Shown piece by piece: positions 1 to 64,000 of a stretch of DNA of 64,000 nucleotides. A program made the translations under genes and the position numbers. The DNA comes from an uncultured Cytophagia bacterium. Lineage in GTDB: Bacteria > Zhuqueibacterota > Zhuqueibacteria > Oleimicrobiales > Geothermoviventaceae. A model generated the notes under the pieces. It saw nothing but the letters and a program-made list of their open reading frames with translations, was not told the DNA's origin and searched no databases. How positions within the stretch are numbered: position 1 is the first letter of the stretch; each line of letters starts with the position of its first letter. The stretch covers positions 1 through 64,000 of the forward strand of contig CAZXXS010000056.1 in assembly GCA_964644845.1 (NCBI GenBank), given 5' to 3'.

Positions 1-533
1 CACTGCCGAGAAAGTGTGGCACGGTTTCCCGCCGTAACCGGTGCCTGCTGCGGGAGAGCAAAGCGCCAGCGGAAGGGCAGGGTACGGCTCCCTGTGCTTT
101 TCCTGGTTGTAGCTCGTCCCCCCGGGGCAAAGCGGTCGACGTACCGCCGAGAAATCGTTGTTTCCGCAAGTACGTTCCGGTGTGGCCGGAGAACCGCACC
201 CTCGGACACTTGGAGAGCAGGCTCGGACTCGAAAATAAAGGCGAGGTTGCGGTGCCGTTCATCATTCACGCAGAGAACCGCAGGCAGATGGTTCCCGCGG
301 TTGAGGAGCCGAATTCTGTGCTGAAGAGCGGGGTGTCCTCTCGCCAGCACGGCTGCGGGAAGCCGGTTCACGGAATGTTCAGGCAGAGTTCAGAACTCGG
401 GGTTCACGCGCTTAAAGGGGACACGGTGGGTTCGCCTCGGTTTCCAGAATCCGGAAAAGGACGAGTTTCGCGGTTCGGCTCAATCTCCCTGGCGTGCGGG
501 ACGCGATTCGTGTTTCTGGAGGTCCCCGGATGT

Positions 534-1295
534 TTACCCCTTACTTGGAGAATCGGGCAACGGCTTGGGGGTTTCGGACGGCAGCAGCAGGCTTTCGGTC
601 AGGCCCTGCTCACGCTGGCAGAGCTCCACGGCCGGAAAGCGGAGGACTTCAAGCGAATGGTCGGGGTGGTAGATCAAACCGCCGCCCGCGGGGATGCCCA
701 GCCCGCACGTGTTTTCGCCGAGGCTGGCAACGACTCGCCGCAGGTCTGCCCACTCCTGGGTGCGGTCGTGTACACCGATAACAAAGGGCACCAAACCCAG
801 CGTGCGTACAATCTGCTCTGACTGTGGGTTCCCCTCAGGCCAGACGACTTGACCAAGCTGCATGGCCCCGGCAGACACACCGATCAGCACTCCTCCGCCG
901 AGATACTTGTTCACCAGCGTTTCTTTGATTCCTCGACGCACGATCACGTCCCAGCCTTTTACGGCGTCACCGCCCGCCAGCACGACCACGTCTGCGTTGT
1001 TAAGTGCAAGCTCGTCCACAACGGCGAAACGCGAGCGAACGAACTCGCAACGAGAAATCCCCGCGACACTGGCTGCCGCCTGGAAAAGCTCGAAGAACTC
1101 GGGCCGATCTTCGTTGGAAACTCCGACGTACGCCGCTCGAACGTCGCTTTTGCCGAGCCGCTGGACGACCTGTCGTAGAAGTGTGTTCCGGCCGTCTGGT
1201 TTCCAGAATAACAGCTGGCTGTCGGCGAAAAGGTAAATCGGCCGAAGGGGCAGGTCGATCTCGTTGTCTTGGAATGCAAGCTTCTCTTCGATCAT
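534..1295 (-). CDS. Peptidase S51 family (dipeptidase E / cyanophycinase-like) class-I glutamine-amidotransferase-fold hydrolase
   Basis: 253-aa ORF with an ATG start. The GVSAGA nucleophile-elbow motif and overall layout are typical of S51 Asp-X dipeptidases. Its ATG overlaps the TGA stop of the upstream epimerase gene (ATGA at 1292-1295). Confidence 0.65.
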   Translation of the reverse strand: MIEEKLAFQDNEIDLPLRPIYLFADSQLLFWKPDGRNTLLRQVVQRLGKSDVRAAYVGVSNEDRPEFFELFQAAASVAGISRCEFVRSRFAVVDELALNNADVVVLAGGDAVKGWDVIVRRGIKETLVNKYLGGGVLIGVSAGAMQLGQVVWPEGNPQSEQIVRTLGLVPFVIGVHDRTQEWADLRRVVASLGENTCGLGIPAGGGLIYHPDHSLEVLRFPAVELCQREQGLTESLLLPSETPKPLPDSPSKG

Positions 1296-2563
1296 GCCTT
1301 CGAGAGTTCCTCCAGGATGCGTTTGGCTTCCCAGGCCATCCCGACAACGTGGTAATCCACTTTACCCTCGAACCCCTTGTGAACGCCTTGTCCTGCCCGA
1401 ATGCCCTGCACAGGAAGTTTGCCAAAGCGGGCGTCTGCACCTGGCTGGGCTGTCTTTGCAACCCGGGCGGGGTCTTCCTGGTCAGAGTAGAGATCCGGTG
1501 GTACGATGTACCAACCGCCGAATTCAGGGTCCACGTAGTGCTTCTGCACAAACGCGACCGTTTTCAAAAACGGCTCAGAAAGCTCAGAGTTTCCACGGAA
1601 GAAAAGGTAGTGCATCAGGGCGCGGGTGCTCTCGCACTGTTCCCACCAACCTTTGCGCGCGGGCCCGCGGTCGCCTTCGAGGGTGACCGGGGAAAAAACC
1701 CCGCCATCCCGGGCATCGTACCCCAGCTTCAGTCCCAGTTCCAGGAGCTTTTTGCCTTCCTCCAGGTAGGATGCTGGCAGCCCACGCCCGACGGCGTCGG
1801 AGAGAAGGAATGCCCACTCGAAGGCGTGTCCTACGTCCACAACACCGCCTTCGTCGGAGGGGAGTGGCGTCCAGTCCGAACGGTACCACTCCGGCAGACG
1901 TCCGTCGTCCGTCAGACGGAGGTTCAACACGAAGTCGGCTACTGAGCGAGCGTCGGCGAGTGTGGTTCCGGCCCTGTCGAGCTCAGCCAGCACGAGCAGG
2001 GCTTCGAACAGGTGCATCATCGGATTCTGAGAACGAGGACGTCCCAGGTCGCGAAAATCTCGGGACAACCACCACACGAAGCCGCCGTGGGCGTCGCGGA
2101 AACGCTCCTGGAGAAGTGTCCAGGTGCGACGGGCGGCGTCTGCGTAACGCTCGTCGCCGGTAACGAGCGCGGCGTGCGACAGACCAAAAATGGCAAACGC
2201 GTGGCCGTAGGCGTCCTTGCGGTTGTCGTGGGGTTCCCCGTCGCTAAGGCGACACGCGTGGAACCACCCGCCAAAACGCTTGTCCCAGAAAATGCGGAGA
2301 AAGGCATCGGCCCCTGCGCGGACGGCGTCCAGGTAACGCTCCTCTCCTGTGAGACGGTACCCGACCGAGAAGTTGAACAGAAGCCGGTTCTGGGTGATGA
2401 CGGTGCAAAAGTCTTTGGCTACCCGATTCCACTGGCGGTCGAAGTGCGGGTGAAAAAGGCCACTGGGAGTTGGTGCGCGCTCGAGCCAGCGCGGAAGAAG
2501 CTCATCGAGCTGGCTGCGGAGCCACTGCAAGGCTTGTTGCTCGCGAGTCGTAGGTTGTCTCAT
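1292..2563 (-). CDS. N-acyl-D-glucosamine 2-epimerase (AGE) superfamily protein (sugar 2-epimerase/isomerase)
   Basis: 423-aa ORF with an (alpha/alpha)6-barrel AGE-like sequence: repeated W/G-rich helices (GGWFHACRLSDGEP, HGGFVWWLSRD, GGVFSPVTLEGD, GGWYIVPPDLYSDQ) and conserved His/Arg positions. Confidence 0.7.
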   Translation of the reverse strand: MRQPTTREQQALQWLRSQLDELLPRWLERAPTPSGLFHPHFDRQWNRVAKDFCTVITQNRLLFNFSVGYRLTGEERYLDAVRAGADAFLRIFWDKRFGGWFHACRLSDGEPHDNRKDAYGHAFAIFGLSHAALVTGDERYADAARRTWTLLQERFRDAHGGFVWWLSRDFRDLGRPRSQNPMMHLFEALLVLAELDRAGTTLADARSVADFVLNLRLTDDGRLPEWYRSDWTPLPSDEGGVVDVGHAFEWAFLLSDAVGRGLPASYLEEGKKLLELGLKLGYDARDGGVFSPVTLEGDRGPARKGWWEQCESTRALMHYLFFRGNSELSEPFLKTVAFVQKHYVDPEFGGWYIVPPDLYSDQEDPARVAKTAQPGADARFGKLPVQGIRAGQGVHKGFEGKVDYHVVGMAWEAKRILEELSKA

Positions 2564-3194
2564 CGGTTTGTCCTCCTGTAGCCGAAGGCCGGCTCACCTC
2601 AAAGCCATTCAAACCGACTGGCAACGGGATGGGGAAGCAGTTGGGTTCGGGAATTGTCTTGTCCTGCGCACGTTGGGTGCATTCAGAGCCACGCCGGTGT
2701 GACGCACGTTTTGTCGCCGAATTTCAAAAACGCGTTGCTGATTGAGAGGACGAACGCGTCGACGAAACTTCGGCAACGATGTTGGTGGCGGGACAGCCAA
2801 AAACAAACAGTCGATGAGTCCACGGATAATGTACAACTCGAACAGTGAGAATTCAATGATTTCCGCAGCGGTGTAGCGGTTTGTGCTTCGTTTAGCGGGA
2901 TCTGTTTCGCCACGGCGGCATTCGTGTGCGAACAGCCACTGGTGCACGCGGTCGCCCAGTCGTACTCACTCTACAGTCTTCCTTACGCACTGATCTGTGT
3001 GGACGAGGCGAGGTTGTGGCAACGGTCGATGCCAGGATGTGGGAGCTTTGACGTCGAGACCGATCCCGTTGCCCTGAGACTGCCGGAGGCTGAGGGTTGC
3101 TTGCACCTGCTGATTCCCAAGCTGAGGTTTGGTGGGGGGAGCTTTCTGGCTCCTTCGGGCGTAAGACGGGACAGAAAGTCAAGAAGAAAACGTT

Positions 3195-4043
3195 GTGTCG
3201 AGTTCGGGGCTTGCCGTGCCAGCTGTTACCGTAGTGATTCCAACGTTCAATCGGAGCGAGCACGTCGTCGAGGCGGTCCAGTCGGTTCTGGATCAGACCT
3301 TCCGCGATTTCGAGCTTGTCGTCGTCGACGACGGTTCCACCGATGACACAGCGGCTCGGCTGGCCCGTTTCGAAGGGCAACTCCGGCTGATTCGCCAGTG
3401 CAACCGGGGACCCAGTGCAGCCCGGAACCTGGGCATTCGGGAGACACAAAGCCCTTTCCTCGCCTTTCTCGATTCCGACGACCTGTGGCTACCCCGTAAG
3501 CTTGAGAAGCAGATGGCCTGGATGGCCGACCACCCAAACAGGTTGATCTGTTACACCGACGAGATCTGGATCAGGCGCGGTGTCCGGGTAAACCCGCGAA
3601 AAATCCACCACAAGCACGGGGGCACAATCTTCGCCCACTCGTTGCGTCTGTGCATTGTTAGCCCTTCGTCTGTGCTGATGCGGCGCTCCTTCTTTGACCG
3701 GGTCGGCTGTTTCGACGAGTCGCTTCCGGTGGCGGAAGACTACGATCTCTGGCTTCGGGCTGCTGTTCACCTGCGTTTCGGGTTCTTAGCAGAGCCTTTG
3801 ATCGTCAAGCGGGGAGGGCATCCGGACCAGCTCTCTGCCCAATGGGGAATAGACCGCTACCGGGTCAGAGCCCTGGTCAAGCTGTTGGACAGTGGCGAAT
3901 TGTCGACCCGACAGCGTCGACTGACGCGCTGCGAGCTGATTCGCCGCTGCCGCATCCTCGAGAATGGTTACCGAAAGCGCGGCAAACTAGCGGAGGCGCG
4001 CCAGTTTGAGGAACTGCGGTTGCGTTACGCCCGGGCGGAGTGA
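3195..4043 (+). CDS. Family 2 glycosyltransferase
   Basis: N-terminal VVIPTFNRSEHVVEAVQSVLDQTFRDFELVVVDDGSTDDT is the classic GT-A/GT2 motif with a DxD-type aspartate. The start codon is GTG/TTG and its exact position is uncertain. Confidence 0.75.
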   Translation: MSSSGLAVPAVTVVIPTFNRSEHVVEAVQSVLDQTFRDFELVVVDDGSTDDTAARLARFEGQLRLIRQCNRGPSAARNLGIRETQSPFLAFLDSDDLWLPRKLEKQMAWMADHPNRLICYTDEIWIRRGVRVNPRKIHHKHGGTIFAHSLRLCIVSPSSVLMRRSFFDRVGCFDESLPVAEDYDLWLRAAVHLRFGFLAEPLIVKRGGHPDQLSAQWGIDRYRVRALVKLLDSGELSTRQRRLTRCELIRRCRILENGYRKRGKLAEARQFEELRLRYARAE

Positions 4044-4116
4044 CCCCGGGCTGTGCAAGGTGGATTCTTGAAACGGTGAGTGGCCTTCAGCGGCGTAGAC
4101 GGAATCGATCTGTTTG

Positions 4117-5409
4117 TCACGCCTCCGACGATCCCACAACTGTCAGGACTTCGGATGCTGCGTTAAGCACAACCTGCTCCACCTCTGGGGAGAAGGGGAA
4201 GAGGGCGTAGAACTTTGGTGCTGCGTGCGCTGCGTAGTCTTTCCGCTTTCGGAACGCACGGGCTGTCGGGATGTAACCCACATTGCCGTTCGCGTAGCCG
4301 AGCGGTACCAGCGGCGAGAACGTTCGCCGCAGCTTCATGCCGAAACTCGCAAACACTTCGCCGGGGAGGGCAACCAGTTTCACGGGGCCAAACCGAAACG
4401 CCTGGACCGGCACGTTGCGCACGAAGGGATCCCTGGCGTAGCGATCGTAGGCCTCGACGGCCATTCTTTGCCACGCTTCGGCAAACCGGTCTGCGCCGGG
4501 GAAGTGAGCGTTGTCCCGGACAAAACGGTCCTTTTCGTGGGGAATGTCCTCTTTGGCTCCCACACGCAGCGGCAACGCGATTCTGATTTCTTTCACGGCA
4601 AGAACAGGGTCGGGGAAATCAGTAGCCGGGTTGGTCGGCCTGAGCGCTCGCTCGGCGAGTAGACGGCCGTAGAAACGCACATCCTCAAACGTCCCACCCG
4701 CCCAGTGGTTGAGGTTCACGACCGGATCGATGTCACCACAGAATCCCTGGAAGAAGAGCGCCTTAGCTCCGGTCTGTTCCTCAATCTGCTCGATCAGCGC
4801 GCCGGGGTAGTCCGCACTTACCTGCCGGGTCGGACCAAGCGTCACGGGATGGCAGGCGTAGTTCAGCAGGTAGATGTGGTTCTCCTCTCGCACGAAGGTC
4901 AGCACACTCAGGTTGGCGTCGATGTCGCAGAAGTCCCCCCGCGCGCGGTTGTAGCCGATCGGTTCGACAACTTCCTGCACGAACGAAAGCTGCGCTGGGC
5001 TCAAATCTGCCCAGGCCGCCTCAGCTGCGTGGACGACCTCCTCCTGCACCCGTGCAAGGTACTCGGGGGCAATGTTGCCCAGCCCTGGCATGGGCTGGGT
5101 AGGTGGGGAGGTGTGCGTGTGCGTGCACGCGACCAGGACGTTTTGTTCCGGGAGACCGCAAGACACGGCGATTCGCCGACGAAGCGTGTCTGAAGCGTCT
5201 ACCGTGAAGCCAAGCAGATCCACACTGACCAGGAGAACGCCCTGTCTACGGTTCCGCAGGGCAAGCGCCCGAACCTTCAGGGGACTCAAAACGCTTTCCG
5301 CTCTCCGGTTCAGGTAGAAGCCGTAACCGCCCAGCTCCGTTCCAAGAGGCGGCGTGATGTCGGCCTCGCCGTAGCCCGCATTCAGTTCCGATGCTTGCAA
5401 ACCGTCCAT
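4117..5409 (-). CDS. Neutral/alkaline ceramidase-like hydrolase (cytoplasmic form)
   Basis: A G-Y-G-E-ADITPPLG...GYGFY N-terminal motif followed by CTHTHTSP resembles the neutral ceramidase N-domain. The ORF track extends to 5529. I placed the start at the internal ATG (M41) just before the conserved ADITP block. No signal peptide is visible. Confidence 0.5.
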   Translation of the reverse strand: MDGLQASELNAGYGEADITPPLGTELGGYGFYLNRRAESVLSPLKVRALALRNRRQGVLLVSVDLLGFTVDASDTLRRRIAVSCGLPEQNVLVACTHTHTSPPTQPMPGLGNIAPEYLARVQEEVVHAAEAAWADLSPAQLSFVQEVVEPIGYNRARGDFCDIDANLSVLTFVREENHIYLLNYACHPVTLGPTRQVSADYPGALIEQIEEQTGAKALFFQGFCGDIDPVVNLNHWAGGTFEDVRFYGRLLAERALRPTNPATDFPDPVLAVKEIRIALPLRVGAKEDIPHEKDRFVRDNAHFPGADRFAEAWQRMAVEAYDRYARDPFVRNVPVQAFRFGPVKLVALPGEVFASFGMKLRRTFSPLVPLGYANGNVGYIPTARAFRKRKDYAAHAAPKFYALFPFSPEVEQVVLNAASEVLTVVGSSEA

Positions 5410-5667
5410 TTGTACGTCCTCAAGGCTTTGTTGCGCGCTCAGACCGTTTGAGGCTTGCAGATTCCGCTTGGTACACTGCCGTGCCCGTACGTCAGCGGAA
5501 TTGGTTCGCGTTTCATGCCGCTCCGGCACACAGGGTTGCCATCGAAACCGGCGGAGGCGCGGCTGAAAAACCTTACCTCCAGCAGGCCTCTACCGTGGAT
5601 TGTCGCCCCTCCCGTGGCACAAGCGCTCCAAGCGCCTGACGCGTCAACTTCGTAAACCCGCAGACTG

Positions 5668-7404
5668 TCAAAACACGCGGCGGAGAAGCCAAGCTGCAGA
5701 TCCGACCGCGGCCACGATGCCGGCTGTGGCCAGCCCCCACGAGCTCGTGAAAATGGCATTTGTAGCAACCACCAGCCCGAGGCAGGTGACAATTCCGAGG
5801 ACTGCGTTGAACAGCAGCCGGCTCGTTTCGGACTCATCGGTCTCCAAAAGTCCCAAGGTTCTCTTGACGGGTTCCCACAGTCCGGGGGGACGACAGCTGT
5901 TGTAGAAGCGCGTCAGAGTTTCTTTGGATTCGGCCGGTGTCAGGAGCGTGATCAGCACCGTCAGGGCGAAGCTGAGTAGGAAGAGGAAACCGGCACCCTG
6001 CCAAAGGGGGCGCGATTGGAAGTCGAGCACAAACCAAACCAGGATGGAGAGCGGAAGACTGAGTACGATGGCCGACAGCTCGCCCCAGACGTTGAAACGC
6101 CACCAGAAGAAGCGAAGCCAGGACAAGGGCAGAATGAAAACGACCATCACGGAATTGATGAAAAGGAACCAGCTCACCATGCCCTGAACGTAGAAGATGG
6201 CTACGAGAGCGGCGAAAACGAAGAGAAACAGCGTTGTGAGTCGACTGACGACCACCTGTGTCGTCCGGCTTGAACCGGGGCGGTAGAGGTTGTAGAAATC
6301 GTTGACGACGAAGCTGCTGCCCCAGTTGATCAGCGAACTGAGTGTGGACATGAAGGCGGCAGCTTCTGCAGCCACGAGCATCCCGACAAGCCCCGGTGGT
6401 AATTGGCAAAATTTGACAAGTTCGCCCCAGGCGTACGCGGGATCGCTCAACACGCGCATCCCAGAAGGCGCTGGTCCAAGCTGCTGAACCAGGTCCTTAC
6501 TCCAGAACACGGAAATGGCCACCACGCCGAGGCCGATGAGGGGCAAGGTGCGGAGGGAAAGGGCCAGAAAAGCGTTGAAGAACTGACCTCCCATGGCGTG
6601 GCGTTCATTCTTCGCGGCCAGAAAACGCTGCGCTGTCATCCCTTCGCCCGCGGTTGGGGAACCTGCGAAGAACAATCCCTGAATGATGAGGAACAGGAAC
6701 GTTGCGAGCGGGATCGCCTCCGTGGGCGGGAACTGCTGAAGAGCTTCCGGACGAAGTTGCTGGGCGCGCTCTACGATGGTGCCCCAACCGCCCAGCTTGT
6801 GCACCGCCAGCCAGAGGAAAACGAAGTTGCCGGCGAGAAGAATGAAAAACTGGATGACGTCGGTGAAGACCACGCCCACAAGCCCACCGAACAGCGTGTA
6901 AATCACCGTGACCCCACCGAACACGAGCAGGATGTCGGCCTCGCTAAAGGGAACGATCGGTGCGATCGTTTTTGCGAAGAACCCGGTGATGTACCCGATG
7001 ACCAGCACTGCGATGCCGAAGAGGAAAAGGGCGTAGAGCTGACGCGCTACACGGGCTGTCTTGCCGCCGTAGCGGAGGGTCAACAGTTCGGCGGTGGTAA
7101 CGATGCCCATCCGCCGCCAGAGAGGAGCCCAAATGATGGCCACCAGCGGCATCCAAATGATCCAGGAGGCCCACCAGAGCCAGTTACCAGCCAGCCCGAA
7201 GGCGAAAACCAGCATCACGAAACCGCCATTTCCGGATTGGTAAGTGGCTGTGTTCGAGAAGCCGATGGCCCACCACGGCAGGCTCCGGTTGCCCGTGAAG
7301 TACCCCGAAGCGCCCTGCGTTGCCGCCTTGCGACTGAATCGCAGACCAACCCCCAGCGAAATGCTGCACAGTAGCGCCACAATCAACCAGTCGAGCGTAG
7401 TCAC
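5668..7404 (-). CDS. Sodium:solute symporter (SSS) family transporter
   Basis: Multi-pass membrane protein. Its N-terminus resembles the SSS family (TTLDWLIVALL...GYFTGNRSLPWWAIGFS), and the central and C-terminal TM helices fit the same family. The track ORF extends to 7557. The GTG at 7402-7404 precedes TM1 and has GAGG 8 nt upstream. Confidence 0.7.
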   Translation of the reverse strand: MTTLDWLIVALLCSISLGVGLRFSRKAATQGASGYFTGNRSLPWWAIGFSNTATYQSGNGGFVMLVFAFGLAGNWLWWASWIIWMPLVAIIWAPLWRRMGIVTTAELLTLRYGGKTARVARQLYALFLFGIAVLVIGYITGFFAKTIAPIVPFSEADILLVFGGVTVIYTLFGGLVGVVFTDVIQFFILLAGNFVFLWLAVHKLGGWGTIVERAQQLRPEALQQFPPTEAIPLATFLFLIIQGLFFAGSPTAGEGMTAQRFLAAKNERHAMGGQFFNAFLALSLRTLPLIGLGVVAISVFWSKDLVQQLGPAPSGMRVLSDPAYAWGELVKFCQLPPGLVGMLVAAEAAAFMSTLSSLINWGSSFVVNDFYNLYRPGSSRTTQVVVSRLTTLFLFVFAALVAIFYVQGMVSWFLFINSVMVVFILPLSWLRFFWWRFNVWGELSAIVLSLPLSILVWFVLDFQSRPLWQGAGFLFLLSFALTVLITLLTPAESKETLTRFYNSCRPPGLWEPVKRTLGLLETDESETSRLLFNAVLGIVTCLGLVVATNAIFTSSWGLATAGIVAAVGSAAWLLRRVF

Positions 7405-7688
7405 GTTGGACCTCGCAACCAGAGAGTACGAGTCGGAGCAGTGTGCAACTGCAAATGGAAATCTCCGGCCTTGGGGCTCCAGCCTGCCAGTGTAGTCCGG
7501 CCTACCCGGGTCGGGAGCACGCGAGCAGAACCGGAACCGCAAGGGGGTTTGGGGCACGGGAATCGAGTCCCGATGCCCCTTGGGAACGGGTCTATCAGGT
7601 TGAACGCAACGTCAAAAAACAGCGACACCTGATCTGGGGGCTCCGCCAGCCGGGCAGAAACCAAGGTCCGGAAAACCTCTTTTCGGTT

Positions 7689-8825
7689 CTACCCGAGCTC
7701 TTTCAACGTTTGACGGAGCGATTTCCAGTGTTCGTCGGTCATGTAGGTGGCTGTGAAAAGGCAAATCCCTGCCGCTCCGTTCTGTACGGCCACCTTGGTC
7801 GCTTCCCGTAGCTCTGCTGGCGTAAGCATCTTGATCAGCACGCCGCTGTACAGGGGGGCCTTTCCCTTCAGAGCCTGAACGCCTTCGTGTGTTACCTTGC
7901 CAATCCAGGCTACGTCCGCGTTGTAGTACTTGTGGTACATCATCGGGTGGAAGGCATCCAGATTCCAGCTCGGCCAGTCTTGACGCACGAGACGTCGGGC
8001 AATCGAAGGTGATGGAAAAACAGCCGCTGTCAATTGCTTGTTCTTGCCGTGCGCTACGTTAACGAGACGATTGACCAAATTCGTCACGCGGTCGTACCGG
8101 TACTGCCGCCAGGCGGCATTTGCCGACGGATCCGGTAGTTTCAGAGGATCAATTCCCGTTTGCTTTTTGAACTTCTCGCGACAGACCTTACAGTAGCAGA
8201 AGTCGTACTGAGGGTACTCCTTGTCCTGAACCAGGTTGTACCTGGGTTGAATGCCAGGTGGCAGAATTACGTCCGGGTAGCGAATGTAGTCGAGGTGAAC
8301 CCCTGCGAGACCGTCGAGATCGGCCAGGCCCGAAACTTTTTTCTCGAGGTACTCAACGACTTCTTCGCGCGAAGGACAAAGCCAGGTGTAGGACGGGATG
8401 TACGGCGGTTTCTCCAGGCACGAGACCCCCTTGCGATTCACCATGAACCAGTCCGGGTGGTCCTGTTTGACCTGCTCGTCCTCGCAGCGTAGGGAGATGA
8501 TCCAGTTGTGAAGCTCCACGCCGGCGTCGCGCGCGAGTGGTACGAGCTTCAGGATTTCGTCGGGCTTGGCCAACACAAGCGCTCCGGTGACGCCGTTGTA
8601 GCGCATCTTGTCGAACAGGCGTTTCCAGCCATCCATGCCGGAAACCTGGCCGCCCGGGATCCAGGCCCAGTTCTTCAGGTTTGTTTTCACTGGCCCACTG
8701 CAGCTGTTGAGCGAGACAGCGCCCGCCGCCAAGCCTAATGTCGTCAGGCTTGCCGTGCGTAAGAACTCACGCCTTTTCATCCCGTTGCGGGAGGGATCGT
8801 GTGTACTTTTTGCGTTTCTGGCCAT
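7689..8825 (-). CDS. Tat-exported glycoside-hydrolase-like family 10 (GHL10/PF02638-type) protein
   Basis: Twin-arginine signal (RREFLRTASLTTLGLAAG) followed by a TIM-barrel hydrolase-like body. It has a conserved YCYCKVCREKF cysteine cluster. It is a paralogue of the ORF at 35526-36578. Confidence 0.6.
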   Translation of the reverse strand: MARNAKSTHDPSRNGMKRREFLRTASLTTLGLAAGAVSLNSCSGPVKTNLKNWAWIPGGQVSGMDGWKRLFDKMRYNGVTGALVLAKPDEILKLVPLARDAGVELHNWIISLRCEDEQVKQDHPDWFMVNRKGVSCLEKPPYIPSYTWLCPSREEVVEYLEKKVSGLADLDGLAGVHLDYIRYPDVILPPGIQPRYNLVQDKEYPQYDFCYCKVCREKFKKQTGIDPLKLPDPSANAAWRQYRYDRVTNLVNRLVNVAHGKNKQLTAAVFPSPSIARRLVRQDWPSWNLDAFHPMMYHKYYNADVAWIGKVTHEGVQALKGKAPLYSGVLIKMLTPAELREATKVAVQNGAAGICLFTATYMTDEHWKSLRQTLKELG

Positions 8826-8962
8826 GTTGTGCCTCCGTTCGGGCTGTTTCCGGTTGACACGTTGTCAGGAAAACAGGCCCCCGATGTTCCGGCCGTTTCG
8901 TTGGTCTGCTTGGGGTTTTCTGAGAACGAGGGAATTTAGTTGTCTCGTGCTTCGCGGGCAAA

Positions 8963-9067
8963 CGAAAAGTGAACATTCTGCATTTTTCGAGGGAATTTGC
9001 ACCGAGACAAAAGGGCTGAGCGGAACCCGACCACCGTACGGTTTGTCCCTTCAGGTGTTCACTTTCG
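8963..9067. promoter_or_regulatory. Pair of 10-bp inverted repeats (AAAGTGAACA ... TGTTCACTTT) in the upstream region of the exported GHL10 gene
   Basis: An exact inverted repeat lies at 8966-8975 and 9056-9065, 80 bp apart. The first copy is embedded in a local palindrome, CGAAAAGTGAACATTCTGCATTTTTCG. The pair sits 140-240 bp upstream of the minus-strand gene start at 8825. Confidence 0.3.
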
Positions 9068-9583
9068 TTGCTCAGGACGCCGGGCCGTCAGGGATGTCAA
9101 CAGACCCTGTGAGCTTGCAGGAAACTTCGCCCGGACGGCCGGAGGAGACTCAGGACAGCTGAGCTTCAGCCGTCCGGCGGCAGCCCGAAGCGCCGGCAGA
9201 GGTGACTCAGCGACGGGGGGCGTTGCCTGTGTGACGGCTCTTGAAATGACCGAATCCCTGATTTCGAATCACCGACACGAGAGCTTGGTCCTCGCCGCTC
9301 CCACAACGAGCTGCGAGCGGCCTTGCGGGATGAATTCTGTAGCTATCGTGCGCATCCGCCTGCACGGAAGTCTCGGAGCGCGGAGGCCTGCTGCCGCTTT
9401 CGGTTCGCGAACCTACGGCTTGTCGCCGCTTTGTTAACGCGCTCTTCGAGCCCGTGGCAAAGTCTGGAGATTCTGCACTGCACAACGGACTTCCGAGTAG
9501 GGCGAGTCCCGATGCCGGTGCTCAGCCGACGCGCCAGCGTGTGTCCCCGGAGCTGCGGCGAGTCCCGGGGGACGCAGGTAGTG

Positions 9584-11968
9584 TCAGTTCAGCTCCTCCG
9601 TGGTCTTGCGAATTTCGCGGGCGTGCGAGTAGAACTCCTCGAGATTCATCCGCCGCAGGTACACAAAGCCACGCGTTCCCCGAATCAGTGGGCTTGGGTG
9701 TTCGTTAAAGAATCGCCGACCAAGTGCCGTTTTCAGCATCTGGTACTGCTCAACCTGAATCTGTTGCGCCAGGCCACTGAACGGTCCGTCGTACTCGTAA
9801 CTTGGGAACGAGGCATCTTTCTGAGACACGAAAGCGTTGAGAAAAGCGTTTTGCAGAACAGCAAACATGTTCAACGACACGGGCACAAAGATGTTCGCCT
9901 CTGAAGGGTGGAAGCGGTACCAGACATTGCGGTAGCCGAGAACCTCGATGTCTGAACGCCCGGACTCTTTCTCCCAACGACGGAGCGCCTCCGCCACGGC
10001 CTGCAGCACCTTGTAGTGAGTGTCGGGTCCGCTGGCCTCCGGATCGAGGGCGACCGTGACGACGTCCGGGTTCACTTTGCGGAGCAGGCGCAGAATCGGC
10101 GGCACGTCGCGGTCAGCCGTTGGCTCCTCGGTGAAGATGTCGCCCTTGTAGAAACCAAGCCGGAGGTGGTGCACAGAACTGCTGTCAAAGCCCAGGTAGC
10201 CCCAGAGACAGTCCGCTTCCCACTCGCGAATCATGCCTTTGAGCTGCTGGATGTAGGGCAGATCCTTCTTACCGGGGTACTGGGTTTCGAAGTAGTTGAT
10301 CAGCTCGTCAATGCGGTGTTTCAGATTGTCGATGTCCTCTTCCTCGAAAATCTCGATCAGGTTGCGCAGAAGCCGCCGTGCTTCGCCCTCGTCCTTCATG
10401 ATGGGCCGGTCCGCAGCCACGCCGTCCAGGTACTGCCAGACGTCGCGGTTACGGCCGTTGACGTTGCTCGGATCAAAGTAGCCAGCTTTGATCAGGTCGT
10501 CAAACGCTCGCCGGCGGAGGAAGTAGCGCAGCTTCTGCAACAGAGAGAGTGCGTAGCGATTCGTTACGGCCGTAAACCCCGAGGTCATGTAGGTGAAGTG
10601 GTGTTTGTTGCTGGCTTCCCGAATGTGACGAACCGCGTAGGGCAGGTAACCGAGCATGATGTCGTCGTGGTGCGGTGCCGTGTGCAGGAAAACCGTTTCG
10701 CGTCGCAGCTTCATGCCGGTGTCGAGCTTGCTGAGCAGGCGACCTTCGATGTTTCGGACCAGAACCGGGACGTTCTTCGAGTCCTCCGGGAGCTTCTCGA
10801 GCAGAACGGACCCGCACAGGTCGTCCTGTAAATCTTCGGCAGTCAGGTCGCGTACGCGTTTTCGCTCCTTCAGGGCCACGTCGAGCACGACTTTCTCAAC
10901 CATCTCGTCCGTGAGCTGCTCGCTCTGCTTGAGCCAGCGTACGCGACGTTCGTCCAGGTATTTTGCGGCTCCACGGGTGATGAAGAACCTCGCGTTTGGC
11001 AATTTGTGAAGAGCAGTGGCCGGGTAGCGGATGTGCGGCTCTTCTTGAACCGCATCGCGCACGACTCTGGCTTTTGCCTCGCCGGCGGCAATGATGATCG
11101 CGGTTGCGTCGGGGTTAGCGGTGATGGTAGCCAGCCCAATGGTAATGACCAGCCGTTTGCGCGCGACCTCGATGCCTCCGAGGTCTGTGGCTGCGGCCGC
11201 CTGAGTCTCGTAGTTGGTCGGCGTGAGTCGAGTTGTGGAGTTGTGGTCTGAACCCCGGACGTTGAAGGCGATGTGTCCGTCGGGTCCGATGCCACCGAGG
11301 AAGAAACCAATGCCACCGAGCGCACGAACCCTTTGCTCGTAATCGTGGCACCACTGGTCCACCGCTTCGAGCACGCGTTTCTGCAGTCGCTCCAGGCTGT
11401 TCTTGGGCTGCCGGTAGCGAAGCGAAAGATCAACCTCAGCGTCCGGCCACACGTCCTCGATGTCCAGGTTGGGCGGAATGCCGATTTGGGAGCTGTCGAT
11501 TAGCAGCGCTTTCTTCGGGTCAAGGTGGAAACCACTGATGTAGAATTTGTTGACGTAGTAGTAGAAACTGTTGTGTTGGGCGGGATCGATGGGGTAAAAC
11601 TCGTCGATCTGTACGAAATGCAAACTCTGCATGTCGGGGCGAACACCCGGGTCGAGGCCGTTAGTTTCAAGGTCTTCGCGTGTTTCGGGTTCGTCCCAGG
11701 TGTCCAGGTAGTGTGTGACCCACTTGATGAAGTACTCCGGTGTCTTTCCGGTTGGTAGCGACACAACACCACCGGGGTTGGCCTGAACCCACTCCAGAAA
11801 ACGCAACGCTGTGAGCTTGCCCAGGCTGGGGAAGTTGTCAACGATGATTGTTCCGATTTTCTCAGTCGGAGGGTAGTAGAGATCAAAGCCGCTGCGCTCT
11901 AAAGCGATCTTTTCGACCTGCGAGTGAACAGCAGGCGTCTTGGTGGCACGCTTTTCTGTTCGTGGCAT
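9584..11968 (-). CDS. Long-form glucosamine-6-phosphate deaminase (NagB-like N-domain) fused to LmbE/PIG-L-like deacetylase domain
   Basis: The N-terminal region has NagB-family motifs (LPTGKTPEYF; GIGPDGHIAFN). The C-terminal half carries FLHTAPHHDDIMLGYLPY, an HxDD zinc-hydrolase motif of the LmbE/PIG-L fold. The track ORF extends to 12259. I placed the start at M98 (ATG 11966-11968), just before the deaminase domain. Confidence 0.65.
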   Translation of the reverse strand: MPRTEKRATKTPAVHSQVEKIALERSGFDLYYPPTEKIGTIIVDNFPSLGKLTALRFLEWVQANPGGVVSLPTGKTPEYFIKWVTHYLDTWDEPETREDLETNGLDPGVRPDMQSLHFVQIDEFYPIDPAQHNSFYYYVNKFYISGFHLDPKKALLIDSSQIGIPPNLDIEDVWPDAEVDLSLRYRQPKNSLERLQKRVLEAVDQWCHDYEQRVRALGGIGFFLGGIGPDGHIAFNVRGSDHNSTTRLTPTNYETQAAAATDLGGIEVARKRLVITIGLATITANPDATAIIIAAGEAKARVVRDAVQEEPHIRYPATALHKLPNARFFITRGAAKYLDERRVRWLKQSEQLTDEMVEKVVLDVALKERKRVRDLTAEDLQDDLCGSVLLEKLPEDSKNVPVLVRNIEGRLLSKLDTGMKLRRETVFLHTAPHHDDIMLGYLPYAVRHIREASNKHHFTYMTSGFTAVTNRYALSLLQKLRYFLRRRAFDDLIKAGYFDPSNVNGRNRDVWQYLDGVAADRPIMKDEGEARRLLRNLIEIFEEEDIDNLKHRIDELINYFETQYPGKKDLPYIQQLKGMIREWEADCLWGYLGFDSSSVHHLRLGFYKGDIFTEEPTADRDVPPILRLLRKVNPDVVTVALDPEASGPDTHYKVLQAVAEALRRWEKESGRSDIEVLGYRNVWYRFHPSEANIFVPVSLNMFAVLQNAFLNAFVSQKDASFPSYEYDGPFSGLAQQIQVEQYQMLKTALGRRFFNEHPSPLIRGTRGFVYLRRMNLEEFYSHAREIRKTTEELN

Positions 11969-12905
11969 TGAAGAAATCCCCGTGCTTGATCTGCGTTTTC
12001 CGTTTGATCCAGCGAAATTTAGCGAAACCTGTCTTAAGGCCCAAGAGGAATCTGGGTGGGTTCCACTGGTTTTAGCGCGCACGGCACCGGTTTTGCTGAA
12101 GAAAGGTTTACGCATTTGTAGCAGGGATGCCGCCGGTCCCGGCGGAAAGCAAAGCAAGGGGCTACGGGTCGAGTACACACCGGGACCAGGTGGTTTTCGG
12201 TGGTGCCAGCGGCTCGCCTGTGGCCCTGAGGGCGGGGAACGGGTGCCTTTGAACGCCACGCAGAACGGCGCTCAGTCGGTGTCGCTCCGACGCCAGCCAC
12301 CGGCGACGGCAGAGTTTCGGCGAGCGTTGATGTGTGGAAAAACCTTGCTTTCTTTGGTAGTTGTCGGTATCTTTGCGAGAAATTTAGGGAACGTGTTCGA
12401 AATCTGCGTCTCCGGTGCGAAAGTGGATCTCACGCAAGGAGACAGGCGTAGGTGGACCGGTGGGCTTGTCAGCGCAATTCCTCTGAGATCCGCTGCCACG
12501 ATTCGCACCGACGTACGTTCGGCAGGCCAACCGGGTTTTGACAGGTACCGGTGCGCGCTGGCAGGGCGAACCGAGGCTGCTTGCACGGATTCCGACAGAG
12601 GCTCGCGAATCGTGCGTGAACTTGAACCGGCGGTGTCCGGGGTCACGCTGCTGCCTGCTCCTCCGCGAGCTGCTTCGGGCAACCGTGGGACAGGTCATTT
12701 TGCGGATGTTTTCAGGTCTTGCGGTGCAAGACGGCGGTTTCTCCGACCACGCTGCTGCGGGCGGAGGTACGCCCCGCGACAGGCGAATCGCGCAGGAAAC
12801 GCGTCCGGACTGAGCCGAGTTCTGCAGGGAGCGAGCCCCTTAGGCGGCGAGTCGCGAAGACGAAAGGCAAATTTCTGGAGGCCCTACGCAGGGAGGACGT
12901 GATTG

Positions 12906-13892
12906 ATGATCTGGCTCGTTGCTCTTTTGGTTCTGGTGGCAGGTGTTGTTGCGCTTGAATTTCGGGTCCGCCAACCCGACCAGCTGGTCCTCACCGAAAA
13001 GGGCGGCAGGGTTGTCCTTCGTAAGGGGCGATTTTACCCACGCCACTTCAGCTTGTCTGTGCCGGCGGTCGTCAGGTCCATTTCGCTGGAAATTCCGGCA
13101 GAGGCCAAAGGCCACGTACCGGTAAAGGCAAAGATTCTGGTGGCGGTAGCCCCGGACCCCAGACGCGTTGAGGCGCTGGTCAGGGTAGGAGGGTGGCAGC
13201 GGAACGCGGCCGAAGCGGCAGCGGCGGCTTTGCAGGACAGCGTACAGGCCGTGGTGCGTGCTCTGGTTGAGAAACGGGAAATCGATGCCCTCTCGACCGG
13301 GGAGCTGGACCGTTCGTTTCGCAACGAGTTGGAGAAGGCGGCAGCGGACTACGGGCTTGCAGTTGTGTCTGCGCACGTGCTGGCGGTTGAACCCGAGGAC
13401 TCAGAGCTGGCCGAAGCGATGGCGCGGCGTGAGGCGGCCAGGATTCGCGAAGAAACGGAGCGCGCAACGCAGGAGGCCCGCGTCGCCGAGGCCAAAGCAC
13501 GTTTCGCCGCGGAAGAAGCGATCGCCGAGACGGAGCACCGCCTGGCTCTCAAGCGCCTGAAAATGCGGTCGGAACAAGAGAGGCGCGAGGCGGAGCTGGC
13601 GCGAATCCGGGTAGAGGAAGAAGCGGAGCGGCGCCGACTCCAGCTGCAAGTTGACCGCGAAGAAGTTGAACTCCTGGCAGGCCACCCTGAGTTGCTGATT
13701 CTCACCCCCCAGGTGGTGCGGCTTGCCGAGGCCAGTCAGACCTTGCGGAACGCCCGGACGGTTGTTTCCCTCGGTGCGGAAGTGGGTGAAGCGGCCCCGC
13801 TTGTGGAGCGTCTGTTGAGTCTGCTTCAGGCCGGAAAAAGCGGTGGTGCGGCATCCGAACAGGAGAGCGGCGAAGCAAAGGGGAGCGCGTAA
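12906..13892 (+). CDS. SPFH/band-7 (flotillin/stomatin-like) membrane protein
   Basis: N-terminal TM helix (IWLVALLVLVAGVVAL), an SPFH core, then a long Ala/Glu/Arg-rich coiled-coil tail (EAARIREETERATQEARVAEAKARF...). GGGAGG lies 10 nt upstream of the ATG at 12906. Confidence 0.75.
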   Translation: MIWLVALLVLVAGVVALEFRVRQPDQLVLTEKGGRVVLRKGRFYPRHFSLSVPAVVRSISLEIPAEAKGHVPVKAKILVAVAPDPRRVEALVRVGGWQRNAAEAAAAALQDSVQAVVRALVEKREIDALSTGELDRSFRNELEKAAADYGLAVVSAHVLAVEPEDSELAEAMARREAARIREETERATQEARVAEAKARFAAEEAIAETEHRLALKRLKMRSEQERREAELARIRVEEEAERRRLQLQVDREEVELLAGHPELLILTPQVVRLAEASQTLRNARTVVSLGAEVGEAAPLVERLLSLLQAGKSGGAASEQESGEAKGSA

Positions 13893-13898
13893 TTTCCG

Positions 13899-14900
13899 GT
13901 GGTGTCGCAGATCCTGACAAACTCTTCCGCTGACGTGGACCTGTTTGCACTCAGGCCCTTCGCGGCAGCAAAGGTCTCCGAAATCAGCGAGGCGACCGCC
14001 CTGTCGCGCGTTCCTCCGCAGGAGCGGGTGAATTTCCACATCGGTAATCCGGTTCAAGATGCGCGCTTGATTTTGGCCTACAAAACGCTGCTGCTCGGGC
14101 GAGCGAACGGTGAAGCGCTGGACTTGAGCGATTTGCAGACCCTGGCCGGTGACCTCGACATCGAGCCCCGTCTGACGCCTTTTCTGGAACTTGTGCTTCG
14201 CTCCGTAGACCGGAGTGTTACGTACCTGCCGCGTGGTGGCTTTTCGCGGCACGACCCAGGGCCGCTCGCTCCGCTGGTGCGGAAGTGGCTCCTGGAAAGG
14301 CAAGAAGAGCCGTTGTCGTACGACCTGGGTGTGGACAGCGGTCGTCGGGAGCTCACATTTGCCAGCGGCGGCCGGTGGGAAGCACTTCGTGTTCTCTTCG
14401 CGACGTTGAATGAGCACCTGGTGGCTCGACCGGCGGTTGTGCTGCTCTGGGGACTCGATCTGCCGAGACACCTGCTTACGTTCGAAAATCTGCGACTGGT
14501 GCGTCTCGACGCGTCAGCTTCGGTTGCAAATGCGTTACGGGAAAGCCTGGAGTCGGCGTCAACGTCGCCGCATTTTGTCTTGTTGGGCGCAGTGCCACCG
14601 GAGCGAGAACGTCGGCGACTGCGTTTTCTGGCCCTGGAAAGGCCCGTTCGGATCATCGAAACGAGCAACGCTCCCAACCATCTGTCGCTGGCTCGCGAGG
14701 CCGGTTTGGCGGAGCTCGTTCTCCGCATTTTGACACCCGACTTTTTCTTGCCCCAACTTGGCGCCCTTTCGCTCGCCGTTGTCCTGGGCAACAGCGAGTT
14801 GCTCACGGCGTTCGAGAAAATGCATTTTCAGCTCAAAGGCACGCCTTCGGGGCCGGAAATCGAGCTCTTGGCTTTCGCGCTACAGCACCCCGATTTGTTC
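13899..14900 (+). other. Domain: degenerate class-I aminotransferase-like N-terminal domain of the giant ORF
   Basis: VNFHIGNPVQD matches the N-terminal LxxGxP motif. RELTFASGGRWEALRVLFATL matches the TxGxxEAL motif. No SxSK lysine was found in this domain. Boundaries are approximate. Confidence 0.4.
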
Positions 14901-17900
14901 ACCCGACAACCGTGGGAACCAGCGGTCTGGAAAGCTCCAACTGAGACGGTTGCCGCCAGCGTGACGGACGCGACCGTACCGGCCGCAGAAAAGCTGGCCC
15001 TCGCGTTGAGTGGCTACCTTGCTCAGGTTGAGGCGTTTGCGACGCGAGCCTCTTCGTTCGTTGATGCGGTTTCACAGCGAGTGGAAGAAAGGGCGCAACG
15101 TGTTTCCCAGAGCGGTGAAGCCGTGTTCAGTCGAGCCTCACGGCCTTTCGTTGGCGGACGGGGCCACTTTGATCCTTTGGGGCACGCGACATTCGCGGAG
15201 TTGCTGGAGCAACTGGCAAACCGAATTTCGGATCCCGAGTGGGAACGGGACCTGGAAGCCGCTTTTCTCGCGGCTTTTGTTGCGCAGCATCCGGAGTACG
15301 AACACGAGGCTTGCTTTGCCCTCAGCGGTTCGGCGCGAACCGCCCTCAGCTTGCTGGGATTTCACGCGGGAGTCTCCGATGTAGTTGTGCCGGACTTGAG
15401 CTGGACGTACGAAAACTGTTTTCCGAATGTCACCGCGGTGCCGCTTTCGCCCGAGCTCGAGCTGGACGTGGCGAAAATCCGGCGGGCGGTTCGGGAAAAG
15501 TTGGCCACCGACGCCAACTGGAAAGAACACGGCGCGGTTGTTCTGAACAATCCCCACAATGCTACGGGGAAAGCGTTTCGGGAAGACGCGGTCGAAGAGC
15601 TCCTGCTGTGGGCGCTGGAAAATGGCGTCCGGGTTGTGGACGACCTGTCGTACGAAAACGTTGGTCCCTGGGATCACCTCTCTGGGCCGCGGACTGCACG
15701 CCAGATTGCCTCGAATCTCGTACGAACCGGTCGGTTGCCTCGCGAGGCGTTGAAGAATCTGGTTACGGTGCACTCGCTGTCTAAAACAGACTGCTTTGCG
15801 GGGGCACGGCTTGCCGTGGTGGAAATTCTCGACCGGGACTTGCGGCAGCGTTTCGCTGCCGTGGCGAAAACCATTCGCCCGAATCATCTGGCCATCTTGC
15901 TGGCTTACCTGTTTTACCGAAACCCACCGGACCGGGTCCGCAGCTACTGGTTACTGCGGAACCGCGTGCTTGCTGAAAGGATGACGGCGCTGGAAGAGGC
16001 TGTGCGGGAGTTGCCCGTCGAGCGCAACCCGTACGGACTCCGAGTGGTCAGACCCAGAGCCAGCATGTACCCGCGTCTTGAGGTCCAGCGTCTGCCGAGC
16101 GGCGTGTCGCTGGACTGGATTGCCACGAGTTTGGCTAACCGTGGAATTGGCTTGATTCCGTTCTCCACTTTTGCACGCACAGCGCAGGGCTTCGATTTGG
16201 CGCACCGGTCGTTTCGTCTGACGCTCGGTGGGGGCGATTCTACGACGGCACTGCAGCGAAAAATGCGCCGCACGCTGATCGACCTGAACCGGGTGCTCGG
16301 TGACGAGGAGAGCCGGTACAACCTGCGTGTCCCGCGCTCTACGGGAGTGGCCGTGGCGTCAGTGCGTTCCGGCCACGTGGAAGAGCGCTGGAACGAGGTG
16401 GAAAAGCACCTGGCCAAACGGGTCGACGTACATTTCAGAGACCTTCGGCGACGATTCGGCAAGGACTTTGGGCATCACCAGCGGGCAGAGTTTCTCGAGT
16501 CGTACGTGCCGAAACGCCTGGGGCACTTCCGACGGATGCTGGACGCAGAGCTGAAGGTTGAGGAGTTGCTGCGCGGCACTTCGGAGGCACAGCCCCGGGT
16601 AATTCTTGAGCTTCTCGAATCGGAACTGCAAACGCCCACGCTTTCCGACAGGAGAGAGGCATTTCGGCGGCGGCTGTTCGATCGAACGGTCCACCCGACC
16701 CAGGTTTACTCCGTTCAGGTCGACGTCCAGGCACGTCGGCTCGTCCACCGTGTCGCGGAAGGGCAGGCTTTCGACGCCCGCCAGCTGAACACGCTGGCGC
16801 GCGAAATGGTCCGGGAGTTTCTCGGCGAGAACGTACCCGTGACGTCCAAGGCCGAAGCGCGCGAGCTTGTGTGCGACCTTCGCACGCTGGTGCAGACCGA
16901 AGACTACCTGCGCTTTCAGTTCGGTGAGGAAGAACCGCTTCTGCTTTCGTTCTGGGGCGATTGGGACGGCAGCACCAGACCTTCCGGACAGGGACACCGC
17001 CTTTCGGCAGCGGCCCTGCTTGAGGACGTCCGGCAGTTGGCTGCTCTGCTCAGGACTGCGACGACGTTAGGCGTGGACCTGGCCGTTCCGACGGAAGTGG
17101 CTGAGGCTGTTCAACGCCTGGAGGAGCACAACCAGGCGTTCTGGCGACTGCTCGACGACATCACCGATCTCACGAGTCAGCTGGAGCAACGGTACCTGCG
17201 CGTGCTACCCTTCGACGTGCGCACGGGCGCGTTTCGACGGCTTGGGATGCGGCTCCGGCTCGCCCGCGATCCTCTGGCTGCCCTCTGGCAGCACAACGAC
17301 CGCCTGGAGCGCCGCATGCTGAAACTGCGCCGCGACCGACGAGCGAGCCTGGAGTTTTACCTGAAGCTCGATCAGGCGCTGCGAGAGGTACTCGCCCGAA
17401 ATCTCGACCGTTTGGAGCCCCTTCTCAAGCACCCGGCTGGGGCCCGCGTTCTGGCGCGGTACAGGGATGTTCTGCGTCGCTTCGCCCTGACACCACGGAT
17501 CCACCAGCGGATCATCGTAGCGCACGATCAGTTCGCGATTGACACCACGGTGCACAACCTGGTGGAGATCAACCGACTGGCTGTGCGTTACGGTGTGCCA
17601 GGAATGATCTTCGGAATTCAGATCAGCATGTCGACAGATCCGGAGGCGCTGGTTGCTCTGGACCGCAAAATCCGTGCGGAGCGTTTGGCGGCGCAACGCA
17701 GACATGGCGGTCCTCAGGCCCCAGCGGTGTGGGTGATTCCTTTGTTCGAAGATCTCGATTCGGTCCACAATTTGGACAAGTACCTCGACCGCGTGTGGGA
17801 TTACGCTGTCCAGAGTCGCCGGGCCGGCCAACCGGCAGCTGACCGGTTCTCGGAAATCATTTGTGAGATCTTTGTGGCCGGTTCAGATCTGAGCCAGCAA

Positions 17901-19562
17901 GTGAGTCAGCCAGCGGGAGCAGCTCTCTACCGGGAAGCGAAGTACCGCGCTGTACGCTGGCTTTCGCAGCACGGTCTTTCGAACAAGGTTCGAATCAAAC
18001 TGGGCAGCGGTGAACCGGCCCAGAGGCAGGGCGGCTACTACGACCGTGAATCGGGTCTCCCGGCTGTGCTCACGACACGGTCTGCTCGAAAGCGCCTGGC
18101 GGAGCACCTCAACGATGCTGAACAGAAGGCAGCCGAGCGAGCCCGAACCCCTTTGCAGGGCATCCTGGCTGGAGGCGAGTTCCGCACTTTCCAGAGCAAC
18201 CTGGCGGAGCGTTTGCGTCACCTTTCCGTAGACGAGCGGGCACGCATTCTTTTTCACGTTCGGGAGAGCCAGCGCTTTCACGAAACAGAGCTTCGACGTG
18301 CTGCTGCGGCACTCCAAAAGACACGTCTGCGCTTCCTCGAACGGGGTTTGCAGGAACTGGAACTGCTGACCCTTGGTCGTAAGGACGAAGTCTACGACAG
18401 ATTTCTGGAATCTGTGCGTGAGCATTTCCGGCAGATCCTCTACGGCCGGCCGGAAGATGTGGTTGGTCTGCACGTGATTTCCTACTTTGTGTCCAGGGCC
18501 ATTCCGGCGCTGCGCGATCGACCGGTAGTGCGCCCGAGCCGCGAGGTGGGGCAAGGCAGAGAGCGAGAAATCGTGGGACGACTGGCTCAAACCCTGCCGC
18601 TGGCGAAACACGGCAGCTTGCTCCGAGCCATCGGCCACAATCGCGCACAAACGGTGATTCTGGGGGTCAACCAGCTCACCACTGGCCTTTTCCGGGCCTT
18701 GCAGCAGTTCGTGGAATCGGCGTCCAGTCCCGCGGAGGCCACCCAGATTCTGGAGGAGCGGGTTTTCCCGAATCTCCCTGTCAGAGACATCTTGAACACA
18801 CTCCGGCTCTACCACGATCCTCACCTAACCTGGGTGAGACGACTCGAAGCGGCCTTTCCGGCCGGGAACTCTGCCTTTGTGGCCCTGCGCGAAGACAACG
18901 ACGCCCTGGAAACCTTCATTCCGGCTTTGCAACGGGAACTGCTGCGGCAAAACGGGCTTCTGCTGGAGGGATTCCTGGAAAATGGGCGCGTGAAGCAAGC
19001 TGTGCTTCCGGCGCTTCGTCCGGACCTGGCCGTGCTGCTTCAGCGAAACCTTTTCAACACGGACCCAGCCGGTTTACTGGCAGAGGCCAGGAGCCCGGTG
19101 GACGCGTCCTGGCGCCGGAAGGTTGAAGCGATGCTGCGGATGCGGCAACGGGTCTTCGCCTGGCGGGCTGAGATTTGGAAGATCATCGAGGAGCCGATTC
19201 GTGGACAGGTGGAAAGCTTCGTCGGCCTTGCGCTTGCCATCAGCAAGCTGTCGGAGGGGAAATCCGTTGCGGATGTTCCGCTGGTGGCCGCCCCAGCGGA
19301 CGTTTACCGCCTCGGCTCGCAAATTGCTGGCTTGCTGCGCCGCACCACCGACGACGCCATGCGGCAGTTCTTGATTGCGGCCGTGCAGTACTTGACCCAC
19401 CTGCCAAAGACGGCCACCGAAGTTCCGCTGGACGTCATCCGGGCTCTGCGCGACGTGGAACGAATCGTAAAAATCGAGGGTCAGGCCCTGACAGAGGAGC
19501 AGTTGGCCAGGGTTCGATTCTACGTTCTCCAGATTGCGCGGCTTTGCAAGGAGAACGGGTAG
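13899..19562 (+). CDS. Giant multidomain protein: degenerate aminotransferase-like domain + class-I PLP aminotransferase domain + divergent PEPC-like domain
   Basis: Single 1887-codon ORF. The GTG start sits 7 nt after the SPFH stop. It contains a central class-I PLP aminotransferase domain, a degenerate copy at the N-terminus and a C-terminal domain related to phosphoenolpyruvate carboxylase (PEPC). Domain motifs are listed in the three sub-features. Confidence 0.6.
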   Translation: MVSQILTNSSADVDLFALRPFAAAKVSEISEATALSRVPPQERVNFHIGNPVQDARLILAYKTLLLGRANGEALDLSDLQTLAGDLDIEPRLTPFLELVLRSVDRSVTYLPRGGFSRHDPGPLAPLVRKWLLERQEEPLSYDLGVDSGRRELTFASGGRWEALRVLFATLNEHLVARPAVVLLWGLDLPRHLLTFENLRLVRLDASASVANALRESLESASTSPHFVLLGAVPPERERRRLRFLALERPVRIIETSNAPNHLSLAREAGLAELVLRILTPDFFLPQLGALSLAVVLGNSELLTAFEKMHFQLKGTPSGPEIELLAFALQHPDLFTRQPWEPAVWKAPTETVAASVTDATVPAAEKLALALSGYLAQVEAFATRASSFVDAVSQRVEERAQRVSQSGEAVFSRASRPFVGGRGHFDPLGHATFAELLEQLANRISDPEWERDLEAAFLAAFVAQHPEYEHEACFALSGSARTALSLLGFHAGVSDVVVPDLSWTYENCFPNVTAVPLSPELELDVAKIRRAVREKLATDANWKEHGAVVLNNPHNATGKAFREDAVEELLLWALENGVRVVDDLSYENVGPWDHLSGPRTARQIASNLVRTGRLPREALKNLVTVHSLSKTDCFAGARLAVVEILDRDLRQRFAAVAKTIRPNHLAILLAYLFYRNPPDRVRSYWLLRNRVLAERMTALEEAVRELPVERNPYGLRVVRPRASMYPRLEVQRLPSGVSLDWIATSLANRGIGLIPFSTFARTAQGFDLAHRSFRLTLGGGDSTTALQRKMRRTLIDLNRVLGDEESRYNLRVPRSTGVAVASVRSGHVEERWNEVEKHLAKRVDVHFRDLRRRFGKDFGHHQRAEFLESYVPKRLGHFRRMLDAELKVEELLRGTSEAQPRVILELLESELQTPTLSDRREAFRRRLFDRTVHPTQVYSVQVDVQARRLVHRVAEGQAFDARQLNTLAREMVREFLGENVPVTSKAEARELVCDLRTLVQTEDYLRFQFGEEEPLLLSFWGDWDGSTRPSGQGHRLSAAALLEDVRQLAALLRTATTLGVDLAVPTEVAEAVQRLEEHNQAFWRLLDDITDLTSQLEQRYLRVLPFDVRTGAFRRLGMRLRLARDPLAALWQHNDRLERRMLKLRRDRRASLEFYLKLDQALREVLARNLDRLEPLLKHPAGARVLARYRDVLRRFALTPRIHQRIIVAHDQFAIDTTVHNLVEINRLAVRYGVPGMIFGIQISMSTDPEALVALDRKIRAERLAAQRRHGGPQAPAVWVIPLFEDLDSVHNLDKYLDRVWDYAVQSRRAGQPAADRFSEIICEIFVAGSDLSQQVSQPAGAALYREAKYRAVRWLSQHGLSNKVRIKLGSGEPAQRQGGYYDRESGLPAVLTTRSARKRLAEHLNDAEQKAAERARTPLQGILAGGEFRTFQSNLAERLRHLSVDERARILFHVRESQRFHETELRRAAAALQKTRLRFLERGLQELELLTLGRKDEVYDRFLESVREHFRQILYGRPEDVVGLHVISYFVSRAIPALRDRPVVRPSREVGQGREREIVGRLAQTLPLAKHGSLLRAIGHNRAQTVILGVNQLTTGLFRALQQFVESASSPAEATQILEERVFPNLPVRDILNTLRLYHDPHLTWVRRLEAAFPAGNSAFVALREDNDALETFIPALQRELLRQNGLLLEGFLENGRVKQAVLPALRPDLAVLLQRNLFNTDPAGLLAEARSPVDASWRRKVEAMLRMRQRVFAWRAEIWKIIEEPIRGQVESFVGLALAISKLSEGKSVADVPLVAAPADVYRLGSQIAGLLRRTTDDAMRQFLIAAVQYLTHLPKTATEVPLDVIRALRDVERIVKIEGQALTEEQLARVRFYVLQIARLCKENG
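15250..16300 (+). other. Domain: class-I/II PLP-dependent aminotransferase domain with intact catalytic motifs
   Basis: Motifs found: ALSGSARTALSLLG; VVVPDLSWTYE; NNPHNATGKAF (NPxNPTG-like); VVDDLSYENV (Asp and Tyr); HSLSKTDCFAGARLAV (SxSK...GxRxG with the PLP lysine); and a C-terminal FRLTLGGG arginine. Confidence 0.65.
17500..19562 (+). other. Domain: phosphoenolpyruvate carboxylase (PEPC)-like C-terminal domain, divergent
   Basis: Blocks collinear with PEPC signatures:
- IIVAHDQF aligns with TAHPTE (His retained).
- IQISMSTDPEALVAL aligns with YVISMAxxxSDVLAV.
- VIPLFEDLDSVHN aligns with VxPLFETxxDLxN.
- EIFVAGSDLSQ aligns with VMxGYSDSxKD (Lys absent).
- RIKLGSGEPAQRQGG aligns with FHGRGGxxGRGG (arginines largely absent).
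- The protein ends in -ENG where PEPC ends in -NTG. Confidence 0.5.
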
Positions 19563-19613
19563 GCCATCCTGGATCCTTGGGGGTTGCACCGCGAGTTCCA
19601 GCCTCGCAAGCCC

Positions 19614-19642
19614 TTTGACAAATCCCTCTGCATTCCTTATCT
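19614..19642 (+). promoter_or_regulatory. Candidate sigma-70-type promoter (TTGACA-N17-TATCTT) for the GntP permease gene
   Basis: TTGACA at 19614-19619, a 17-nt spacer, and TATCTT at 19637-19642. This is about 50 nt upstream of the ATG at 19693 and its GGGAGG ribosome-binding site. Confidence 0.4.
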
Positions 19643-19692
19643 TCGCTAAACGTTGGCTGAGGCTACGCGTACCGCGACGAGGGAGGCACGAG

Positions 19693-21012
19693 ATGCTGAC
19701 GGTTGTCGGTCTGGTTGTGGTCGTGGCACTCATCATTCTTGCCGCCACCAGGTGGAAGGTTCACCCGTTCCTTTCGCTGTTGATCGCCGGTGTAGTCATG
19801 GGCTTCCTGGGTGGCCTGGATGCTTCCACGACGCTGGCAAAGCTCACCGAAGGTTTCGGCAGCACTCTGAAGGCCATCGGGATTGTCATTGCTTTTGGTA
19901 CCATCATCGGTACGTTTTTGGAGCGGAGCGGCGGTGCCGCCACGATGGCCGAAAGCGTGCTTCGTGTGGTCGGTGAGAGACGAGCACCTCTGGCCATGTC
20001 GATTACGGGATTCATCGTTTCGATTCCTGTTTTCTGTGACTCGGGTTTTGTGATCTTGTCGGCGCTGAATCGGGCTCTGAGTCGTCGGACGGGAATTTCT
20101 CTGGCTGTGCTGGCGGTGGCGCTGGGAACGGGACTGTACACGACACATGTTTTCGTGCCGCCTACACCCGGGCCGTTGGCTGCGGCTGCCACACTGGGGG
20201 CCGATGTTGGCCTTGTGCTGTTGCTCGGTCTTTTGGTCTCGGTCCCGGTTGCTGCGGTTGGTCTTGGTTGGGCGCTTTTTTACGCCAAACGTTTTCGGAT
20301 CGAGCCTGGTGCGGCGGGGCAGTCCTCGACCAGCTCGGCTAGACCTTCGGCCAGTTTCGCTTTTGCACCCATCGTGGTGCCGATCCTGTTGATCGCTCTG
20401 CGTTCGGTTGCGGACTACCCTGCGCATCCCTTTGGCAGTGGGCTTGTGAAGGCGAGTCTGGACTTCATTGGCCACCCTGTGATCGCTTTGCTGGTTGGTG
20501 TGGGGTTGGGCTTCAGCCTCGCACGCAGGTCCGCAGGCGGTAAGCAGCTGGGCTGGGTTACCGACGGACTCCGGGACGCGGGCGTGATCATCTTGATTAC
20601 GGGCGCGGGTGGTGCATTCGGCAACGTGCTACGCGCAACTGGCGTGGGGCAAACAATCGGAGAGGCCGCTGCGCACTGGCACCTGGGGCTTCTGCTCCCG
20701 TTTGCAATTGCGGCGCTTCTGAAAACGGCTCAGGGCTCGTCAACCGTCGCCATCATTACAACATCGGCGCTGATGGTACCGCTTCTTCCTTCACTTGGTC
20801 TCGATTCCGAGCTTGCCAAGGCACTGGTTGTGCTGGCCATCGGCGCGGGCTCGATGACGGTGTCGCATCTGAACGACAGTTACTTTTGGGTTGTCGCGCA
20901 GTTTTCGGACATGGACACGGCCACAGCGCTCCGGGCCCACACGCTGGCAACTCTGGTGCAGGGACTGGTCGGTGCCGGGACCGTGGCGTTGTTTGGGGCG
21001 GTGCTGCTCTAA
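19693..21012 (+). CDS. GntP-family (gluconate:H+ symporter-type) permease
   Basis: A 439-aa polytopic membrane protein with GntP-like N-terminal helices (MLTVVGLVVVVALIILAATRWKVHPFLSLLIAGVVMG) and a duplicated-domain layout. GGGAGG lies 7 nt upstream of the ATG at 19693. The track ORF begins at 19534 with a non-membrane leader that I excluded. Confidence 0.7.
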   Translation: MLTVVGLVVVVALIILAATRWKVHPFLSLLIAGVVMGFLGGLDASTTLAKLTEGFGSTLKAIGIVIAFGTIIGTFLERSGGAATMAESVLRVVGERRAPLAMSITGFIVSIPVFCDSGFVILSALNRALSRRTGISLAVLAVALGTGLYTTHVFVPPTPGPLAAAATLGADVGLVLLLGLLVSVPVAAVGLGWALFYAKRFRIEPGAAGQSSTSSARPSASFAFAPIVVPILLIALRSVADYPAHPFGSGLVKASLDFIGHPVIALLVGVGLGFSLARRSAGGKQLGWVTDGLRDAGVIILITGAGGAFGNVLRATGVGQTIGEAAAHWHLGLLLPFAIAALLKTAQGSSTVAIITTSALMVPLLPSLGLDSELAKALVVLAIGAGSMTVSHLNDSYFWVVAQFSDMDTATALRAHTLATLVQGLVGAGTVALFGAVLL

Positions 21013-21204
21013 CCCTCGATCGGGAAGGCCAAAACGAGACGCACGGGCGGTAGGCGAATTGCGGGATCGGCGGTCGCCTGCCTCCTGAACGGGTGGACCA
21101 GGGAACTGCAGAACGTGGCTGTAAGTTGGGAATGGGCTTAGGGAGCTGCTCAGTGGTGCGCCTTGAAGCGGAATCTGCGCTGCTGGTGTCACTCGTTCGA
21201 CTGA

Positions 21205-21945
21205 GTGCTTTGTTCACAAGCAACGAGGAACGCTTTGAAACTCATCCTTTTCGACATCGACGGGACGCTGCTGCACTCTGGAGGCGCAGGGAAAGACGCC
21301 ATGATCCGCGCCTTCGAGGAGGTTTTTGGTGTGCGCGATGGTTTTGCTGGCATCCACATGTCGGGAAAGACCGACCCGGGTATTCTTCGGGAGGCCCTGG
21401 AACAAGCCGGTCTCCGCTGGGACGAAGAAGCTGTAGGGCGTTTTAAGAAACGTTACTTTGAGCTGATCGGTGAGGAGCTTCGCAAGCCGCGCCCTTCACA
21501 GAAGCTCATGCCTGGTGTTCGGCAGCTGTTGGATACGCTGAAAGCTCGCCGCGACGTAGTACTCGGGTTGCTGACCGGTAACTGGCGTGAGAGTGGTTTG
21601 GCCAAGCTGGCCCATTTCGGAATCGACGGTTTCTTCGAAATTGGGGCGTTTTCCGATGATTCGGAAAACCGCGAGGAACTGCTTCCTTTTGCGCTGGAGC
21701 GACTTCGAAGCCGGAGAGGTGTTGAGTTGGGGCCCCGTGACGTTTGGCTGGTGGGCGACACCCCCAGAGACGTGGCCTGCGGCATCGTGCACGGGGCGCA
21801 CGTGCTTGGTGTGGGAACCGGACGTTACACGGAAGAGGAGCTGCTTCGTGCGGGCGCGACGCGCACCGTGCCAGATCTAAGCAACACGCGAAGAGTTGTT
21901 GAACTCTTGACAGAAGAGTTTGGAGGTGATGGTGCAGAGAACTGA
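21205..21945 (+). CDS. HAD-superfamily hydrolase (phosphoglycolate/sugar-phosphate phosphatase-like, subfamily IA)
   Basis: Motif I LILFDIDGTLL is present. Later motifs are LLTGNW, K...GDTPRDV and GIVHGAHVLGVGTG. The start codon is non-ATG and its exact position is uncertain. Confidence 0.75.
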   Translation: MLCSQATRNALKLILFDIDGTLLHSGGAGKDAMIRAFEEVFGVRDGFAGIHMSGKTDPGILREALEQAGLRWDEEAVGRFKKRYFELIGEELRKPRPSQKLMPGVRQLLDTLKARRDVVLGLLTGNWRESGLAKLAHFGIDGFFEIGAFSDDSENREELLPFALERLRSRRGVELGPRDVWLVGDTPRDVACGIVHGAHVLGVGTGRYTEEELLRAGATRTVPDLSNTRRVVELLTEEFGGDGAEN

Positions 21946-22921
21946 GCTTGGTAACTCGGGAATCCACGTTTCCGTAGTCGCGCTCGGTACGTGGCCGATG
22001 GTTGGCGACGCAAACTGGGGACCGCAAGACGAGCAGGACTCGATTACGACGATTCGGCGGGCACTGGACCTTGGAATCAACTTTTTCGACACCGCGGAGG
22101 CTTACGGAAACGGCTTTGCGGAGACGCTTTTGGGCAAGGCCCTTGGCGATCGCCGGAGCGAAGCTGTGATCGCAAGCAAAGTCTCGCCGGACCACCTTCG
22201 GTACGACGACGTCAAAAGAGCCTGCGAGGGTAGTCTGAAGCGCCTCAACACTGAGTGGATTGATTTGTACCAGGTCCACTGGCCGAACCACACTGTACCG
22301 TTCGAAGAGACATTTCGGGCGCTGTTGGATCTGCAGCGGGAAGGGAAAATTCGGGTCATTGGGGTGTCGAACTTCGGCGTGCGGGATCTACAGGACGCTC
22401 TTGCCCTGGCACCGGTGCAATCGAATCAGCTGCCGTACAGCCTCCTGTGGCGGGCCATCGAGTACGACATTCAACCTCTTTGTGTGAAGAAGCGCGTAAG
22501 CATTCTTTGCTACAGCCCTCTCCTGATGGGCTTGCTGACGGGTAAGTTTCGCTCTGCGGACGACGTGCCGCCCGGTAGGGCCCGCACGAGACATTTCTCG
22601 ACAACGCGGCCGCTGGCCCGTCACGGGGAGCCTGGTCAAGAGAAACTGACCTTCGAGACTGTGGCGAAAATTCGAGCTGTGGCCGAGCGTCTGGCTGTGC
22701 CGATGGCGGACCTGGCTTTGGCCTGGTTGCTTCAGCAACCCGGGGTTGCCTCCGTGCTGGTGGGTGCCAGGAACCCGAGGCAGTTGCAGGAGAACGCGCG
22801 GGCTGCGGACTTGAGTTTGTCAGACGACATTGTTCAGGAGCTGTCGGCCATTACGGACGCGCTCAAAGAGGCGTTCGGGCCGAATCCGGACATGTGGCAG
22901 GCGAAATCGCGCTACCGGTAG
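21920..22921 (+). CDS. Aldo/keto reductase family oxidoreductase
   Basis: ELGNSGIHVSVVALGTWPMVGD...LDLGINFFDTAEAYGNGFAETLLGKAL is the canonical AKR N-terminus. The ORF starts inside the last 26 nt of the HAD gene, so the two are likely co-transcribed. Confidence 0.8.
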   Translation: MEVMVQRTELGNSGIHVSVVALGTWPMVGDANWGPQDEQDSITTIRRALDLGINFFDTAEAYGNGFAETLLGKALGDRRSEAVIASKVSPDHLRYDDVKRACEGSLKRLNTEWIDLYQVHWPNHTVPFEETFRALLDLQREGKIRVIGVSNFGVRDLQDALALAPVQSNQLPYSLLWRAIEYDIQPLCVKKRVSILCYSPLLMGLLTGKFRSADDVPPGRARTRHFSTTRPLARHGEPGQEKLTFETVAKIRAVAERLAVPMADLALAWLLQQPGVASVLVGARNPRQLQENARAADLSLSDDIVQELSAITDALKEAFGPNPDMWQAKSRYR

Positions 22922-23111
22922 CAATGCGGTTTCGCGCCGGGTCGAGCTGGCCAAAGTTCGATTTGCCGAAACATCCGGAACGTGCAAATTTGGGAGAGGG
23001 CGGACTTTCCAGTCGGGACCTAAGCACAAGAGGCTCCGCGGTGCGGAAACGCTGCTCTCGCGGCGTGTCCGCTGAACGCCAGCCCGTCTGGAAAAATCAG
23101 AGGCCTGCATT

Positions 23112-23624
23112 TTGTACGGGACCAGCAAGCGCAAGACGAACGATGACGGAATCAGGCACCGGTTCAGAGTGCGGGTGACAAACGTAGCAGGACGGTGGTC
23201 TGGCAAAGCGAAGTCACGTTTGGGGATCGGGCTGGCACTTGCTCTGGTGACACCTCTGGGTTTTGCGTTCAAGTTTTACCGCGGTCCCTGGCACGTGTGG
23301 TTCAACGATTACGGCGCAGGACTCCTGTACGAAGTTTTCTGGATTCTGGTTTTCCTTTTTCTGTGGCCCACACGGCACGCACTGCGGCGCATTGCCGCGT
23401 GGGTTTTCGGGGTAACTTGCGCGCTCGAGACGCTGCAGCTGTGGCACCCGCCTTTCCTGGAGGCCATTCGCAGCACATTTCTGGGCCGCGCGCTGATTGG
23501 AACGAGCTTCGTCTGGTGGGATTTCCCGCACTACGTGGTTGGAACCGCACTTGGCTACGCCCTTGGACTCCTGCTGCTTGACAGGCATCTCGAACGCGAA
23601 CTCGAGCGTGACCAAGCTGGTTAG
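23112..23624 (+). CDS. Small integral membrane protein, DUF2809-like
   Basis: A 170-aa ORF with 4-5 predicted TM helices and an FKFYRGPWHVWFNDYGAGLLYEVFWIL motif. Family assignment is from memory and tentative. Confidence 0.4.
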   Translation: MYGTSKRKTNDDGIRHRFRVRVTNVAGRWSGKAKSRLGIGLALALVTPLGFAFKFYRGPWHVWFNDYGAGLLYEVFWILVFLFLWPTRHALRRIAAWVFGVTCALETLQLWHPPFLEAIRSTFLGRALIGTSFVWWDFPHYVVGTALGYALGLLLLDRHLERELERDQAG

Positions 23625-23815
23625 AAAGAAGACAACGGAGTCGATTTGCCGGCGTTTTGGACGGAGCGTGCCTGTCGGCAATTCATCTGTGTTTTCGAGC
23701 AAAGAGCTGGTGAACGAGAGGCTTCAGACCCGGTGTTTGCGGTGGACTGAGACCCGAACGGTGGGAGAATCTGGTCCGGCGAACGAAGGCACAGAAAATA
23801 AGGAGGAGGGTAGGG

Positions 23816-24967
23816 ATGCGCGAGCAACAGACGGTGTCGCGGCGAGAATTTGTGCGAAGAACCCTTGCGGGTGGATTGGCACTGGCCATTCCGCACGTGG
23901 CGAAGGCAAACGCTGACGGCCAGCGTAAAGAGCCTCCGCGTGTGCAGTACCGGACACTGGGACGAACGGGTTTGAAGGTGTCGGTGGTTGGTTTTGGGGC
24001 CATGCGAACGTCTGACCCTAACGTGATTCACCACGCGCTTGACCTCGGGGTGAACTACATCGACACGGCGTGTTGCTACATGGACGGCAACAACGAAGTG
24101 ATCGTTGGCACTGTCCTCAAAAGCCGCCGTGACGACACGTACATTGCTACCAAGGTGCACATTGCTTCTGAGAAGAAAATGATGGCCTCGGTGGAACGTA
24201 GCCTCAAGCGTCTACAGACCGATGTTATCGATGTCATCCAGCTGCACAGCATGAAGAAGCGCGAGCACGTGCTGAATGAAACAGCCATGAACGCGCTCGA
24301 CAAGATGCGCAAGAAAGGCTACGTGCGTTTCGTGGGTTTTTCTACGCACAAGAATCAGGTGGAGTGCATCGACGCTGGCATCGAGTCTGGCTTTTACGAC
24401 ATGGTCCTGGTGACTTACAGTTTCAAGACGGACCCGGAGATCGAAAAAGCGATCGCACGAGCTGCCAAAGCGGGGATGGGTGTGGTGGCCATGAAGACCC
24501 AGGCTGGTGGTTACAAGAAGCATGATCTGGGTGACTGGAGCCCTCATCAAGCGGCGCTGCGGTGGGTCCTGCGGAATCCGAACGTGGCTACAACGATCCC
24601 GAGCATGGTCAGCTTTGCCCAGGTGGACGAAAACGTAGCTGTGATGGGTACGAAATTCGGGGCTCGCGACGCCAAGGCGCTGGAACGCTACGGACAGCTC
24701 CTGGACCACGAGATTTGTCGGTTTTGTCAGGACTGCGATGACCGGTGTCCGGCAGGTGTTTCTCTGATCGATGTCAACCGCGTGTTGATGTACGCGGACG
24801 GCTACGGTGACTTGGATTTAGCGCTTCGCACGGCTAAACAGGAAGGCACCGCGGAAACTCTGCAGGCGTGTGCGGCTTGTTCAGAGTGTCTGGTGAGATG
24901 CGATTACGGGCTCAATTTGAGCGAACGAGTGCGGCGTGTGCGGGAACTTGTTGGAGCGATGGCATGA
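23816..24967 (+). CDS. Tat-exported aldo/keto reductase with Cys-rich (Fe-S-like) C-terminal extension
   Basis: Twin-arginine signal (SRREFVRRTLAGGLALAIPHVAKA), an AKR core (RTLGRTGLKVSVVGFGAM...LDLGVNYIDTACCYMDG), and a C-terminus carrying CRFCQDCDDRCPAG...CAACSECLVRC with two Cys clusters. Confidence 0.7.
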   Translation: MREQQTVSRREFVRRTLAGGLALAIPHVAKANADGQRKEPPRVQYRTLGRTGLKVSVVGFGAMRTSDPNVIHHALDLGVNYIDTACCYMDGNNEVIVGTVLKSRRDDTYIATKVHIASEKKMMASVERSLKRLQTDVIDVIQLHSMKKREHVLNETAMNALDKMRKKGYVRFVGFSTHKNQVECIDAGIESGFYDMVLVTYSFKTDPEIEKAIARAAKAGMGVVAMKTQAGGYKKHDLGDWSPHQAALRWVLRNPNVATTIPSMVSFAQVDENVAVMGTKFGARDAKALERYGQLLDHEICRFCQDCDDRCPAGVSLIDVNRVLMYADGYGDLDLALRTAKQEGTAETLQACAACSECLVRCDYGLNLSERVRRVRELVGAMA

Positions 24968-25872
24968 GACGATGGCAACTGACTTTCGTCTTTGGCTTTG
25001 TGCTCGTTTTAGTGCGAGCCCAGGTGCTGGAGGCTTCGGGTTCGGATTCGCTGGCTGCTTTTCTGCCTGAAGTGACTGGGTGGAGACTGGCGGAACCCCC
25101 GGAGACGTACACCCCCGACAACCTGTTCGACTACATCGATGGCAACGCGGAACTGTACCTGTCCTACGGGTTCAGACGACTCGTGAGTGCCATGTACGTT
25201 CCGGAGCAAGGGAGCGAGGACGAGGCGATTGTGGTGGATGTGTACGACCAGGGCACACCACTCGGAGCGTTCGGGCTGTACTCGAGCATGTGCCGTCCGG
25301 GACTCACGTACGGGGAGGTTGGCTGCGAGGCGATCGTGTCGCCGCTCCAGGTGCGTTTCTGGCAGGATCGCTACGAGGTGGAGATCAACGGTGCTGACGA
25401 GTCGCAGGCAGAATTGCTTGAGAAATTCGCCCGGTCAGTCTCCGCAAAGCTGCCACGCTGCGGGGAAATCCCCGAGCTAAAGTGGCTTCCAGAAGATGGT
25501 CAGGTTCCCCACACGCTGAAGTACGTCGCGGACGGCTTCTTGGGGCAGGATTTCTTGCCCGGTGGGTTTGAAGCCAAATACAGAGTCCACGGTACAGTGG
25601 TGACCGCATTTGTGACGCAGTGTTCCACGGAGGATTCTGCACGAAGCTGCCTGCATAGGTACGTTGGCGCACTTGAGAAATTCAAAGGTGCGGTGGCGAA
25701 GCAGGACGGACGGTTCTGGGGGGTCGCTCACAAGTACGTTGGACATGTCTGGGTTTCTGTGGAAGGGCCCTGGCTGTACGGTGCCCGCTGTGAGACGGAA
25801 GCCTCTGCTGCAAGAGTCGTCGCCGAGCGTCTGAGGGAGAGGCTGAGGGAAATCGCGGGTATGCGCAGGTAG
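24964..25872 (+). CDS. Secreted hypothetical protein (signal peptide; unknown function)
   Basis: The ATG at 24964 overlaps the stop of the preceding AKR gene by 4 nt (ATGA). It has a hydrophobic signal sequence (WQLTFVFGFVLVLVRAQVLEAS) and GC3-rich codon usage. I recognise no family. Confidence 0.5.
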   Translation: MRRWQLTFVFGFVLVLVRAQVLEASGSDSLAAFLPEVTGWRLAEPPETYTPDNLFDYIDGNAELYLSYGFRRLVSAMYVPEQGSEDEAIVVDVYDQGTPLGAFGLYSSMCRPGLTYGEVGCEAIVSPLQVRFWQDRYEVEINGADESQAELLEKFARSVSAKLPRCGEIPELKWLPEDGQVPHTLKYVADGFLGQDFLPGGFEAKYRVHGTVVTAFVTQCSTEDSARSCLHRYVGALEKFKGAVAKQDGRFWGVAHKYVGHVWVSVEGPWLYGARCETEASAARVVAERLRERLREIAGMRR

Positions 25873-26037
25873 CCTGCAAGTCGTTGCAGCTACCGGGTTG
25901 TTACGGGTTACTGGAAATGGTTGGCCAATTCAGACGGAAGGCCGTTAATGGCGGTTGTCTTTTCAACCCACCTCACCAAATGGCCCGGCCCTTTCATTCC
26001 CGGACAGGCTGAAGATGTTCGCGAGCTCCACCGAAAA

Positions 26038-26072
26038 ACGAGGCCCCGAAACGTCGGGGCCTCGCTTGTTTG
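26038..26072. terminator. Bidirectional intrinsic terminator between convergent genes
   Basis: CGAGGCCCCGA-aacg-TCGGGGCCTCG is a perfect 11-bp stem. It is followed by CTTGTTT on the + strand and preceded by AAAAA (a U-tract on the - strand). Confidence 0.6.
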
Positions 26073-26089
26073 GACGGGGTTGATTGTTC

Positions 26090-29000
26090 TCACTGCTCCG
26101 GATACGGTGGCATGTAGGGTGGGCGGGGTGGAAAAGTTTTGGGTTCTTTCTCGATTTTCTCCAGGATGACCTCGATTGCTTTCTCGAGCTGCGGGTCCCG
26201 GCCCTTCACGACCAAATCTGGACGGTTGTCCACGATGATGTCCGGATCCACACCGTGATTTTCGATGACCCATTTCGAATCGAGGCCGTAGATTGAGAAC
26301 TCCGGCACGGTGACGTAGCCACCGTCAAGCAATCTGAGGTAACCGCGAATGCCACGCACGCCGCCCCAGGTCCGCGTGCCAATGACAGGACCGAGTTTGT
26401 ACTTCTGGAAGTAGTACGGGAAAATGTCCCCGTCCGACGCCGAGTAGTGGTTGCAAATCGCGACCAGGTGGCCGTGAAAAACATTCTCGGGAATTGGGTG
26501 ATCTGCTGCGTTCCGACTCATGCCCATCCCAACGAGCACCCGGCGCAGGCGTTCCAAGATCAAGTAATCCACAAAACCGCCGCCGTTGTACCGGACGTCA
26601 ATGATGAGGCCCTTCTTGCGGATCTGGGGGTAGAATTCCTCGATGAACTCGTTCAACCCGCGCGAACTCATGTCGGAAAGGTAAATGTAGCCAACCTGGC
26701 CGTTGGTCGCGTTTTCGACCTTTTTCCGATTGGTTTCCACCCAATCCAGAAGATGCAGCTCAAACTCACTGCCGATCGGTTTCACAGTTGTCGTCCACGA
26801 GCCGTCCAGCGTAGGTTTGCTGTTCAAAGTCAGCTCGACATTGACCCCGACTTTGTTTTCAAACAGGCTGTACGGGTTGGTTGGCGCTTTCAACTCGACA
26901 CCGTCCACGGCCAAAATGTAGTCGCCGACATGGGCTTTTACGCCTGGCTCGGTAAGTGGTGAGCGACGCTGCTTTTTCCAGTTCGCTCCCCGGTAAATCT
27001 TGGCAATCCTGTAGTAGCCGCTTTGGGGATCGAGCTGGAGATCGGCGCCGAGAAAACCGACCGGTGTGTGCTCAATTTCGGGGTAATCACCACCGCCAAC
27101 GTAGGTGTGCGAGTTGCCGAGTTCTCCCAGCATTTCGCCGATAATGTAGTTCAGGTCGTACCGGTGAGCTACGTACGGCAGCAGCACTTCGTAGCGGCGT
27201 TTCATGGCTTCCCAGTCCACACCGTTCATTTTCGGGTTGTAGAAGTAGTCGCGTTCCAGCCGCCAGGCTTCGTAGAACATCTGCCGCCATTCCTGCCGCG
27301 GGTCGATCTTTACCTTCATGTGCGACAAGTCCAGTTTACCGTCGCCGATCTTCTTCTTGCCCTTTCCCACGTCGATGATGCCGTAGATTTTTCCACTCTT
27401 GTAGATCAGTTTGTCCAAGGTCGGGGCAATGTCGAAGGCATCCACGGGCGACAGAATGACCTCGTCCTTTTTGTCTTTGAGATCGAAGCGATGCAGGGCG
27501 GATTGCTCGCCCGGCAGTTTGCCATTCATTCCGCGAACGGGCACAGTGCGGTAGAAAACCGCATCGGCTGTGACAGCAAGACCGGCGATGTTTGCGGGTT
27601 TGATGGGTAGTGCAACAGCGCGGGTAGTGATGCCCTCGAAATCGATGTGGATTGGTTTGGTTTCTTCGGCTTTCTTGGCCGTTTTCCTCTTGGTTGTTTT
27701 CTTAGAGGTTGCGTTGTTTTTCTTTTCGGTTTTCTCCGGGACCTCGTCGCTTTTTGGCGAAAACGGCGAGGTGCTGTCTGCTTGCAAGGTCACCAGATAG
27801 ATGCCAGCCGTCTTCACGTTGGCGTAGTTTCCGTCGAACTCACCCAGAATTGGGTTGATGTTGCGGTTCGAGATGAAGTACATGTAACGGCCCTTGGGGT
27901 CGAACATGGGGCCGTAATCGTTGGTGAATTCGGTTGTCACGGGCCGAATTTTGTGATCCTCCACAGACCACAGGTAGATCGTGTAGAAACCGTTTTTACC
28001 AGCTTTGGAGTAGGCCAACCACCGGCTGTCCGGCGACCATCTGTAATCCCGAATTTCCCACCAAATGGTGCTGTCGACGAAGGTGATTTTGCGCGTTGGC
28101 ACATCCAGCACCCAGAGGTTGTGGTTCTTGTCCGCAAAGGCGATTTTTTTCGAGTCGGGCGACCAGACGGGCTGGAATCGAAAGACCTTCCCGTTGGTCG
28201 TCAAGCGAATCTCCTTGCCACCTTTCTGTGGGCGCAGGTACAGTTCGTCCTCGCCGCTGGCATCCGAGACGTAAAGAATCCATTTGCCGTCTGGAGACCA
28301 CGTGGGGTACTTTTCGTGGACACCAGAAGTCCGCGTCAGATTCCGCGTGGCTCCTTCTTTGGCTGGTACGGTGTAGATGTCGCCACGGGCTTCGAACAGG
28401 GCTCGCTTGCCCTTCGGAGAAAGCTCGAAAGACCTGATGCTTTTACTGGCGTCAACCCAGTGCGGCTTGGCGTACAGATTCTCACTCGGAAGCAGCACGT
28501 CCACTTTGTGGACCCGTTCGGTCCCGAGGTCCAGCAGGTAAAGGGTGCCGCCGTTTTCGAACACGATTGCCTTGTCGCCAATGCTTGGCCAGTTCACATC
28601 GTACTCTTTGAAGTGCGTCAGTTGCGTCGTTTGGCCCGTTTTGATGTCGTACTTGTACAGGTTCATCCGTTGCTCCGGGCCACGGTCAGAGCCAAAATAA
28701 ATCACGTCACCGTGCCACATTGGGTAGGTGTCCGTGCCAACCCAGTCCGTGATGCGTTTCACCGTGTTGTTTGGGAAATCGTAGATCCACACGTCCTGGG
28801 CCATGCCTCCTTTGTAGTGTTTCCAGGTGCGAAAATTGCGGAAAATGCGGTTGTACGCGATCTTGTTGCCGTCCGGAGAAAAGGAGGCCAGACCTCCCTT
28901 TGGCAGCGCAAGCTGCTCTGGTAACCCCCCTGTAACGCTTACCTTGAAGTAACGGCCAAACCAGTCGTTGAATGTGGAGCGACGGGACAGGAAAAGGATG

Positions 29001-29392
29001 TGTTTCCCGTCGGGGTACCACTCGATGACCATGTTGTTGGGACCCATTCGTTCGGACACATGGTGGATGTCCGGGGTGAACGTGAGCTGAGTCGGCTCGC
29101 CGCCGTCGCTGGGCATGATGTAAACGTTGAAGTTCCCGTCGTACTGAGCGGTGAAAGCGATTTCTTTTCCATCAGGGGAGAATTTCGGGAACAGCTCGAG
29201 ACCAGGGTGTGTGGTGAGCCTCTCCGCCAGTCCTCCCGAGACGGGTACAGACCAGATGTCGCCTGCGTACACGAACACGATTTTGTCGCCGTAGACATCG
29301 GGGAAACGAAGTAGTCGGCCCTGCTGAGCAGCAAAAGCCACCCCCGTCAGTAGAAACAGCAGGCCAGTGCAAAGCGTGACGAAGCGTTTCAT
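26090..29392 (-). CDS. Tricorn-protease-like S41 family peptidase (beta-propeller + PDZ + S41 catalytic domain), secreted
   Basis: Signal peptide MKRFVTLCTGLLFLLTGVAFA. Repeated WSPDG/TolB-like propeller blades, a PDZ-like region, and a C-terminal S41 block (HYSASDGDIFPYYF...GTRTWGGVRG). The track ORF extends to 29419. I placed the start at M10. Confidence 0.75.
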   Translation of the reverse strand: MKRFVTLCTGLLFLLTGVAFAAQQGRLLRFPDVYGDKIVFVYAGDIWSVPVSGGLAERLTTHPGLELFPKFSPDGKEIAFTAQYDGNFNVYIMPSDGGEPTQLTFTPDIHHVSERMGPNNMVIEWYPDGKHILFLSRRSTFNDWFGRYFKVSVTGGLPEQLALPKGGLASFSPDGNKIAYNRIFRNFRTWKHYKGGMAQDVWIYDFPNNTVKRITDWVGTDTYPMWHGDVIYFGSDRGPEQRMNLYKYDIKTGQTTQLTHFKEYDVNWPSIGDKAIVFENGGTLYLLDLGTERVHKVDVLLPSENLYAKPHWVDASKSIRSFELSPKGKRALFEARGDIYTVPAKEGATRNLTRTSGVHEKYPTWSPDGKWILYVSDASGEDELYLRPQKGGKEIRLTTNGKVFRFQPVWSPDSKKIAFADKNHNLWVLDVPTRKITFVDSTIWWEIRDYRWSPDSRWLAYSKAGKNGFYTIYLWSVEDHKIRPVTTEFTNDYGPMFDPKGRYMYFISNRNINPILGEFDGNYANVKTAGIYLVTLQADSTSPFSPKSDEVPEKTEKKNNATSKKTTKRKTAKKAEETKPIHIDFEGITTRAVALPIKPANIAGLAVTADAVFYRTVPVRGMNGKLPGEQSALHRFDLKDKKDEVILSPVDAFDIAPTLDKLIYKSGKIYGIIDVGKGKKKIGDGKLDLSHMKVKIDPRQEWRQMFYEAWRLERDYFYNPKMNGVDWEAMKRRYEVLLPYVAHRYDLNYIIGEMLGELGNSHTYVGGGDYPEIEHTPVGFLGADLQLDPQSGYYRIAKIYRGANWKKQRRSPLTEPGVKAHVGDYILAVDGVELKAPTNPYSLFENKVGVNVELTLNSKPTLDGSWTTTVKPIGSEFELHLLDWVETNRKKVENATNGQVGYIYLSDMSSRGLNEFIEEFYPQIRKKGLIIDVRYNGGGFVDYLILERLRRVLVGMGMSRNAADHPIPENVFHGHLVAICNHYSASDGDIFPYYFQKYKLGPVIGTRTWGGVRGIRGYLRLLDGGYVTVPEFSIYGLDSKWVIENHGVDPDIIVDNRPDLVVKGRDPQLEKAIEVILEKIEKEPKTFPPRPPYMPPYPEQ

Positions 29393-30675
29393 TCGACCCT
29401 CCTGCAGGTTCAAACCCAAACAGACCGATTTTGAGCACTACGGACGAAGTGTTTTTTGGGTACGTACCTGAGGCCGTCCGACCAATTTCTTGTTGAGCTT
29501 ACCGCCGGAGCTGGTCGGTTTGGCGTGCCGTGCCTGTGCAGTGTCTCCACACAGTGGGGACAAAAGGCGCATTCAGACCGCCGGTGGTCCCAATGCAAAT
29601 AGGGGTAAGTTGGTGTGCAACGCTGTGCGGAGGAACGGTGTTGTCCCTTGGGTTTTGTCTGAACGAGTTCAAAAGAACTCAGGTCAGGACGGGCGGAGGT
29701 CGTGAAGCTTGAGGTGCAAGAACAAGATGCGGACAGGCGTCGTCACTTGAGTTGAAGTAAGGCACGTTTCGCTTCCCTTGTTCCGACAGCGTTTTTTCCC
29801 AGCGTGAGTGTCCCGAGCGGAACCGCTCGTCTTACGCGCCAGCGTCCGCAAAGGTTTCCGGCCGTGGGCAGAGTAGTGTGACGCGGACTCGGACGGGGGC
29901 CCTGTTGTGTGGTCGGGGGCTCGGTGAAAAACGCTTTCCGGCGTTTGCGAGGAGAGCGGCAGGGTTGGGTGGAGGGCTTTTGGTCGGGCGCCGTAAGGGT
30001 GTCTGGCGCCACCAGCAGAAGACGGCATCTCCCGCCGAAACGCGAGTGGGAATCCGAAGATCGGGCCGGCGCGTACGGATGGCGGTCCGCCGTGGCCCGG
30101 TGGGAAGCCCGAAACGAGTATGCTCAGGGGAGGGGAGTGCGAATGGATCGTGAATAACGGATGGCCAACGGCTATTCTTGAGTTTTACAGAGGACTGAAA
30201 TGGTGAGGTCGGCCTTCGGGTTGGGGTGAACTTGGGTGGCGAGGAAAGGAAACTGCGGATTTCTTGGTTACTTAACCGTTTCAGATGTTGGCAGAGGGAG
30301 AAAAAACTTGCGCAATATCGTTCATTTTCGTAAAATTGGTCCAGCTTCCTGGAGGGCCTTTCTTAATCCTGCCTTGCAGTGGACGAGAACGGTTTCGGAG
30401 GCGAACAGTGTGCGAGTGGTACCAGGTAACTCGGTGTCCGAAGAACGCTGTGCCGCAACGTTCTCCGAATTCCCAAGTGTTTCTCTCCCATGATCCTCTC
30501 CTTGTAGTTTTCGATCAGTAAAGTTCAGGTTGTCTTGCTGCGCTGCCCACTGAGGGCAGGCGGCAACACGGCCAAAAACAGTTTGCTGAGCCACGAAGTC
30601 ACTCAATCACAGGCCCGGAGAATCACGTTGGTAGAGGGGTTGACAACGGGAACCGAACAAAATGAGGGACGAACC

Positions 30676-33576
30676 GTGAGGATCTCGAAACGACTCTTTG
30701 TGGCTTGTACGACGGGTCTGGTGACCTTGGCCTTTGTCGTCACCAGCATGGCAGCTGTTTCTGGTGTCATCCAGGGCGTCGTCAAAGATGCCAAGACCGG
30801 CGATCCACTTCCTGGTGCGAACGTCCAGATCGTTGGCACAAGCATTGGTGCGGCCACGGACCTGCACGGGAAGTACGTGATTCCGCGCGTTCCGCCGGGC
30901 AGCTACACGCTGCGGGTAACCTTCATCGGGTACAAGACGGTTGAGGTACCGGTGACAGTGCGGGCCGGCGAAAAAGTCAAGAAAGACATCGAGATGCAGT
31001 ACGTGGCCGTTAAAGGGAAGGAGGTTGTCGTTACCGCCCAAGCTGAAGGGCAGATCAAGGCGATCAACCAGCAATTGTCTTCAGCTGCGATCGTGAATGT
31101 TGTTTCTTCCGCTCGCATCCAGGAACTACCGGACGCGAACGCAGCCGAGTCGGTCGGGCGCTTGCCCGGCGTAGCCATCTTGAGGAGCGGAGGTGAAGGT
31201 ACGAAGGTGGTCATCCGGGGTCTGGCGCCGAAGTACAACACGATTATGATTGACGGCGTGCGGATGGCTTCGACGGATTTCGACGATCGAAGCGTGGACC
31301 TCAGCATGATTTCGCCTTACTCCTTGGAAGGGATCGAGGTGCTGAAGGCCATCACACCCGATCAGGATGCAGATCACATCGGCGGATCCGTGAACTTCAT
31401 GCTCCGCGAAGCTCCTCCGGGTTTCCACTACGACGTCATCAGTCAGGGTGGTTACAACAAGCTCAAGAATACTTACGACGATTACCTTTTTGTTGGCAGC
31501 GTTAGCAAGCGTTTCTACCACAATCTTCTGGGTGTGTTTGCGCAGGCCAACATCGAAAGGCGCAATCGTAGTTCCAACGAAATGGGCGCGAACTATTACT
31601 TGCAAGGCCCGAAGCTCGGTCAGAAGAATCAGGTGTACATTGCTGGTTTGACGCTGCACGACATCTTGCGGGAACGCAAGAGGAATGGCGGGACCCTGGT
31701 GCTGGACTACGTCATCCCGAACGGGAAGGTTGTGTTGAAGAACTTCTACAGTTCGGGCGAAACCAGCGCACAAAACCACGGTGAGTTTTTCGACGTTAGC
31801 AACGCCAACCACACGTACACAGGCACCGACGCGCTGAGCAAGCTGAAAGTGCTGACGAATGTGCTGAAATATGACCAGCGTTTTCCGATCGGCCGGCTGG
31901 ACATGCAACTGTCGCATTCGTACTCGGAAAACAACGCACCAAGAAACGTAACGTTCACCTTCACTGAAAACGCTGCGTTTGACGTTCTTGACCCCAAGAT
32001 CCCCCCGACTGAGGTTCCGAAGTACGCACGCTACAATCTCGAGAAGACGTACCTGGCAAGGATAGGCGAGTACAGGCGCAACGCGAAGGACCGCCAGTTG
32101 GCGTTCAACGTCAACATGGAAGTACCCGTCCGGTTTGGGAATTTCCTTTCCGGCCACCTCAAGTTTGGCGGCAAGTATCGCTACAAAGATCGCAAGCACG
32201 ACTACTGGTGGGCCGGTGGTCCATTGAACCTGGGTAGCGGCCAAGGCACCCGGAACGCAATTCTGAACGCTTTCCCCTGGATGAAGGAGACAGTGCCGAC
32301 GGGAGCAGGCAACCTGCCCTACACGCTGTTCATCGACAAGGACTACGACCCGGGTGAATTTCTGAATGGTGAGTACAAGCTCGGTCCGGTGGCCGACATT
32401 GACCTGATGCGCAAGGTGATGGATGTCGTACGTAAAGTGAACGAGCTGGAAGCTTACCATCCCAACAAGTACTTGTGCACGACCTACGACTACAACGGGA
32501 ATGAGTACCTTTCCGCTGGATACGTGATGACTACGCTCAACTTTGGACGCAGAGTCCAGTTTATCCCCGGTGTTCGCTACGAGCGTAACAAGACGGTTTA
32601 CACGGCGCCGCAAGGGAATTCAACCTACACGGGTTCGGACATTTTCTACCACTACAAGGACACGACCACGACCCGTATCAACGAGTACTGGCTGCCGATG
32701 GTGCATTTGCGCGTGTTTGCTACGCGCTGGTTTGACATCCGCTTCGCTTACACCAACACCCTCTCGCGTCCCGATTTCCGTCGGATTGTGCCGCGGTACA
32801 ACATCGGCTTTACGAGTGTTGCCTGGAACAACTACCGGCTGAAACCGGAGCGTTCTGAGAACTTCGATCTGTACTTTTCGGCTCACAGTAACACAATTGG
32901 TTTGGCCACGGTGGGCTTTTTCAAGAAGAACATCGATGACATGATCTTCTCCACCGGTCGGCGGGTAATTACGGATCCAGCGGAGTACGGTCTGCCGCCC
33001 AGTGAAAAGAACAAGTTCATCAGCACGAGCATCAACAGTCCGTACCGGGCGTACGTGAAGGGTGTAGAACTGGATTGGCAGACAACGTTCTGGTACTTGC
33101 CAGGAGTGCTGCGTGGTCTGGTGTTCCACGCCAACTACACCCGAATCCAGTCCGAGGCCAGGTACCCGCGCACTGTGATCAAAGGGAAGTACGTTTTTGA
33201 GCCGAAATTCGAGTACATCCAAACGAACGTGGACACGTTCTACACGGATCGGCTGATCGATCAGCCCGACAACATCGTGAACCTCGCCATCGGGTACGAC
33301 TACAAGGGATTCTCAGCGAGGTTGTCCTTGCTGTACCAGTCGAACATTTTCCACGGCACAAGCTTCTGGCCTGAGTTGCGTCGGATTACGGACGACTACC
33401 TGCGTTGGGACCTGTCTGTAAAGCAGAGTCTGCCGTGGGACGGTTTCCAGGTTTTCCTCAACGTGAACAACATCACCGGTGCTCTGGACCGCGATTTGAA
33501 CCAGGGGTCAAACTTCCCGGCGGCAGAGCAACACTACGGCACGACGGTGGACTTTGGCTTACGCGTGCGACTCTGA
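30676..33576 (+). CDS. TonB-dependent outer-membrane receptor with N-terminal carboxypeptidase-regulatory-like domain
   Basis: Signal peptide from the GTG at 30676, with GAGGGA 9 nt upstream. It has a CarbopepD_reg-like domain (VIQGVVKDAKTGDPLPGANVQIVGT...), a plug domain, a long beta-barrel and a C-terminal aromatic (...DFGLRVRL). There is no SusD-like partner downstream. Confidence 0.8.
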   Translation: MRISKRLFVACTTGLVTLAFVVTSMAAVSGVIQGVVKDAKTGDPLPGANVQIVGTSIGAATDLHGKYVIPRVPPGSYTLRVTFIGYKTVEVPVTVRAGEKVKKDIEMQYVAVKGKEVVVTAQAEGQIKAINQQLSSAAIVNVVSSARIQELPDANAAESVGRLPGVAILRSGGEGTKVVIRGLAPKYNTIMIDGVRMASTDFDDRSVDLSMISPYSLEGIEVLKAITPDQDADHIGGSVNFMLREAPPGFHYDVISQGGYNKLKNTYDDYLFVGSVSKRFYHNLLGVFAQANIERRNRSSNEMGANYYLQGPKLGQKNQVYIAGLTLHDILRERKRNGGTLVLDYVIPNGKVVLKNFYSSGETSAQNHGEFFDVSNANHTYTGTDALSKLKVLTNVLKYDQRFPIGRLDMQLSHSYSENNAPRNVTFTFTENAAFDVLDPKIPPTEVPKYARYNLEKTYLARIGEYRRNAKDRQLAFNVNMEVPVRFGNFLSGHLKFGGKYRYKDRKHDYWWAGGPLNLGSGQGTRNAILNAFPWMKETVPTGAGNLPYTLFIDKDYDPGEFLNGEYKLGPVADIDLMRKVMDVVRKVNELEAYHPNKYLCTTYDYNGNEYLSAGYVMTTLNFGRRVQFIPGVRYERNKTVYTAPQGNSTYTGSDIFYHYKDTTTTRINEYWLPMVHLRVFATRWFDIRFAYTNTLSRPDFRRIVPRYNIGFTSVAWNNYRLKPERSENFDLYFSAHSNTIGLATVGFFKKNIDDMIFSTGRRVITDPAEYGLPPSEKNKFISTSINSPYRAYVKGVELDWQTTFWYLPGVLRGLVFHANYTRIQSEARYPRTVIKGKYVFEPKFEYIQTNVDTFYTDRLIDQPDNIVNLAIGYDYKGFSARLSLLYQSNIFHGTSFWPELRRITDDYLRWDLSVKQSLPWDGFQVFLNVNNITGALDRDLNQGSNFPAAEQHYGTTVDFGLRVRL

Positions 33577-33714
33577 ACGCACCTGTGGGGTGAAGTCTCT
33601 TCGATAGGTGATAAGGTGGAGTCAGAAAGGAGGTGATGCGCTGACTTAGGTGCTCTCGACCGTAGTGGGATTCGTGACGCAGTAGGGTGGGAATCAAACA
33701 GGAGGAGTGGTTCG

Positions 33715-35400
33715 ATGAAGGGCAAAGCACTTGTCGCTGCGCTGGCTGTTCTTTTCCTGGCTGCGACGTTGCCTGGGCAGATCTTTGCACAGGCTCCGGA
33801 CACAGTGGTGGTGCCGTACATGATCGATGGCAACCCCCTCGGTGCCATCAACAAGTTCATCATGGGCGACACCACGGCCACGGGTGAGCGTGTGAATCCG
33901 AACCGCGTCTACAAACTGGAGCGCGGGAAGATCTACTTCTTTGACGCAACCATGGAAGTGTACTTTGACTTGAAGCTGATCGCGGACGACGACGACCCGG
34001 ATAACCCGACTCCGCCCCCGATCCTGGCTCGTGGTATCCTGCCGGATGGTAGCTCTCCGGGTACCTTGATCAAGCTGATGAGCGGGAACGGCTACTTCAA
34101 GAATCTGTACTTCCATGCTGTCCGTCCCGACCAGCAACCGCCAGGTTGGACCACCTGCGTCCAGTTGCGTGCTGACAGTGCACGCTACGTGTTCGAAAAC
34201 TGCGTTTTCGACGCCTGGGGTGGAACCGCAGTGCGGAACTACGCCAACTGGACCAAAACGTACATCTACGACTGCGTTTTCCGCAACATGATTCACCCGA
34301 CCGGTTGGTTTGGTGGCTCTTGCTACCTGAGCAATCCCGTGCCGACCGACACGATCGTAATGATCAACAACACGGAGTTCAACTGCGGTTCTTACCTGTA
34401 CGTGCCGAACAGGGAAATAAACCGATATTCTCGAATCGAACACAACACGGTGTTCACTACACACGTGAATGTGTTCTACGCGCCGTACGTGTCGAACGTG
34501 ACCTACGCCAACAATATTCTGTACAGCGTTTGCACGATGGCGCAGCGCGATGTGGAAATCGAAGGCGGTTGGTTTGACTGGGATGGCGAGATTTCGGGAA
34601 TCGTGAGCATCGACACGATTCCGCCGGACATCGCCAGCCGGGAAGGCATCACCGAGGCCGATCGGCGGGTCTGGTTCCTGAACAACGAATACTTCTGGCC
34701 GCAGAAGGTGAAAGATTTCTGGGCCAGCGCCGACACTCTTACGCCGCCGGTGTGGATCAACGATCGTACCAAAGCCATGCTGAATGACAAAGAGCACTGG
34801 CCCAACTTCAAGGTGGAAGGCAACATCGAGGCGGATCCGGGCTTCAACGACGAAATGATGACGGTCGTTGACAGTCTGCTGAAGTACTGCCGTTTGCTCC
34901 GTACCGGTCAGCAACAGGACTACCGCCACTACTACGATCCGGACCACGATCTGTTTGCGGTGCAATGGCCGCTGCCGGAGGACCTGACCTACTCGAACAC
35001 GGCCTTGATGACTGCCGGTACGGACGGCCTGCCGCTGGGTGACCTGAATTGGTACCCAGACAAGAAGGCGGAGTGGGTAACCAGCGTGAAGCAGGATCCG
35101 AAGCAGTCGCACATCCTGCCGAGCAACTACACCCTCTCCCAAAACTACCCGAACCCATTCAACCCAGTCACCACGATCTACTACCGCCTGAGCAAGAAAG
35201 AGCACGTGAAGCTCGGCATCTACAACATGCGTGGCCAGCTGGTGAAAATGCTGGTGGATAAAGATGTACCCGCCGGCGTGCACAGTGTCAAGTGGGACGG
35301 CACGGACGAGTCGGGTTCGCGGGTCTCCAGCGGCGTGTACATCTACCGCATGGAAGCTGGCAACTTCAGGGCTTCCAGACACATGATTTTCCTGAAGTAA
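33715..35400 (+). CDS. T9SS-secreted protein with right-handed beta-helix (pectate-lyase-like) region and C-terminal Por/T9SS sorting domain
   Basis: AGGAGG lies 10 nt upstream. It has a signal peptide (MKGKALVAALAVLFLAATLPGQIFAQA). A parallel beta-helix is suggested by repeats (NCVFD..., NTEFN..., HNTVF...). The C-terminal roughly 80 aa (NYPNPFNPVTTIYYRLSKKEHVKLGIYNMRGQLV...GVYIYRMEAGNF) match the T9SS type-A C-terminal domain. Confidence 0.75.
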   Translation: MKGKALVAALAVLFLAATLPGQIFAQAPDTVVVPYMIDGNPLGAINKFIMGDTTATGERVNPNRVYKLERGKIYFFDATMEVYFDLKLIADDDDPDNPTPPPILARGILPDGSSPGTLIKLMSGNGYFKNLYFHAVRPDQQPPGWTTCVQLRADSARYVFENCVFDAWGGTAVRNYANWTKTYIYDCVFRNMIHPTGWFGGSCYLSNPVPTDTIVMINNTEFNCGSYLYVPNREINRYSRIEHNTVFTTHVNVFYAPYVSNVTYANNILYSVCTMAQRDVEIEGGWFDWDGEISGIVSIDTIPPDIASREGITEADRRVWFLNNEYFWPQKVKDFWASADTLTPPVWINDRTKAMLNDKEHWPNFKVEGNIEADPGFNDEMMTVVDSLLKYCRLLRTGQQQDYRHYYDPDHDLFAVQWPLPEDLTYSNTALMTAGTDGLPLGDLNWYPDKKAEWVTSVKQDPKQSHILPSNYTLSQNYPNPFNPVTTIYYRLSKKEHVKLGIYNMRGQLVKMLVDKDVPAGVHSVKWDGTDESGSRVSSGVYIYRMEAGNFRASRHMIFLK

Positions 35401-35433
35401 GCCAGCTCTACGCGGGCTGAGACAAGTTCGCCA

Positions 35434-35471
35434 AACGGGGCAAGACCACGGGTGTCTTGCCCCGTTTTTTG
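35434..35471 (+). terminator. Rho-independent terminator after the T9SS-substrate gene
   Basis: ACGGGGCAAGAC-cacgggt-GTCTTGCCCCG followed by TTTTTT, a perfect GC-rich stem with a U-tract. Confidence 0.8.
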
Positions 35472-35525
35472 TAGGAAGAGACGAAACCTGTTTCTCGTAC
35501 GGAAGAAAAGGAAAGTGAGGCCGAA

Positions 35526-36578
35526 GTGGACACGACGCTCAGAGTCTGGACCTGGATGCACCCACCCGTGGACGACACCGAGCAAAAACTGGAAAAACGT
35601 TTAAGGCGCCTGAAAACCGGAGGTGTGGACGGCATTTTCCTGCTGGTTTACGACGGTCGGAAAGCCTTTTTCGAGAGCGGTGTGCTTCCGGTAGACAGCG
35701 ACCAACTGACGCGCGTCCTGCGGATCGCCGATCGGTTGGGGCTCGAAGTGCATGCCTGGATGTTCACATTGAACTGCAATGTGGACTGGGTCAAAGAACA
35801 TCACCCGGAATGGTTCGTCGTGAACAGGAAGGGCCATTCTACACTGGTCGAGCGTCCGTACGTGGAGTACTACAACTGGTTGTGCCCGAGTCGGGAGGAA
35901 GTGATTGGGTACGTTCTGTCCGTTGTGCACGAAATTGCGCGGATACCTGGACTCGCCGGCGTTCATTTGGACTACATCCGATTCCCGGATGTGATTTTGC
36001 CTAAAGGGTTGCATGCCCACTACAATTTGGTTCAGGACAGAGAACTTCCCGAGTACGACTACTGCTACTGCGAGGTCTGCCGGAAGGCGTTTCGCGAGGA
36101 AACGGACCGGGATCCCTTGCGAGAAAAGGATCCTTCACAAGATGAAGCCTGGCGGCGGTTTCGAGAGAAGCGAATCACGCGCGTGGTGGAGCTGGCCGCG
36201 GCGGAAATTCAAGCCGCAGGTAAACAGACCACCGCTGCGGTCTTTGCGACGCCATCGCTGGCCAGGCAGCTGGTGCGCCAGGACTGGCCCCGCTGGCCAT
36301 TGGACGCGGTTTTCCCGATGATTTACCACAAATTCTACGACGAACCGCCCGAGTGGATCGAGACGGCCGGACGGGAAGGGGTAGAGGCCTTAAGGGGAAG
36401 AATTCCTCTCTTCGCAGGGGTGTTTGTGCCAGAGCTCCCGGGAAACCTAGCCGGTGAGGCTCTAAATTTGGCGTTACGAGGAGGTGCGCAGGGTGTTTCT
36501 CTTTTCTCTGCAGAGGCATTGACGGACGAACAACTGGCGGCAGTGGCAAAAGCCAAAGAGACCGCACTGTCGACCTGA
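35526..36578 (+). CDS. Cytoplasmic glycoside-hydrolase-like family 10 (GHL10/PF02638-type) protein, paralogue of 7689-8825
   Basis: No signal peptide. It is collinear with the upstream paralogue over most of its length. Shared blocks include WFVVNRKG/WFMVNRKG, YNWLCPSREEV/YTWLCPSREEV, GVHLDYIRFPDVILP/GVHLDYIRYPDVILPP and YCYCEVCRKAF/YCYCKVCREKF. Confidence 0.6.
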   Translation: MDTTLRVWTWMHPPVDDTEQKLEKRLRRLKTGGVDGIFLLVYDGRKAFFESGVLPVDSDQLTRVLRIADRLGLEVHAWMFTLNCNVDWVKEHHPEWFVVNRKGHSTLVERPYVEYYNWLCPSREEVIGYVLSVVHEIARIPGLAGVHLDYIRFPDVILPKGLHAHYNLVQDRELPEYDYCYCEVCRKAFREETDRDPLREKDPSQDEAWRRFREKRITRVVELAAAEIQAAGKQTTAAVFATPSLARQLVRQDWPRWPLDAVFPMIYHKFYDEPPEWIETAGREGVEALRGRIPLFAGVFVPELPGNLAGEALNLALRGGAQGVSLFSAEALTDEQLAAVAKAKETALST

Positions 36579-36579
36579 G

Positions 36580-36597
36580 TTGCGTTGCAACGCAAGG
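36580..36597. repeat. Near-perfect 16-bp palindrome TTGCGTTGCAACGCAA immediately after the stop codon
   Basis: Read directly from the sequence. It could form a short hairpin or serve as a dimeric regulator site. No U-tract follows. Confidence 0.3.
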
Positions 36598-36890
36598 CGA
36601 CTGAAGCTCGAATATGTGCACTTTGTGTTCTGGTGCGCGTCCAGGCGGTTGTGAGGGGGAGGGCAAATGGGATGGAGGGGTGTTAGCGTCGACGTGGATT
36701 TGGGACTGGTTGGCAAATTGCTCCGGCGGCGTGGCATCTGACCCGTGGAGCCGCAGCGAGAGTAGTTTGGTGATCTTGTTGGGAGGAATATTTGCCCTGT
36801 GTTCTCGTCCTGTGACTACCACGTCACGCGGGGGCCCGTGTGTTGCCGGCTGTGTCGGGTTCCAAGGCCAGAATCTGGGAGGCTTGAGGC

Positions 36891-39431
36891 ATGATCGGAG
36901 GTTTGAGACGGACTTTCGCTCTCCAAGTGATCTTGATTGTCGCGGGTGCCCTGTGGATTTCGTGCGGCAGAACGAAGGTAGCCGTGCAAACACTGTTGCA
37001 CTGGCGCATTGTCGTTCCCGGCGATGCTATTCCGAGCGAGCAGTACGCCGCGCAAGAATTCCAGACGCTGTTCGAGCAGGCCACGGGAACTCGACTGCCG
37101 ATTGTGCACCGGGCGCAGTTGCCAACGGGAAACGTGTTCATCGGGGAGTCGCCGGACATGCGGGGGAGTGATGTCGGTTTTGCGACGGAAGGTTTCGGTG
37201 AAGAAGAGTTGGAGATTCGCCTGAAGCCTGACAACCTGGCCATTGCGGGAGGAAAACCAAGGGGCACGCTCTACGGCGTGTACGAGTTTTTCGAGCGCTT
37301 CCTGGGAACGCGCTTTCTCACGAAGGACTGCACGTACTTCCCGGCGGATGTCGGAGAGTGGAAACTTACGTGTCGCAGGTGGCACGCGAAACCGGTTTTT
37401 CTTTACCGGAACGTGTATTTTGGCGAAATACAGAGGAATCCCGGGTTCGCCACACGTCTGCGCGTGAACACGGTGACGGATTCTGCCAAATACGGTGGCC
37501 GCACGTCCCAGCAGTTGATCAATCACTCATTCTACAGGTTGGTTCCGGTGGCGAAGTACGGCAAGGCTCACCCGGAGTACTACGCTCTTGTGAACGGGGA
37601 GCGGAAATTACAAATGTGGGGCGGCGGACCGCAACTGGATGTGTCGAATCCGGAAGTGGTCGACCTTGTCACACAGGCGATTTTGAAGGAGATCGAGGAA
37701 CATCCGGAGTGGCGTAACTACAGCGTGAGCCAAAACGACAACGATCAGTATTGCCACTGCGATTCTTGCGAAGCGATTAACCGCCGTGAGGGCACCCCCA
37801 TGGGAGCTCACCTCCGTTTTGTGAACCAGGTGGCTCGAAGGGTGGCGCGAAAGTACCCGAACAAATGGATTGGCACGTTGGCGTACTGGTACACGCGCAA
37901 ACCGCCGAAACACATTAGGCCGGCGCCGAATGTACAGATCCAGCTGGCGGACATCGAATGCTGTCGGCTGCACGCGATCGATGACCCAACCTGTCCAAGA
38001 AACGCGCCTTTCCGGGAAGAACTGGAGGCGTGGAGCAGAATCACGAGAGAGTTGTACATTTGGACCTACGCAACTGACTTTCGGTACTACGATCTGCCCA
38101 TCCCGAATCTGAAGAGCATCGGAAGAAACATCCAGTTTTACGCGTCCCACAACGTGAAAGGTGTTTTTGAGCAGGGCAACGGTAACGTTCTTGCCGGGGA
38201 GATGAGCGACTTGCGGAACTACGTCATTGCGCGCTGTCTGTGGGACCCGACACTGGACAGCTGGTCAGTGGCCAAAGAATTCTGCGACTTGTACTACGGC
38301 AAAGCAGCACCGATTGTTTGGGATTACCTGAATTTCGAGCACGACTGGGTGGAAAAACACGGCGACCACCCCACCTGCTTTGCGAATCCGCGGATGCTGG
38401 GTTTGAACCGCGAATTTGCTTTGAAGGCGTTTGATTTCTTCAAACGCGCTCTTGAGGCGGCCGAGAACGACACGATTCGGAAGCGGGTGGAGAAAATATC
38501 GATCACAGCCTACCGGACGATGATGGAGGCAGGTGCCAGGTTCGTCTACCGGGACGGGCGTTTACGACGGGAGTATCCCCCGGGCTACGAAAACGTAGTT
38601 CAGCAGTACATTGCTCTCGCGCACAAGATTGGTCTGACCTCACCTGGAGAGGGGATGAGTTTTGCGGAGTTCGAGGAGCGCTTGAAAGAAGCGTACATTG
38701 CCGGGATCCCGGCACTGAAGGTTGAGAGCCCGGTGTGGAAATTGATTGCGATGCCGGGAAAAAACGGCAAAGTGGTGGTCATGGAGCACAAACCGGACGG
38801 GCGGCAGTTGCTCCAGATGTTACAGACGAATTTCGATTACGGTGCTCTGGATGAGTTCCCTGCCGACGTGGTGGACCTGAGCAAGATCCGGTTTGCCTAC
38901 ACGGGCAGCGTGGAAGGCAACCGCCTGGTCATGCGACTGCGGTTGTCGGACGGATCCAGCATTGAGCGGCGGATCTGGCTGTCGGACGGGCGCCCCGACG
39001 AGGTCTTCTGTAAGACAACCATCGTTCATCGCGGCGCCAAGCCGAGAGCTTATCAATTTGTAGTGCATCCGGAATTCTGGACCGGTACCTCGTCAGCCGA
39101 CTGGAACGTGTTGAGCGCGTACGTGTACTTGAATGGACACTGGGAACGCTACAACGACAGCCTGCGTGCCGCCAGTGGACCCAAGACACACCTTCTCATT
39201 GAGGCTGTGAATGGCGGACGGCACGCGTATTTCAATCACGAGGCGGGATTTGGTGTACTGGAGACGTACGATCCAGCCAAGTTTGAGCGCTTGCGTACCT
39301 GGTGGGTTCCGGATGAGAGCTTGATCAATTTGGAGATCTTGACCAAACGGGTCACACTTCACCGAGGCGAATCGTTCAGCTACACGTACGCCTTTCAGTA
39401 CCTGACGAAATGGCCGCCGCCGGCCGAGTAG
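36891..39431 (+). CDS. Secreted (possibly lipoprotein) DUF4838/GH20-like putative glycoside hydrolase
   Basis: GGGAGG lies 10 nt upstream. The signal peptide ends LWISCG. An 846-aa body carries a YCHCDSCEAIN Cys motif and TIM-barrel-like segments. The DUF4838 assignment is from recollection of the family, not a database search. Confidence 0.5.
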   Translation: MIGGLRRTFALQVILIVAGALWISCGRTKVAVQTLLHWRIVVPGDAIPSEQYAAQEFQTLFEQATGTRLPIVHRAQLPTGNVFIGESPDMRGSDVGFATEGFGEEELEIRLKPDNLAIAGGKPRGTLYGVYEFFERFLGTRFLTKDCTYFPADVGEWKLTCRRWHAKPVFLYRNVYFGEIQRNPGFATRLRVNTVTDSAKYGGRTSQQLINHSFYRLVPVAKYGKAHPEYYALVNGERKLQMWGGGPQLDVSNPEVVDLVTQAILKEIEEHPEWRNYSVSQNDNDQYCHCDSCEAINRREGTPMGAHLRFVNQVARRVARKYPNKWIGTLAYWYTRKPPKHIRPAPNVQIQLADIECCRLHAIDDPTCPRNAPFREELEAWSRITRELYIWTYATDFRYYDLPIPNLKSIGRNIQFYASHNVKGVFEQGNGNVLAGEMSDLRNYVIARCLWDPTLDSWSVAKEFCDLYYGKAAPIVWDYLNFEHDWVEKHGDHPTCFANPRMLGLNREFALKAFDFFKRALEAAENDTIRKRVEKISITAYRTMMEAGARFVYRDGRLRREYPPGYENVVQQYIALAHKIGLTSPGEGMSFAEFEERLKEAYIAGIPALKVESPVWKLIAMPGKNGKVVVMEHKPDGRQLLQMLQTNFDYGALDEFPADVVDLSKIRFAYTGSVEGNRLVMRLRLSDGSSIERRIWLSDGRPDEVFCKTTIVHRGAKPRAYQFVVHPEFWTGTSSADWNVLSAYVYLNGHWERYNDSLRAASGPKTHLLIEAVNGGRHAYFNHEAGFGVLETYDPAKFERLRTWWVPDESLINLEILTKRVTLHRGESFSYTYAFQYLTKWPPPAE

Positions 39432-39688
39432 CCAAGTGTGCTACCGGGAGGTCCGCTTGAAGGACGTCTCTGGGCGCTGAAATGGCGGGCTGGGCAGGAG
39501 GCTTTTTGGGTGCCTCCTGGGAAATGTGAAGCCGTAGCGTATTTCGGAAGCCTCAATTACCAGGGGACGCACTGCCTGACCGGAGGAATGGACTGTGGAA
39601 AGGGTCTTCCGCCAGTAGCTTGCGTAGCTTCAGGGCCAAGGTCAGGATGGGGTTGGTTTCGGAGACTAAGAAACCGAGGAGGTTGCAC

Positions 39689-41143
39689 ATGAGGCTGATC
39701 TGTTTGTTTGCAGGACTGATGTTGCTGGCCGTTGTGGACGGCTACGCTCATCCCAGCGATCAGAAGTACATTCCTGACCCTGATCCCGCCATTCAAAGGC
39801 GGATCGAAGCCTGGCGGGACCTGAAATTCGGCCTCCTGATGCACTGGGGACCTTACAGCCAGTGGGGTGTTGTGGAGTCCTGGTCGATTTGTTCGGAAGA
39901 CGAACCGTGGTGCAAAAGGCCGTACGATGACTACGAGCGGTACAAGCGCGAGTACGAGCGTCTGAAACTTACGTTCAACCCCGTCAAATTCAACCCCGAG
40001 AAATGGGCCAAAGCTGCCAGGGAAGCTGGGATGAGGTACGTGGTGTTCACGACCAAACATCACGACGGCTTTTGCATGTTCGACACGAAGTACACCGACT
40101 ACAAGATTACGGCCCCGGATTGCCCGTTCAGCAAGGACCCACGAGCGGATGTGACGAGAGAGATTTTCAACGCTTTTCGAAAGCAAGGTTTTTGGATTGG
40201 GGCTTACTTTTCCAAACCAGATTGGCACTGCGACTATTACTGGTGGCGCCGTTTTGCTACACCCGACCGCAACGTCAACTACGACATCAAAAAGTATCCG
40301 GAGAGGTGGGAGAAGTTTGTTCAGTACACGCACAATCAAATTCTGGAGCTGGTGAAGAACTACGGTCCGCTGGACATTCTGTGGCTGGACGGCGGTTGGG
40401 TTCGCCGACTTACGGACAAACAGATCCAGGCGGCCATCAACAGTCCCAACTACAAATTCACCCACATCCAGAGCCAGGACATTCGAATTGAAGAGCTGGT
40501 TAGGAAAGCGCGCGAAGTGCAACCCAACCTGATTGTGGTAGACCGGGCTGTGGAAGGACCGTACCAGAACTACTTGACCCCCGAGAACCGCGTTCCAGAA
40601 CAGATGTTGCCCTATCCCTGGGAATCGTGCATTGTGGCCGGAGGCGGGTGGTCGTGGCGCCCGAACGCCCAGTACAAATCCGCGCGCCAACTTGTCCACA
40701 TGCTGGTGGACATTGTAGCCAAAGGGGGCAACCTGCTTTTGAACATCGCCCCGGGGCCAGACGGCACGTGGGATGCGGCGGCCTACGATCGCCTTGCGAA
40801 AATCGGTGCCTGGATGCGGGTTAACAGCGAAGCCATCTACGGGTCACGTCCAGTGGCGCCGTATTTCGAGGGGAAAGTACGCCTCACCCGGGGCAAGGAC
40901 GGGTCGGTTTACCTGATCTACCTTGGTGACGAGGACGAGCACACGCCCCCTGCCGAAATTGCGGTTTCCCGCTATCAACCGCCAGAGGGAGCTGTCGCCA
41001 GGTTTGTAGGCGTGGATTCCAGGCTCACATGGCGCGGGGTTGGTAGTCGGGGCGTGGTTGTGGAAATCCCCGAATCCATTCGCGACAATCCCCCGTGCGA
41101 CTACGCCTGGACGGTGAAATTCACACCGGGAGCGACGGAGTAA
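39689..41143 (+). CDS. Alpha-L-fucosidase, glycoside hydrolase family 29, secreted
   Basis: GAGGAGG lies 7 nt upstream. Signal peptide MRLICLFAGLMLLAVVDGYA. GH29 hallmark segments are FGLLMHWGPYSQ, YVVFTTKHHDGFCMFDT and ILWLDGGW. Confidence 0.8.
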   Translation: MRLICLFAGLMLLAVVDGYAHPSDQKYIPDPDPAIQRRIEAWRDLKFGLLMHWGPYSQWGVVESWSICSEDEPWCKRPYDDYERYKREYERLKLTFNPVKFNPEKWAKAAREAGMRYVVFTTKHHDGFCMFDTKYTDYKITAPDCPFSKDPRADVTREIFNAFRKQGFWIGAYFSKPDWHCDYYWWRRFATPDRNVNYDIKKYPERWEKFVQYTHNQILELVKNYGPLDILWLDGGWVRRLTDKQIQAAINSPNYKFTHIQSQDIRIEELVRKAREVQPNLIVVDRAVEGPYQNYLTPENRVPEQMLPYPWESCIVAGGGWSWRPNAQYKSARQLVHMLVDIVAKGGNLLLNIAPGPDGTWDAAAYDRLAKIGAWMRVNSEAIYGSRPVAPYFEGKVRLTRGKDGSVYLIYLGDEDEHTPPAEIAVSRYQPPEGAVARFVGVDSRLTWRGVGSRGVVVEIPESIRDNPPCDYAWTVKFTPGATE

Positions 41144-41436
41144 AGGAACCGAACTCCAGGCAGGATGGAATTGATTTTCGAAAGAGATGCGCCACTGGAA
41201 GGCCCCTTGAAAAGTATTGAAGCCCTGGGGCTTGCGGACCGCACCGGGGTTTGCACTGCAGATGAGTAGCGCCCTCAGCCGAATGCCAAGCCGCCGTCGC
41301 AGCAGATTTGCAGGGGGGACAGGGTCGGCAGGGTGAGATTGCGCTGACCGTACAGCTTACCCTGTGGCACTTCGGGGTAAATCCTCCTGTACAGTGGGCA
41401 AACTCGCGGCGCCGTTGAAATTCAAAGTGGACAATG

Positions 41437-42813
41437 TCAGCTGCGGGTTTGGCGCCTGTCCAGGGAATCTGTTACCGCACGGTAAATCAGCAGCGCTACG
41501 AAAGCCGCCAGGCCAATGCCTGCGTACACGTACCAGATGACGTGCGCGTGGGCGTAAGCCGCTGGCATGGGCCCGTGGCCGGCCAGAGCGGCGGCGTGTT
41601 GCGCTTGTTCCGCTGCTGAAAGTGTGTGAGGATCAGGGCAAAAGGCGTTCAACAAGTAGCCGGAGATGGCAAAGCCAAAAAGCCAGGCGAAGAACGTGGT
41701 CAAGTGGGCGTAACCCATGTAGAGGCCGACCTCGTCTTTAGGGGCTTGTTTGGACGCGTACTCGTAGAAGCGAGGCGAAAGAAAACATTCGGCCAGGCCC
41801 TGAAGCGCGATGCCCAGGATCAGCGCCACCGTGACCGGGTGCAGGTGGACAAAGCCGAGATGCACGGGGTTTCCGAACAAGCGAGCGAAAAGCGGGCTCA
41901 GGCTAACGGTGAGGGCGGAAAAGGGGATGATGAGCAGTGCGATCGCGATTGAGCTTACCGGCCGAAGCTTGCGAACCAGGTGGGTGATTGGGACGACGAA
42001 AATAACGACCACAAGGGGATTGATGTTCGCTAACCACTCCGGTGCCGCATGCTCGCCGATGAGCCGCAGGGCGTACTTGGGCATGGTGGCGTACAATTGA
42101 CCCTGGATTGTCCAAAAACCGGCCACGATGAGAATCAGGATCATAAAACGCACGTTCTGTACAACCCTTACCAGCCCACGCCATGCCTCTCGCAGACTCT
42201 TACCCATGCCGCTTGTGTCCACGTTGCGGTAGAGAATCACGATCACTGCAAGGGCCAACAGCGACATCCCCGCTGAGTAAAAGTTGATGTACTTCAGTCC
42301 AAGCTCAGTGCGCAGCGGTTTGGCTACGGTTTTCCCAAAAAACGCGCCGATGTTCACCATTTGGTAGAAAAGGGAGTAGGCGCGTGCTCGGTTGATGTCA
42401 TCAGAGGTTTTGGCCACGGTACCGGAAATGATCGGCTTCACGAATGAACCGCCGAGCATGATGATGAAGAGCGAAAGCAGAGCTGTTACTTTGGTCTGGA
42501 AAGCGCCCAGGAGACCGTAGCCCGCAGCGAGCAACGCGAAGGCGATGATGAGCGCCCGGCGGAAGCCGAGTTTGTCGGCTAAGGCGCCTGTAAAGGTGGG
42601 GGCCAGGTAGAGTAACGAGGCAAACCAGGCGACGACCCAGCCAGTCTCGACGTCGGTGAAGCCGACCTCACGTGTCAGGTAGAGGGTGAGAGTGATGAAC
42701 ACGCCGTAGTAGGCAGCGCGCTCGAAGAGTTCGATGACGTTGGCTGTCCAGAATTCTCGGGGGAATCTCCAGGTGAGACCTGAGCTGCTGTTTGAGGACA
42801 TGCGGTTACCCAC
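41437..42813 (-). CDS. POT/PTR2-family proton-dependent oligopeptide transporter (MFS)
   Basis: The ELFERAAYYGVF signature (ExxERFxYYG) sits near the N-terminus, with 12-14 TM helices. Confidence 0.8.
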   Translation of the reverse strand: MGNRMSSNSSSGLTWRFPREFWTANVIELFERAAYYGVFITLTLYLTREVGFTDVETGWVVAWFASLLYLAPTFTGALADKLGFRRALIIAFALLAAGYGLLGAFQTKVTALLSLFIIMLGGSFVKPIISGTVAKTSDDINRARAYSLFYQMVNIGAFFGKTVAKPLRTELGLKYINFYSAGMSLLALAVIVILYRNVDTSGMGKSLREAWRGLVRVVQNVRFMILILIVAGFWTIQGQLYATMPKYALRLIGEHAAPEWLANINPLVVVIFVVPITHLVRKLRPVSSIAIALLIIPFSALTVSLSPLFARLFGNPVHLGFVHLHPVTVALILGIALQGLAECFLSPRFYEYASKQAPKDEVGLYMGYAHLTTFFAWLFGFAISGYLLNAFCPDPHTLSAAEQAQHAAALAGHGPMPAAYAHAHVIWYVYAGIGLAAFVALLIYRAVTDSLDRRQTRS

Positions 42814-43215
42814 GATTACGATTCACGACTGCCGTTGCCATTTGACCAAGTTCCAGCAAGCGTGTTTCCGTAGAGGCCCTGCAGCGTTCATCGGCGCCAC
42901 CCCCGTTTTGTGGCGTCCGTCGATGCGGGTGCATCCTTGACCGCTGGGTTGTGGCGAGGACCTCGGGTTCTTCCACGTTTACCAACAAACTCGCGCCGCC
43001 GAAAGTGCGTTTGTTGCGGAACCGGACGCTCCACCGCGACCGAATTGCAACGGAACGTAGCGCACAGGTTGCGCAGGGCGCTTCTTCACTGTGCTGCTGG
43101 TAAGTGGATTGTAAGCCCTCGCCCAAAAACACGTAGCAAGGCACCTTGCGCGTTTCGTCAGACGTTCCCGATTCCACTCCGGCGCGGAGCGGGGTGTGAC
43201 TGGACTTGAAAGCCG

Positions 43216-46200
43216 CTAAGACCGGATCAACACTTTGAAAGTCCGGATCTCGTGAGGCCGGATCTGAAAGCGGAACCCGTTTGACTGTTTTTCCACCGAG
43301 CCGGGCGTGGAACGTTCGATCAGATCCACTTCTTGCACCTGACCGAGGGACCGATCCAGCACCACAGACACCAGAGCAGAGCGGCCTTCGGTTTCCACAA
43401 AGCGGAGGATCCAGGCGTCGTTGTCCTCCGCACGTTTGATCACGTTCAGGATCACATTGTCCGGTGAAACTTGCACAAAGGCGTGTTCCCTCGGCAGTCT
43501 TCCTTTGTGGGAGGCCGCGCGGAAAGCGACAAGGTGCTGATTGTACTCGATGCCCCGCCGCATTGTCTTTGCTACCCGCCAATCGCCCTGGTGAGGGTAG
43601 ACAGCGTACGCAAATGTCTGGTAGCCTCGGTCGGCCATTGGGTCAGGCTCGGTTGGCGAGCGCAGCAGGGACAGGCGCATCACGTTTCCTTTGATGTCCC
43701 AGCCGTACTTGCTGTCGTTCAGAATGCTCACGCCGTAGCCTTCAGAGGACAGATCAGCCCACCGGTGGCCCGGTACCTCAAATCGGGCCTTCTCCCAGGA
43801 AGACGAAAAGCCTGTGGAGCGCTGGATCGTTCCGTACGGGATTTCGAACGTCGCACTGTCCGCACGGACCGTCACCGGAAACGCGACTTTCAACATTTTG
43901 TGCTCTTCCCACCATTCTACGCGGTTGCGCACCTCCAGGTAGGGCAGATCTGCGTACACCGACACGTACTGGTCGAAGAACGAGGAGGGAAAATTCTCGG
44001 CGGGCCATTTGCTGTTTTTCTGCTCGCCGAGAAACTGGTGCCGCACGTGAATTGTGGCACGAACGGGTCCAGCCTCCACCAGCTCCACAACTGTGGCGCT
44101 GTCCAGGTCAATGGGTTCACCTTCGAAGCGCAAGTTCCAGGCGTCGACTGCCTTGTTTCGCAGGAGCTGCAGCAGGTTTCCGCGGGGTTCGGCCAAAACT
44201 TCCCGCCCGGTCGGCCGGTGGACGAGTCGGGTGAGCAAGCCTGTGTGCGGATCGAGTTCGGCTTCGACGAACGTGTTCGCCAGGTGGGTACGGTCCGCTT
44301 CGAGCGCCGTCTTGGCCGGGCTGAAACGCCGTTGAACCAGTCGGTACACTTTGTAGCCGAAAGGTGGTACGTCGTGAGCGATGAACAGCAAGGTAGCACC
44401 GGTTGGACTGTTGTCGACGATTTGGGTTGGCACTGGGGTCCCGTCGGGGGCGAGAACGGACCAGGCTCGATCTTTTTCCAGCCGGCCGAGTGGGACGGCC
44501 ACGCGATCTGTACGTTCCCAGCTCAGTGGATTGAAAACAACCAGAGCTTCACCGGAGCCACGGGTGTCGATCTGACGAGCCAGCCGACGCAGGGATGTGT
44601 TGAGGATGTCCCGAGCAAGAGTTTTCGCCTGTTGGTAGTCGATTTCGGTGTCGTGGTAGACCGGGTTGATGGAGGATCCCGGAAGAATGTCGTGGAACTG
44701 GTTGAAAAGAAGCGTGTGCCAGATGACGTCGAAATCCCGCTTAGGGTAAGGCTCGCCGTAGAGCGATGCGAAGGCAGCCGCTTTCTCCGCCGTCAGGGTG
44801 AGGCCTTCGATTTCGCGGTTGTGCTTCTTCGTTCTTGCCTGGGAAGTGTAAGTGCCGCGATGGTACTCAAGGTAGAGCTCCGTTTGCCAGGACGGTAGCT
44901 TTGCCTTTTCAGAATCGGTGATCGAGTCAAAGAAAGCCTTTGAAGTCGTCAGTTTTACGTCCAGAAACGCTGGCGAATTGATCTCCTGCTTGGCTCTCCG
45001 AAGCATTCGGATTGTCGGACCGCCGCCGTGGTCGCCCACACCGTAGAGAACAAGCACCTTACCGAAGCCGAGCTGCTGCTCTTCGTGGTGGCTGAAATTG
45101 ATCAGGTCGGAGGGGTTCAAGTCGTGGCCGTAGCCGCTTTCTGGGATGTAGCTCATCACGCGGCTTCCATCTGGCGCCACCCACCAGAAAAACCGGTAGG
45201 GAAATTTGTTGGTGTCGTTCCAATTCAGCTTGTGCGTGACGAAACCTTCGAAACCGCTACGCGCCAGGATTTGAGGCAGATTCCAGTTGTAGCCGAAGGA
45301 ATCTGGGATCCAGCAAACTTTCACATCCACTCCGAATTTCTTCAAGAAGTAGCGCTTGCCGTAAAGCACCTGACGGACGAACGACTCGCCAGACGGCAAA
45401 TTGCAATCCGGTTCCACCCACATCCCGCCAGCTACTTCCCAGCGACCTTCTTTCACCTTCTGACGGATTTGCTCGAAAAGGTCGGGGTAGTAGGTCTCCA
45501 TCCAGCGGTATGCCGCTGCTTGTGTCATCGTGTAGTGAAAATCTGGAAAAAGCTTCATGATTTTGAGCACGGATCGACTGGTGTTGCGAACCACCTGGAC
45601 CGTTTCGCGCCACGTCCACAGCCAGGCGAGGTCGATGTGGGCGTACCCCGCGGCGTAGATGTGGTACTTTGCCCGAAGCTGGTCCCCGAGCGGGCGGAGG
45701 ACGTCCATTTGGCGGTTCAATTCGTCGATGAAAGCGTCCTCGTCGCCTCTCTGAAAGGCCTTGCTGCGGACCGCACGGGCCGCCACGGAGTCCACCTGAG
45801 CGTACCAGTAGTCGGGATTGTCGGTAAAAACCTGGGCCAGTCGTTTTGCGAGGAGCAAACGAAGTACGCTGCTCTGAAGCTTCTTCTGGAACGCTTCCAT
45901 TCCGCTGATGTGCATCTGCGCGTCGTAAAGTTTGCCGTACCCGGGATGGTTGATGCCGCGGATGGCGATGACAAAGCGTTGGCCTGGCTGGACATTCCTG
46001 GCGATGACAAAATGGCCTTTGTCCCACTCGAAGCTACCCAGGTATTTGCCGTTGACGTAGACCTCTCCGCCGTTGTCGATGTTCAGGTCGAGCGTCAGGT
46101 CGCGGCCAGCAAGTGAAAAACCGCCGATCTTCTCGGGAACAACGAAGGTGGTTCGGAACCAGACGTTCGTCTCCGGAAGGTCCCAGGTGTAACCAATGAA

Positions 46201-46407
46201 GGCTACGTCCCAATCGGAATCGTCCAGATTGGGGTCTTCGCCTCCGGGCTCGCCGCCGATTTTGACCTTGAACTGGCCGATCCCGCCGTAGGCGAGCAAG
46301 TTGAGAATTTGCATGTCGGTCATCTGGGTGTCTCGGGCGCCGGCGGGCTTTACGGTGCCCACGAGGACTGCCAGCGCGAGAAGGAGGGAATAACGGCGCA
46401 TCGTCAA
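43216..46407 (-). CDS. Glycoside hydrolase family 38 alpha-mannosidase, secreted
   Basis: Signal peptide MRRYSLLLALAVLVGTVKPAGA. GH38 catalytic-region blocks are HIDLAWLW..., GGMWVEPDCNLPSGESFVRQ and WIPDSFGYNWNLPQILARSG. The full length is about 1060 aa. Confidence 0.85.
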   Translation of the reverse strand: MTMRRYSLLLALAVLVGTVKPAGARDTQMTDMQILNLLAYGGIGQFKVKIGGEPGGEDPNLDDSDWDVAFIGYTWDLPETNVWFRTTFVVPEKIGGFSLAGRDLTLDLNIDNGGEVYVNGKYLGSFEWDKGHFVIARNVQPGQRFVIAIRGINHPGYGKLYDAQMHISGMEAFQKKLQSSVLRLLLAKRLAQVFTDNPDYWYAQVDSVAARAVRSKAFQRGDEDAFIDELNRQMDVLRPLGDQLRAKYHIYAAGYAHIDLAWLWTWRETVQVVRNTSRSVLKIMKLFPDFHYTMTQAAAYRWMETYYPDLFEQIRQKVKEGRWEVAGGMWVEPDCNLPSGESFVRQVLYGKRYFLKKFGVDVKVCWIPDSFGYNWNLPQILARSGFEGFVTHKLNWNDTNKFPYRFFWWVAPDGSRVMSYIPESGYGHDLNPSDLINFSHHEEQQLGFGKVLVLYGVGDHGGGPTIRMLRRAKQEINSPAFLDVKLTTSKAFFDSITDSEKAKLPSWQTELYLEYHRGTYTSQARTKKHNREIEGLTLTAEKAAAFASLYGEPYPKRDFDVIWHTLLFNQFHDILPGSSINPVYHDTEIDYQQAKTLARDILNTSLRRLARQIDTRGSGEALVVFNPLSWERTDRVAVPLGRLEKDRAWSVLAPDGTPVPTQIVDNSPTGATLLFIAHDVPPFGYKVYRLVQRRFSPAKTALEADRTHLANTFVEAELDPHTGLLTRLVHRPTGREVLAEPRGNLLQLLRNKAVDAWNLRFEGEPIDLDSATVVELVEAGPVRATIHVRHQFLGEQKNSKWPAENFPSSFFDQYVSVYADLPYLEVRNRVEWWEEHKMLKVAFPVTVRADSATFEIPYGTIQRSTGFSSSWEKARFEVPGHRWADLSSEGYGVSILNDSKYGWDIKGNVMRLSLLRSPTEPDPMADRGYQTFAYAVYPHQGDWRVAKTMRRGIEYNQHLVAFRAASHKGRLPREHAFVQVSPDNVILNVIKRAEDNDAWILRFVETEGRSALVSVVLDRSLGQVQEVDLIERSTPGSVEKQSNGFRFQIRPHEIRTFKVLIRS

Positions 46408-46495
46408 CTCCTCTTTCAGTCAGATCTCGGTTCCAAGATTCGGAATCGTGTTTGCCGCTTTCACGATTTGACAGCATGCAGGTTTTTCGGGACCA

Positions 46496-48559
46496 TCAGG
46501 GCGGCGAAAAGCGACCGGCCATTTTCACAGCCAGGACGTTGCCCTCTAAATCGGCTACCCAGAGCGTGTCGGCCTTTGCGACCGGGTTTGCAAAAATGAA
46601 ATCGCTTCCGACTTGAGCGGTCGCGACGATGTGACCCGTTGCGCTGAGAACTTGAACGGCCCGACCGTGGAGATCAACTGAAGAGACGTACGGGCCTGTG
46701 TTTACTGGAGAAGCATCAAAGAAGGCGGTTGCAACCGAGCGGTCCCAGACCGGCTCGTTGTTCCGCAGTTGAAATGCCAGAAGGTGACCGTGCAGAGTCG
46801 CTGCTACAAGGAGAGAATCGCCTGTGACGGTTGGGGAGGCGTAGTGACACGCGCAAGGCCAGGTCCAGAGAATGCGACCGTCCTGAAGACTCGCTTTGTA
46901 GAGGCCCGGGGCTTCGGATCGCCGTGGAGCAGCACAGAAAAACACGAATCCGTCTGCGATGACGGGACTTGCAGTTGCTGGCGCGCAGTAGGGGGAGCTG
47001 GTTGGACGGACCCGCCAGACGCTACGCCCGGTCGTTGCTGAAAGGGCGTGCAAGAAGCCGTCCCAGGAGCCAACCAGCAAAAGCGTGTCCGCAAGGACAG
47101 GCTGCATTTGAATCATTCCGAAAGGACCGGCACGCCAGAGCAAAGTACCCGTTTCGAGCTCCAATGCCAGTAGATTCCCCCGGGAGGTACCGATGTAAGC
47201 CGTGCGTGACGCCAAAGCGGGTGGCGCAAAGATCGGTTCGCGGGCGTCGAAGCGCCACACGGGGGTACCGTCGTCGGTCCTGAATGCTTCGACGACACCC
47301 GAGAGGGTTGCGGTAACGATGATGGTCGCGTTCGCAGCGAGACCTTTGATCACCGAGCCCGACAGCCGTTGCTGCCACAGGAGGTGCCCCGTGGGCGGGT
47401 CGAGCGCGGTAAGCCGGCCGTCGCTGGTGGCAACAAACAGGCGATTCGCCGCGAGGGCAAGAGGAGCCTGAACCCGGGCATGGAGCGTCGTGCTCCAGAG
47501 CAAGGCCTTGCCGAACGTGAACGGAAAATCGCGCTGCCACAGGCTGTCGGCACCTCGGACAAGTCGAAGCGAAAGGGTGTGTTGCCCCTGGATTTGGATG
47601 GGCAGGCGCAGATCGGTGCTGTGAGTTGAAAGGAGCCCCCGCTGCCACCGGTCGTGATCCAGACGTACCAAGATGCTGTCCGCCGCGGGCAGGTTACGAA
47701 CGAGGAGACCAGTCTCAGTGACGACGAGCTGGGTTTGGTCGAGCGGGCTCGTTGTTTCCCCGGATGTCGGCGAGTGGAGGGCGATGGCAAAAGTACCGAG
47801 CAGGGAATCGCTGTCGGCCAACCTGGCCTCACAAACGAGGGAATCGCTGTGCACTCGAAAGAGCAGGAAACCCCGGGAACGCACAACAGCGGGTGCCATG
47901 ACGAAAGGGAGACCGTTTAGCTGCCACCGGCGGTAACGGTGGCCGTGGCCGGCCGACAGCAAACGTACGTTGTAGTTTCGAAGGACGTGCAGAAGACGAT
48001 CTGTGTCACAGGTGAAATCCCGATCCGGGTAGAACACGGGGTGGTGCATGAAAAGGAGGCGGGGTGTGTCTCTCGGAACCGCTGCCAGCTGTTTTGCCAG
48101 CCAGCGCTGTTCGGCAGGTGAAAGATCGCCCCAGGCTTCCAGCGGCAAGGCCGTGTTGATGCCGATGAACTGGATGTTTTCGTGGACAAACGCGAGATGC
48201 GGCACACCTGGGAACCGCTTTGCAAGCTCTTGGGGGGTGTACGAGGACCAGCGGACGTCGTGATTTCCGAGCAAAACGTAGATGTTGAATCCGGAAGAGT
48301 CAAGCAGGCTCTTGCACAGTCGCAACTCCTCAGCCCGCGCCATTTCAGAAATGTCACCGGTAACGAGAACGAAGTCTGGCGGGGGGCTCAAGTTTCGCAG
48401 CGCTTTGAGCGTTGCTCTGAGGTCCGCTTGAGTTGCGGAACTCGACAGGTGAATGTCTGTGATCTGAGCGAATGTGAAGTCCGCGGCGACAGAAGCTTGT
48501 ACATGCGGGAAAACACCGAGGAGGAAGGCGAAGAGCCACCTGCTCAGTTTGCGGAGCAT
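46496..48559 (-). CDS. Secreted calcineurin-like metallophosphoesterase fused to PQQ-repeat beta-propeller
   Basis: A signal peptide runs from M16 (MLRKLSRWLFAFLLGVFPHVQA). The N-domain has GDISE...GNHD...MHHP...GHGH metal-ligand motifs. The C-terminal half has repeated LW/WR...DG...G PQQ-type blades (LLWQQRLSG, PVWRFDA, LLWRAGP, ILWTWP). Confidence 0.65.
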   Translation of the reverse strand: MLRKLSRWLFAFLLGVFPHVQASVAADFTFAQITDIHLSSSATQADLRATLKALRNLSPPPDFVLVTGDISEMARAEELRLCKSLLDSSGFNIYVLLGNHDVRWSSYTPQELAKRFPGVPHLAFVHENIQFIGINTALPLEAWGDLSPAEQRWLAKQLAAVPRDTPRLLFMHHPVFYPDRDFTCDTDRLLHVLRNYNVRLLSAGHGHRYRRWQLNGLPFVMAPAVVRSRGFLLFRVHSDSLVCEARLADSDSLLGTFAIALHSPTSGETTSPLDQTQLVVTETGLLVRNLPAADSILVRLDHDRWQRGLLSTHSTDLRLPIQIQGQHTLSLRLVRGADSLWQRDFPFTFGKALLWSTTLHARVQAPLALAANRLFVATSDGRLTALDPPTGHLLWQQRLSGSVIKGLAANATIIVTATLSGVVEAFRTDDGTPVWRFDAREPIFAPPALASRTAYIGTSRGNLLALELETGTLLWRAGPFGMIQMQPVLADTLLLVGSWDGFLHALSATTGRSVWRVRPTSSPYCAPATASPVIADGFVFFCAAPRRSEAPGLYKASLQDGRILWTWPCACHYASPTVTGDSLLVAATLHGHLLAFQLRNNEPVWDRSVATAFFDASPVNTGPYVSSVDLHGRAVQVLSATGHIVATAQVGSDFIFANPVAKADTLWVADLEGNVLAVKMAGRFSPP

Positions 48560-49393
48560 GAATCCGAGTCGATGGGGACCAGCGTCAAGTAGGAGCGGAA
48601 GCACTGTTTACGACATCTCCAGGTCTTGTCCGTTGTGCCTCTGTGAGGACAGCGGGAGACTTACGTTGGCAACAAGGTAAAACTTCCCTGACAAGGAAGC
48701 AAGGCGAAACTTGTGCTGGGCTGCGCCCGAAAGTCGAGTTTTCGGTTTACGTTGGGGATTCGCTCGCTGGAACGGGCGCTTGCTTTACGTGAGCAAAGAC
48801 AAAACCGGCGGGAAAACCAAAGGTTGAAGCTGAACGGGGTCGCCCGGAGGCGAAATCTCCGGGTCACGGACAAGAGCTGCTTGCTAAGAAAGGCCTTAGG
48901 CGTGGGGTCAGCAGCTCGTCGTGAGGAGCGTGTAGAGGGTGGGGCCTGACCCGAGGCTCCGCACACGAGGGAGATCTCCCGGAGGATCCCGGGCAAATTG
49001 AAAAGGAACGGGGAAATGGCCGGGTGGTTTCAAAAAGTGAACGAATTCTTGCCTGTGTGCGTGCTGTTGACTACATTCAGAACGGCAGGGCCCCCATTCG
49101 AAGACATGAACAGCGACACAGAAGGGGGAAATCGGGATGGCTGTTCGGGGCGTTTGGATCAACGATCGAACGCGGCGAAGAGCCACTCGAGGGCGTGTTT
49201 TTGCTTCCAGAGCAGGTCGAAGGAACGGCCTGTGCCCCTCTTTTCCGGGAAAGAAGCCCGCGGAGAATTTCTCCCGCAGGAAGCGGTGACTAACGGTAGT
49301 ATCCACACAAGGAAGGCTTGTGTTCGCTTGCATCAGGGCCTTCTGCAGATGCGTCGGCTACGGAAGAGCGAAAAACGCGCGGAGTTCCCGAGG

Positions 49394-50743
49394 ATGGGCG
49401 AATTGGGCCGTAAGAAGCGTGTCATGATCGTGGACGACGATCCAGACATGCGAGAGGTTCTGTACAAGAAGCTGAAAGACAAGGGGTACGTTGTCCTCAC
49501 CGCTGCGGATGCGGGTTCGGCTCTGCGGGTGTTGGAGTCCACGCCGGTGGATGTTGTGATCACGGACTTTAAGATGCCCGGTGCCAGCGGTGTTGAGCTC
49601 GTTCGCCACATCGGAGAGAATTTCCGGGACACGCTTACGATCATGATCACGGGTTACGCTTCGATCGAAGGGGCTGTCCAGGCGGTAAAAGCGGGTGCTG
49701 AAGAGTACCTGCCAAAGCCGTTTACTTACGAACAGCTTTACGCCGCCGTGGAGAAGGCTCTTAAGAAGCAGGAGATCCGCAAGGCACGAGAACCGGAGGT
49801 AGTTGCGCCCCAGGGGGAGTTCCACGGCTTGATCGGCGTGTCCCGACCGATGCAGGAAGTGTTCAAGGCGATCAAGAAGGCTGCGGCCACCAATGCCACC
49901 GTGCTGATTACCGGGGAAAGTGGTACGGGCAAGGAACTTGTAGCACGAGCCATCCACTACAGCAGCCCGCGCGCCTCCGCGCCATTTGTTCCGGTGAACT
50001 GTAGCGGTATCCCTGAAGGGCTGATCGAAAGCGAGCTGTTTGGGTTCGTGAAGGGTGCGTTCACTGGAGCGAACGAGACACGGGCTGGGTTTTTCCAAAC
50101 GGCAAACGGAGGCACGATCTTTTTGGACGAAATCAGCAGCACCTCGCTGTCCATGCAGGCGAAACTCCTCCGTGTTTTGCAGGACAACGAGGTCAGGATG
50201 GTTGGATCCAGCAAGACGAAGAAGGTGGACGTGCGCATTCTTGCTGCTACCAACAAGGACCTGCTGGAGCTGGTACGGAAGGGGTATTTTCGTGAGGATC
50301 TTTACTACCGGCTCAACGTGATTGCCATCGACCTACCGCCGCTGCGGGAAAGAGGGGAAGACATTCTCTTGATGGCCAAACACTTTGCGCAGAAATTTGC
50401 CAGTGAAGTCGGGAAGCCTGTGCCTGTGTTCAGCGACAGGGTTTTGGAAATCTTCCGCGACTACCCCTGGCCTGGAAATGTACGCGAGTTAGAAAATCTG
50501 GTTCGGCGGCTCATCGTGATGGTCGATCGGCCCGTGATCGATGTCCGGGATCTGCCGTCGCACATGCGTTTTGCCATGATTCCGGGCAGCAACTTGTTCC
50601 GCAGCCTGGCCTCTGTGGAGGCCGAGTACATTCGCAACGTGCTCTCCAGTGTGAACGGCAACAAAACGCGAGCGGCCCGCATTCTGGGCATCGATCGCAA
50701 GACCCTGCGCGAGAAGCTAAAGCGCTACGGGGAGGGCGCGTAG
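49394..50743 (+). CDS. Sigma-54-dependent (NtrC-family) response regulator: receiver + AAA+ activator + Fis-type HTH
   Basis: Receiver domain MIVDDDPDMREV...D...K. AAA+ sigma-54 interaction domain with GESGTGKE Walker A, the GAFTGA loop and RVLQDNEVRMVGSS. C-terminal HTH (KTRAARILGIDRKTLREKLKRYG). No adjacent histidine kinase. Confidence 0.85.
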   Translation: MGELGRKKRVMIVDDDPDMREVLYKKLKDKGYVVLTAADAGSALRVLESTPVDVVITDFKMPGASGVELVRHIGENFRDTLTIMITGYASIEGAVQAVKAGAEEYLPKPFTYEQLYAAVEKALKKQEIRKAREPEVVAPQGEFHGLIGVSRPMQEVFKAIKKAAATNATVLITGESGTGKELVARAIHYSSPRASAPFVPVNCSGIPEGLIESELFGFVKGAFTGANETRAGFFQTANGGTIFLDEISSTSLSMQAKLLRVLQDNEVRMVGSSKTKKVDVRILAATNKDLLELVRKGYFREDLYYRLNVIAIDLPPLRERGEDILLMAKHFAQKFASEVGKPVPVFSDRVLEIFRDYPWPGNVRELENLVRRLIVMVDRPVIDVRDLPSHMRFAMIPGSNLFRSLASVEAEYIRNVLSSVNGNKTRAARILGIDRKTLREKLKRYGEGA

Positions 50744-53175
50744 CTGAGACGGCCGCGTTCGGCGGCGTGGCGCAGCTCGAGTCGTCCCGGCAACCCAAAG
50801 GGCGGAGAATCGTCTCTTTGCTCCCAGTTCGCTCGTGAATCAAGAAGCAAAATCGCTACGCGTTTCTCCGTTCTTCCAGGAGAGGGAAAAATGGCGACAC
50901 GATGATGGCGCATTTCGGGCTGTGGATGTCCCCTCGAGTCAAACCAGCAACTGGAAGGCTGCGTTTGAATTGGGCTTTGTGAACTTTCCGATTGCGGCTC
51001 AACCTGCCAGGTTGACACGCCGACTGCCATCCTTTTCATGTTGCCTGTCCGCCACTGCGCAAGCTTCGAATTCAGTTCCCAGCTCGACTTACGACGGTTC
51101 AGGACCCTCCGCACCGAGCAGTAGTTTTTGGCCTCTGCGTGTGTTTCCGGCGGGTCCCTGCCACCGCAAATGAAAGTCTGTCGGGCTTGGTGCTTTTGGA
51201 TCGGGCCTGCGGTAGAAGCACTCTCGGGATCTGGATCACGCGGGCTTGCGAGACGATGTGGTAACTGAGCCTCGTTCACCTGCTCCCGACCGCCGTGACC
51301 TAAACTGTAGGGAGGGGGACTTTCCGACGCCGGGTGAATTTGCCAAAAGATCAACTTGCCAGTTTGACCTGCAAATCCCTGAGTAGAACCCCATTTGGCT
51401 GGTAGCAGCGCTGCGGAACACAGCCACGGCCTCTTTTTTGATGGATCTGGAACCCCTTTTCTGCGAAAGGACCCAAGCGTTCTGGTCCGCTCTTACTCCT
51501 GACGGCCGCTAACACACCTTCAGAGCGCGTGGCGTGTGCCTGGTTCAGATGGCGCTCCGTTCCTCCAGCTTCTACCTGGGTTGTGATTCCTGGCGCCGAT
51601 TTCGCAGCAGCCGCCGTCTCCAAGCAGACAGCAGCGGTGGTGCGAAATTCCCCAATCCGTTTCCCGAGTCTTGTTTTCTCTGCATGGTGGGATTGAACTG
51701 AAAAACGTACGAGTGGCCCACGCTGCTGTACACGAAGAGAATGGTGAAGTGTGCGACAAGGGCCGAGCCAAAGCAAACACGAATGTTCTGGCTGGTCGGC
51801 AACCTGGCAAAGCTGCGAGGTCACCTCTGGCTATCAAATTGACGCTGCAGTGAAAAGAGGCCGTGGTAAGAGAAACTTCAAGCGACCGAGGAGGATCCCC
51901 GCTACTTACTGCTTTGTAAGGTGGCTGCAGGTCCTTTTGCGGCTCCGGACGAGAGCCGGAGAGTTGCCTGCAAAGCCCGGTCGGTCCTTCGATTCATTCT
52001 TTCCTGCGGTGCTGGGCGGGAGAGATCCCCGGGGAGACGACGCAGCACCTTGGCTGGCATTCCCGCTGCCCGCTTTGATCCAGTGCCGACGGTTGAGCCT
52101 TTAAGAAGCTTGTGGAAAAATCCCAAACGTAGAAAACCACGGAGCCACAAAGGACACAGGGACGTGACAAACCTCGTTGAACAAGCGACTGTGTTGACGA
52201 GGCTTCCAAACCGTAGTTACCCTGCTGGACCTGTTGAGCAGTGCGGCAGGGTTCGGTCTTTGGTCTGTTTCGAGTAGCTTCGGTCAAGTTTCCGGGATGA
52301 GGTTCTGTGCGAGCGGTGCGCTCTTACAGGCATTCGCGTTCCTTCACCGTCCTCTTGTGGTATCCTCGGTGCCCTCTGCTCCGGGCCTCCGTGGTGAGAG
52401 GATGCTTTTTCCGAGGCCTCTTAAAAGGTTTGCGAAAAAGGCCAGAGCCACCGAGACCCAGAGCGCACGGGGGAAACACGCAGGGGGAACCAACGGGGTC
52501 TGCTGTTGCGCAACGAGAGAACGGTAATGCTGACCATTCCGGTCAGGGAGATGAGCACTTACGTAACACGGGGATTTCATTCGAGTTGTGTGGACCTTTC
52601 GAGTGCGGCATTAGCTACATGCCCCTGCGAAGCTGGCATGTAGCACTCGGACGGCGCATCTGGGCACGCAGTTCTCTGCGCGGCCTCTGTGCCCTCGGAG
52701 CCTCTGTGGTTTGTCTGCGCTTTTTCACAGGGCTCCTGAGCGCTACGCAGAACCCGGTTCATCTCGGCGTGTGTTTTTGAAAATAGGGGAATGGACCAGG
52801 CGGATTCGCTGTTCTTCGGGTGGCTGCACGTTTGGTGAAACGTGTTGCTGGATCCGGGAAGGTGCATGAGGGTGGGGCAAAATGCCCCGGTGAGGCATTT
52901 CGTACCGTACATTCTCGCCCCGTCCGGGCGTTTGTCAGCTGTTTTTGTGTTGGATGCGGAGGCGGTTGCAAAAGGCGCGTGTCGTCCTAACACTTTGTAT
53001 GTCGGGGAGTTAAGTGCGATGATCAAAGCTTCATGCTGGCAGGGTTGCTCGATGCTGGTGCCAATGGAATGGATGTTGCAGGTAGCGAACCGCCCAAACG
53101 GGAGAAAGTGCGCCCACGGGATCTAATGATGAATGGAGGGAGGAATTTTCGGCGCACAGTTGATGGGGAACGGCA

Positions 53176-53532
53176 TTGGCTGCAGCCCAGACGCGGACGG
53201 CGGTGCGCGGTGGGATGCAGATTCTGGAGTCAGAGCTCCTGTACTTCGCATTTCAGTGGCTCGTAGATTCGTTTCTTGCGCTGAGAGACAACGGAAAGGG
53301 GTGCTGCGATTTTCTGACTCGGGGCGGAAGCGGTGGTTTGCCGTCTCACGCGAGCGGGTTCGCGGTGGACCCGCGGGGGTCGTTCCTCATCATCCTGAAG
53401 TCCTTCCACACCTTTTCTTACCTGCACAGGATGTGCGTGTTGGGTCAGCTGAACACGGACGTGCTTGAGGGCCTGTCCGAATGCATGCTGACTGAGGGCG
53501 CTTTCGTGCAGCCTATCCAGTGCACGATGTGA
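53176..53532 (+). CDS. Possible small protein (about 105-118 aa) inside an otherwise gene-free region, hypothetical
   Basis: It is the only ORF in 50744-54116 whose third codon positions are strongly G/C-biased, like the genuine genes in the window. It has no recognisable family and no obvious ribosome-binding site. Confidence 0.2.
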   Translation: MAAAQTRTAVRGGMQILESELLYFAFQWLVDSFLALRDNGKGCCDFLTRGGSGGLPSHASGFAVDPRGSFLIILKSFHTFSYLHRMCVLGQLNTDVLEGLSECMLTEGAFVQPIQCTM

Positions 53533-54116
53533 GCACGGTTTGTCGCTCGATGCCGGTGCACACGGAATCCAGCTACAGAGTTTAGGACAAACTCTTCCTT
53601 GTCTGCAAAAGCCAACAGATCAAACAGTGAAGCTTTTGCAGGAATTTCTGCCGCCCGGTCTAAGGGAGTTTGGACACGACGGGTGAAGTCTGCAATTCGG
53701 GCGAGTGACCGCTAAAATGTGTTGCAGGAGGCGCAAGATTCGTAGTACACGGACATCCAAGCCAGGCAGCGAGTGGTCCTGGCAGCACACACTTGCTTTT
53801 TCGGCTCCTGTGGTCGGGCCGCTGTCGGACTGGTTTGCCGGTGCGGTAGCGGCTTTGTTGTAGATGGACGAAACCGGGGCTCGTGGCTGGCCCCTCGCAC
53901 GACGGTAGAAAAGAGGCAGAGACGGCACTCGAGAATGGCCGCAATTTCAACAAACTATCTGTGGTGGTGCTCTGTTGCCAGGTGCGAAAACTTGTTACGG
54001 TCGATTAATTCCGCACTCTGCGTGCTTGAAGTCTAAATAAGTCATGCACTTGTGCGGTTACTGGTCTCCGAGATGCCGTGAGAGGCTGCTGAGCCGAAAC
54101 CACCGGGACTGATAAA

Positions 54117-54860
54117 ATGACGACGAGCGAAGCGCAGGCTTTGATTACCGACAGGACCATCGAAGCCATGGCTCGTGGCTTCTACAGGGAAGCTGCCAGC
54201 TACGGCTTCAAGCAGGTTGATTACGTGAAGTTCGCAAATGCGCTTCTCGACCTGTCCATGCGCCAGAATGGCAAGGGCGAAGCGACGCTCCGCGCTGAGA
54301 ACCCGCGGCGTACTGCTGTGCCCGGAGCAACCAGGTTACCGCTGGTTGGTGAGCGCGTGAAGATCCGCGCGTTCGAAAGGAAGGATCTCGATCTGGTCCG
54401 GCGCTGGCTGGACGACCCGCACGGCCGCTACTTCTTGCTTTCGCGCACAACCGCGCGGTCTCTGGATCCCGAAGATTTGCTCACCCGCGACGACAGTGTG
54501 GTGGGTGTCATTACGCTCCTGGATGATGCACCGATTGGTCTTCTCGCTTACCTTGACGTGGACCGTGTTCAACGAAAAGCCGAGTTGCGCAAGCTGATCG
54601 GTGAACCGGCGCATCGGGGCAAGGGCCTGGCTCACGAGGCAACGCGGCTGTGGATCGATTACGGTCTCACATCTTTGCACCTGCGCAAGATCTACGTGAA
54701 TACCTTAGACACGAACATCCGCAACATCAAGCTGAACAGAGACCTGGGTTTCAAGGTTGAGGGGCTCCTGAGGGACGAATGTTTCTTTGATGGTCAGTAC
54801 CACGACATCATCCGAATGGCCCTCTGGGCAGACGAGGTTGGGGATCGGGGAGAAGCTTGA
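54117..54860 (+). CDS. GNAT-family N-acetyltransferase with about 85-aa N-terminal extension
   Basis: The C-terminal 160 aa carry a GNAT fold (VKIRAFERKDLDLVRRWL... with an acetyl-CoA-binding R/Q-x-x-G-x-G/A-like segment HRGKGLAHEA). It lies directly upstream of the megasynthase. Confidence 0.7.
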   Translation: MTTSEAQALITDRTIEAMARGFYREAASYGFKQVDYVKFANALLDLSMRQNGKGEATLRAENPRRTAVPGATRLPLVGERVKIRAFERKDLDLVRRWLDDPHGRYFLLSRTTARSLDPEDLLTRDDSVVGVITLLDDAPIGLLAYLDVDRVQRKAELRKLIGEPAHRGKGLAHEATRLWIDYGLTSLHLRKIYVNTLDTNIRNIKLNRDLGFKVEGLLRDECFFDGQYHDIIRMALWADEVGDRGEA

Positions 54861-55049
54861 TGGGGTGACGAATGGCCAAGCCAGATTGCTGACCGCGGTT
54901 TGTGCGCTGGGAGGCTGGGGCCGCAGACGGGGCGGGCCTTTTCGAGGTTCTTTGTAAAGCGGTCCAGTGCGGGTTGGGCGACCGCTTGAGTAGCGAAGGA
55001 CTGGCTGCAAACGACGGCGGCGGAAAACAACACGATGGAAGGTAGCCGG

Positions 55050-56760
55050 ATGAAACAAGCCAACGTTCGCACTCTGGTCGATTTGCTTCGCTGGAGAGCG
55101 GAGTCGCAGGGGGAGCATACGGCCTACATTTTTTTGCCCGACGGCGAGACTGAGGGCGAGCATGCCACATTCGCCCAGCTGGACGCTCAGGCGCGCCGGA
55201 TTGCCGTCGGTCTACGGCGACTCGGCCTGAGCGGCGAACGCGCCGTCTTGCTGTACCCCCCGGGACCGACCTACGTGGCTGCTTTTTTCGGCTGTCTGTA
55301 TGCGGGTGTGGTGGCTGTACCTGCCTACCCGCCGCGGAACAACCGCGGTCTGCCGCGCATCAAGTCGATCATTGAAGATTCCGGCGCTGCCATCGCCATG
55401 ACCTCCAGCGGCGTTGTGTCCCGCATGCGAAAGATGTTCGACACTCTGCCCGAGCTGGCTGTGACAGAGCTTTTCGTGTCTGACGAACTCGAAGAAGGGC
55501 TGGAGGAGGAGTGGGTCCCGCCGGAGATCGACGAAAACAGTCTTGCTTTTTTGCAGTACACCTCTGGCTCCACCGGAGCGCCGAAGGGTGTGATGCTGTC
55601 CCACGCCAACTTGCTGCACAACTCGGCGCTGATCCAGGAAGCGTTCGGGACGAGTGCCGACGATGTCGGTGTGATCTGGCTTCCGCCGTACCACGACATG
55701 GGCCTGATCGGCGGACTCCTGCATGTGGTGTACACAGGGGCCAGATGTGTGCTGATGCCTCCAGCAGCTTTCCTGCAGCGGCCAATGCGCTGGTTGGAAG
55801 CCATTTCCAACTACAGGGGCACCGTCAGTGGAGGACCCAACTTCGCGTACGAACTCGTGGCCAAGAAGGCTACGCAGGAAGAGATCGAAAAGCTTGACCT
55901 GAGCTCCTGGAAGGTCGCGTTCAACGGTGCGGAACCCGTGCGCGCCGAAACGCTGGAGTTTTTCAGCGAGAAGTTCAAGCCAGCTGGGTTTGATCCCGCG
56001 GCACACTACCCGGTGTACGGTCTTGCGGAAGCAACCCTAATCGTCACGGGAGGCGTGCAGGGCGACGGGGCAAAGGTCGTGGCGTTCGACAAGAAAGGGC
56101 TTGAGCAGCGGCGTGCAGTGGAAGCTTCCGACGAAGCAACGAGCAGAGAACTGGTCGGCTGCGGAGGAGCCCTCGGTGGCCAACGACTGGCGATCGTAGA
56201 CCCAGAGACTGGACGAGAATGCGGTCCTGGAGAGATCGGTGAGGTTTGGGTCCGCGGACCGAGTGTAGCCCAGGGGTACTGGGAACGTCCCGAGGAAACG
56301 GAGCGGACGTTTGGTGGCCGGATTGCAGAAACGGGTGAAGGTCCGTTCCTGCGCACGGGCGATCTGGGTTTTCTGCACGGTGGCCAACTTTTCATTGCGG
56401 GCAGGATCAAGGACCTGATCATCATTCGCGGCGTGAACTACTACCCGCAGGACCTGGAACTTACCTCGGAGCGCAGCCACCCGGCGCTGCGCGTCGGGAG
56501 CGCCGCCGCTTTTGCCATTGAGGTGGAGGGCGAAGAACAGCTGGTTGTCGCACAGGAGCTGGAATTTCGCCAGAAACCCGACGTGGCCGAAGTCACCGCG
56601 GCCATCCGGGAAGCCATCGTTGACGAACACGGGATTCTGCCGTACGCCGTTGTGCTCGTAAAGCCAGGGCGCATTCCCAAGACCTCAAGCGGCAAGATCC
56701 AGCGCTACGCCACCCGTCAGAAGTACCTGGAGGGAACACTGGAGACCGTGGGCGAGTGGC
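55050..56760 (+). other. Domain: fatty acyl-AMP ligase (FAAL) starter adenylation domain
   Basis: Adenylate-forming motifs are [11 protein letters not shown], an Asp-rich linker and [13 protein letters not shown]. Its position ahead of an ACP and a KS is the typical FAAL context. Confidence 0.7.
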
Positions 56761-59700
56761 GTGCCGACCAAGAACCCCGCGATGAGCCTGTCCCGCCGCG
56801 TGGCGAAGTGAGACCGGAAGAACCTGCGGAGAAAGCGCCCGTTCCCGCGCGGACGAAGGCGGAAATCGAAGCCTGGCTGGTTGAGCAGCTCTCTAAGCGG
56901 CTTAAGGTCCCGGCTAAACAGATCAACAGGAAAGAGCCGTTCGCCAGGTACGGGCTGGATTCGGTGCAGGCGATCGGTCTGGCGGGTGACCTGGAGGCCT
57001 GGTTGGGTCGACCGCTTTCCCCAACTCTGGCTTACGACTACCCGAATATCGAAGCTCTTGCAGCGTACCTGAGTGGCGAAGAAGCCAGTCCGACGGAAGC
57101 CTCATCCGAGGCCCCCTTGGAGAACGAACCCATTGCCGTTGTGGGCCTCAGCTGTCGTTTCCCGGGCGCGCCAAACGCCGACGCTTTCTGGAAGCTGCTG
57201 CGGGACGGTGTCGACGCGATTCGCGAGGTCCCGGCAGACCGCTGGGACGTGGATGAACTCTACGATCCGGATCCGGACGCGCCGGGCAAGATGATCACCC
57301 GCTGGGGTGGGTTCATCGACGACGTGGACAAATTCGACGCGTCCTTTTTCGGAATTTCACCACGCGAAGCAACGGAAATGGATCCGCAGCAACGACTGCT
57401 TCTCGAGGTGGCCTGGGAGGCCCTGGAGGCGGCCGGTGTGAATCCGGAAGAAGTGCGTGGCAGCCGGACCGGTGTCTTCGTGGGGGTAAGCAGTAACGAC
57501 TACAGCGTCATCCAGCACGGGGATTTGGAAAACGTAAGTGCCTACACGGGGACGGGAAACGCCTTCAGCATTGCCGCGAACCGCCTTTCGTACATGTTGG
57601 ACTTACGGGGTCCCAGCATGGCCATCGACACGGCGTGTTCGTCGTCGCTGGTCACGGTTCACCTGGCTACGCGCAGTTTGCGCGCTCACGAGACCGATCT
57701 GGCGATCGTCGGCGGTGTGAACCTGATGCTCTCTCCGGAGCTCACGGTTGCGTTGTCCCACGCTCGAATGATGTCGCCCGAGGGGCGCTGCAAAACGTTC
57801 GACGCGTCGGCCGACGGGTACGTGCGCGGCGAAGGCGTCGGTGTTGTGGTCTTGAAGCGTCTCTCAGATGCGGTGCGTGACAACGACAACATCCTGGCGG
57901 TCATCCGGGGGTCCGCTGTGAACCAGGATGGCCGCAGTAACGGACTTACCGCTCCCAACGGAGTGGCTCAGCAGGAGGTGATCCGCGCCGCACTGGCCGA
58001 CGCGCGTGTACAGCCTGAGGACGTGGACTACGTTGAGACGCACGGTACGGGCACGATTTTAGGCGACCCAATCGAGGTAAAATCGCTGGCCGAGGTGATG
58101 AAGGATCGGCCGAAAGAGAAACCATGCCTCATTGGCTCCGTTAAGACGAACATCGGGCATCTGGAAGCTGCAGCCGGAATCGCGGGTCTGATCAAGGTGG
58201 TGCTTTCCCTGCACCACGGCGAGATCCCGCCCCATTTGCATTTCAAACAAATCAATCCTCACATCCCGATTGATGAACTGCCGTTTGAAATCCCGACCAA
58301 GCGGCGTTCTTGGAAGACGAACGGTAAACCACGCCTGGCTGGAGTGAGCTCGTTTGGTTTTGGTGGTACGAACGCACACGTGGTTCTGGAGGAGGCTCCG
58401 AAGCGAGCACTTCCACCAAATGACCCAGAGCGTCCGCTGCACGTGCTCACCGCGTCGGCCAGGGATCCCGAGACCTTGCGAGAATTGGCCGGTCGGCTGG
58501 GTCGGTTCGCGGCCGAGCGTGAGGACGTGGCTCTGGCCGACATGGCGTACACGCTCAACACCGGTCGCGGTCATTTTGAGCAGCGCCTTGCCTTACGGGT
58601 TCGTGACAGGGAGCAAGTGGCGCAGGCGCTTCTGGATTTCGAGGCCGGGAAAGTAGCACCGGACGTGCGGGTGGGTAGTGTTTCCGGGAGTGCAGAGTCT
58701 CGGGTGGCTTTTCTGTTCACGGGCCAGGGTGCACAGTACGTCGGGATGGGCCGGGAGCTGTACGAGACGCAGCCAACGTTCAAGCGGGCGCTGGACCGCT
58801 GCAATGAGATCCTGGCGGACAAACTTGGCCAGCCTCTTCTTTCCGTGATTTTTGGGGAAACGGACGCCGGGGCGCTGCTCGACGAAACGGCATACACCCA
58901 GCCGGCGCTGTTCGCGATTGAGTACGGTTTGCTGGAGCTCTGGCGTTCCTGGGGGGTAGAACCCGAGTACGTGACAGGACACTCCATCGGCGAGTACGTT
59001 GCCGCCTTGGCAGCAGGGGTTTTCGACCTTGAGGACGCCCTGACACTCGTTTACCACCGGGGCCGGTTGATGCAGTCGCTGCCCAAAGACGGCGAAATGG
59101 CGGCTGTTTTTGCTGAGCTTGAGCTTGTCAAGGAGGTGTTGCGGCCTTACGCCGACGAGGTGGCTGTAGCTGGAGCGAACGGCCCGAGCAACACGGTGAT
59201 TTCGGGGCGGAAAGAAGTTGTCGAGGAGGTGCTGAAGCGTTTTGAAGCCCAAGGCGTCGAATTCCGGCGGCTGAGAGTGTCACACGCTTTTCACTCGCCG
59301 CTGATGGAGCCCATCCTGGACGAATTCGAACAGGTTGCTTCGGAGGTTCAGTACCGTCCGCCGCAGATCGGTTTGATCTCGAACGTGACGGGCAGATTGT
59401 TCGGCGATGGCGAGATCCCGAATGCGCGCTATTGGAGGCAGCACATTCGTCAGGCTGTTTTGTTTCACCCCGGAATGCAGGAACTGGCGAACCTGGGCTG
59501 CAACGTCTTCGTGGAACTGGGCCCGCACCCGACACTGATCGGGATGGCTCGACGTAGCCTGACCAATTTGGACGCGGTTTGGGTCGCCTCGCTAAACCGC
59601 AAGCAAAAGGACTGGGAGGTTCTGACCGACAGTTTGGCCCAGCTGTACGTGCGCGGTGTGGGGCTGGACTGGAAGGGATTCGACCGTGACTACCAACGGC

Positions 59701-62700
59701 GAAAGGTTCAGCTGCCGACTTACCCGTTTCGGCGACAGCGCTACTGGGTGGAGAGTGGACGTTCTCGGCGTACCGTGACGGCCGGGCAGGCAACGGGACA
59801 CCCACTGCTCGGCAAGCGCCAGGTGCCGCCTTTCGGAACCGGCATTTTCGCCACGGAGCTGGATGGCCAAAAGCTGCCCGTGTTGGCTCGGTTCCGCGTG
59901 GGCGACACTGCGGTTTTGCCCGCGTCAATCTACGCCGAGTTGGCTTTGGCAGGGACGGCCAGGCTTCTTCAGTCCGGGGAAAATCTGGAACTTTCCAGCC
60001 TTCGATTGCCGGAGGAGATCCAGCGGTTCGACCGCGGACGGATCGAGCTGATCACGACCGTTTCGTCGCTGGCTCAGGACGCCTACCAAGTGGAATTTTC
60101 GGCGCGGGGGGCTCCCGACAACGGTGGCGACGAGTGGGTGGTAGTGGCTGGCGCCACAGTCCGGAAGTTGCGCGCCAGGAGAAGGAATCGCGGCGAGCTC
60201 TCGCTGAAACGGCTCAAGGACAGACTCTCGCAGCGCGTTGCGGGCGCGGACGTGTACGCGAAGTTGAGCGACACGGGCGTGAACGTTGACGGGCCAGCGC
60301 GTCTGCTGGTGGAGCTTTGGGCCGGAAAGGCGGAGGCGCTTGGCAAACTGGCTCTTCCGCCTGAGATCGTTTCAGAAACGAATTCCTACGTTTTGCACCC
60401 TGTCGTCCTTGAGGCTTTGACGCACGTCTTCCTGCTGGCTGTGGGGTCGTTGACCAGCGCGCCGCACCGTGTCAGTGTGATCGAGGGGCTGCGGATTGTA
60501 AGCGAGATCCCCGAAAGACTGTACGCTTTCGCTTCCGTCAGCCCCGTAAACGGTTCTTTCGAAGGCATGGTGCAGGTGGTCGACGAGACCGGGCGCACGG
60601 TTCTGGAAGTGGACCGGCTGGGGGCGGAGCCGCTCACCGAGCAGGCACTCAAAACCCTCGCGGCTGCGGAGAAGTTGGTGGAGGCCGGGCCAGAAGCGGC
60701 GGAGCTGGATCGGCAAGCGCTACTGCAAAAAACGGCCACGGAAAGGCGCGAAGCGCTTCGTGGTTATTTGAGGAGTCGCCTGGCCTCGGTGTTGCGGTTG
60801 GCACCGGAACAGGTCGACGTCGACAAGCCAGTAACGACCTTTGGTCTTGACTCGATCATGGCCATCGAGTTGAAGGCCAGCGTGGACAGGGCTCTTGGTG
60901 TGCGTCTGCCGGTCGCTTCGCTAATCGAGGGCAAATCCATTTCTGAACTGGCGTCGGAGCTTGCGGATCTCCTGGAAGAAACGGCTTCTCCTTCCTCCGT
61001 CGCCGTTCGAGGTGAGGAGCAGGCCACTGGCGAATTTCCGCTCTCTTACGGACAGAAAGCCATGTGGGTGCAGCACCAGGTGTCGCCGGACAGCATTTTC
61101 AATCCCGTGTACGCGGTGCGCATCCCGGCCGAAATTGATGTGGCGCGTTTGCGGGACGCGTTTGCAGCGGTTGTGGAACGCCACCAGATGCTGCGTACCC
61201 GCTTCGAAGCTCGCGCCGGTGAGCCCGTTCAGATCATCGAGCCGAGCGGAAGGGTGGCGTTTGAGCACGAGCAGCTTCCCCCCGGCGACGAAGAGGCACT
61301 GCGGTCGCGGTTGTTGGAAGAGGCTCACAGGGGTTTTGATCTCGAAAAGGGGCCGCTGTTTCGCGTGCACCTTTTCTCCCGCGGTCCAAAGGAGCACACG
61401 CTTCTGCTGGCAGCGCACCACATTGTTGTGGATCTCTGGTCCCTTGCGGTGATCACCGACGAGGTCGGTCGGTTGTACGGGGCGCCGGACGGGGCAGGAA
61501 TTCTGCCACCCCTCGAGGCGCAGTACGTGGACTACATTCGTTGGCACCGCGAGCTACTGGGGGGAGTGGAGGGCGAGAAGCTGTGGTTGTACTGGCAGGA
61601 GCGTCTGGCAGGCGACATTCCACTGCTGGACTTGCCTACGGATTTCCCGCGTCCGCGGGTGCAGACGTTCAACGGAGCGGTGGAGACGGTCGGACTTGGC
61701 CGCGACCTGACTCGTCAGCTGAAGAAGCTGAGCGACGAGCACGGTGTAACGCTGTTCATGACGCTTTTGGCGGCCTACAAGGTGCTGCTGCACCGGTACA
61801 CGGGGCAAGAGGATCTTGTCGTCGGTACACCGAGCACAGGGCGTACGCGTCCTGAGTTTGCAGGCACGGTCGGTTACTTTGTCAACCCTGTGGCGCTTCG
61901 GAGCGAGGTAACCGACACTGCGCGGTTCGTGGACTTGATGCAAGAGCTCAAGCACGTGGTGGCAGGCGCGCTTGAGCACCAGGACTACCCAATTGCCCTG
62001 CTGGTGGAGAAGTTGGCGCCCAATCGTGACGCAGGCCGCACGCCGTTGTTCCAGACGATGTTCATCCTTCAGCGAGCGCACCTGCTGTACGACCAGGGGT
62101 TGTCTTCGTTTGCGCTGGGCACGTCCGGCGTAAAGATGCAACTCGGCGAGATTCCCCTGGAATCGGTCTCCGTTGAGCAACGAATTGCGCCTTTTGACCT
62201 GACGCTGATGACTGCGGAGGTAGGGGAGGAGCTCGGTGCTTCGCTAACGTACAACACGGACCTCTTCACGCGGGCGACCGTGAGGCGGATGCTGGGTCAC
62301 TACCGTCGGCTCCTGGAAGCGGCGGTCGAGAACCCGCGTTGGCGTGTCGGCGCCATGCCCATGCTCACTGACGACGAGAAGGCGCTTGTGCAGGGCTGGG
62401 CGACACCGCGCGTTGAAAAGACCGGGGGGTTCAGACCGGTGCACGAGCTTTTCTCCGAGCGGGCGAAAACTCACCCGGACAGGCTGGCGGTCGTGTCGAG
62501 AAAAGGTGAATTGACGTACGCTGAGCTGGATGCAAAGGCCAACCGCCTGGCCCGTTACCTGGAGGAGCGTGGCGTTGGTCCGGAAAAAATCGTCGGGATC
62601 GCTCTGGAGCGCTCGGTAGAGACCGTGGTGGCTGTTCTGGCGGTGCTGAAGGCCGGCGCGGCTTACTTGCCTCTGGACCCATCGTACCCATCTGAGCGGC

Positions 62701-64000
62701 TCCGCTACATGCTGGAGGATGCCGGCGTCGACTTGTTGATCACCGAGGAACGCTTGCTGGGACGTCTCCCGGCGTTCAGCGGCGCGGTTGTTCGCCTGGA
62801 CAGCGATTGGCCCGAAATCGCTTTGCTGCCTGACGCCGATCTTGTGACCGCGGTGCACCCCAGAAACCTCGCGTACGTGATCTACACTTCAGGTTCCACG
62901 GGAAGGCCCAAGGGAGTGATGCTGGAGCACCGCGGCCTGAGCAACACGATTGACGTTCACCGGGAACGCTACGAGATCTTCGACGAAAGCCGAGTGCTCC
63001 AGTTCGCGTCGTTCAGTTTCGACGCGTCTGTTTCGGAAATCTTCACGGCCCTGACCTCGGGGTCGACGCTCTACGTGGCGGACGGCGACATGCTGCTCAG
63101 CAGCCGCGACTTGCTGGACGCCCTGCGTAACTGGCGGATCACCAACGTGACGTTGCCGCCGTCAGTCCTCGCAGTCTTGCCGCAGCAAGATCTGCCGGAT
63201 CTCCGCGTGGTGGTTTCCGCGGGTGAGGCCTGTCCACCGGACGTGGCGGAGCGCTGGAGTAAGGGCCGGAAATTCATCAACGCGTACGGACCAACGGAAG
63301 CGACGATTGGGGTCACCGTGTTTGACTGGGATGGCCGGTCCGGTCTCGCGAACCTGCCAATCGGCAAGCCAACGAGGGGTTCGCGGATCTACATCTTGAG
63401 CCCCTCTTTGGAACCGGTTCCTGCGATGGTTCCGGGCGAGATTTACATCGGTGGCGTAGGCGTTGCACGGGGTTACCTTGGACGGCCGGAGCTCACCGCT
63501 GAGAAATTCATTCCGGATGCTTTTTCCGGTGAAGAGGGAGCTCGGCTCTACCGGACTGGCGACCTGGCGCGTTTCCTGCCCGACGGAAACATCGAATTCA
63601 TCGGCCGGGTGGACCACCAGGTGAAAGTGCGCGGGTTCCGGATTGAACTCGGCGAAGTGGAAGCGGCCATGGCTGCAGAGCCAGAGGTGGCAGAGGCGAT
63701 TGCCCTTGCACTCGACGACGGTTCGGGCGGGAAGCGTTTGGTTGGCTTTGTTGTCCCCGAAAACGGAGGCGAAGTTCAGGGGCCAGAGCTTCGAGCCCGG
63801 TTGCAGAAGTTGCTCCCCGACTACATGGTGCCTGCGTCGATTCTGGTGCTCGACGCTTTCCCGCTGACGCCCAACGGCAAAGTGGATCGCAAGGCCCTGG
63901 CACGGCTCGCAAAAGAGCAGACTGTGCTACGCACCGAATTTGTGGACGCGAAATCGGAAGTCGAGAAGCAAATTGCGGCCATTTGGCGGGAGGTGCTGAG
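55050..64000 (+). CDS. Hybrid PKS-NRPS megasynthase, 5' part: FAAL-ACP-KS-AT-DH(like)-ACP-C-A-(PCP...); continues beyond the window
   Basis: A single reading frame is open from the ATG at 55050 to the window end; GGAAGG lies 8 nt upstream and an alternative ATG is at 55035. It encodes a fatty-acyl-AMP ligase (FAAL)-initiated hybrid polyketide/non-ribosomal-peptide synthetase with, in order, an acyl-carrier protein (ACP), a ketosynthase (KS), an acyltransferase (AT), a dehydratase (DH)-like domain, a second ACP, a condensation (C) domain, an adenylation (A) domain and the start of a peptidyl-carrier protein (PCP) in the last 40 nt. Domain motifs are listed in the individual sub-features. Confidence 0.9.
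57120..59700 (+). other. Domains: ketosynthase (57120-58400) and malonyl-specific acyltransferase (58690-59700)
   Basis: KS: DTACSSSL / HGTGT / [12 protein letters not shown]: [20 protein letters not shown] and HAFHSPLM (the HAFH malonyl signature). Confidence 0.8.
59780..60650 (+). other. Domain: PKS dehydratase-like (HPLLG ... [11 protein letters not shown]) with no ketoreductase in the module
   Basis: The N-terminal HxxxGxxxxP motif is intact ([11 protein letters not shown]). The second motif has Glu where the canonical Asp sits (EALTH versus DxxxQ/H). No Rossmann/KR motif lies between the AT and the ACP. Confidence 0.55.
61030..63950 (+). other. Domains: NRPS condensation (61030-62350) and adenylation (62420-63950)
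   Basis: The C domain has HHIVVDLWS, a HHxxxDG variant. The A domain has A3 [12 protein letters not shown]4 FDASVSE, A5 [10 protein letters not shown]7 YRTGDLAR and A8 [20 protein letters not shown]. Confidence 0.8.

Follow-up and report, generated by a model that had tools for sequence, protein, structure and literature searches.

The 64,000-nucleotide stretch of DNA analysed here (hereafter the window) contains a long interval, 50744-54116, that lies between a regulatory gene and a biosynthetic cluster. The gene on its left (49349-50743, + strand) encodes a sigma-54-dependent response regulator: Pfam finds Response_reg, Sigma54_activat (E 1.5e-70), AAA_lid_14 and HTH_8 in it, giving a protein with a receiver, an AAA+ sigma-54 interaction domain and a Fis-type HTH, and its translation contains the GAFTGA motif (as KGAFTGA). 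The start of this gene is uncertain and could be at 49349, 49394 or 49424. The gene on the right (54117-54860, + strand) encodes a GNAT acetyltransferase, identified by Pfam and by the gene tables of the related loci L001 and L002. It is the first gene of a cluster that continues from about 54990 with a FAAL-ACP-KS megasynthase. Regulator orthologues with 94-98% amino-acid identity are found upstream of the same cluster in sister species. More distant orthologues, 61-68% identical (L007-L010), sit in another gene context and are therefore not informative.

At 3.4 kb, the interval is the largest gap between long ORFs in the window. The remainder had been described as tightly packed with genes, which is overstated, given three more gaps of roughly 0.8-1.1 kb each at about 8826-9583, 29420-30534 and 48605-49393. 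Across 50744-54116, a six-frame codon log-likelihood trained on the window's long genes is close to zero or negative, against 0.2-0.4 in the flanking genes, and the lone exception is a weak value of 0.19 near 53200. As originally reported, the ORFs of the interval (60-209 aa) overlap one another on both strands and translate into low-complexity strings rich in Arg, Pro and Ser. Searches of the interval for tRNA and tmRNA genes, and for Pfam domains in six stop-masked frames, returned none. The gene-free 3.4 kb between the regulator and GNAT is genuine, and the initial view that it holds no credible protein-coding gene stands. Known RNAs are equally missing: Rfam version 15, whose models include riboswitches, leaders, RNase P, tmRNA, 6S and large ncRNAs, gave no match in the whole window at gathering score, and at E<=10 it gave two noise matches only, Guanidine-II (18 bits; cutoff 32) and speF (12 bits; cutoff 37), with E values of 2-9. 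The interval looks like neither a set of dead genes nor a known RNA family.

Comparison with other strains and with two sister species divides the interval into two parts, 50744-53064 and 53065-54116. The left part is a non-coding, fast-evolving spacer with no coding signal and no Pfam remnant. In the window it measures 2321 nt, with counterparts of about 1.0-1.08 kb in sister species, and it can be aligned to the related loci L087, L088 and L089 only at short blocks that hold a 17-bp dyad. Within the species, three further independent assemblies (L086, L096 and L097) carry the same spacer after the regulator. The conspecific contig L001 departs from it at a structural-variant breakpoint (52403-52421): left of about 52403, L001 carries a PHP-domain gene flank in place of the spacer and regulator. 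This haplotype has lost both the neighbouring regulator and the distal dyad yet still has the cluster, which speaks against the regulatory reading given below. Repeats or a mobile element were considered and rejected. An IS or MITE would be expected to show terminal inverted repeats, multiple copies or a transposase remnant; the spacer has a single 14-nt inverted pair (51424/51853), of which the window contains no other copy. The window holds no repeat family, and we saw no Pfam remnant and no plasmid or phage similarity. The remaining sequence, roughly 2.3 kb from the regulator gene to the promoter described below, would be largely unconstrained spacer, probably expanded in the window's species and acting as a hotspot of structural variation.

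The only conserved islands in this spacer are two copies of the dyad TGGKGCRAAATKCCCCA, at 51638 and 52873. The distal copy, TGGTGCGAAATTCCCCA (51638-51654), is the sole conserved island in its neighbourhood, has counterparts at position 513 in L088, 159 in L089 and 2117 in L087, and is a candidate activator (enhancer) site. The proximal copy belongs to a conserved block (52872-52925) that is 83% identical to L088 1018-1071; it combines the dyad TGGGGCAAAATGCCCCG at 52873-52889 with a weaker adjoining copy on the minus strand at 52891-52907, and is a candidate upstream activating sequence. In three species the proximal dyad lies 189-192 nt upstream of a -24 element; sites that activate sigma-54 promoters are typically found about 80-200 nt upstream. 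With at most one mismatch the dyad occurs in the window only at 51638 and 52873, and it occurs twice in each sister species, counts made in the same sequences from which its consensus was derived; in 1.34 Mb of unrelated loci there are four matches with at most two mismatches.

Cross-species alignability begins exactly at the -24 element just mentioned, which is part of a sigma-54-type -24/-12 element, TGGAATGGATGTTGCA (53065-53080, + strand). Sigma-54 promoters are recognised by a GG (-24) and a GC (-12) dinucleotide spaced by 10 nt inside TGGCAC-N5-TTGCW; here GG (53066-67) and GC (53078-79) have this 10-nt spacing, and the element differs from the consensus at two positions. It is invariant in L087, L088, L089 and L001. 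The window has no excess of matches this good (31 found versus 35 expected), and the case for a promoter therefore rests on conservation and context. An AAA+ enhancer-binding protein with the required GAFTGA loop is encoded by the adjacent gene, and this neighbourhood is preserved: a single contig of L088 leads from the 3' end of the regulator to GNAT across 2.06 kb in which no credible gene is seen, and L087 plus L089 show this arrangement too. From the position of the element, the transcript is predicted to start near 53091.

To the right of this element, the picture is very different from that of the spacer. One alignment to L088, at 77% identity, spans 53065 into GNAT, and 53065-54116 is conserved in the two sister species at roughly the level of the GNAT gene. 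What emerges from the alignment, a phase test and an ORF test is a conserved leader (53081-54116, + strand; about 1035 nt) that is non-coding. It has diverged from L088 by about 25% overall and by 14-20% in its best blocks, compared with about 44% at GNAT third codon positions and with a spacer that cannot be aligned. Its substitutions fall evenly on all three phases (for example 9, 7, 12), whereas those in GNAT show a third-position excess (2, 1, 26). Many of its indels are not multiples of three, and no ORF of at least 20 codons is intact in all three species. We propose from these patterns that the leader is under purifying selection but untranslated. Just upstream of GNAT (53953-54052, + strand), the alignment also shows conserved AT-rich blocks, CTATCTGTGGTGG, TTGTTACGGTCGATTAATTCCGCA and TTGAAGTCTAAATAAGTCATGCACTTG, which are kept in L089 despite an adjoining 84-nt deletion and are possibly a second promoter or operator. 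Further afield, a 61% GNAT orthologue (L091) has neither leader similarity nor a sigma-54-like element, and leader similarity is also absent at a 59% orthologue (L094); the leader is therefore clade-specific, and these loci add no lineages for covariation. A leader profile searched with nhmmer found no further copy in the fetched loci or elsewhere in the window. A metagenome scan with a conserved leader block recovered one more conspecific contig only (L090), and a scan with the spacer 24-mer 52300-52323, which starts on a SNP position, recovered nothing.

Does the interval encode a structured RNA? The mean MFE z-score of 50744-54116 against shuffles is about zero on both strands, and one large structured RNA over the whole stretch was rejected on this ground. 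The 64 kb contain four perfect hairpins of at least 10 bp, where composition shuffles give about 1.25, and two of the four, at 52614 and 53603, are inside the interval. The first of these, GCTACATGCC/GGCATGTAGC (52614-52644, + strand; arms 52614-52623 and 52635-52644), and the 6-bp hairpin CTGACC attcc GGTCAG (52530-52546, + strand; arms 52530-52535 and 52541-52546) had been singled out at first reading. Both exist, at slightly shifted coordinates and with a first loop of 11 rather than 12 nt, but they are not conserved across species: a sister-species counterpart of 52403-52870, the segment that holds both, is undetectable. In the conspecific strain L096, the 10-bp stem is broken by a T>C change at 52616.

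Further hairpins and a candidate structure lie in the leader, all on the + strand. Close to its 5' end, RNAalifold predicts a hairpin, GUGCGCC...GGCGCAC (53108-53157), that encloses part of the purine run GGAGGGAGG (53135-53143); its outer stem is invariant and its inner stem shows one compensatory change from U-A to G-C. A candidate multi-helix structure at 53290-53460 (46 pairs, 92% paired) has an alifold z of -2.3 to -2.8 on the + strand only. Its 6 compensatory pairs, drawn from only three lineages, were reached by 22 of 500 shuffles, with 1-4 in slid controls, and this structure is only suggestive. Farther along is a conserved terminator-like hairpin (53816-53863), with 17 pairs in 18-nt arms (53816-53833 and 53838-53855, one bulged base each) and a UUUG loop. 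Its stem shares its base with the T-rich run CUUUGUUGU (53853-53861), and its tail is UUUGUUGU (UUUUGUUUUAU in L089), in line with the conserved GC-rich hairpin and directly following U-tract of an intrinsic terminator. This hairpin is 96% paired in three species (alifold z -3.7), with three one-sided pairing-compatible changes and zero compensatory ones. Beyond the 53816-53855 hairpin, evidence for RNA structure in the leader is modest; covariation is weak because only three diverged lineages were at hand.

The missing coding signal, the conservation pattern, the motifs with their fixed spacing and the linkage to the regulator in three species lead us to favour, as the probable reading, that 50744-54116 serves the GNAT-PKS cluster as its cis-regulatory region, with the layout of an enhancer-dependent (sigma-54) promoter. 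It would belong to a known kind of region, the sigma-54/enhancer-type promoter, with an unusually long conserved leader. We envision that the adjacent response regulator, which is an AAA+ activator of the NtrC class and has a GAFTGA loop, would upon activation bind the 17-bp dyads, both at the pair some 190 nt before the promoter and at the other copy far upstream. The dyad-bound regulator would open sigma-54 RNA polymerase at 53065-53080, transcription would run from near 53091 through the untranslated leader of about 1 kb, and the hairpin and U-tract at 53816-53863 may stop or attenuate read-through into GNAT-PKS. The first-pass annotation had suggested either large regulatory leaders for the GNAT-PKS operon or structured non-coding RNAs. 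The former idea fits 53065-54116, which is conserved, non-coding, fitted with a sigma-54-type promoter and adjoined by an activator; the latter has found no known family and no excess folding energy over the whole stretch.

The terminator-like hairpin can also be read as the end of a gene in its own right. We think it unlikely, though worth keeping in mind, that 53081-53863 is a separate ncRNA gene of about 770 nt, running from the sigma-54 promoter to the hairpin at 53816-53863, and that GNAT-PKS has its own promoter in 53953-54052. A conserved hairpin with a U-rich tail 260 nt before GNAT would suit such a gene, as would the consensus-structure signals on the + strand and the distinct AT-rich conserved island after the hairpin, which L089 retains although its 84-nt deletion falls between the two. 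Yet Rfam families do not match, 53953-54052 has no recognisable sigma-70 promoter, the structural evidence is thin and, in each of the three species, the leader always joins GNAT directly. With comparable doubt, about 53091-53863 might be an undescribed large structured RNA (about 770 nt) of a small uncultured clade, made from a sigma-54 promoter and controlling the polyketide cluster, whether through regulated termination in cis or by acting in trans.

It is very improbable that the interval holds decayed pseudogenes or small real genes, of which the 118-aa ORF (53176-53532, + strand), a 57-codon ORF (53717-53863) and a short upstream ORF at 53163 would be the candidates. The small codon-score bump near 53200 speaks for such genes, the 118-aa ORF is called as a gene in several assemblies, the first 13 or so codons from ATG 53163 (MGNG.xCSPxADG) are alike in three species, and the 57-codon ORF is intact in L088. 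However, the 118-aa ORF, previously taken for a gene-like exception, is an orphan matched in the same species only. It lacks a third-position excess and is frameshifted with internal stops in both L088 and L089, and we rejected it as a gene. The largest ORF of the spacer (209 aa) likewise has its sole match in the same species, in an exhaustive search of 1.84 billion representatives. Degraded pseudogenes, the alternative offered at the outset, also fail: six-frame Pfam is blank, and tblastn with all ORFs from related loci, including the genes that flank them, gives no significant match beyond the shared region. Judged by codon periodicity of substitutions, frame preservation and homologues, 50744-54116 does not look like a protein-coding gene or pseudogene, and its annotated orphan ORFs (118 aa; 209/234 aa) are very probably gene-caller artefacts. 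We give even less credit to an assembly artefact, a chimeric join of regulator and cluster contigs across a shared or variable segment: contigs from several metagenomes do end within 52455-53433, one MAG has both a contig from the regulator side that stops at 52696 and a contig from the cluster side with a different left flank, and among the sequences seen only the window joins its own 52403-53150 allele set to the cluster, but in two sister species single contigs join regulator, promoter and GNAT in the same order, L097 extends from the regulator through the spacer to 53042 and stops 23 nt before the promoter, and the SNP mosaic resembles recombining alleles at one locus.

The cis-regulatory reading provides a testable model, with activator, sites and promoter, for a polyketide cluster that looks silent and belongs to an uncultured lineage, and such knowledge is what is needed to switch on clusters of this type in heterologous hosts. 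The 1-kb untranslated leader, seemingly under purifying selection and accounted for by no RNA family, is a candidate new cis-regulatory RNA.

Long structured 5' leaders with terminator/antiterminator attenuators are known from riboswitches, T-boxes and EAR- or LoaP-type antitermination, which acts on polysaccharide and polyketide operons. The leader described here resembles them as a long conserved untranslated region with a conserved hairpin and U-tract before a large biosynthetic operon. It differs in having no Rfam match, in being much longer than typical riboswitch leaders and in having no adjoining NusG/LoaP-type gene that we could see. Another parallel is with NtrC-type enhancer-dependent sigma-54 promoters (glnAp2, for example) that have a bEBP gene next to them; the likeness consists of sequence features, with binding and sigma-54 dependence predicted from them. 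Shared features are the GG-N10-GC element, a 17-bp dyad-symmetric site (7-3-7) about 190 nt upstream with a remote copy, a left half of the dyad, TGGTGCA, that equals an NtrC half-site, and an activator with receiver, AAA+ (GAFTGA) and Fis-type HTH. In contrast, the -24/-12 hexamers are off consensus here (TGGAAT / TTGCA), the dyad sequence is the locus's own, the distal site is 0.7-1.4 kb away, and the target is a PKS cluster with a predicted transcript that carries a 1-kb leader. Control of natural-product genes by sigma-54 and an EBP, Nla28, is documented in Myxococcus xanthus (PMC7910581). That system belongs to another phylum, the nearest labelled genomes to the present locus being Calditrichota/Planctomycetota MAGs, and most of its promoters of this type lie inside genes (PMC7910581), whereas here the intergenic region is very long and the EBP gene adjoins it. 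A sigma-54 promoter accompanied by EBP half-sites drives polyketide and non-ribosomal peptide genes in M. xanthus (PMC7910581), and a comparable arrangement is predicted at the present locus.

The 3.4 kb between the response-regulator gene and the GNAT acetyltransferase gene (50744-54116) is a genuine gene-free regulatory region. A codon-usage log-likelihood scan trained on the long genes of the window gives 0.2-0.4 within the regulator gene (to 50743) and GNAT (from 54117), and between them hovers near zero or below it in each of the six frames, with a sole weak bump of 0.19 near 53200. The ORFs found here are 60-209 aa long, overlie one another on the two strands and encode strings rich in Arg, Pro and Ser. 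ARAGORN detects no tRNA or tmRNA in the stretch, Rfam 15 has zero matches across the whole window at gathering score and two, both noise, when relaxed to E<=10, and the six frames, searched as stop-masked translations, match no Pfam family. All these lines agree with the first-pass annotation, which had seen no credible gene here. Its companion remark that the window is tightly packed everywhere else stands only in part: long ORFs are also separated by roughly 0.8-1.1 kb at about 8826-9583, 29420-30534 and 48605-49393, and this genome seems prone to long intergenic regions.

Public assemblies do annotate genes at 50725-51354 (minus strand, 184/234 aa) and 53176-53532 (plus strand, 118 aa). Neither shows coding signal or any match outside the species, and both are probably gene-caller artefacts. 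The 118-aa ORF has matches within the same species only and carries internal stops and frameshifts in both sister lineages. A 27-nt direct repeat (81% identical; 53044-53070 and 53542-53568) lies on either side of it. Degraded pseudogenes, the alternative raised at first pass, find no support: the six frames hold no Pfam remnant, nothing resembles the proteins encoded beside related loci, and the largest ORF of the upstream part (209 aa) matches only its own same-species copy among 1.84 billion representatives. A mobile element finds no support either: the window shows no repeat family, and there is no similarity to plasmid or phage.

The two sister lineages that we recovered reveal how the region is built. 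In the first (L088, a single 3034-nt contig; GNAT 86% identical in amino acids), the regulator 3' end (85% nucleotide identity) is followed by 2.06 kb without a credible gene and then by GNAT. The second (contigs L087 and L089, overlapping at 95-96%; regulator 94% and GNAT 84% in amino acids) has the same joint layout. In both, the first ~1.0 kb past the regulator resists alignment with the window; alignability begins exactly at TGGAATGGATGTTGCA (53065-53080) and continues into GNAT as a single block of 70-77% identity. Thus, the 3.4 kb has two parts: a spacer (50744-53064), 2321 nt long here and about 1.0-1.08 kb in the sister lineages, and a conserved leader of about 1035 nt (53081-54116).

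TGGAATGGATGTTGCA is a sigma-54-type promoter element with a GG-N10-GC core and two mismatches to TGGCAC-N5-TTGCW. Such matches number 31 in the window for 35 expected, and the match alone is not significant; the promoter call carries weight because the element is invariant across three species, marks the exact edge of cross-species conservation and lies near a sigma-54 activator gene. Its first six bases (53065-53070) are overlapped by copy 1 of the 27-nt repeat. The regulator, judged by its Pfam domains (Response_reg, Sigma54_activat at E 1.5e-70, AAA_lid_14 and HTH_8) and its KGAFTGA motif, is an NtrC-class sigma-54 activator; on the other side lie GNAT and a FAAL-ACP-KS megasynthase. Among labelled genomes, the regulator is closest to a contig from a 'Calditrichota' MAG (98% aa in the best segment, 84% nt) and then to Planctomycetales MAGs at 62-63%; the host is uncultured.

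The spacer's only islands conserved across species are copies of a 17-bp dyad, TGGKGCRAAATKCCCCA, which shares the 7-3-7 geometry of NtrC sites and whose left half, TGGTGCA, is identical to an NtrC half-site. The window has a distal copy at 51638 and a proximal one at 52873, with a weak adjacent copy at 52891; distal and proximal copies lie at 513 and 1019 in L088, 159 and 856 in L089, and 2117 and 2877 in L087. In every case the proximal dyad sits 189-192 nt upstream of the -24 element. With at most one mismatch, only 51638 and 52873 are found in the 64-kb window, and with at most two, four matches in 1.34 Mb of unrelated loci, counts that are no more than indicative, because the consensus was derived from the dyad sites themselves. 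The distal dyad is enclosed by a perfect 14-nt inverted pair (CCACGGCCTCTTTT at 51424-51437 and AAAAGAGGCCGTGG at 51853-51866, 415 nt apart), with no additional copies in the window.

Within the species, the spacer is structurally variable. All three regulator-side contigs continue from the regulator into the same non-coding sequence as the window (L086, window 48240-52455 at 99.6% identity; L096, 41149-52696; L097, 40975-53042), and the cluster with its upstream sequence is present on L001-L005 and L090. The 143-kb NCBI contig L001 matches the window only from ~52403-52421 rightward; a PHP-domain gene and a PAS/GAF sensor occupy its left flank. A single MAG, GCA_054028295.1, supplies both L001 and L096: its regulator-plus-spacer contig stops at window 52696, and its other contig joins the PHP-domain flank to the downstream sequence and cluster. 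There are therefore two alternative left flanks, converging about 52420-52509 (fork at window ~52403-52509, L001 8211-8400, L096 11285-11559), which coexist in the population or, less probably, within one genome. In this MAG, the fork must reflect either two strains or the duplication of a segment. Window and L001 diverge by about 6% over 52420-53150 and by 0.3-0.4% from 53150 onward, and SNPs form a mosaic among contigs, a pattern consistent with recombination between alleles of a locus that varies in structure. The many contig ends within 52455-53433 are what a fork of this kind should produce.

The leader evolves very differently from GNAT. Between window and L088, third positions dominate GNAT substitutions (e.g. 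[2,1,26] and [2,1,21] per 150 nt), versus an even spread over phases in the leader (e.g. [9,7,12], [11,6,10] and [6,8,7]), where there are many indels of lengths not divisible by three; the comparison with L089 agrees. No leader ORF of at least 20 codons is intact in all three species, and the segment reads as non-coding. At about 25% divergence (14-20% in the best blocks), it differs less than GNAT third positions (about 44%), which places it under purifying selection. An nhmmer profile of the leader has no other match among the fetched loci and a metagenome scan with its conserved block returned only one conspecific contig; in these searches the leader is confined to this narrow clade. GNAT orthologues at about 60% identity (L091 and L094, 59-61% aa) are without it. 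L094 has a sigma-54-like TGGTTCGACTGTTGCA at 1316-1331, 122 nt upstream of its GNAT, and the only ORFs in the 1.77 kb upstream of GNAT in L091 (4227-6000) are two orphans of 156 and 119 aa. Other members of this cluster family may thus also have long leaders of little coding capacity.

In single-sequence folding, the stretch overall does no better than shuffles, with a mean z-score of about 0 on both strands. The 64 kb has four perfect hairpins of at least 10 bp, versus about 1.25 in shuffles, and half of these four fall inside the stretch. The two hairpins singled out at first pass do exist, at the corrected positions 52614-52644 (10 bp, 11-nt loop) and 52530-52546. Both fall in 52403-52870, which has no sister-species counterpart, T>C at 52616 in L096 disrupts the 10-bp stem, and nothing points to a function for either.

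In the leader, RNAalifold energies, with z-scores from column shuffles, give plus-strand signals at 53294-53450 (z -2.3 to -2.8) and 53765-53919 (z -3.7). The latter contains a plus-strand hairpin (53816-53855) of 17 pairs followed by UUUGUUGU. It is 96% paired across the three species; three one-sided changes there remain compatible with pairing, and none is compensatory. This hairpin, about 260 nt upstream of GNAT, resembles an intrinsic terminator. Seven helices over 53290-53460 have six compensatory pairs, matched by 22 of 500 shuffles (slid controls, 1-4); given three lineages, this is suggestive at best of an RNA structure. A 5' hairpin, GUGCGCC...GGCGCAC (53108-53157), has one compensatory pair. 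A perfect 10-bp hairpin at 53603-53641 (CTGCAAAAGC, 19 nt, GCTTTTGCAG) seems, by eye, to keep only its AAAAGC/GCTTTT core in sister species. Past the terminator-like hairpin, conserved AT-rich blocks form another island (53953-54052), possibly a second promoter or operator. The area's strongest structure signal (54080-54277, plus strand, alifold z -5 to -6) falls further on; inside GNAT, a conserved 21-bp hairpin (54162-54210, codons ~16-32; GAAGCCAUGGCUCGUGGCUUC...GAAGCUGCCAGCUACGGCUUC) has a stem in which most of the one-sided changes preserve pairing via G-U.

In the best model, the neighbouring activator would serve an enhancer-dependent sigma-54 promoter of the cluster, preceded by a fast-evolving, structurally polymorphic spacer and followed by a conserved 1-kb untranslated leader holding the putative terminator. 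For specialists, the interest lies in this long selected leader, a candidate attenuator, independent RNA or protein-binding platform. Natural-product genes are known to be under sigma-54/EBP control (PMC7910581) and sigma-54 systems have been reported in Planctomycetota (PMC12316311). Thus, the architecture is of a known type, of which this locus would be an additional instance.

Follow-up and report, generated by a model that had tools for sequence, protein, structure and literature searches.

A FAAL-primed PKS-NRPS initiation megasynthase, and the lipopeptide-type assembly line predicted around it, in a probable Calditrichota bacterium

The megasynthase gene

The window, a stretch of 64,000 nucleotides analysed as a whole, ends inside a single long gene on the + strand. 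Frame 3 is free of stop codons from 54990 to the window end at 64000 (3003 codons), although base composition predicts about 96 stops in the megasynthase region (probability of no stop, ~6e-43). The other two + frames contain 97 and 70 stops across the region, and no competing ORF of more than 266 aa was found to overlap 55200-64000. There are two candidate start codons: gene calling on the matching contigs placed the start at ATG 55035, and an earlier sequence-only reading placed it at ATG 55050. That reading described one ORF of more than 2980 aa running off the window. The single ORF and its passage beyond the window end both stand, but the gene does not continue much further: in contigs 99.2-99.9 % identical to the window the protein has 3082 aa and terminates after an intact PCP, which puts the predicted stop at ~64283, ~283 nt past the window end. 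The window (55035..64000) contains the first 2988 of the 3082 codons, the full length being taken from three contigs that are 99.2-99.6 % identical (L001, L002 and L007). Truncation and pseudogenisation were looked for in the near-identical contigs and not seen. The ORF is complete and intact in L001 and L002 and open up to the contig end in L003 and L004, and the codon differences between the window and L001 (31 synonymous, 7 non-synonymous) indicate purifying selection.

Domain topology of the megasynthase

Pfam boundaries, with residues numbered from M55035, give the topology FAAL-ACP1-KS-AT-DH-like-ACP2-C-A-PCP, exactly the order proposed from the sequence. Every motif quoted in that proposal was recovered by the motif scan (51 protein letters, not shown, plus A3/A4/A5/A7/A8). 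All domains lie on the + strand. The FAAL (55050..56747, aa 6-571) consists of an AMP-binding domain and an AMP-dom_DIP2-like C-terminal domain, and its carrier, ACP1 (56874..57071, aa 614-679; Pfam PP-binding), is fused directly C-terminal to the ligase and carries a GLDS motif with Ser643. The following PKS extension module has all its KS, AT and ACP catalytic motifs. It comprises a KS with a Cys-His-His triad (57126..58244, aa 698-1070; Pfam ketoacyl-synt N and C; DTACSSS, HGTGT and NIGH), an AT with the GHSxG serine (58710..59648, aa 1226-1538; Pfam Acyl_transf_1), a degenerate DH-like domain (59799..60650, aa 1589-1872; PKS_DH_N 41 bits, PS-DH 62 bits) and ACP2 (60747..60980, aa 1905-1982; PP-binding / ACP_SdgA_C), in which GLDSI includes Ser1940. 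The GHSIGE and HAFH motifs of the AT are taken to be of the malonyl type, following established PKS knowledge.

Just 16 residues separate the end of ACP2 (1982) from the start of the condensation domain (1999). This domain (61029..62384, aa 1999-2450; Pfam Condensation, E 1.5e-100) contains HHIVVDLWS and opens a C-A-PCP module in which HHIVVD, A3-A8 and the A10 Lys of PNGKVDR all fall within the window. The adenylation domain (62451..63881, aa 2473-2949; AMP-binding, AMP-binding_C and TIGR01733) has the 9-residue specificity code DASTVAAIG, read by alignment to a GrsA-PheA fragment. With its Lys, the code DASTVAAIG(K) presumably resembles Tyr codes. The first ~10 residues of the PCP (63969..64000, aa from 2979) reach the window end; in the full-length L001 protein the PP-binding match spans 2979-3042, and the serine (FFDLGGHS), beyond the window, is seen in the near-identical L007 copy. 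The 3082-aa megasynthase has no Pfam match to a KR, an ER, an aminotransferase or a TE.

The FAAL contains the core motifs of adenylate-forming enzymes, including an A3 motif of 11 protein letters (not shown). Its top 15 PDB matches are all FAALs, LpFAAL (3KXW, 7e-136), FadD32/23/28 and EcFAAL among them, whereas the first FACL (3G7S) follows at E 3e-35. The best match, 7R7E/F/G (E 2e-190), is collinear with it (query 13-576 vs chain 9-572) and was identified as the FAAL of the Picosynechococcus PCC 7002 PKS (PMC11837247); the aligned stretch is equally long in the two sequences, 564 residues, which bears at most indirectly on the insertion by which FAALs block the use of CoA. The best single-domain NCBIfam matches are likewise FAAL families (E 5e-152, under the curated whole-protein cut-offs).

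The DH-like domain was aligned with the canonical DH of a relative, L008, and with the degenerate DH of another, L061. It keeps HPLLGxxxxP (10 protein letters, not shown), but reads DGP in place of YGP and ExxxH (LEALTH) in place of DxxxQ. Two of the motifs of an active PKS dehydratase (YGP and DxxxQ/H) are thus altered, and KR is absent from the megasynthase. All DH motifs are present in L008, where DH-ER-KR is intact, while L061 shows DH*-ER with no KR match. In sequence, the domain looks like a remnant of the complete reducing loop still found in a relative. FabZ-type dehydratases use His/Glu, and by this analogy dehydratase activity may be possible, with the His kept and Glu replacing Asp.

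Downstream genes in near-identical contigs

The genes beyond the window were read in other assemblies, whose shared part is 99.2-99.6 % identical to the window, as far as ~22 kb downstream of the megasynthase start; 32 kb are seen in all, the last ~9 kb of NRPS3 lying outside. The gene next to the megasynthase encodes a cAT-like protein of 610 aa (carnitine/choline-acyltransferase fold, without the catalytic His). It is followed by PKS2 (KS-AT-KR-ACP), NRPS2 (C-A-PCP-(Ser-less carrier)-ST) and NRPS3 (3003 aa, C-A-PCP-ST-C-A…). PKS2 opens directly with its KS, has no loading domain and ends at its ACP. The C-terminal tail of the megasynthase is basic and the N-terminal tail of PKS2 is acidic. 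The ST domain of NRPS2 (20.4-21.3 kb of L007, outside the window) aligns over the whole CurM ST (4GBM, E 4e-62) and matches 4GOX, presumably the OLS ST, at E 2e-61. Its PAPS-binding PRSGST loop and PPE Glu are conserved, and on this evidence it is a close homologue of the “activating” sulfotransferases of CurM and olefin synthase. Further PKS and NRPS modules are present downstream, where the sequence-only reading proposed to look for the full cluster. The 32 kb seen contain no TE, and no terminal release domain, transporter or PAPS-supply gene was seen in the readable cluster part of this organism.

The cAT-like protein matches Pfam PF00755 (137 bits, E 7e-40), and its family profile matches ChAT/CrAT at E 1e-33. 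The AF2 model (pLDDT 92.7) aligns by Foldseek to CrAT/ChAT/CPT2 over ~620 columns (E 6e-30, TM 0.71-0.77), and as modelled the protein has the full two-lobe carnitine/choline acyltransferase fold. The D/E-G that follows the catalytic position in CrAT, ChAT, COT, CPT2 and fungal PKS cAT domains is also conserved. Compared with CrAT/ChAT/COT/CPT2, however, identity is just 16-20 %, the C-terminal ~130 aa are unalignable by sequence and the His is replaced. All 121 close members lack the catalytic His (E-H-x-x-x-(D/E)-G), as do nearly all of the 98 representatives of 50 % clusters. Its position is occupied by N/S/T or by the neighbouring invariant F, giving the family motif N-F-[NST]-[AT]-Y-[LIV]-D-G-N; EH(A/S)A is found only in the most remote matches (P0287, P0292). 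An invariant Arg/His set (R317, R325, H551) is kept. At E <= 1e-30 the His-less clade comprises ~144 representatives of 50 % clusters among 1.84 billion. Two members (P0151, P0218) are MFS_3-cAT fusions, in which the partner is an EntS-like MFS exporter. The cAT domains of fungal PKSs release products by esterification; by contrast, the present protein is a stand-alone gene that is sometimes fused to an MFS exporter. No bacterial cAT-family gene in an NRPS/PKS cluster was found in the literature searched, where the matches to “carnitine O-acyltransferase + NRPS” were all fungal. A universal link between cAT-like genes and biosynthetic clusters was rejected, as four more distant homologues (41-45 % identity) sit in unrelated, non-biosynthetic neighbourhoods. 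Because these homologues lie outside biosynthetic clusters, the function of the family does not appear to be intrinsically tied to NRPS chemistry. A role coupled to export or off-loading is our best guess from the sequences.

Conservation, host and left flank

The nearest relatives are Calditrichota MAGs, and the host is probably a member of Calditrichota. The FCB, glycan-scavenging background proposed earlier agrees with this placement and with the GH38, fucosidase, TonB-dependent receptor and T9SS-tail genes found in the window. The order megasynthase / cAT-like / PKS2 recurs in L008, L061 and L067 at 42-50 % protein identity; the following NRPS genes are visible in L008 and L061, and the L067 contig ends within PKS2. 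In each of the five type-A loci the cAT-like gene directly follows the megasynthase. Three clusters share one and the same NRPS2 A code, and the module 1 code varies between relatives. KSB1-type clusters contain two cAT-like genes, stand-alone STs, MbtH, TEII, PPTase and an EntS-like MFS_3 exporter, and a TonB-dependent receptor gene lies next to them. A search with the DH-ACP-C segment returned one close match (P0001, 87 %, a partial Calditrichaeota protein), the rest being generic NRPS/PKS; it missed the 3082-aa orthologue, which the database does contain. The scan of genome contigs for relatives gave one 7.4-kb contig (L006). The scan of metagenome contigs with the N-terminus of NRPS3 gave 49 generic NRPS loci (best-segment identity <=47 %) and recovered neither the species of the window nor the L008 contig.

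The sequence common to the window and L001 begins at 52415, as located by blastn against L001-L003 and breakpoint alignment, and this position may be the left border of the block that bears the cluster. The window and L001 have different left flanks, so gene content could differ between them as well. Mobile-element signals looked for at the border (tRNA, Rfam family) are absent from 45-56 kb. Within the region, a conserved 118-aa gene (53176..53532, +) without a Pfam or NCBIfam match is called in L001-L004. A GNAT N-acetyltransferase gene of 247 aa (54117..54860, +; Acetyltransf_3/_8/_1/_4) lies directly upstream of the megasynthase, inside the shared block, and is present in L001-L005. Its best NCBIfam match is spermidine N1-acetyltransferase (E 3.5e-24, under the cut-off), and it is possibly part of the cluster, with a putative role in tailoring or self-protection.

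Proposed assembly line

In the preferred reading, to which we give a probability of roughly 0.8, the ORF encodes the megasynthase that initiates a FAAL-primed PKS-NRPS line spread over several genes, a PAPS-dependent sulfotransferase step included, and the bacterium probably belongs to Calditrichota. The FAAL would adenylate a free fatty acid and load it onto ACP1 without CoA, and the KS and AT would add one malonyl unit on ACP2. Since KR is lacking and the DH-like domain appears to be a relic, the extension unit would most likely be kept as a 3-oxoacyl group, unless a trans-KR acts. The C domain would then N-acylate an amino acid, Tyr-like by its code, on the PCP. These substrate assignments (chain length of the fatty acid, Tyr, 3-oxo group) are predictions from motifs. 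The acyl-aminoacyl chain would pass from the PCP to the KS of PKS2, which would add malonate and reduce it to a statine-like γ-amino-β-hydroxy unit, before at least three further amino acids are added. The CurM/OLS-type ST domains would transfer a sulfonate group from PAPS to a hydroxyl on the chain held by the carrier; the sulfate would then either stay in place, giving a sulfated lipopeptide, or act as a leaving group. A fatty-acylated peptide-polyketide, probably sulfated, is the expected product. The earlier proposal of an uncharacterised FAAL-primed lipopeptide-type PKS-NRPS gains support from the additional modules in the near-identical contigs and from the literature searched, in which we found no Calditrichota/Caldithrix PKS-NRPS product and no characterised equivalent of the cluster. 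Judged by its sequences, the cluster is real, intact, uncharacterised and of the lipopeptide type; its function is a well-supported prediction, and no more.

Comparison with known systems

The Ols of Picosynechococcus/Synechococcus sp. PCC 7002 has the topology FAAL-ACP-KS-AT-KR-ACP-ST-TE. It resembles the present system in its fused FAAL-ACP loading part and in the single malonyl-extending KS-AT module that follows. Here, however, module 1 has no KR, C-A-PCP modules are inserted, the STs follow NRPS carriers and no ST-TE is seen, and the product should be a peptide conjugate instead of an alkene. CurM (curacin A) displays ACP-ST-TE off-loading, whereas the present NRPS proteins have the ST at an internal or terminal position with no adjacent TE seen, and in NRPS2 it comes after a PCP and a carrier-like domain that lacks the Ser.

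MycA-type synthetases (mycosubtilin/iturin) also activate a fatty acid, extend it once by a KS and join it through a C domain to the first amino acid, all in one protein, and it was to these starter modules that the sequence-only reading compared the ORF. The overall logic is alike, but the comparison is a loose one: MycA-type proteins have an aminotransferase between ACP2 and C, and here there is a DH relic instead. Membership of the iturin/mycosubtilin family was rejected on this ground, and the absence of an aminotransferase therefore points to an N-acyl (amide) cap and not to a β-amino fatty acid in the ring. By sequence, the closest solved relatives are parts of the olefin-synthase/CurM type and not Bacillus lipopeptide synthetases.

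Cyanobacterial FAAL-primed pathways of the puwainaphycin, microginin, hapalosin and jamaicamide types (reviewed in PMC11837247) likewise start with FAAL or FAAL-ACP, continue with type I PKS and NRPS modules and include amino acids extended by KS-AT-KR into statine-like units. This likeness is drawn from architecture, and the present clusters differ in phylum (Calditrichota), in the CurM-type STs of their NRPS modules and in the conserved His-less cAT-fold gene. An NRPS with a built-in sulfotransferase domain is also found in Planktothrix, the cyanopeptolin synthetase Oci (PMC2533009). There the ST belongs to a glyceric-acid starter unit, whereas here it is CurM/OLS-like and follows elongation modules; the comparison is again one of architecture.

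Alternative explanations

The same chemistry could serve another role, making an amphiphilic siderophore or envelope lipid of Calditrichota/KSB1 instead of an antibiotic-type product. Conservation of the cluster type across both groups, the exporter, MbtH and receptor genes beside the KSB1 versions, and the match of the upstream GNAT to Acetyltransf_8, a family of hydroxamate-forming acyltransferases, are consistent with such a role. Yet the 32 kb seen hold no N-hydroxylase, catechol or other chelator-building genes, the best named match of the GNAT is a spermidine acetyltransferase, and a varying module 1 A code is more typical of diversifying secondary metabolites; we consider this role unlikely. 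A self-contained lipoamino-acid synthase is rather less probable still. In that case the 3082-aa protein alone would make N-(3-oxoacyl)-Tyr or a similar compound, the cAT-fold protein would off-load it, for example onto an alcohol, and the PKS/NRPS genes would be a separate pathway. That the megasynthase is a separate gene ending in a PCP, with the cAT-fold gene directly behind it in every type-A locus, would suit this arrangement, as would esterification by the fungal cAT domains. It is opposed by the lack of a loading domain in PKS2, by the complementary basic and acidic tails, by the loss of the catalytic His throughout the cAT-like family, and by a gene order (megasynthase / cAT / PKS) that is kept in the species of the window and in three contigs at 42-50 %, with NRPS genes following in two.

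A pathway of the olefin-synthase/CurM type, in which sulfonation and decarboxylative elimination yield a lipid with a terminal alkene, is suggested by the best solved relatives of the FAAL and ST, which are Picosynechococcus PCC 7002 PKS parts (7R7E, 4GOX) and the CurM ST. An ST of the CurM type is indeed present, but in the 32 kb seen no PKS module ends in KR-ACP-ST-TE; the STs come after NRPS carriers and are followed by the protein end or a C domain, not by a TE as in the ACP-ST-TE tridomain. With at least four C-A modules interleaved and no KR in module 1 to provide the β-hydroxyl, olefin-synthase function was rejected as highly improbable. Decay or silencing of the cluster, in which loss of KR and ER and a degenerate DH mark a path to pseudogenisation, would agree with a reducing loop lost step by step (whole in L008, DH*-ER in L061, DH* alone in the window) and with the Ser-less carrier domain of NRPS2. 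It is equally hard to credit against a 9-kb ORF uninterrupted in the window, intact in two full-length assemblies and open in two more, with 31:7 synonymous to non-synonymous differences, and against FAAL, KS, AT, ACPs, C and A domains whose essential catalytic residues are all present.

Significance

FAAL-primed hybrid clusters in MAGs are, as a class, common findings, and systems of the preferred kind, a multi-gene PKS-NRPS line, are well known; what is unusual is the pair of conserved accessory parts. Tentatively, and with more doubt than belief, these can be combined into an undescribed two-part logic of the Calditrichota/KSB1 clusters. Under it, a CurM-type ST inside NRPS modules would sulfonate a hydroxyl of the carrier-bound chain, such as the statine-type β-OH or the Tyr phenol; the sulfate would be retained or would depart in an elimination or cyclisation that needs no DH. 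The His-less cAT-fold protein would be a new kind of off-loading or export partner, as the fusions to EntS-like MFS exporters suggest.

The natural products of Calditrichota and KSB1 have hardly been studied, and a conserved, intact cluster type found in multiple genomes is now defined to domain level. It joins the olefin-synthase/CurM toolbox (FAAL loading and activating sulfotransferase) to peptide assembly, and sulfate-activation chemistry would be extended to NRPSs should the ST domains work on peptide intermediates held by carriers. The His-less cAT clade, a protein family as yet uncharacterised, offers a clear genomic entry point for finding its function. The predicted product, an N-acyl Tyr-derived statine-like sulfated peptide, could be protease-inhibitor-like or surfactant-like.

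The FAAL-Primed Megasynthase

The gene cluster that enters the window at its right-hand end is a FAAL-primed PKS-NRPS cluster that is intact, conserved and uncharacterised and whose host is probably a Calditrichota bacterium. The kind of system is known, but three conserved features are unusual: CurM/OLS-type sulfotransferase (ST) domains embedded in NRPS proteins, an accessory protein of carnitine/choline acyltransferase (cAT) fold that lacks the catalytic His, and, in module 1, a reducing loop that has decayed.

In frame 3 of the + strand, all 3003 codons from 54990 to the end of the window are free of stops, and ATG codons occur at 55035 and 55050. The base composition of the region predicts about 96 stops, and the probability of none is ~6e-43; the remaining two + frames contain 97 and 70, and competing ORFs in the region reach 266 aa at most. 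Numbered from the Met at 55035, the domains found by Pfam and NCBIfam, all on the + strand, are FAAL (residues 6-571), ACP1 (614-679), KS (698-1070), AT (1226-1538), a DH-like domain (1589-1872), ACP2 (1905-1982), C (1999-2450), A (2473-2949) and a PCP from residue 2979, of which the window holds only the first residues. This is exactly the order proposed by the sequence-only reading, and every motif it quoted was located in the protein. The same searches found no KR, ER, aminotransferase, methyltransferase or TE domain in the megasynthase.

Two near-identical public contigs extend far enough to give the full-length protein of 3082 aa, in which the last domain is a complete PCP (FFDLGGHS) and a basic tail comes after it; a release domain is absent from the C-terminus of these copies. 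The stop is predicted at about 64283 in window coordinates. A pseudogenised or truncated ORF, which had been named as an outcome that would speak against the assembly-line interpretation, is not supported. The ORF is unbroken in the window and full-length and intact in two other assemblies, and in a further two it stays open up to where the contig stops. Codon differences from three near-identical contigs are mostly synonymous (31 synonymous and 7 non-synonymous for L001, 11 and 2 for L002, 19 and 2 for L003), and a motif check found all essential catalytic residues.

Downstream Genes and Extent of the Assembly Line

The near-identical public contigs share 99.2-99.9 % identity with the window over the common part. 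The downstream genes were taken from the 143-kb contig JBPNVZ010000054.1, on which the cluster begins at about 29.6 kb, with coordinates referring to the near-identical copy L007. Contig k141_101037 (ENA ERZ27262694) extends about 28 kb past the first base of the cAT gene. They encode a cAT-like protein (610 aa; 10001-11833; homologue P0032) that belongs to PF00755 (choline/carnitine acyltransferase), PKS2 (1541 aa; KS-AT-KR-ACP), NRPS2 (1565 aa; 16617-21314; C-A-PCP, a carrier-like domain with its Ser replaced (GGDE), and ST) and NRPS3 (3003 aa), listed as C-A-PCP-ST-C-A plus three further Pfam entries, a domain order taken from the listing beyond the first 158 codons, which were read as sequence. 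The assembly line thus comprises two or more PKS extensions, four or more amino-acid modules and two or more ST domains, and the window carries its first gene. The sequence-only reading, which had proposed an uncharacterised FAAL-initiated PKS-NRPS and a look at the downstream sequence, is essentially right; further PKS and NRPS genes do follow.

The second carrier-like domain of NRPS2 (residues ~1150-1225) separates the PCP from the ST. It has another residue in place of the phosphopantetheine serine (FFAKGGDEEKAARL), making it a pseudo-carrier, presumably a structural spacer.

Kinship with Olefin Synthase and CurM

The best PDB match of the FAAL is 7R7E/F/G (E 2e-190, with 564 residues of each sequence aligned), which outranks the Legionella FAAL, FadD32/23/28 and the E. 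coli FAAL, while the first acyl-CoA ligase among the PDB matches appears at E 3e-35. 7R7E-G represent the FAAL domain of a Picosynechococcus sp. PCC 7002 PKS, and olefin synthase (OLS) has the organisation FAAL-ACP-KS-AT-KR-ACP plus ST-TE (2025 review, PMC11837247). The ST of NRPS2 matches the CurM ST 4GBM over its whole length (E 4e-62) and keeps the PRSGST loop. It also matches, again over its whole length, 4GOX (E 2e-61), which we take to be the olefin-synthase ST. Since these are the nearest solved relatives of the two domains, the parts list of the cluster looks like that of an OLS/CurM-type FAAL-PKS…ST system with inserted NRPS modules. However, the KR-ACP-ST-TE terminus that is the hallmark of OLS and CurM is absent from the visible part of the cluster. 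A precedent for an ST within an NRPS is the Planktothrix cyanopeptolin synthetase, in which this domain is part of the starter unit (PMC2533009).

Predicted Chemistry and the Reducing Loop

In the proposed pathway, the FAAL would place a fatty acid onto ACP1, and the KS and the AT (HAFH, malonyl type) would generate a 3-oxoacyl-ACP2, from which the C domain (HHIVVD) would hand the chain to the PCP-bound amino acid. PKS2 would then elongate the aminoacyl thioester with malonate and, by reducing it, produce a statine-like unit. The ST domains would transfer a sulfo group to a hydroxyl of the tethered chain, and the sulfate could be either kept or lost.

The first megasynthases of two related clusters bear on the oxidation state of the first extension unit. 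That of L008 (2-9949) contains DH-ER-KR with strong scores and the canonical motifs HPLLG, YGP and HPALLDACFQ, whereas that of L061 (2-9961) has a DH-like domain, in which D is replaced by N and YGP is absent, a weaker ER and no KR match. In the window only the DH-like domain is left (59799-60650), 33 residues before ACP2; HPLLG is kept, YGP has become DGP and LDxxxQ has become LEALTH. Judged by these domains and motifs, the three proteins form a decay series (DH-ER-KR to DH*-ER to DH* only), and the window domain is most likely a relic. As a KR is lacking, a dehydratase would have no beta-hydroxyl to act on, and the extension unit is therefore predicted to remain 3-oxo. This prediction would fail if a KR acts in trans, and the DH-like domain may itself be active through its His/Glu pair, which is catalytically competent in FabZ-type enzymes. 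The L008 protein additionally carries a methyltransferase inserted in its A domain, and the AT motifs also differ among these related clusters (HAFH, VASH and YAFH).

The A-domain codes were extracted by alignment to a GrsA-PheA fragment whose internal numbering was checked for consistency. The module-1 code, DASTVAAIG with Lys at A10, matches 8 of the 10 positions of DASTVAAVCK, reportedly the Tyr code of Stachelhaus et al. in 1999, and specificity for Tyr can be taken as a lead. L007, L008 and L061, the three clusters compared, share one NRPS2 code (DAENIGAIT), whereas their module-1 codes differ (DASTVAAIG, DAVIVAAIY and DAETVAGIC). Judged by these codes, the position that follows the statine-like unit seems to be fixed, and position 1 seems to vary.

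The earlier analogy with iturin and mycosubtilin holds for the logic, in which a fatty acid undergoes one KS extension before C-A-PCP, but not for the product class. What defines the mycosubtilin and iturin starters is an aminotransferase domain, which converts the beta-keto into a beta-amino group. Pfam and NCBIfam detect no such domain in the megasynthase, which points to an N-acyl cap rather than a beta-amino acid.

The cAT-Like Protein Family

The cAT-like protein scores 137 bits against PF00755, and its family profile matches ChAT/CrAT at E about 1e-33. The AlphaFold model (pLDDT 92.7, pTM 0.92) aligns in Foldseek with CrAT, ChAT, COT and CPT2 at TM 0.71-0.77 over ~620 columns and 16-20 % identity; the protein has the full-length carnitine/choline acyltransferase fold. 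The catalytic His of E-H-x-x-x-(D/E)-G is absent, the family motif being N-F-[NST]-[AT]-Y-[LIV]-D-G-N-x-M-M-R. All 121 close members have this His-less motif, as do nearly all of the 98 representatives at 50 % clustering; EH(A/S)A occurs only in the most remote matches, P0287 and P0292. Invariant residues include R317, R325 and H551, and S-H-P at 524-526 is almost invariant. The clade is small, with ~144 representatives (50 % clusters) at E <= 1e-30 among 1.84 billion.

Genomic context was examined for 11 homologues, with identities relative to the copy on L006, a 'Calditrichota bacterium' MAG contig. The order megasynthase, cAT, PKS2 is found for P0032 (86 %) and for P0042, P0056 and P0045 (51-52 %). 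A second arrangement, in KSB1 (P0076, P0082, P0098; 46-49 %; loci L009/L010, L062, L063), combines a large NRPS with an MFS_3 exporter, MbtH, a tandem pair of cAT-like genes, a type II TE, a PPTase and, depending on the locus, one stand-alone sulfotransferase or two. The large NRPS ends in a TE, but in L063 in a terminal C domain, and a TonB-dependent receptor adjoins in two of these loci. The distant members P0116, P0131, P0147 and P0150 (41-45 %; loci L011, L064, L065, L066) have unrelated neighbourhoods outside biosynthetic clusters, one in a glycosyltransferase/polysaccharide locus and the rest amid housekeeping genes or IS elements. In P0151 and P0218 an EntS-like MFS_3 exporter is fused to the cAT-like domain. 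As read from gene order, NRPS clusters that bear sulfotransferases have recruited a subclade of this His-less family as a conserved accessory, possibly with a role at the off-loading or export step. The known cAT role in polyketide release is fungal, and the literature searched contained no bacterial precedent for a gene of this family in an NRPS/PKS cluster.

Left Border, Host and Neighbourhood

A GNAT gene (54117-54860) lies directly upstream of the megasynthase, and its protein sequence is identical on five public contigs. The window and L001 (99.2 % identical) share sequence only rightward of window 52415 (L001 8299). The left flanks are unrelated, with a sigma-54 response regulator, GH38 and MFS in the window versus a rotamase, a PAS sensor and a PHP protein in L001. 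Within the first 1 kb of the common block fall 53 of the 98 mismatches, and two other contigs terminate at 52572 and 52941, no more than 530 bp from the junction. This suggests either that the cluster-bearing block sits in differing neighbourhoods among near-identical strains or that one assembly is chimeric. No tRNA or Rfam element was found at the junction or in the upstream region.

The ~2.7 kb directly upstream of the GNAT gene and the megasynthase (51354-54117) are almost devoid of convincing coding sequence, and as a leader or regulatory region this stretch is unusually long for a bacterial cluster. A single gene is called there, a conserved ORF of 118 aa (53176-53532) without a family match, and a loose match to the element TGGCAT-N5-CTGC lies at ~52053-52067. 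The last recognisable gene before this stretch (48998-50743, +) encodes the sigma-54-dependent response regulator (Response_reg, Sigma54_activat and HTH_8), which is missing from the L001 flank.

The nearest sequences outside the species are a partial 'Calditrichaeota bacterium' protein (87 % identity) and contig L006, on which the N-terminus of the cAT-like protein is 89 % identical; the host is probably a Calditrichota bacterium. The rest of the window encodes a GH38 mannosidase, an alpha-L-fucosidase, GHL10-like proteins, TonB-dependent receptors, a T9SS-tail protein and a tricorn-type protease, a gene content that fits the FCB, glycan-scavenging background assumed from the sequence. An 1887-aa ORF (13899-19562, +) has as its sole Pfam match a class I/II aminotransferase segment (residues 451-779), and none of its remaining ~1500 residues were matched.
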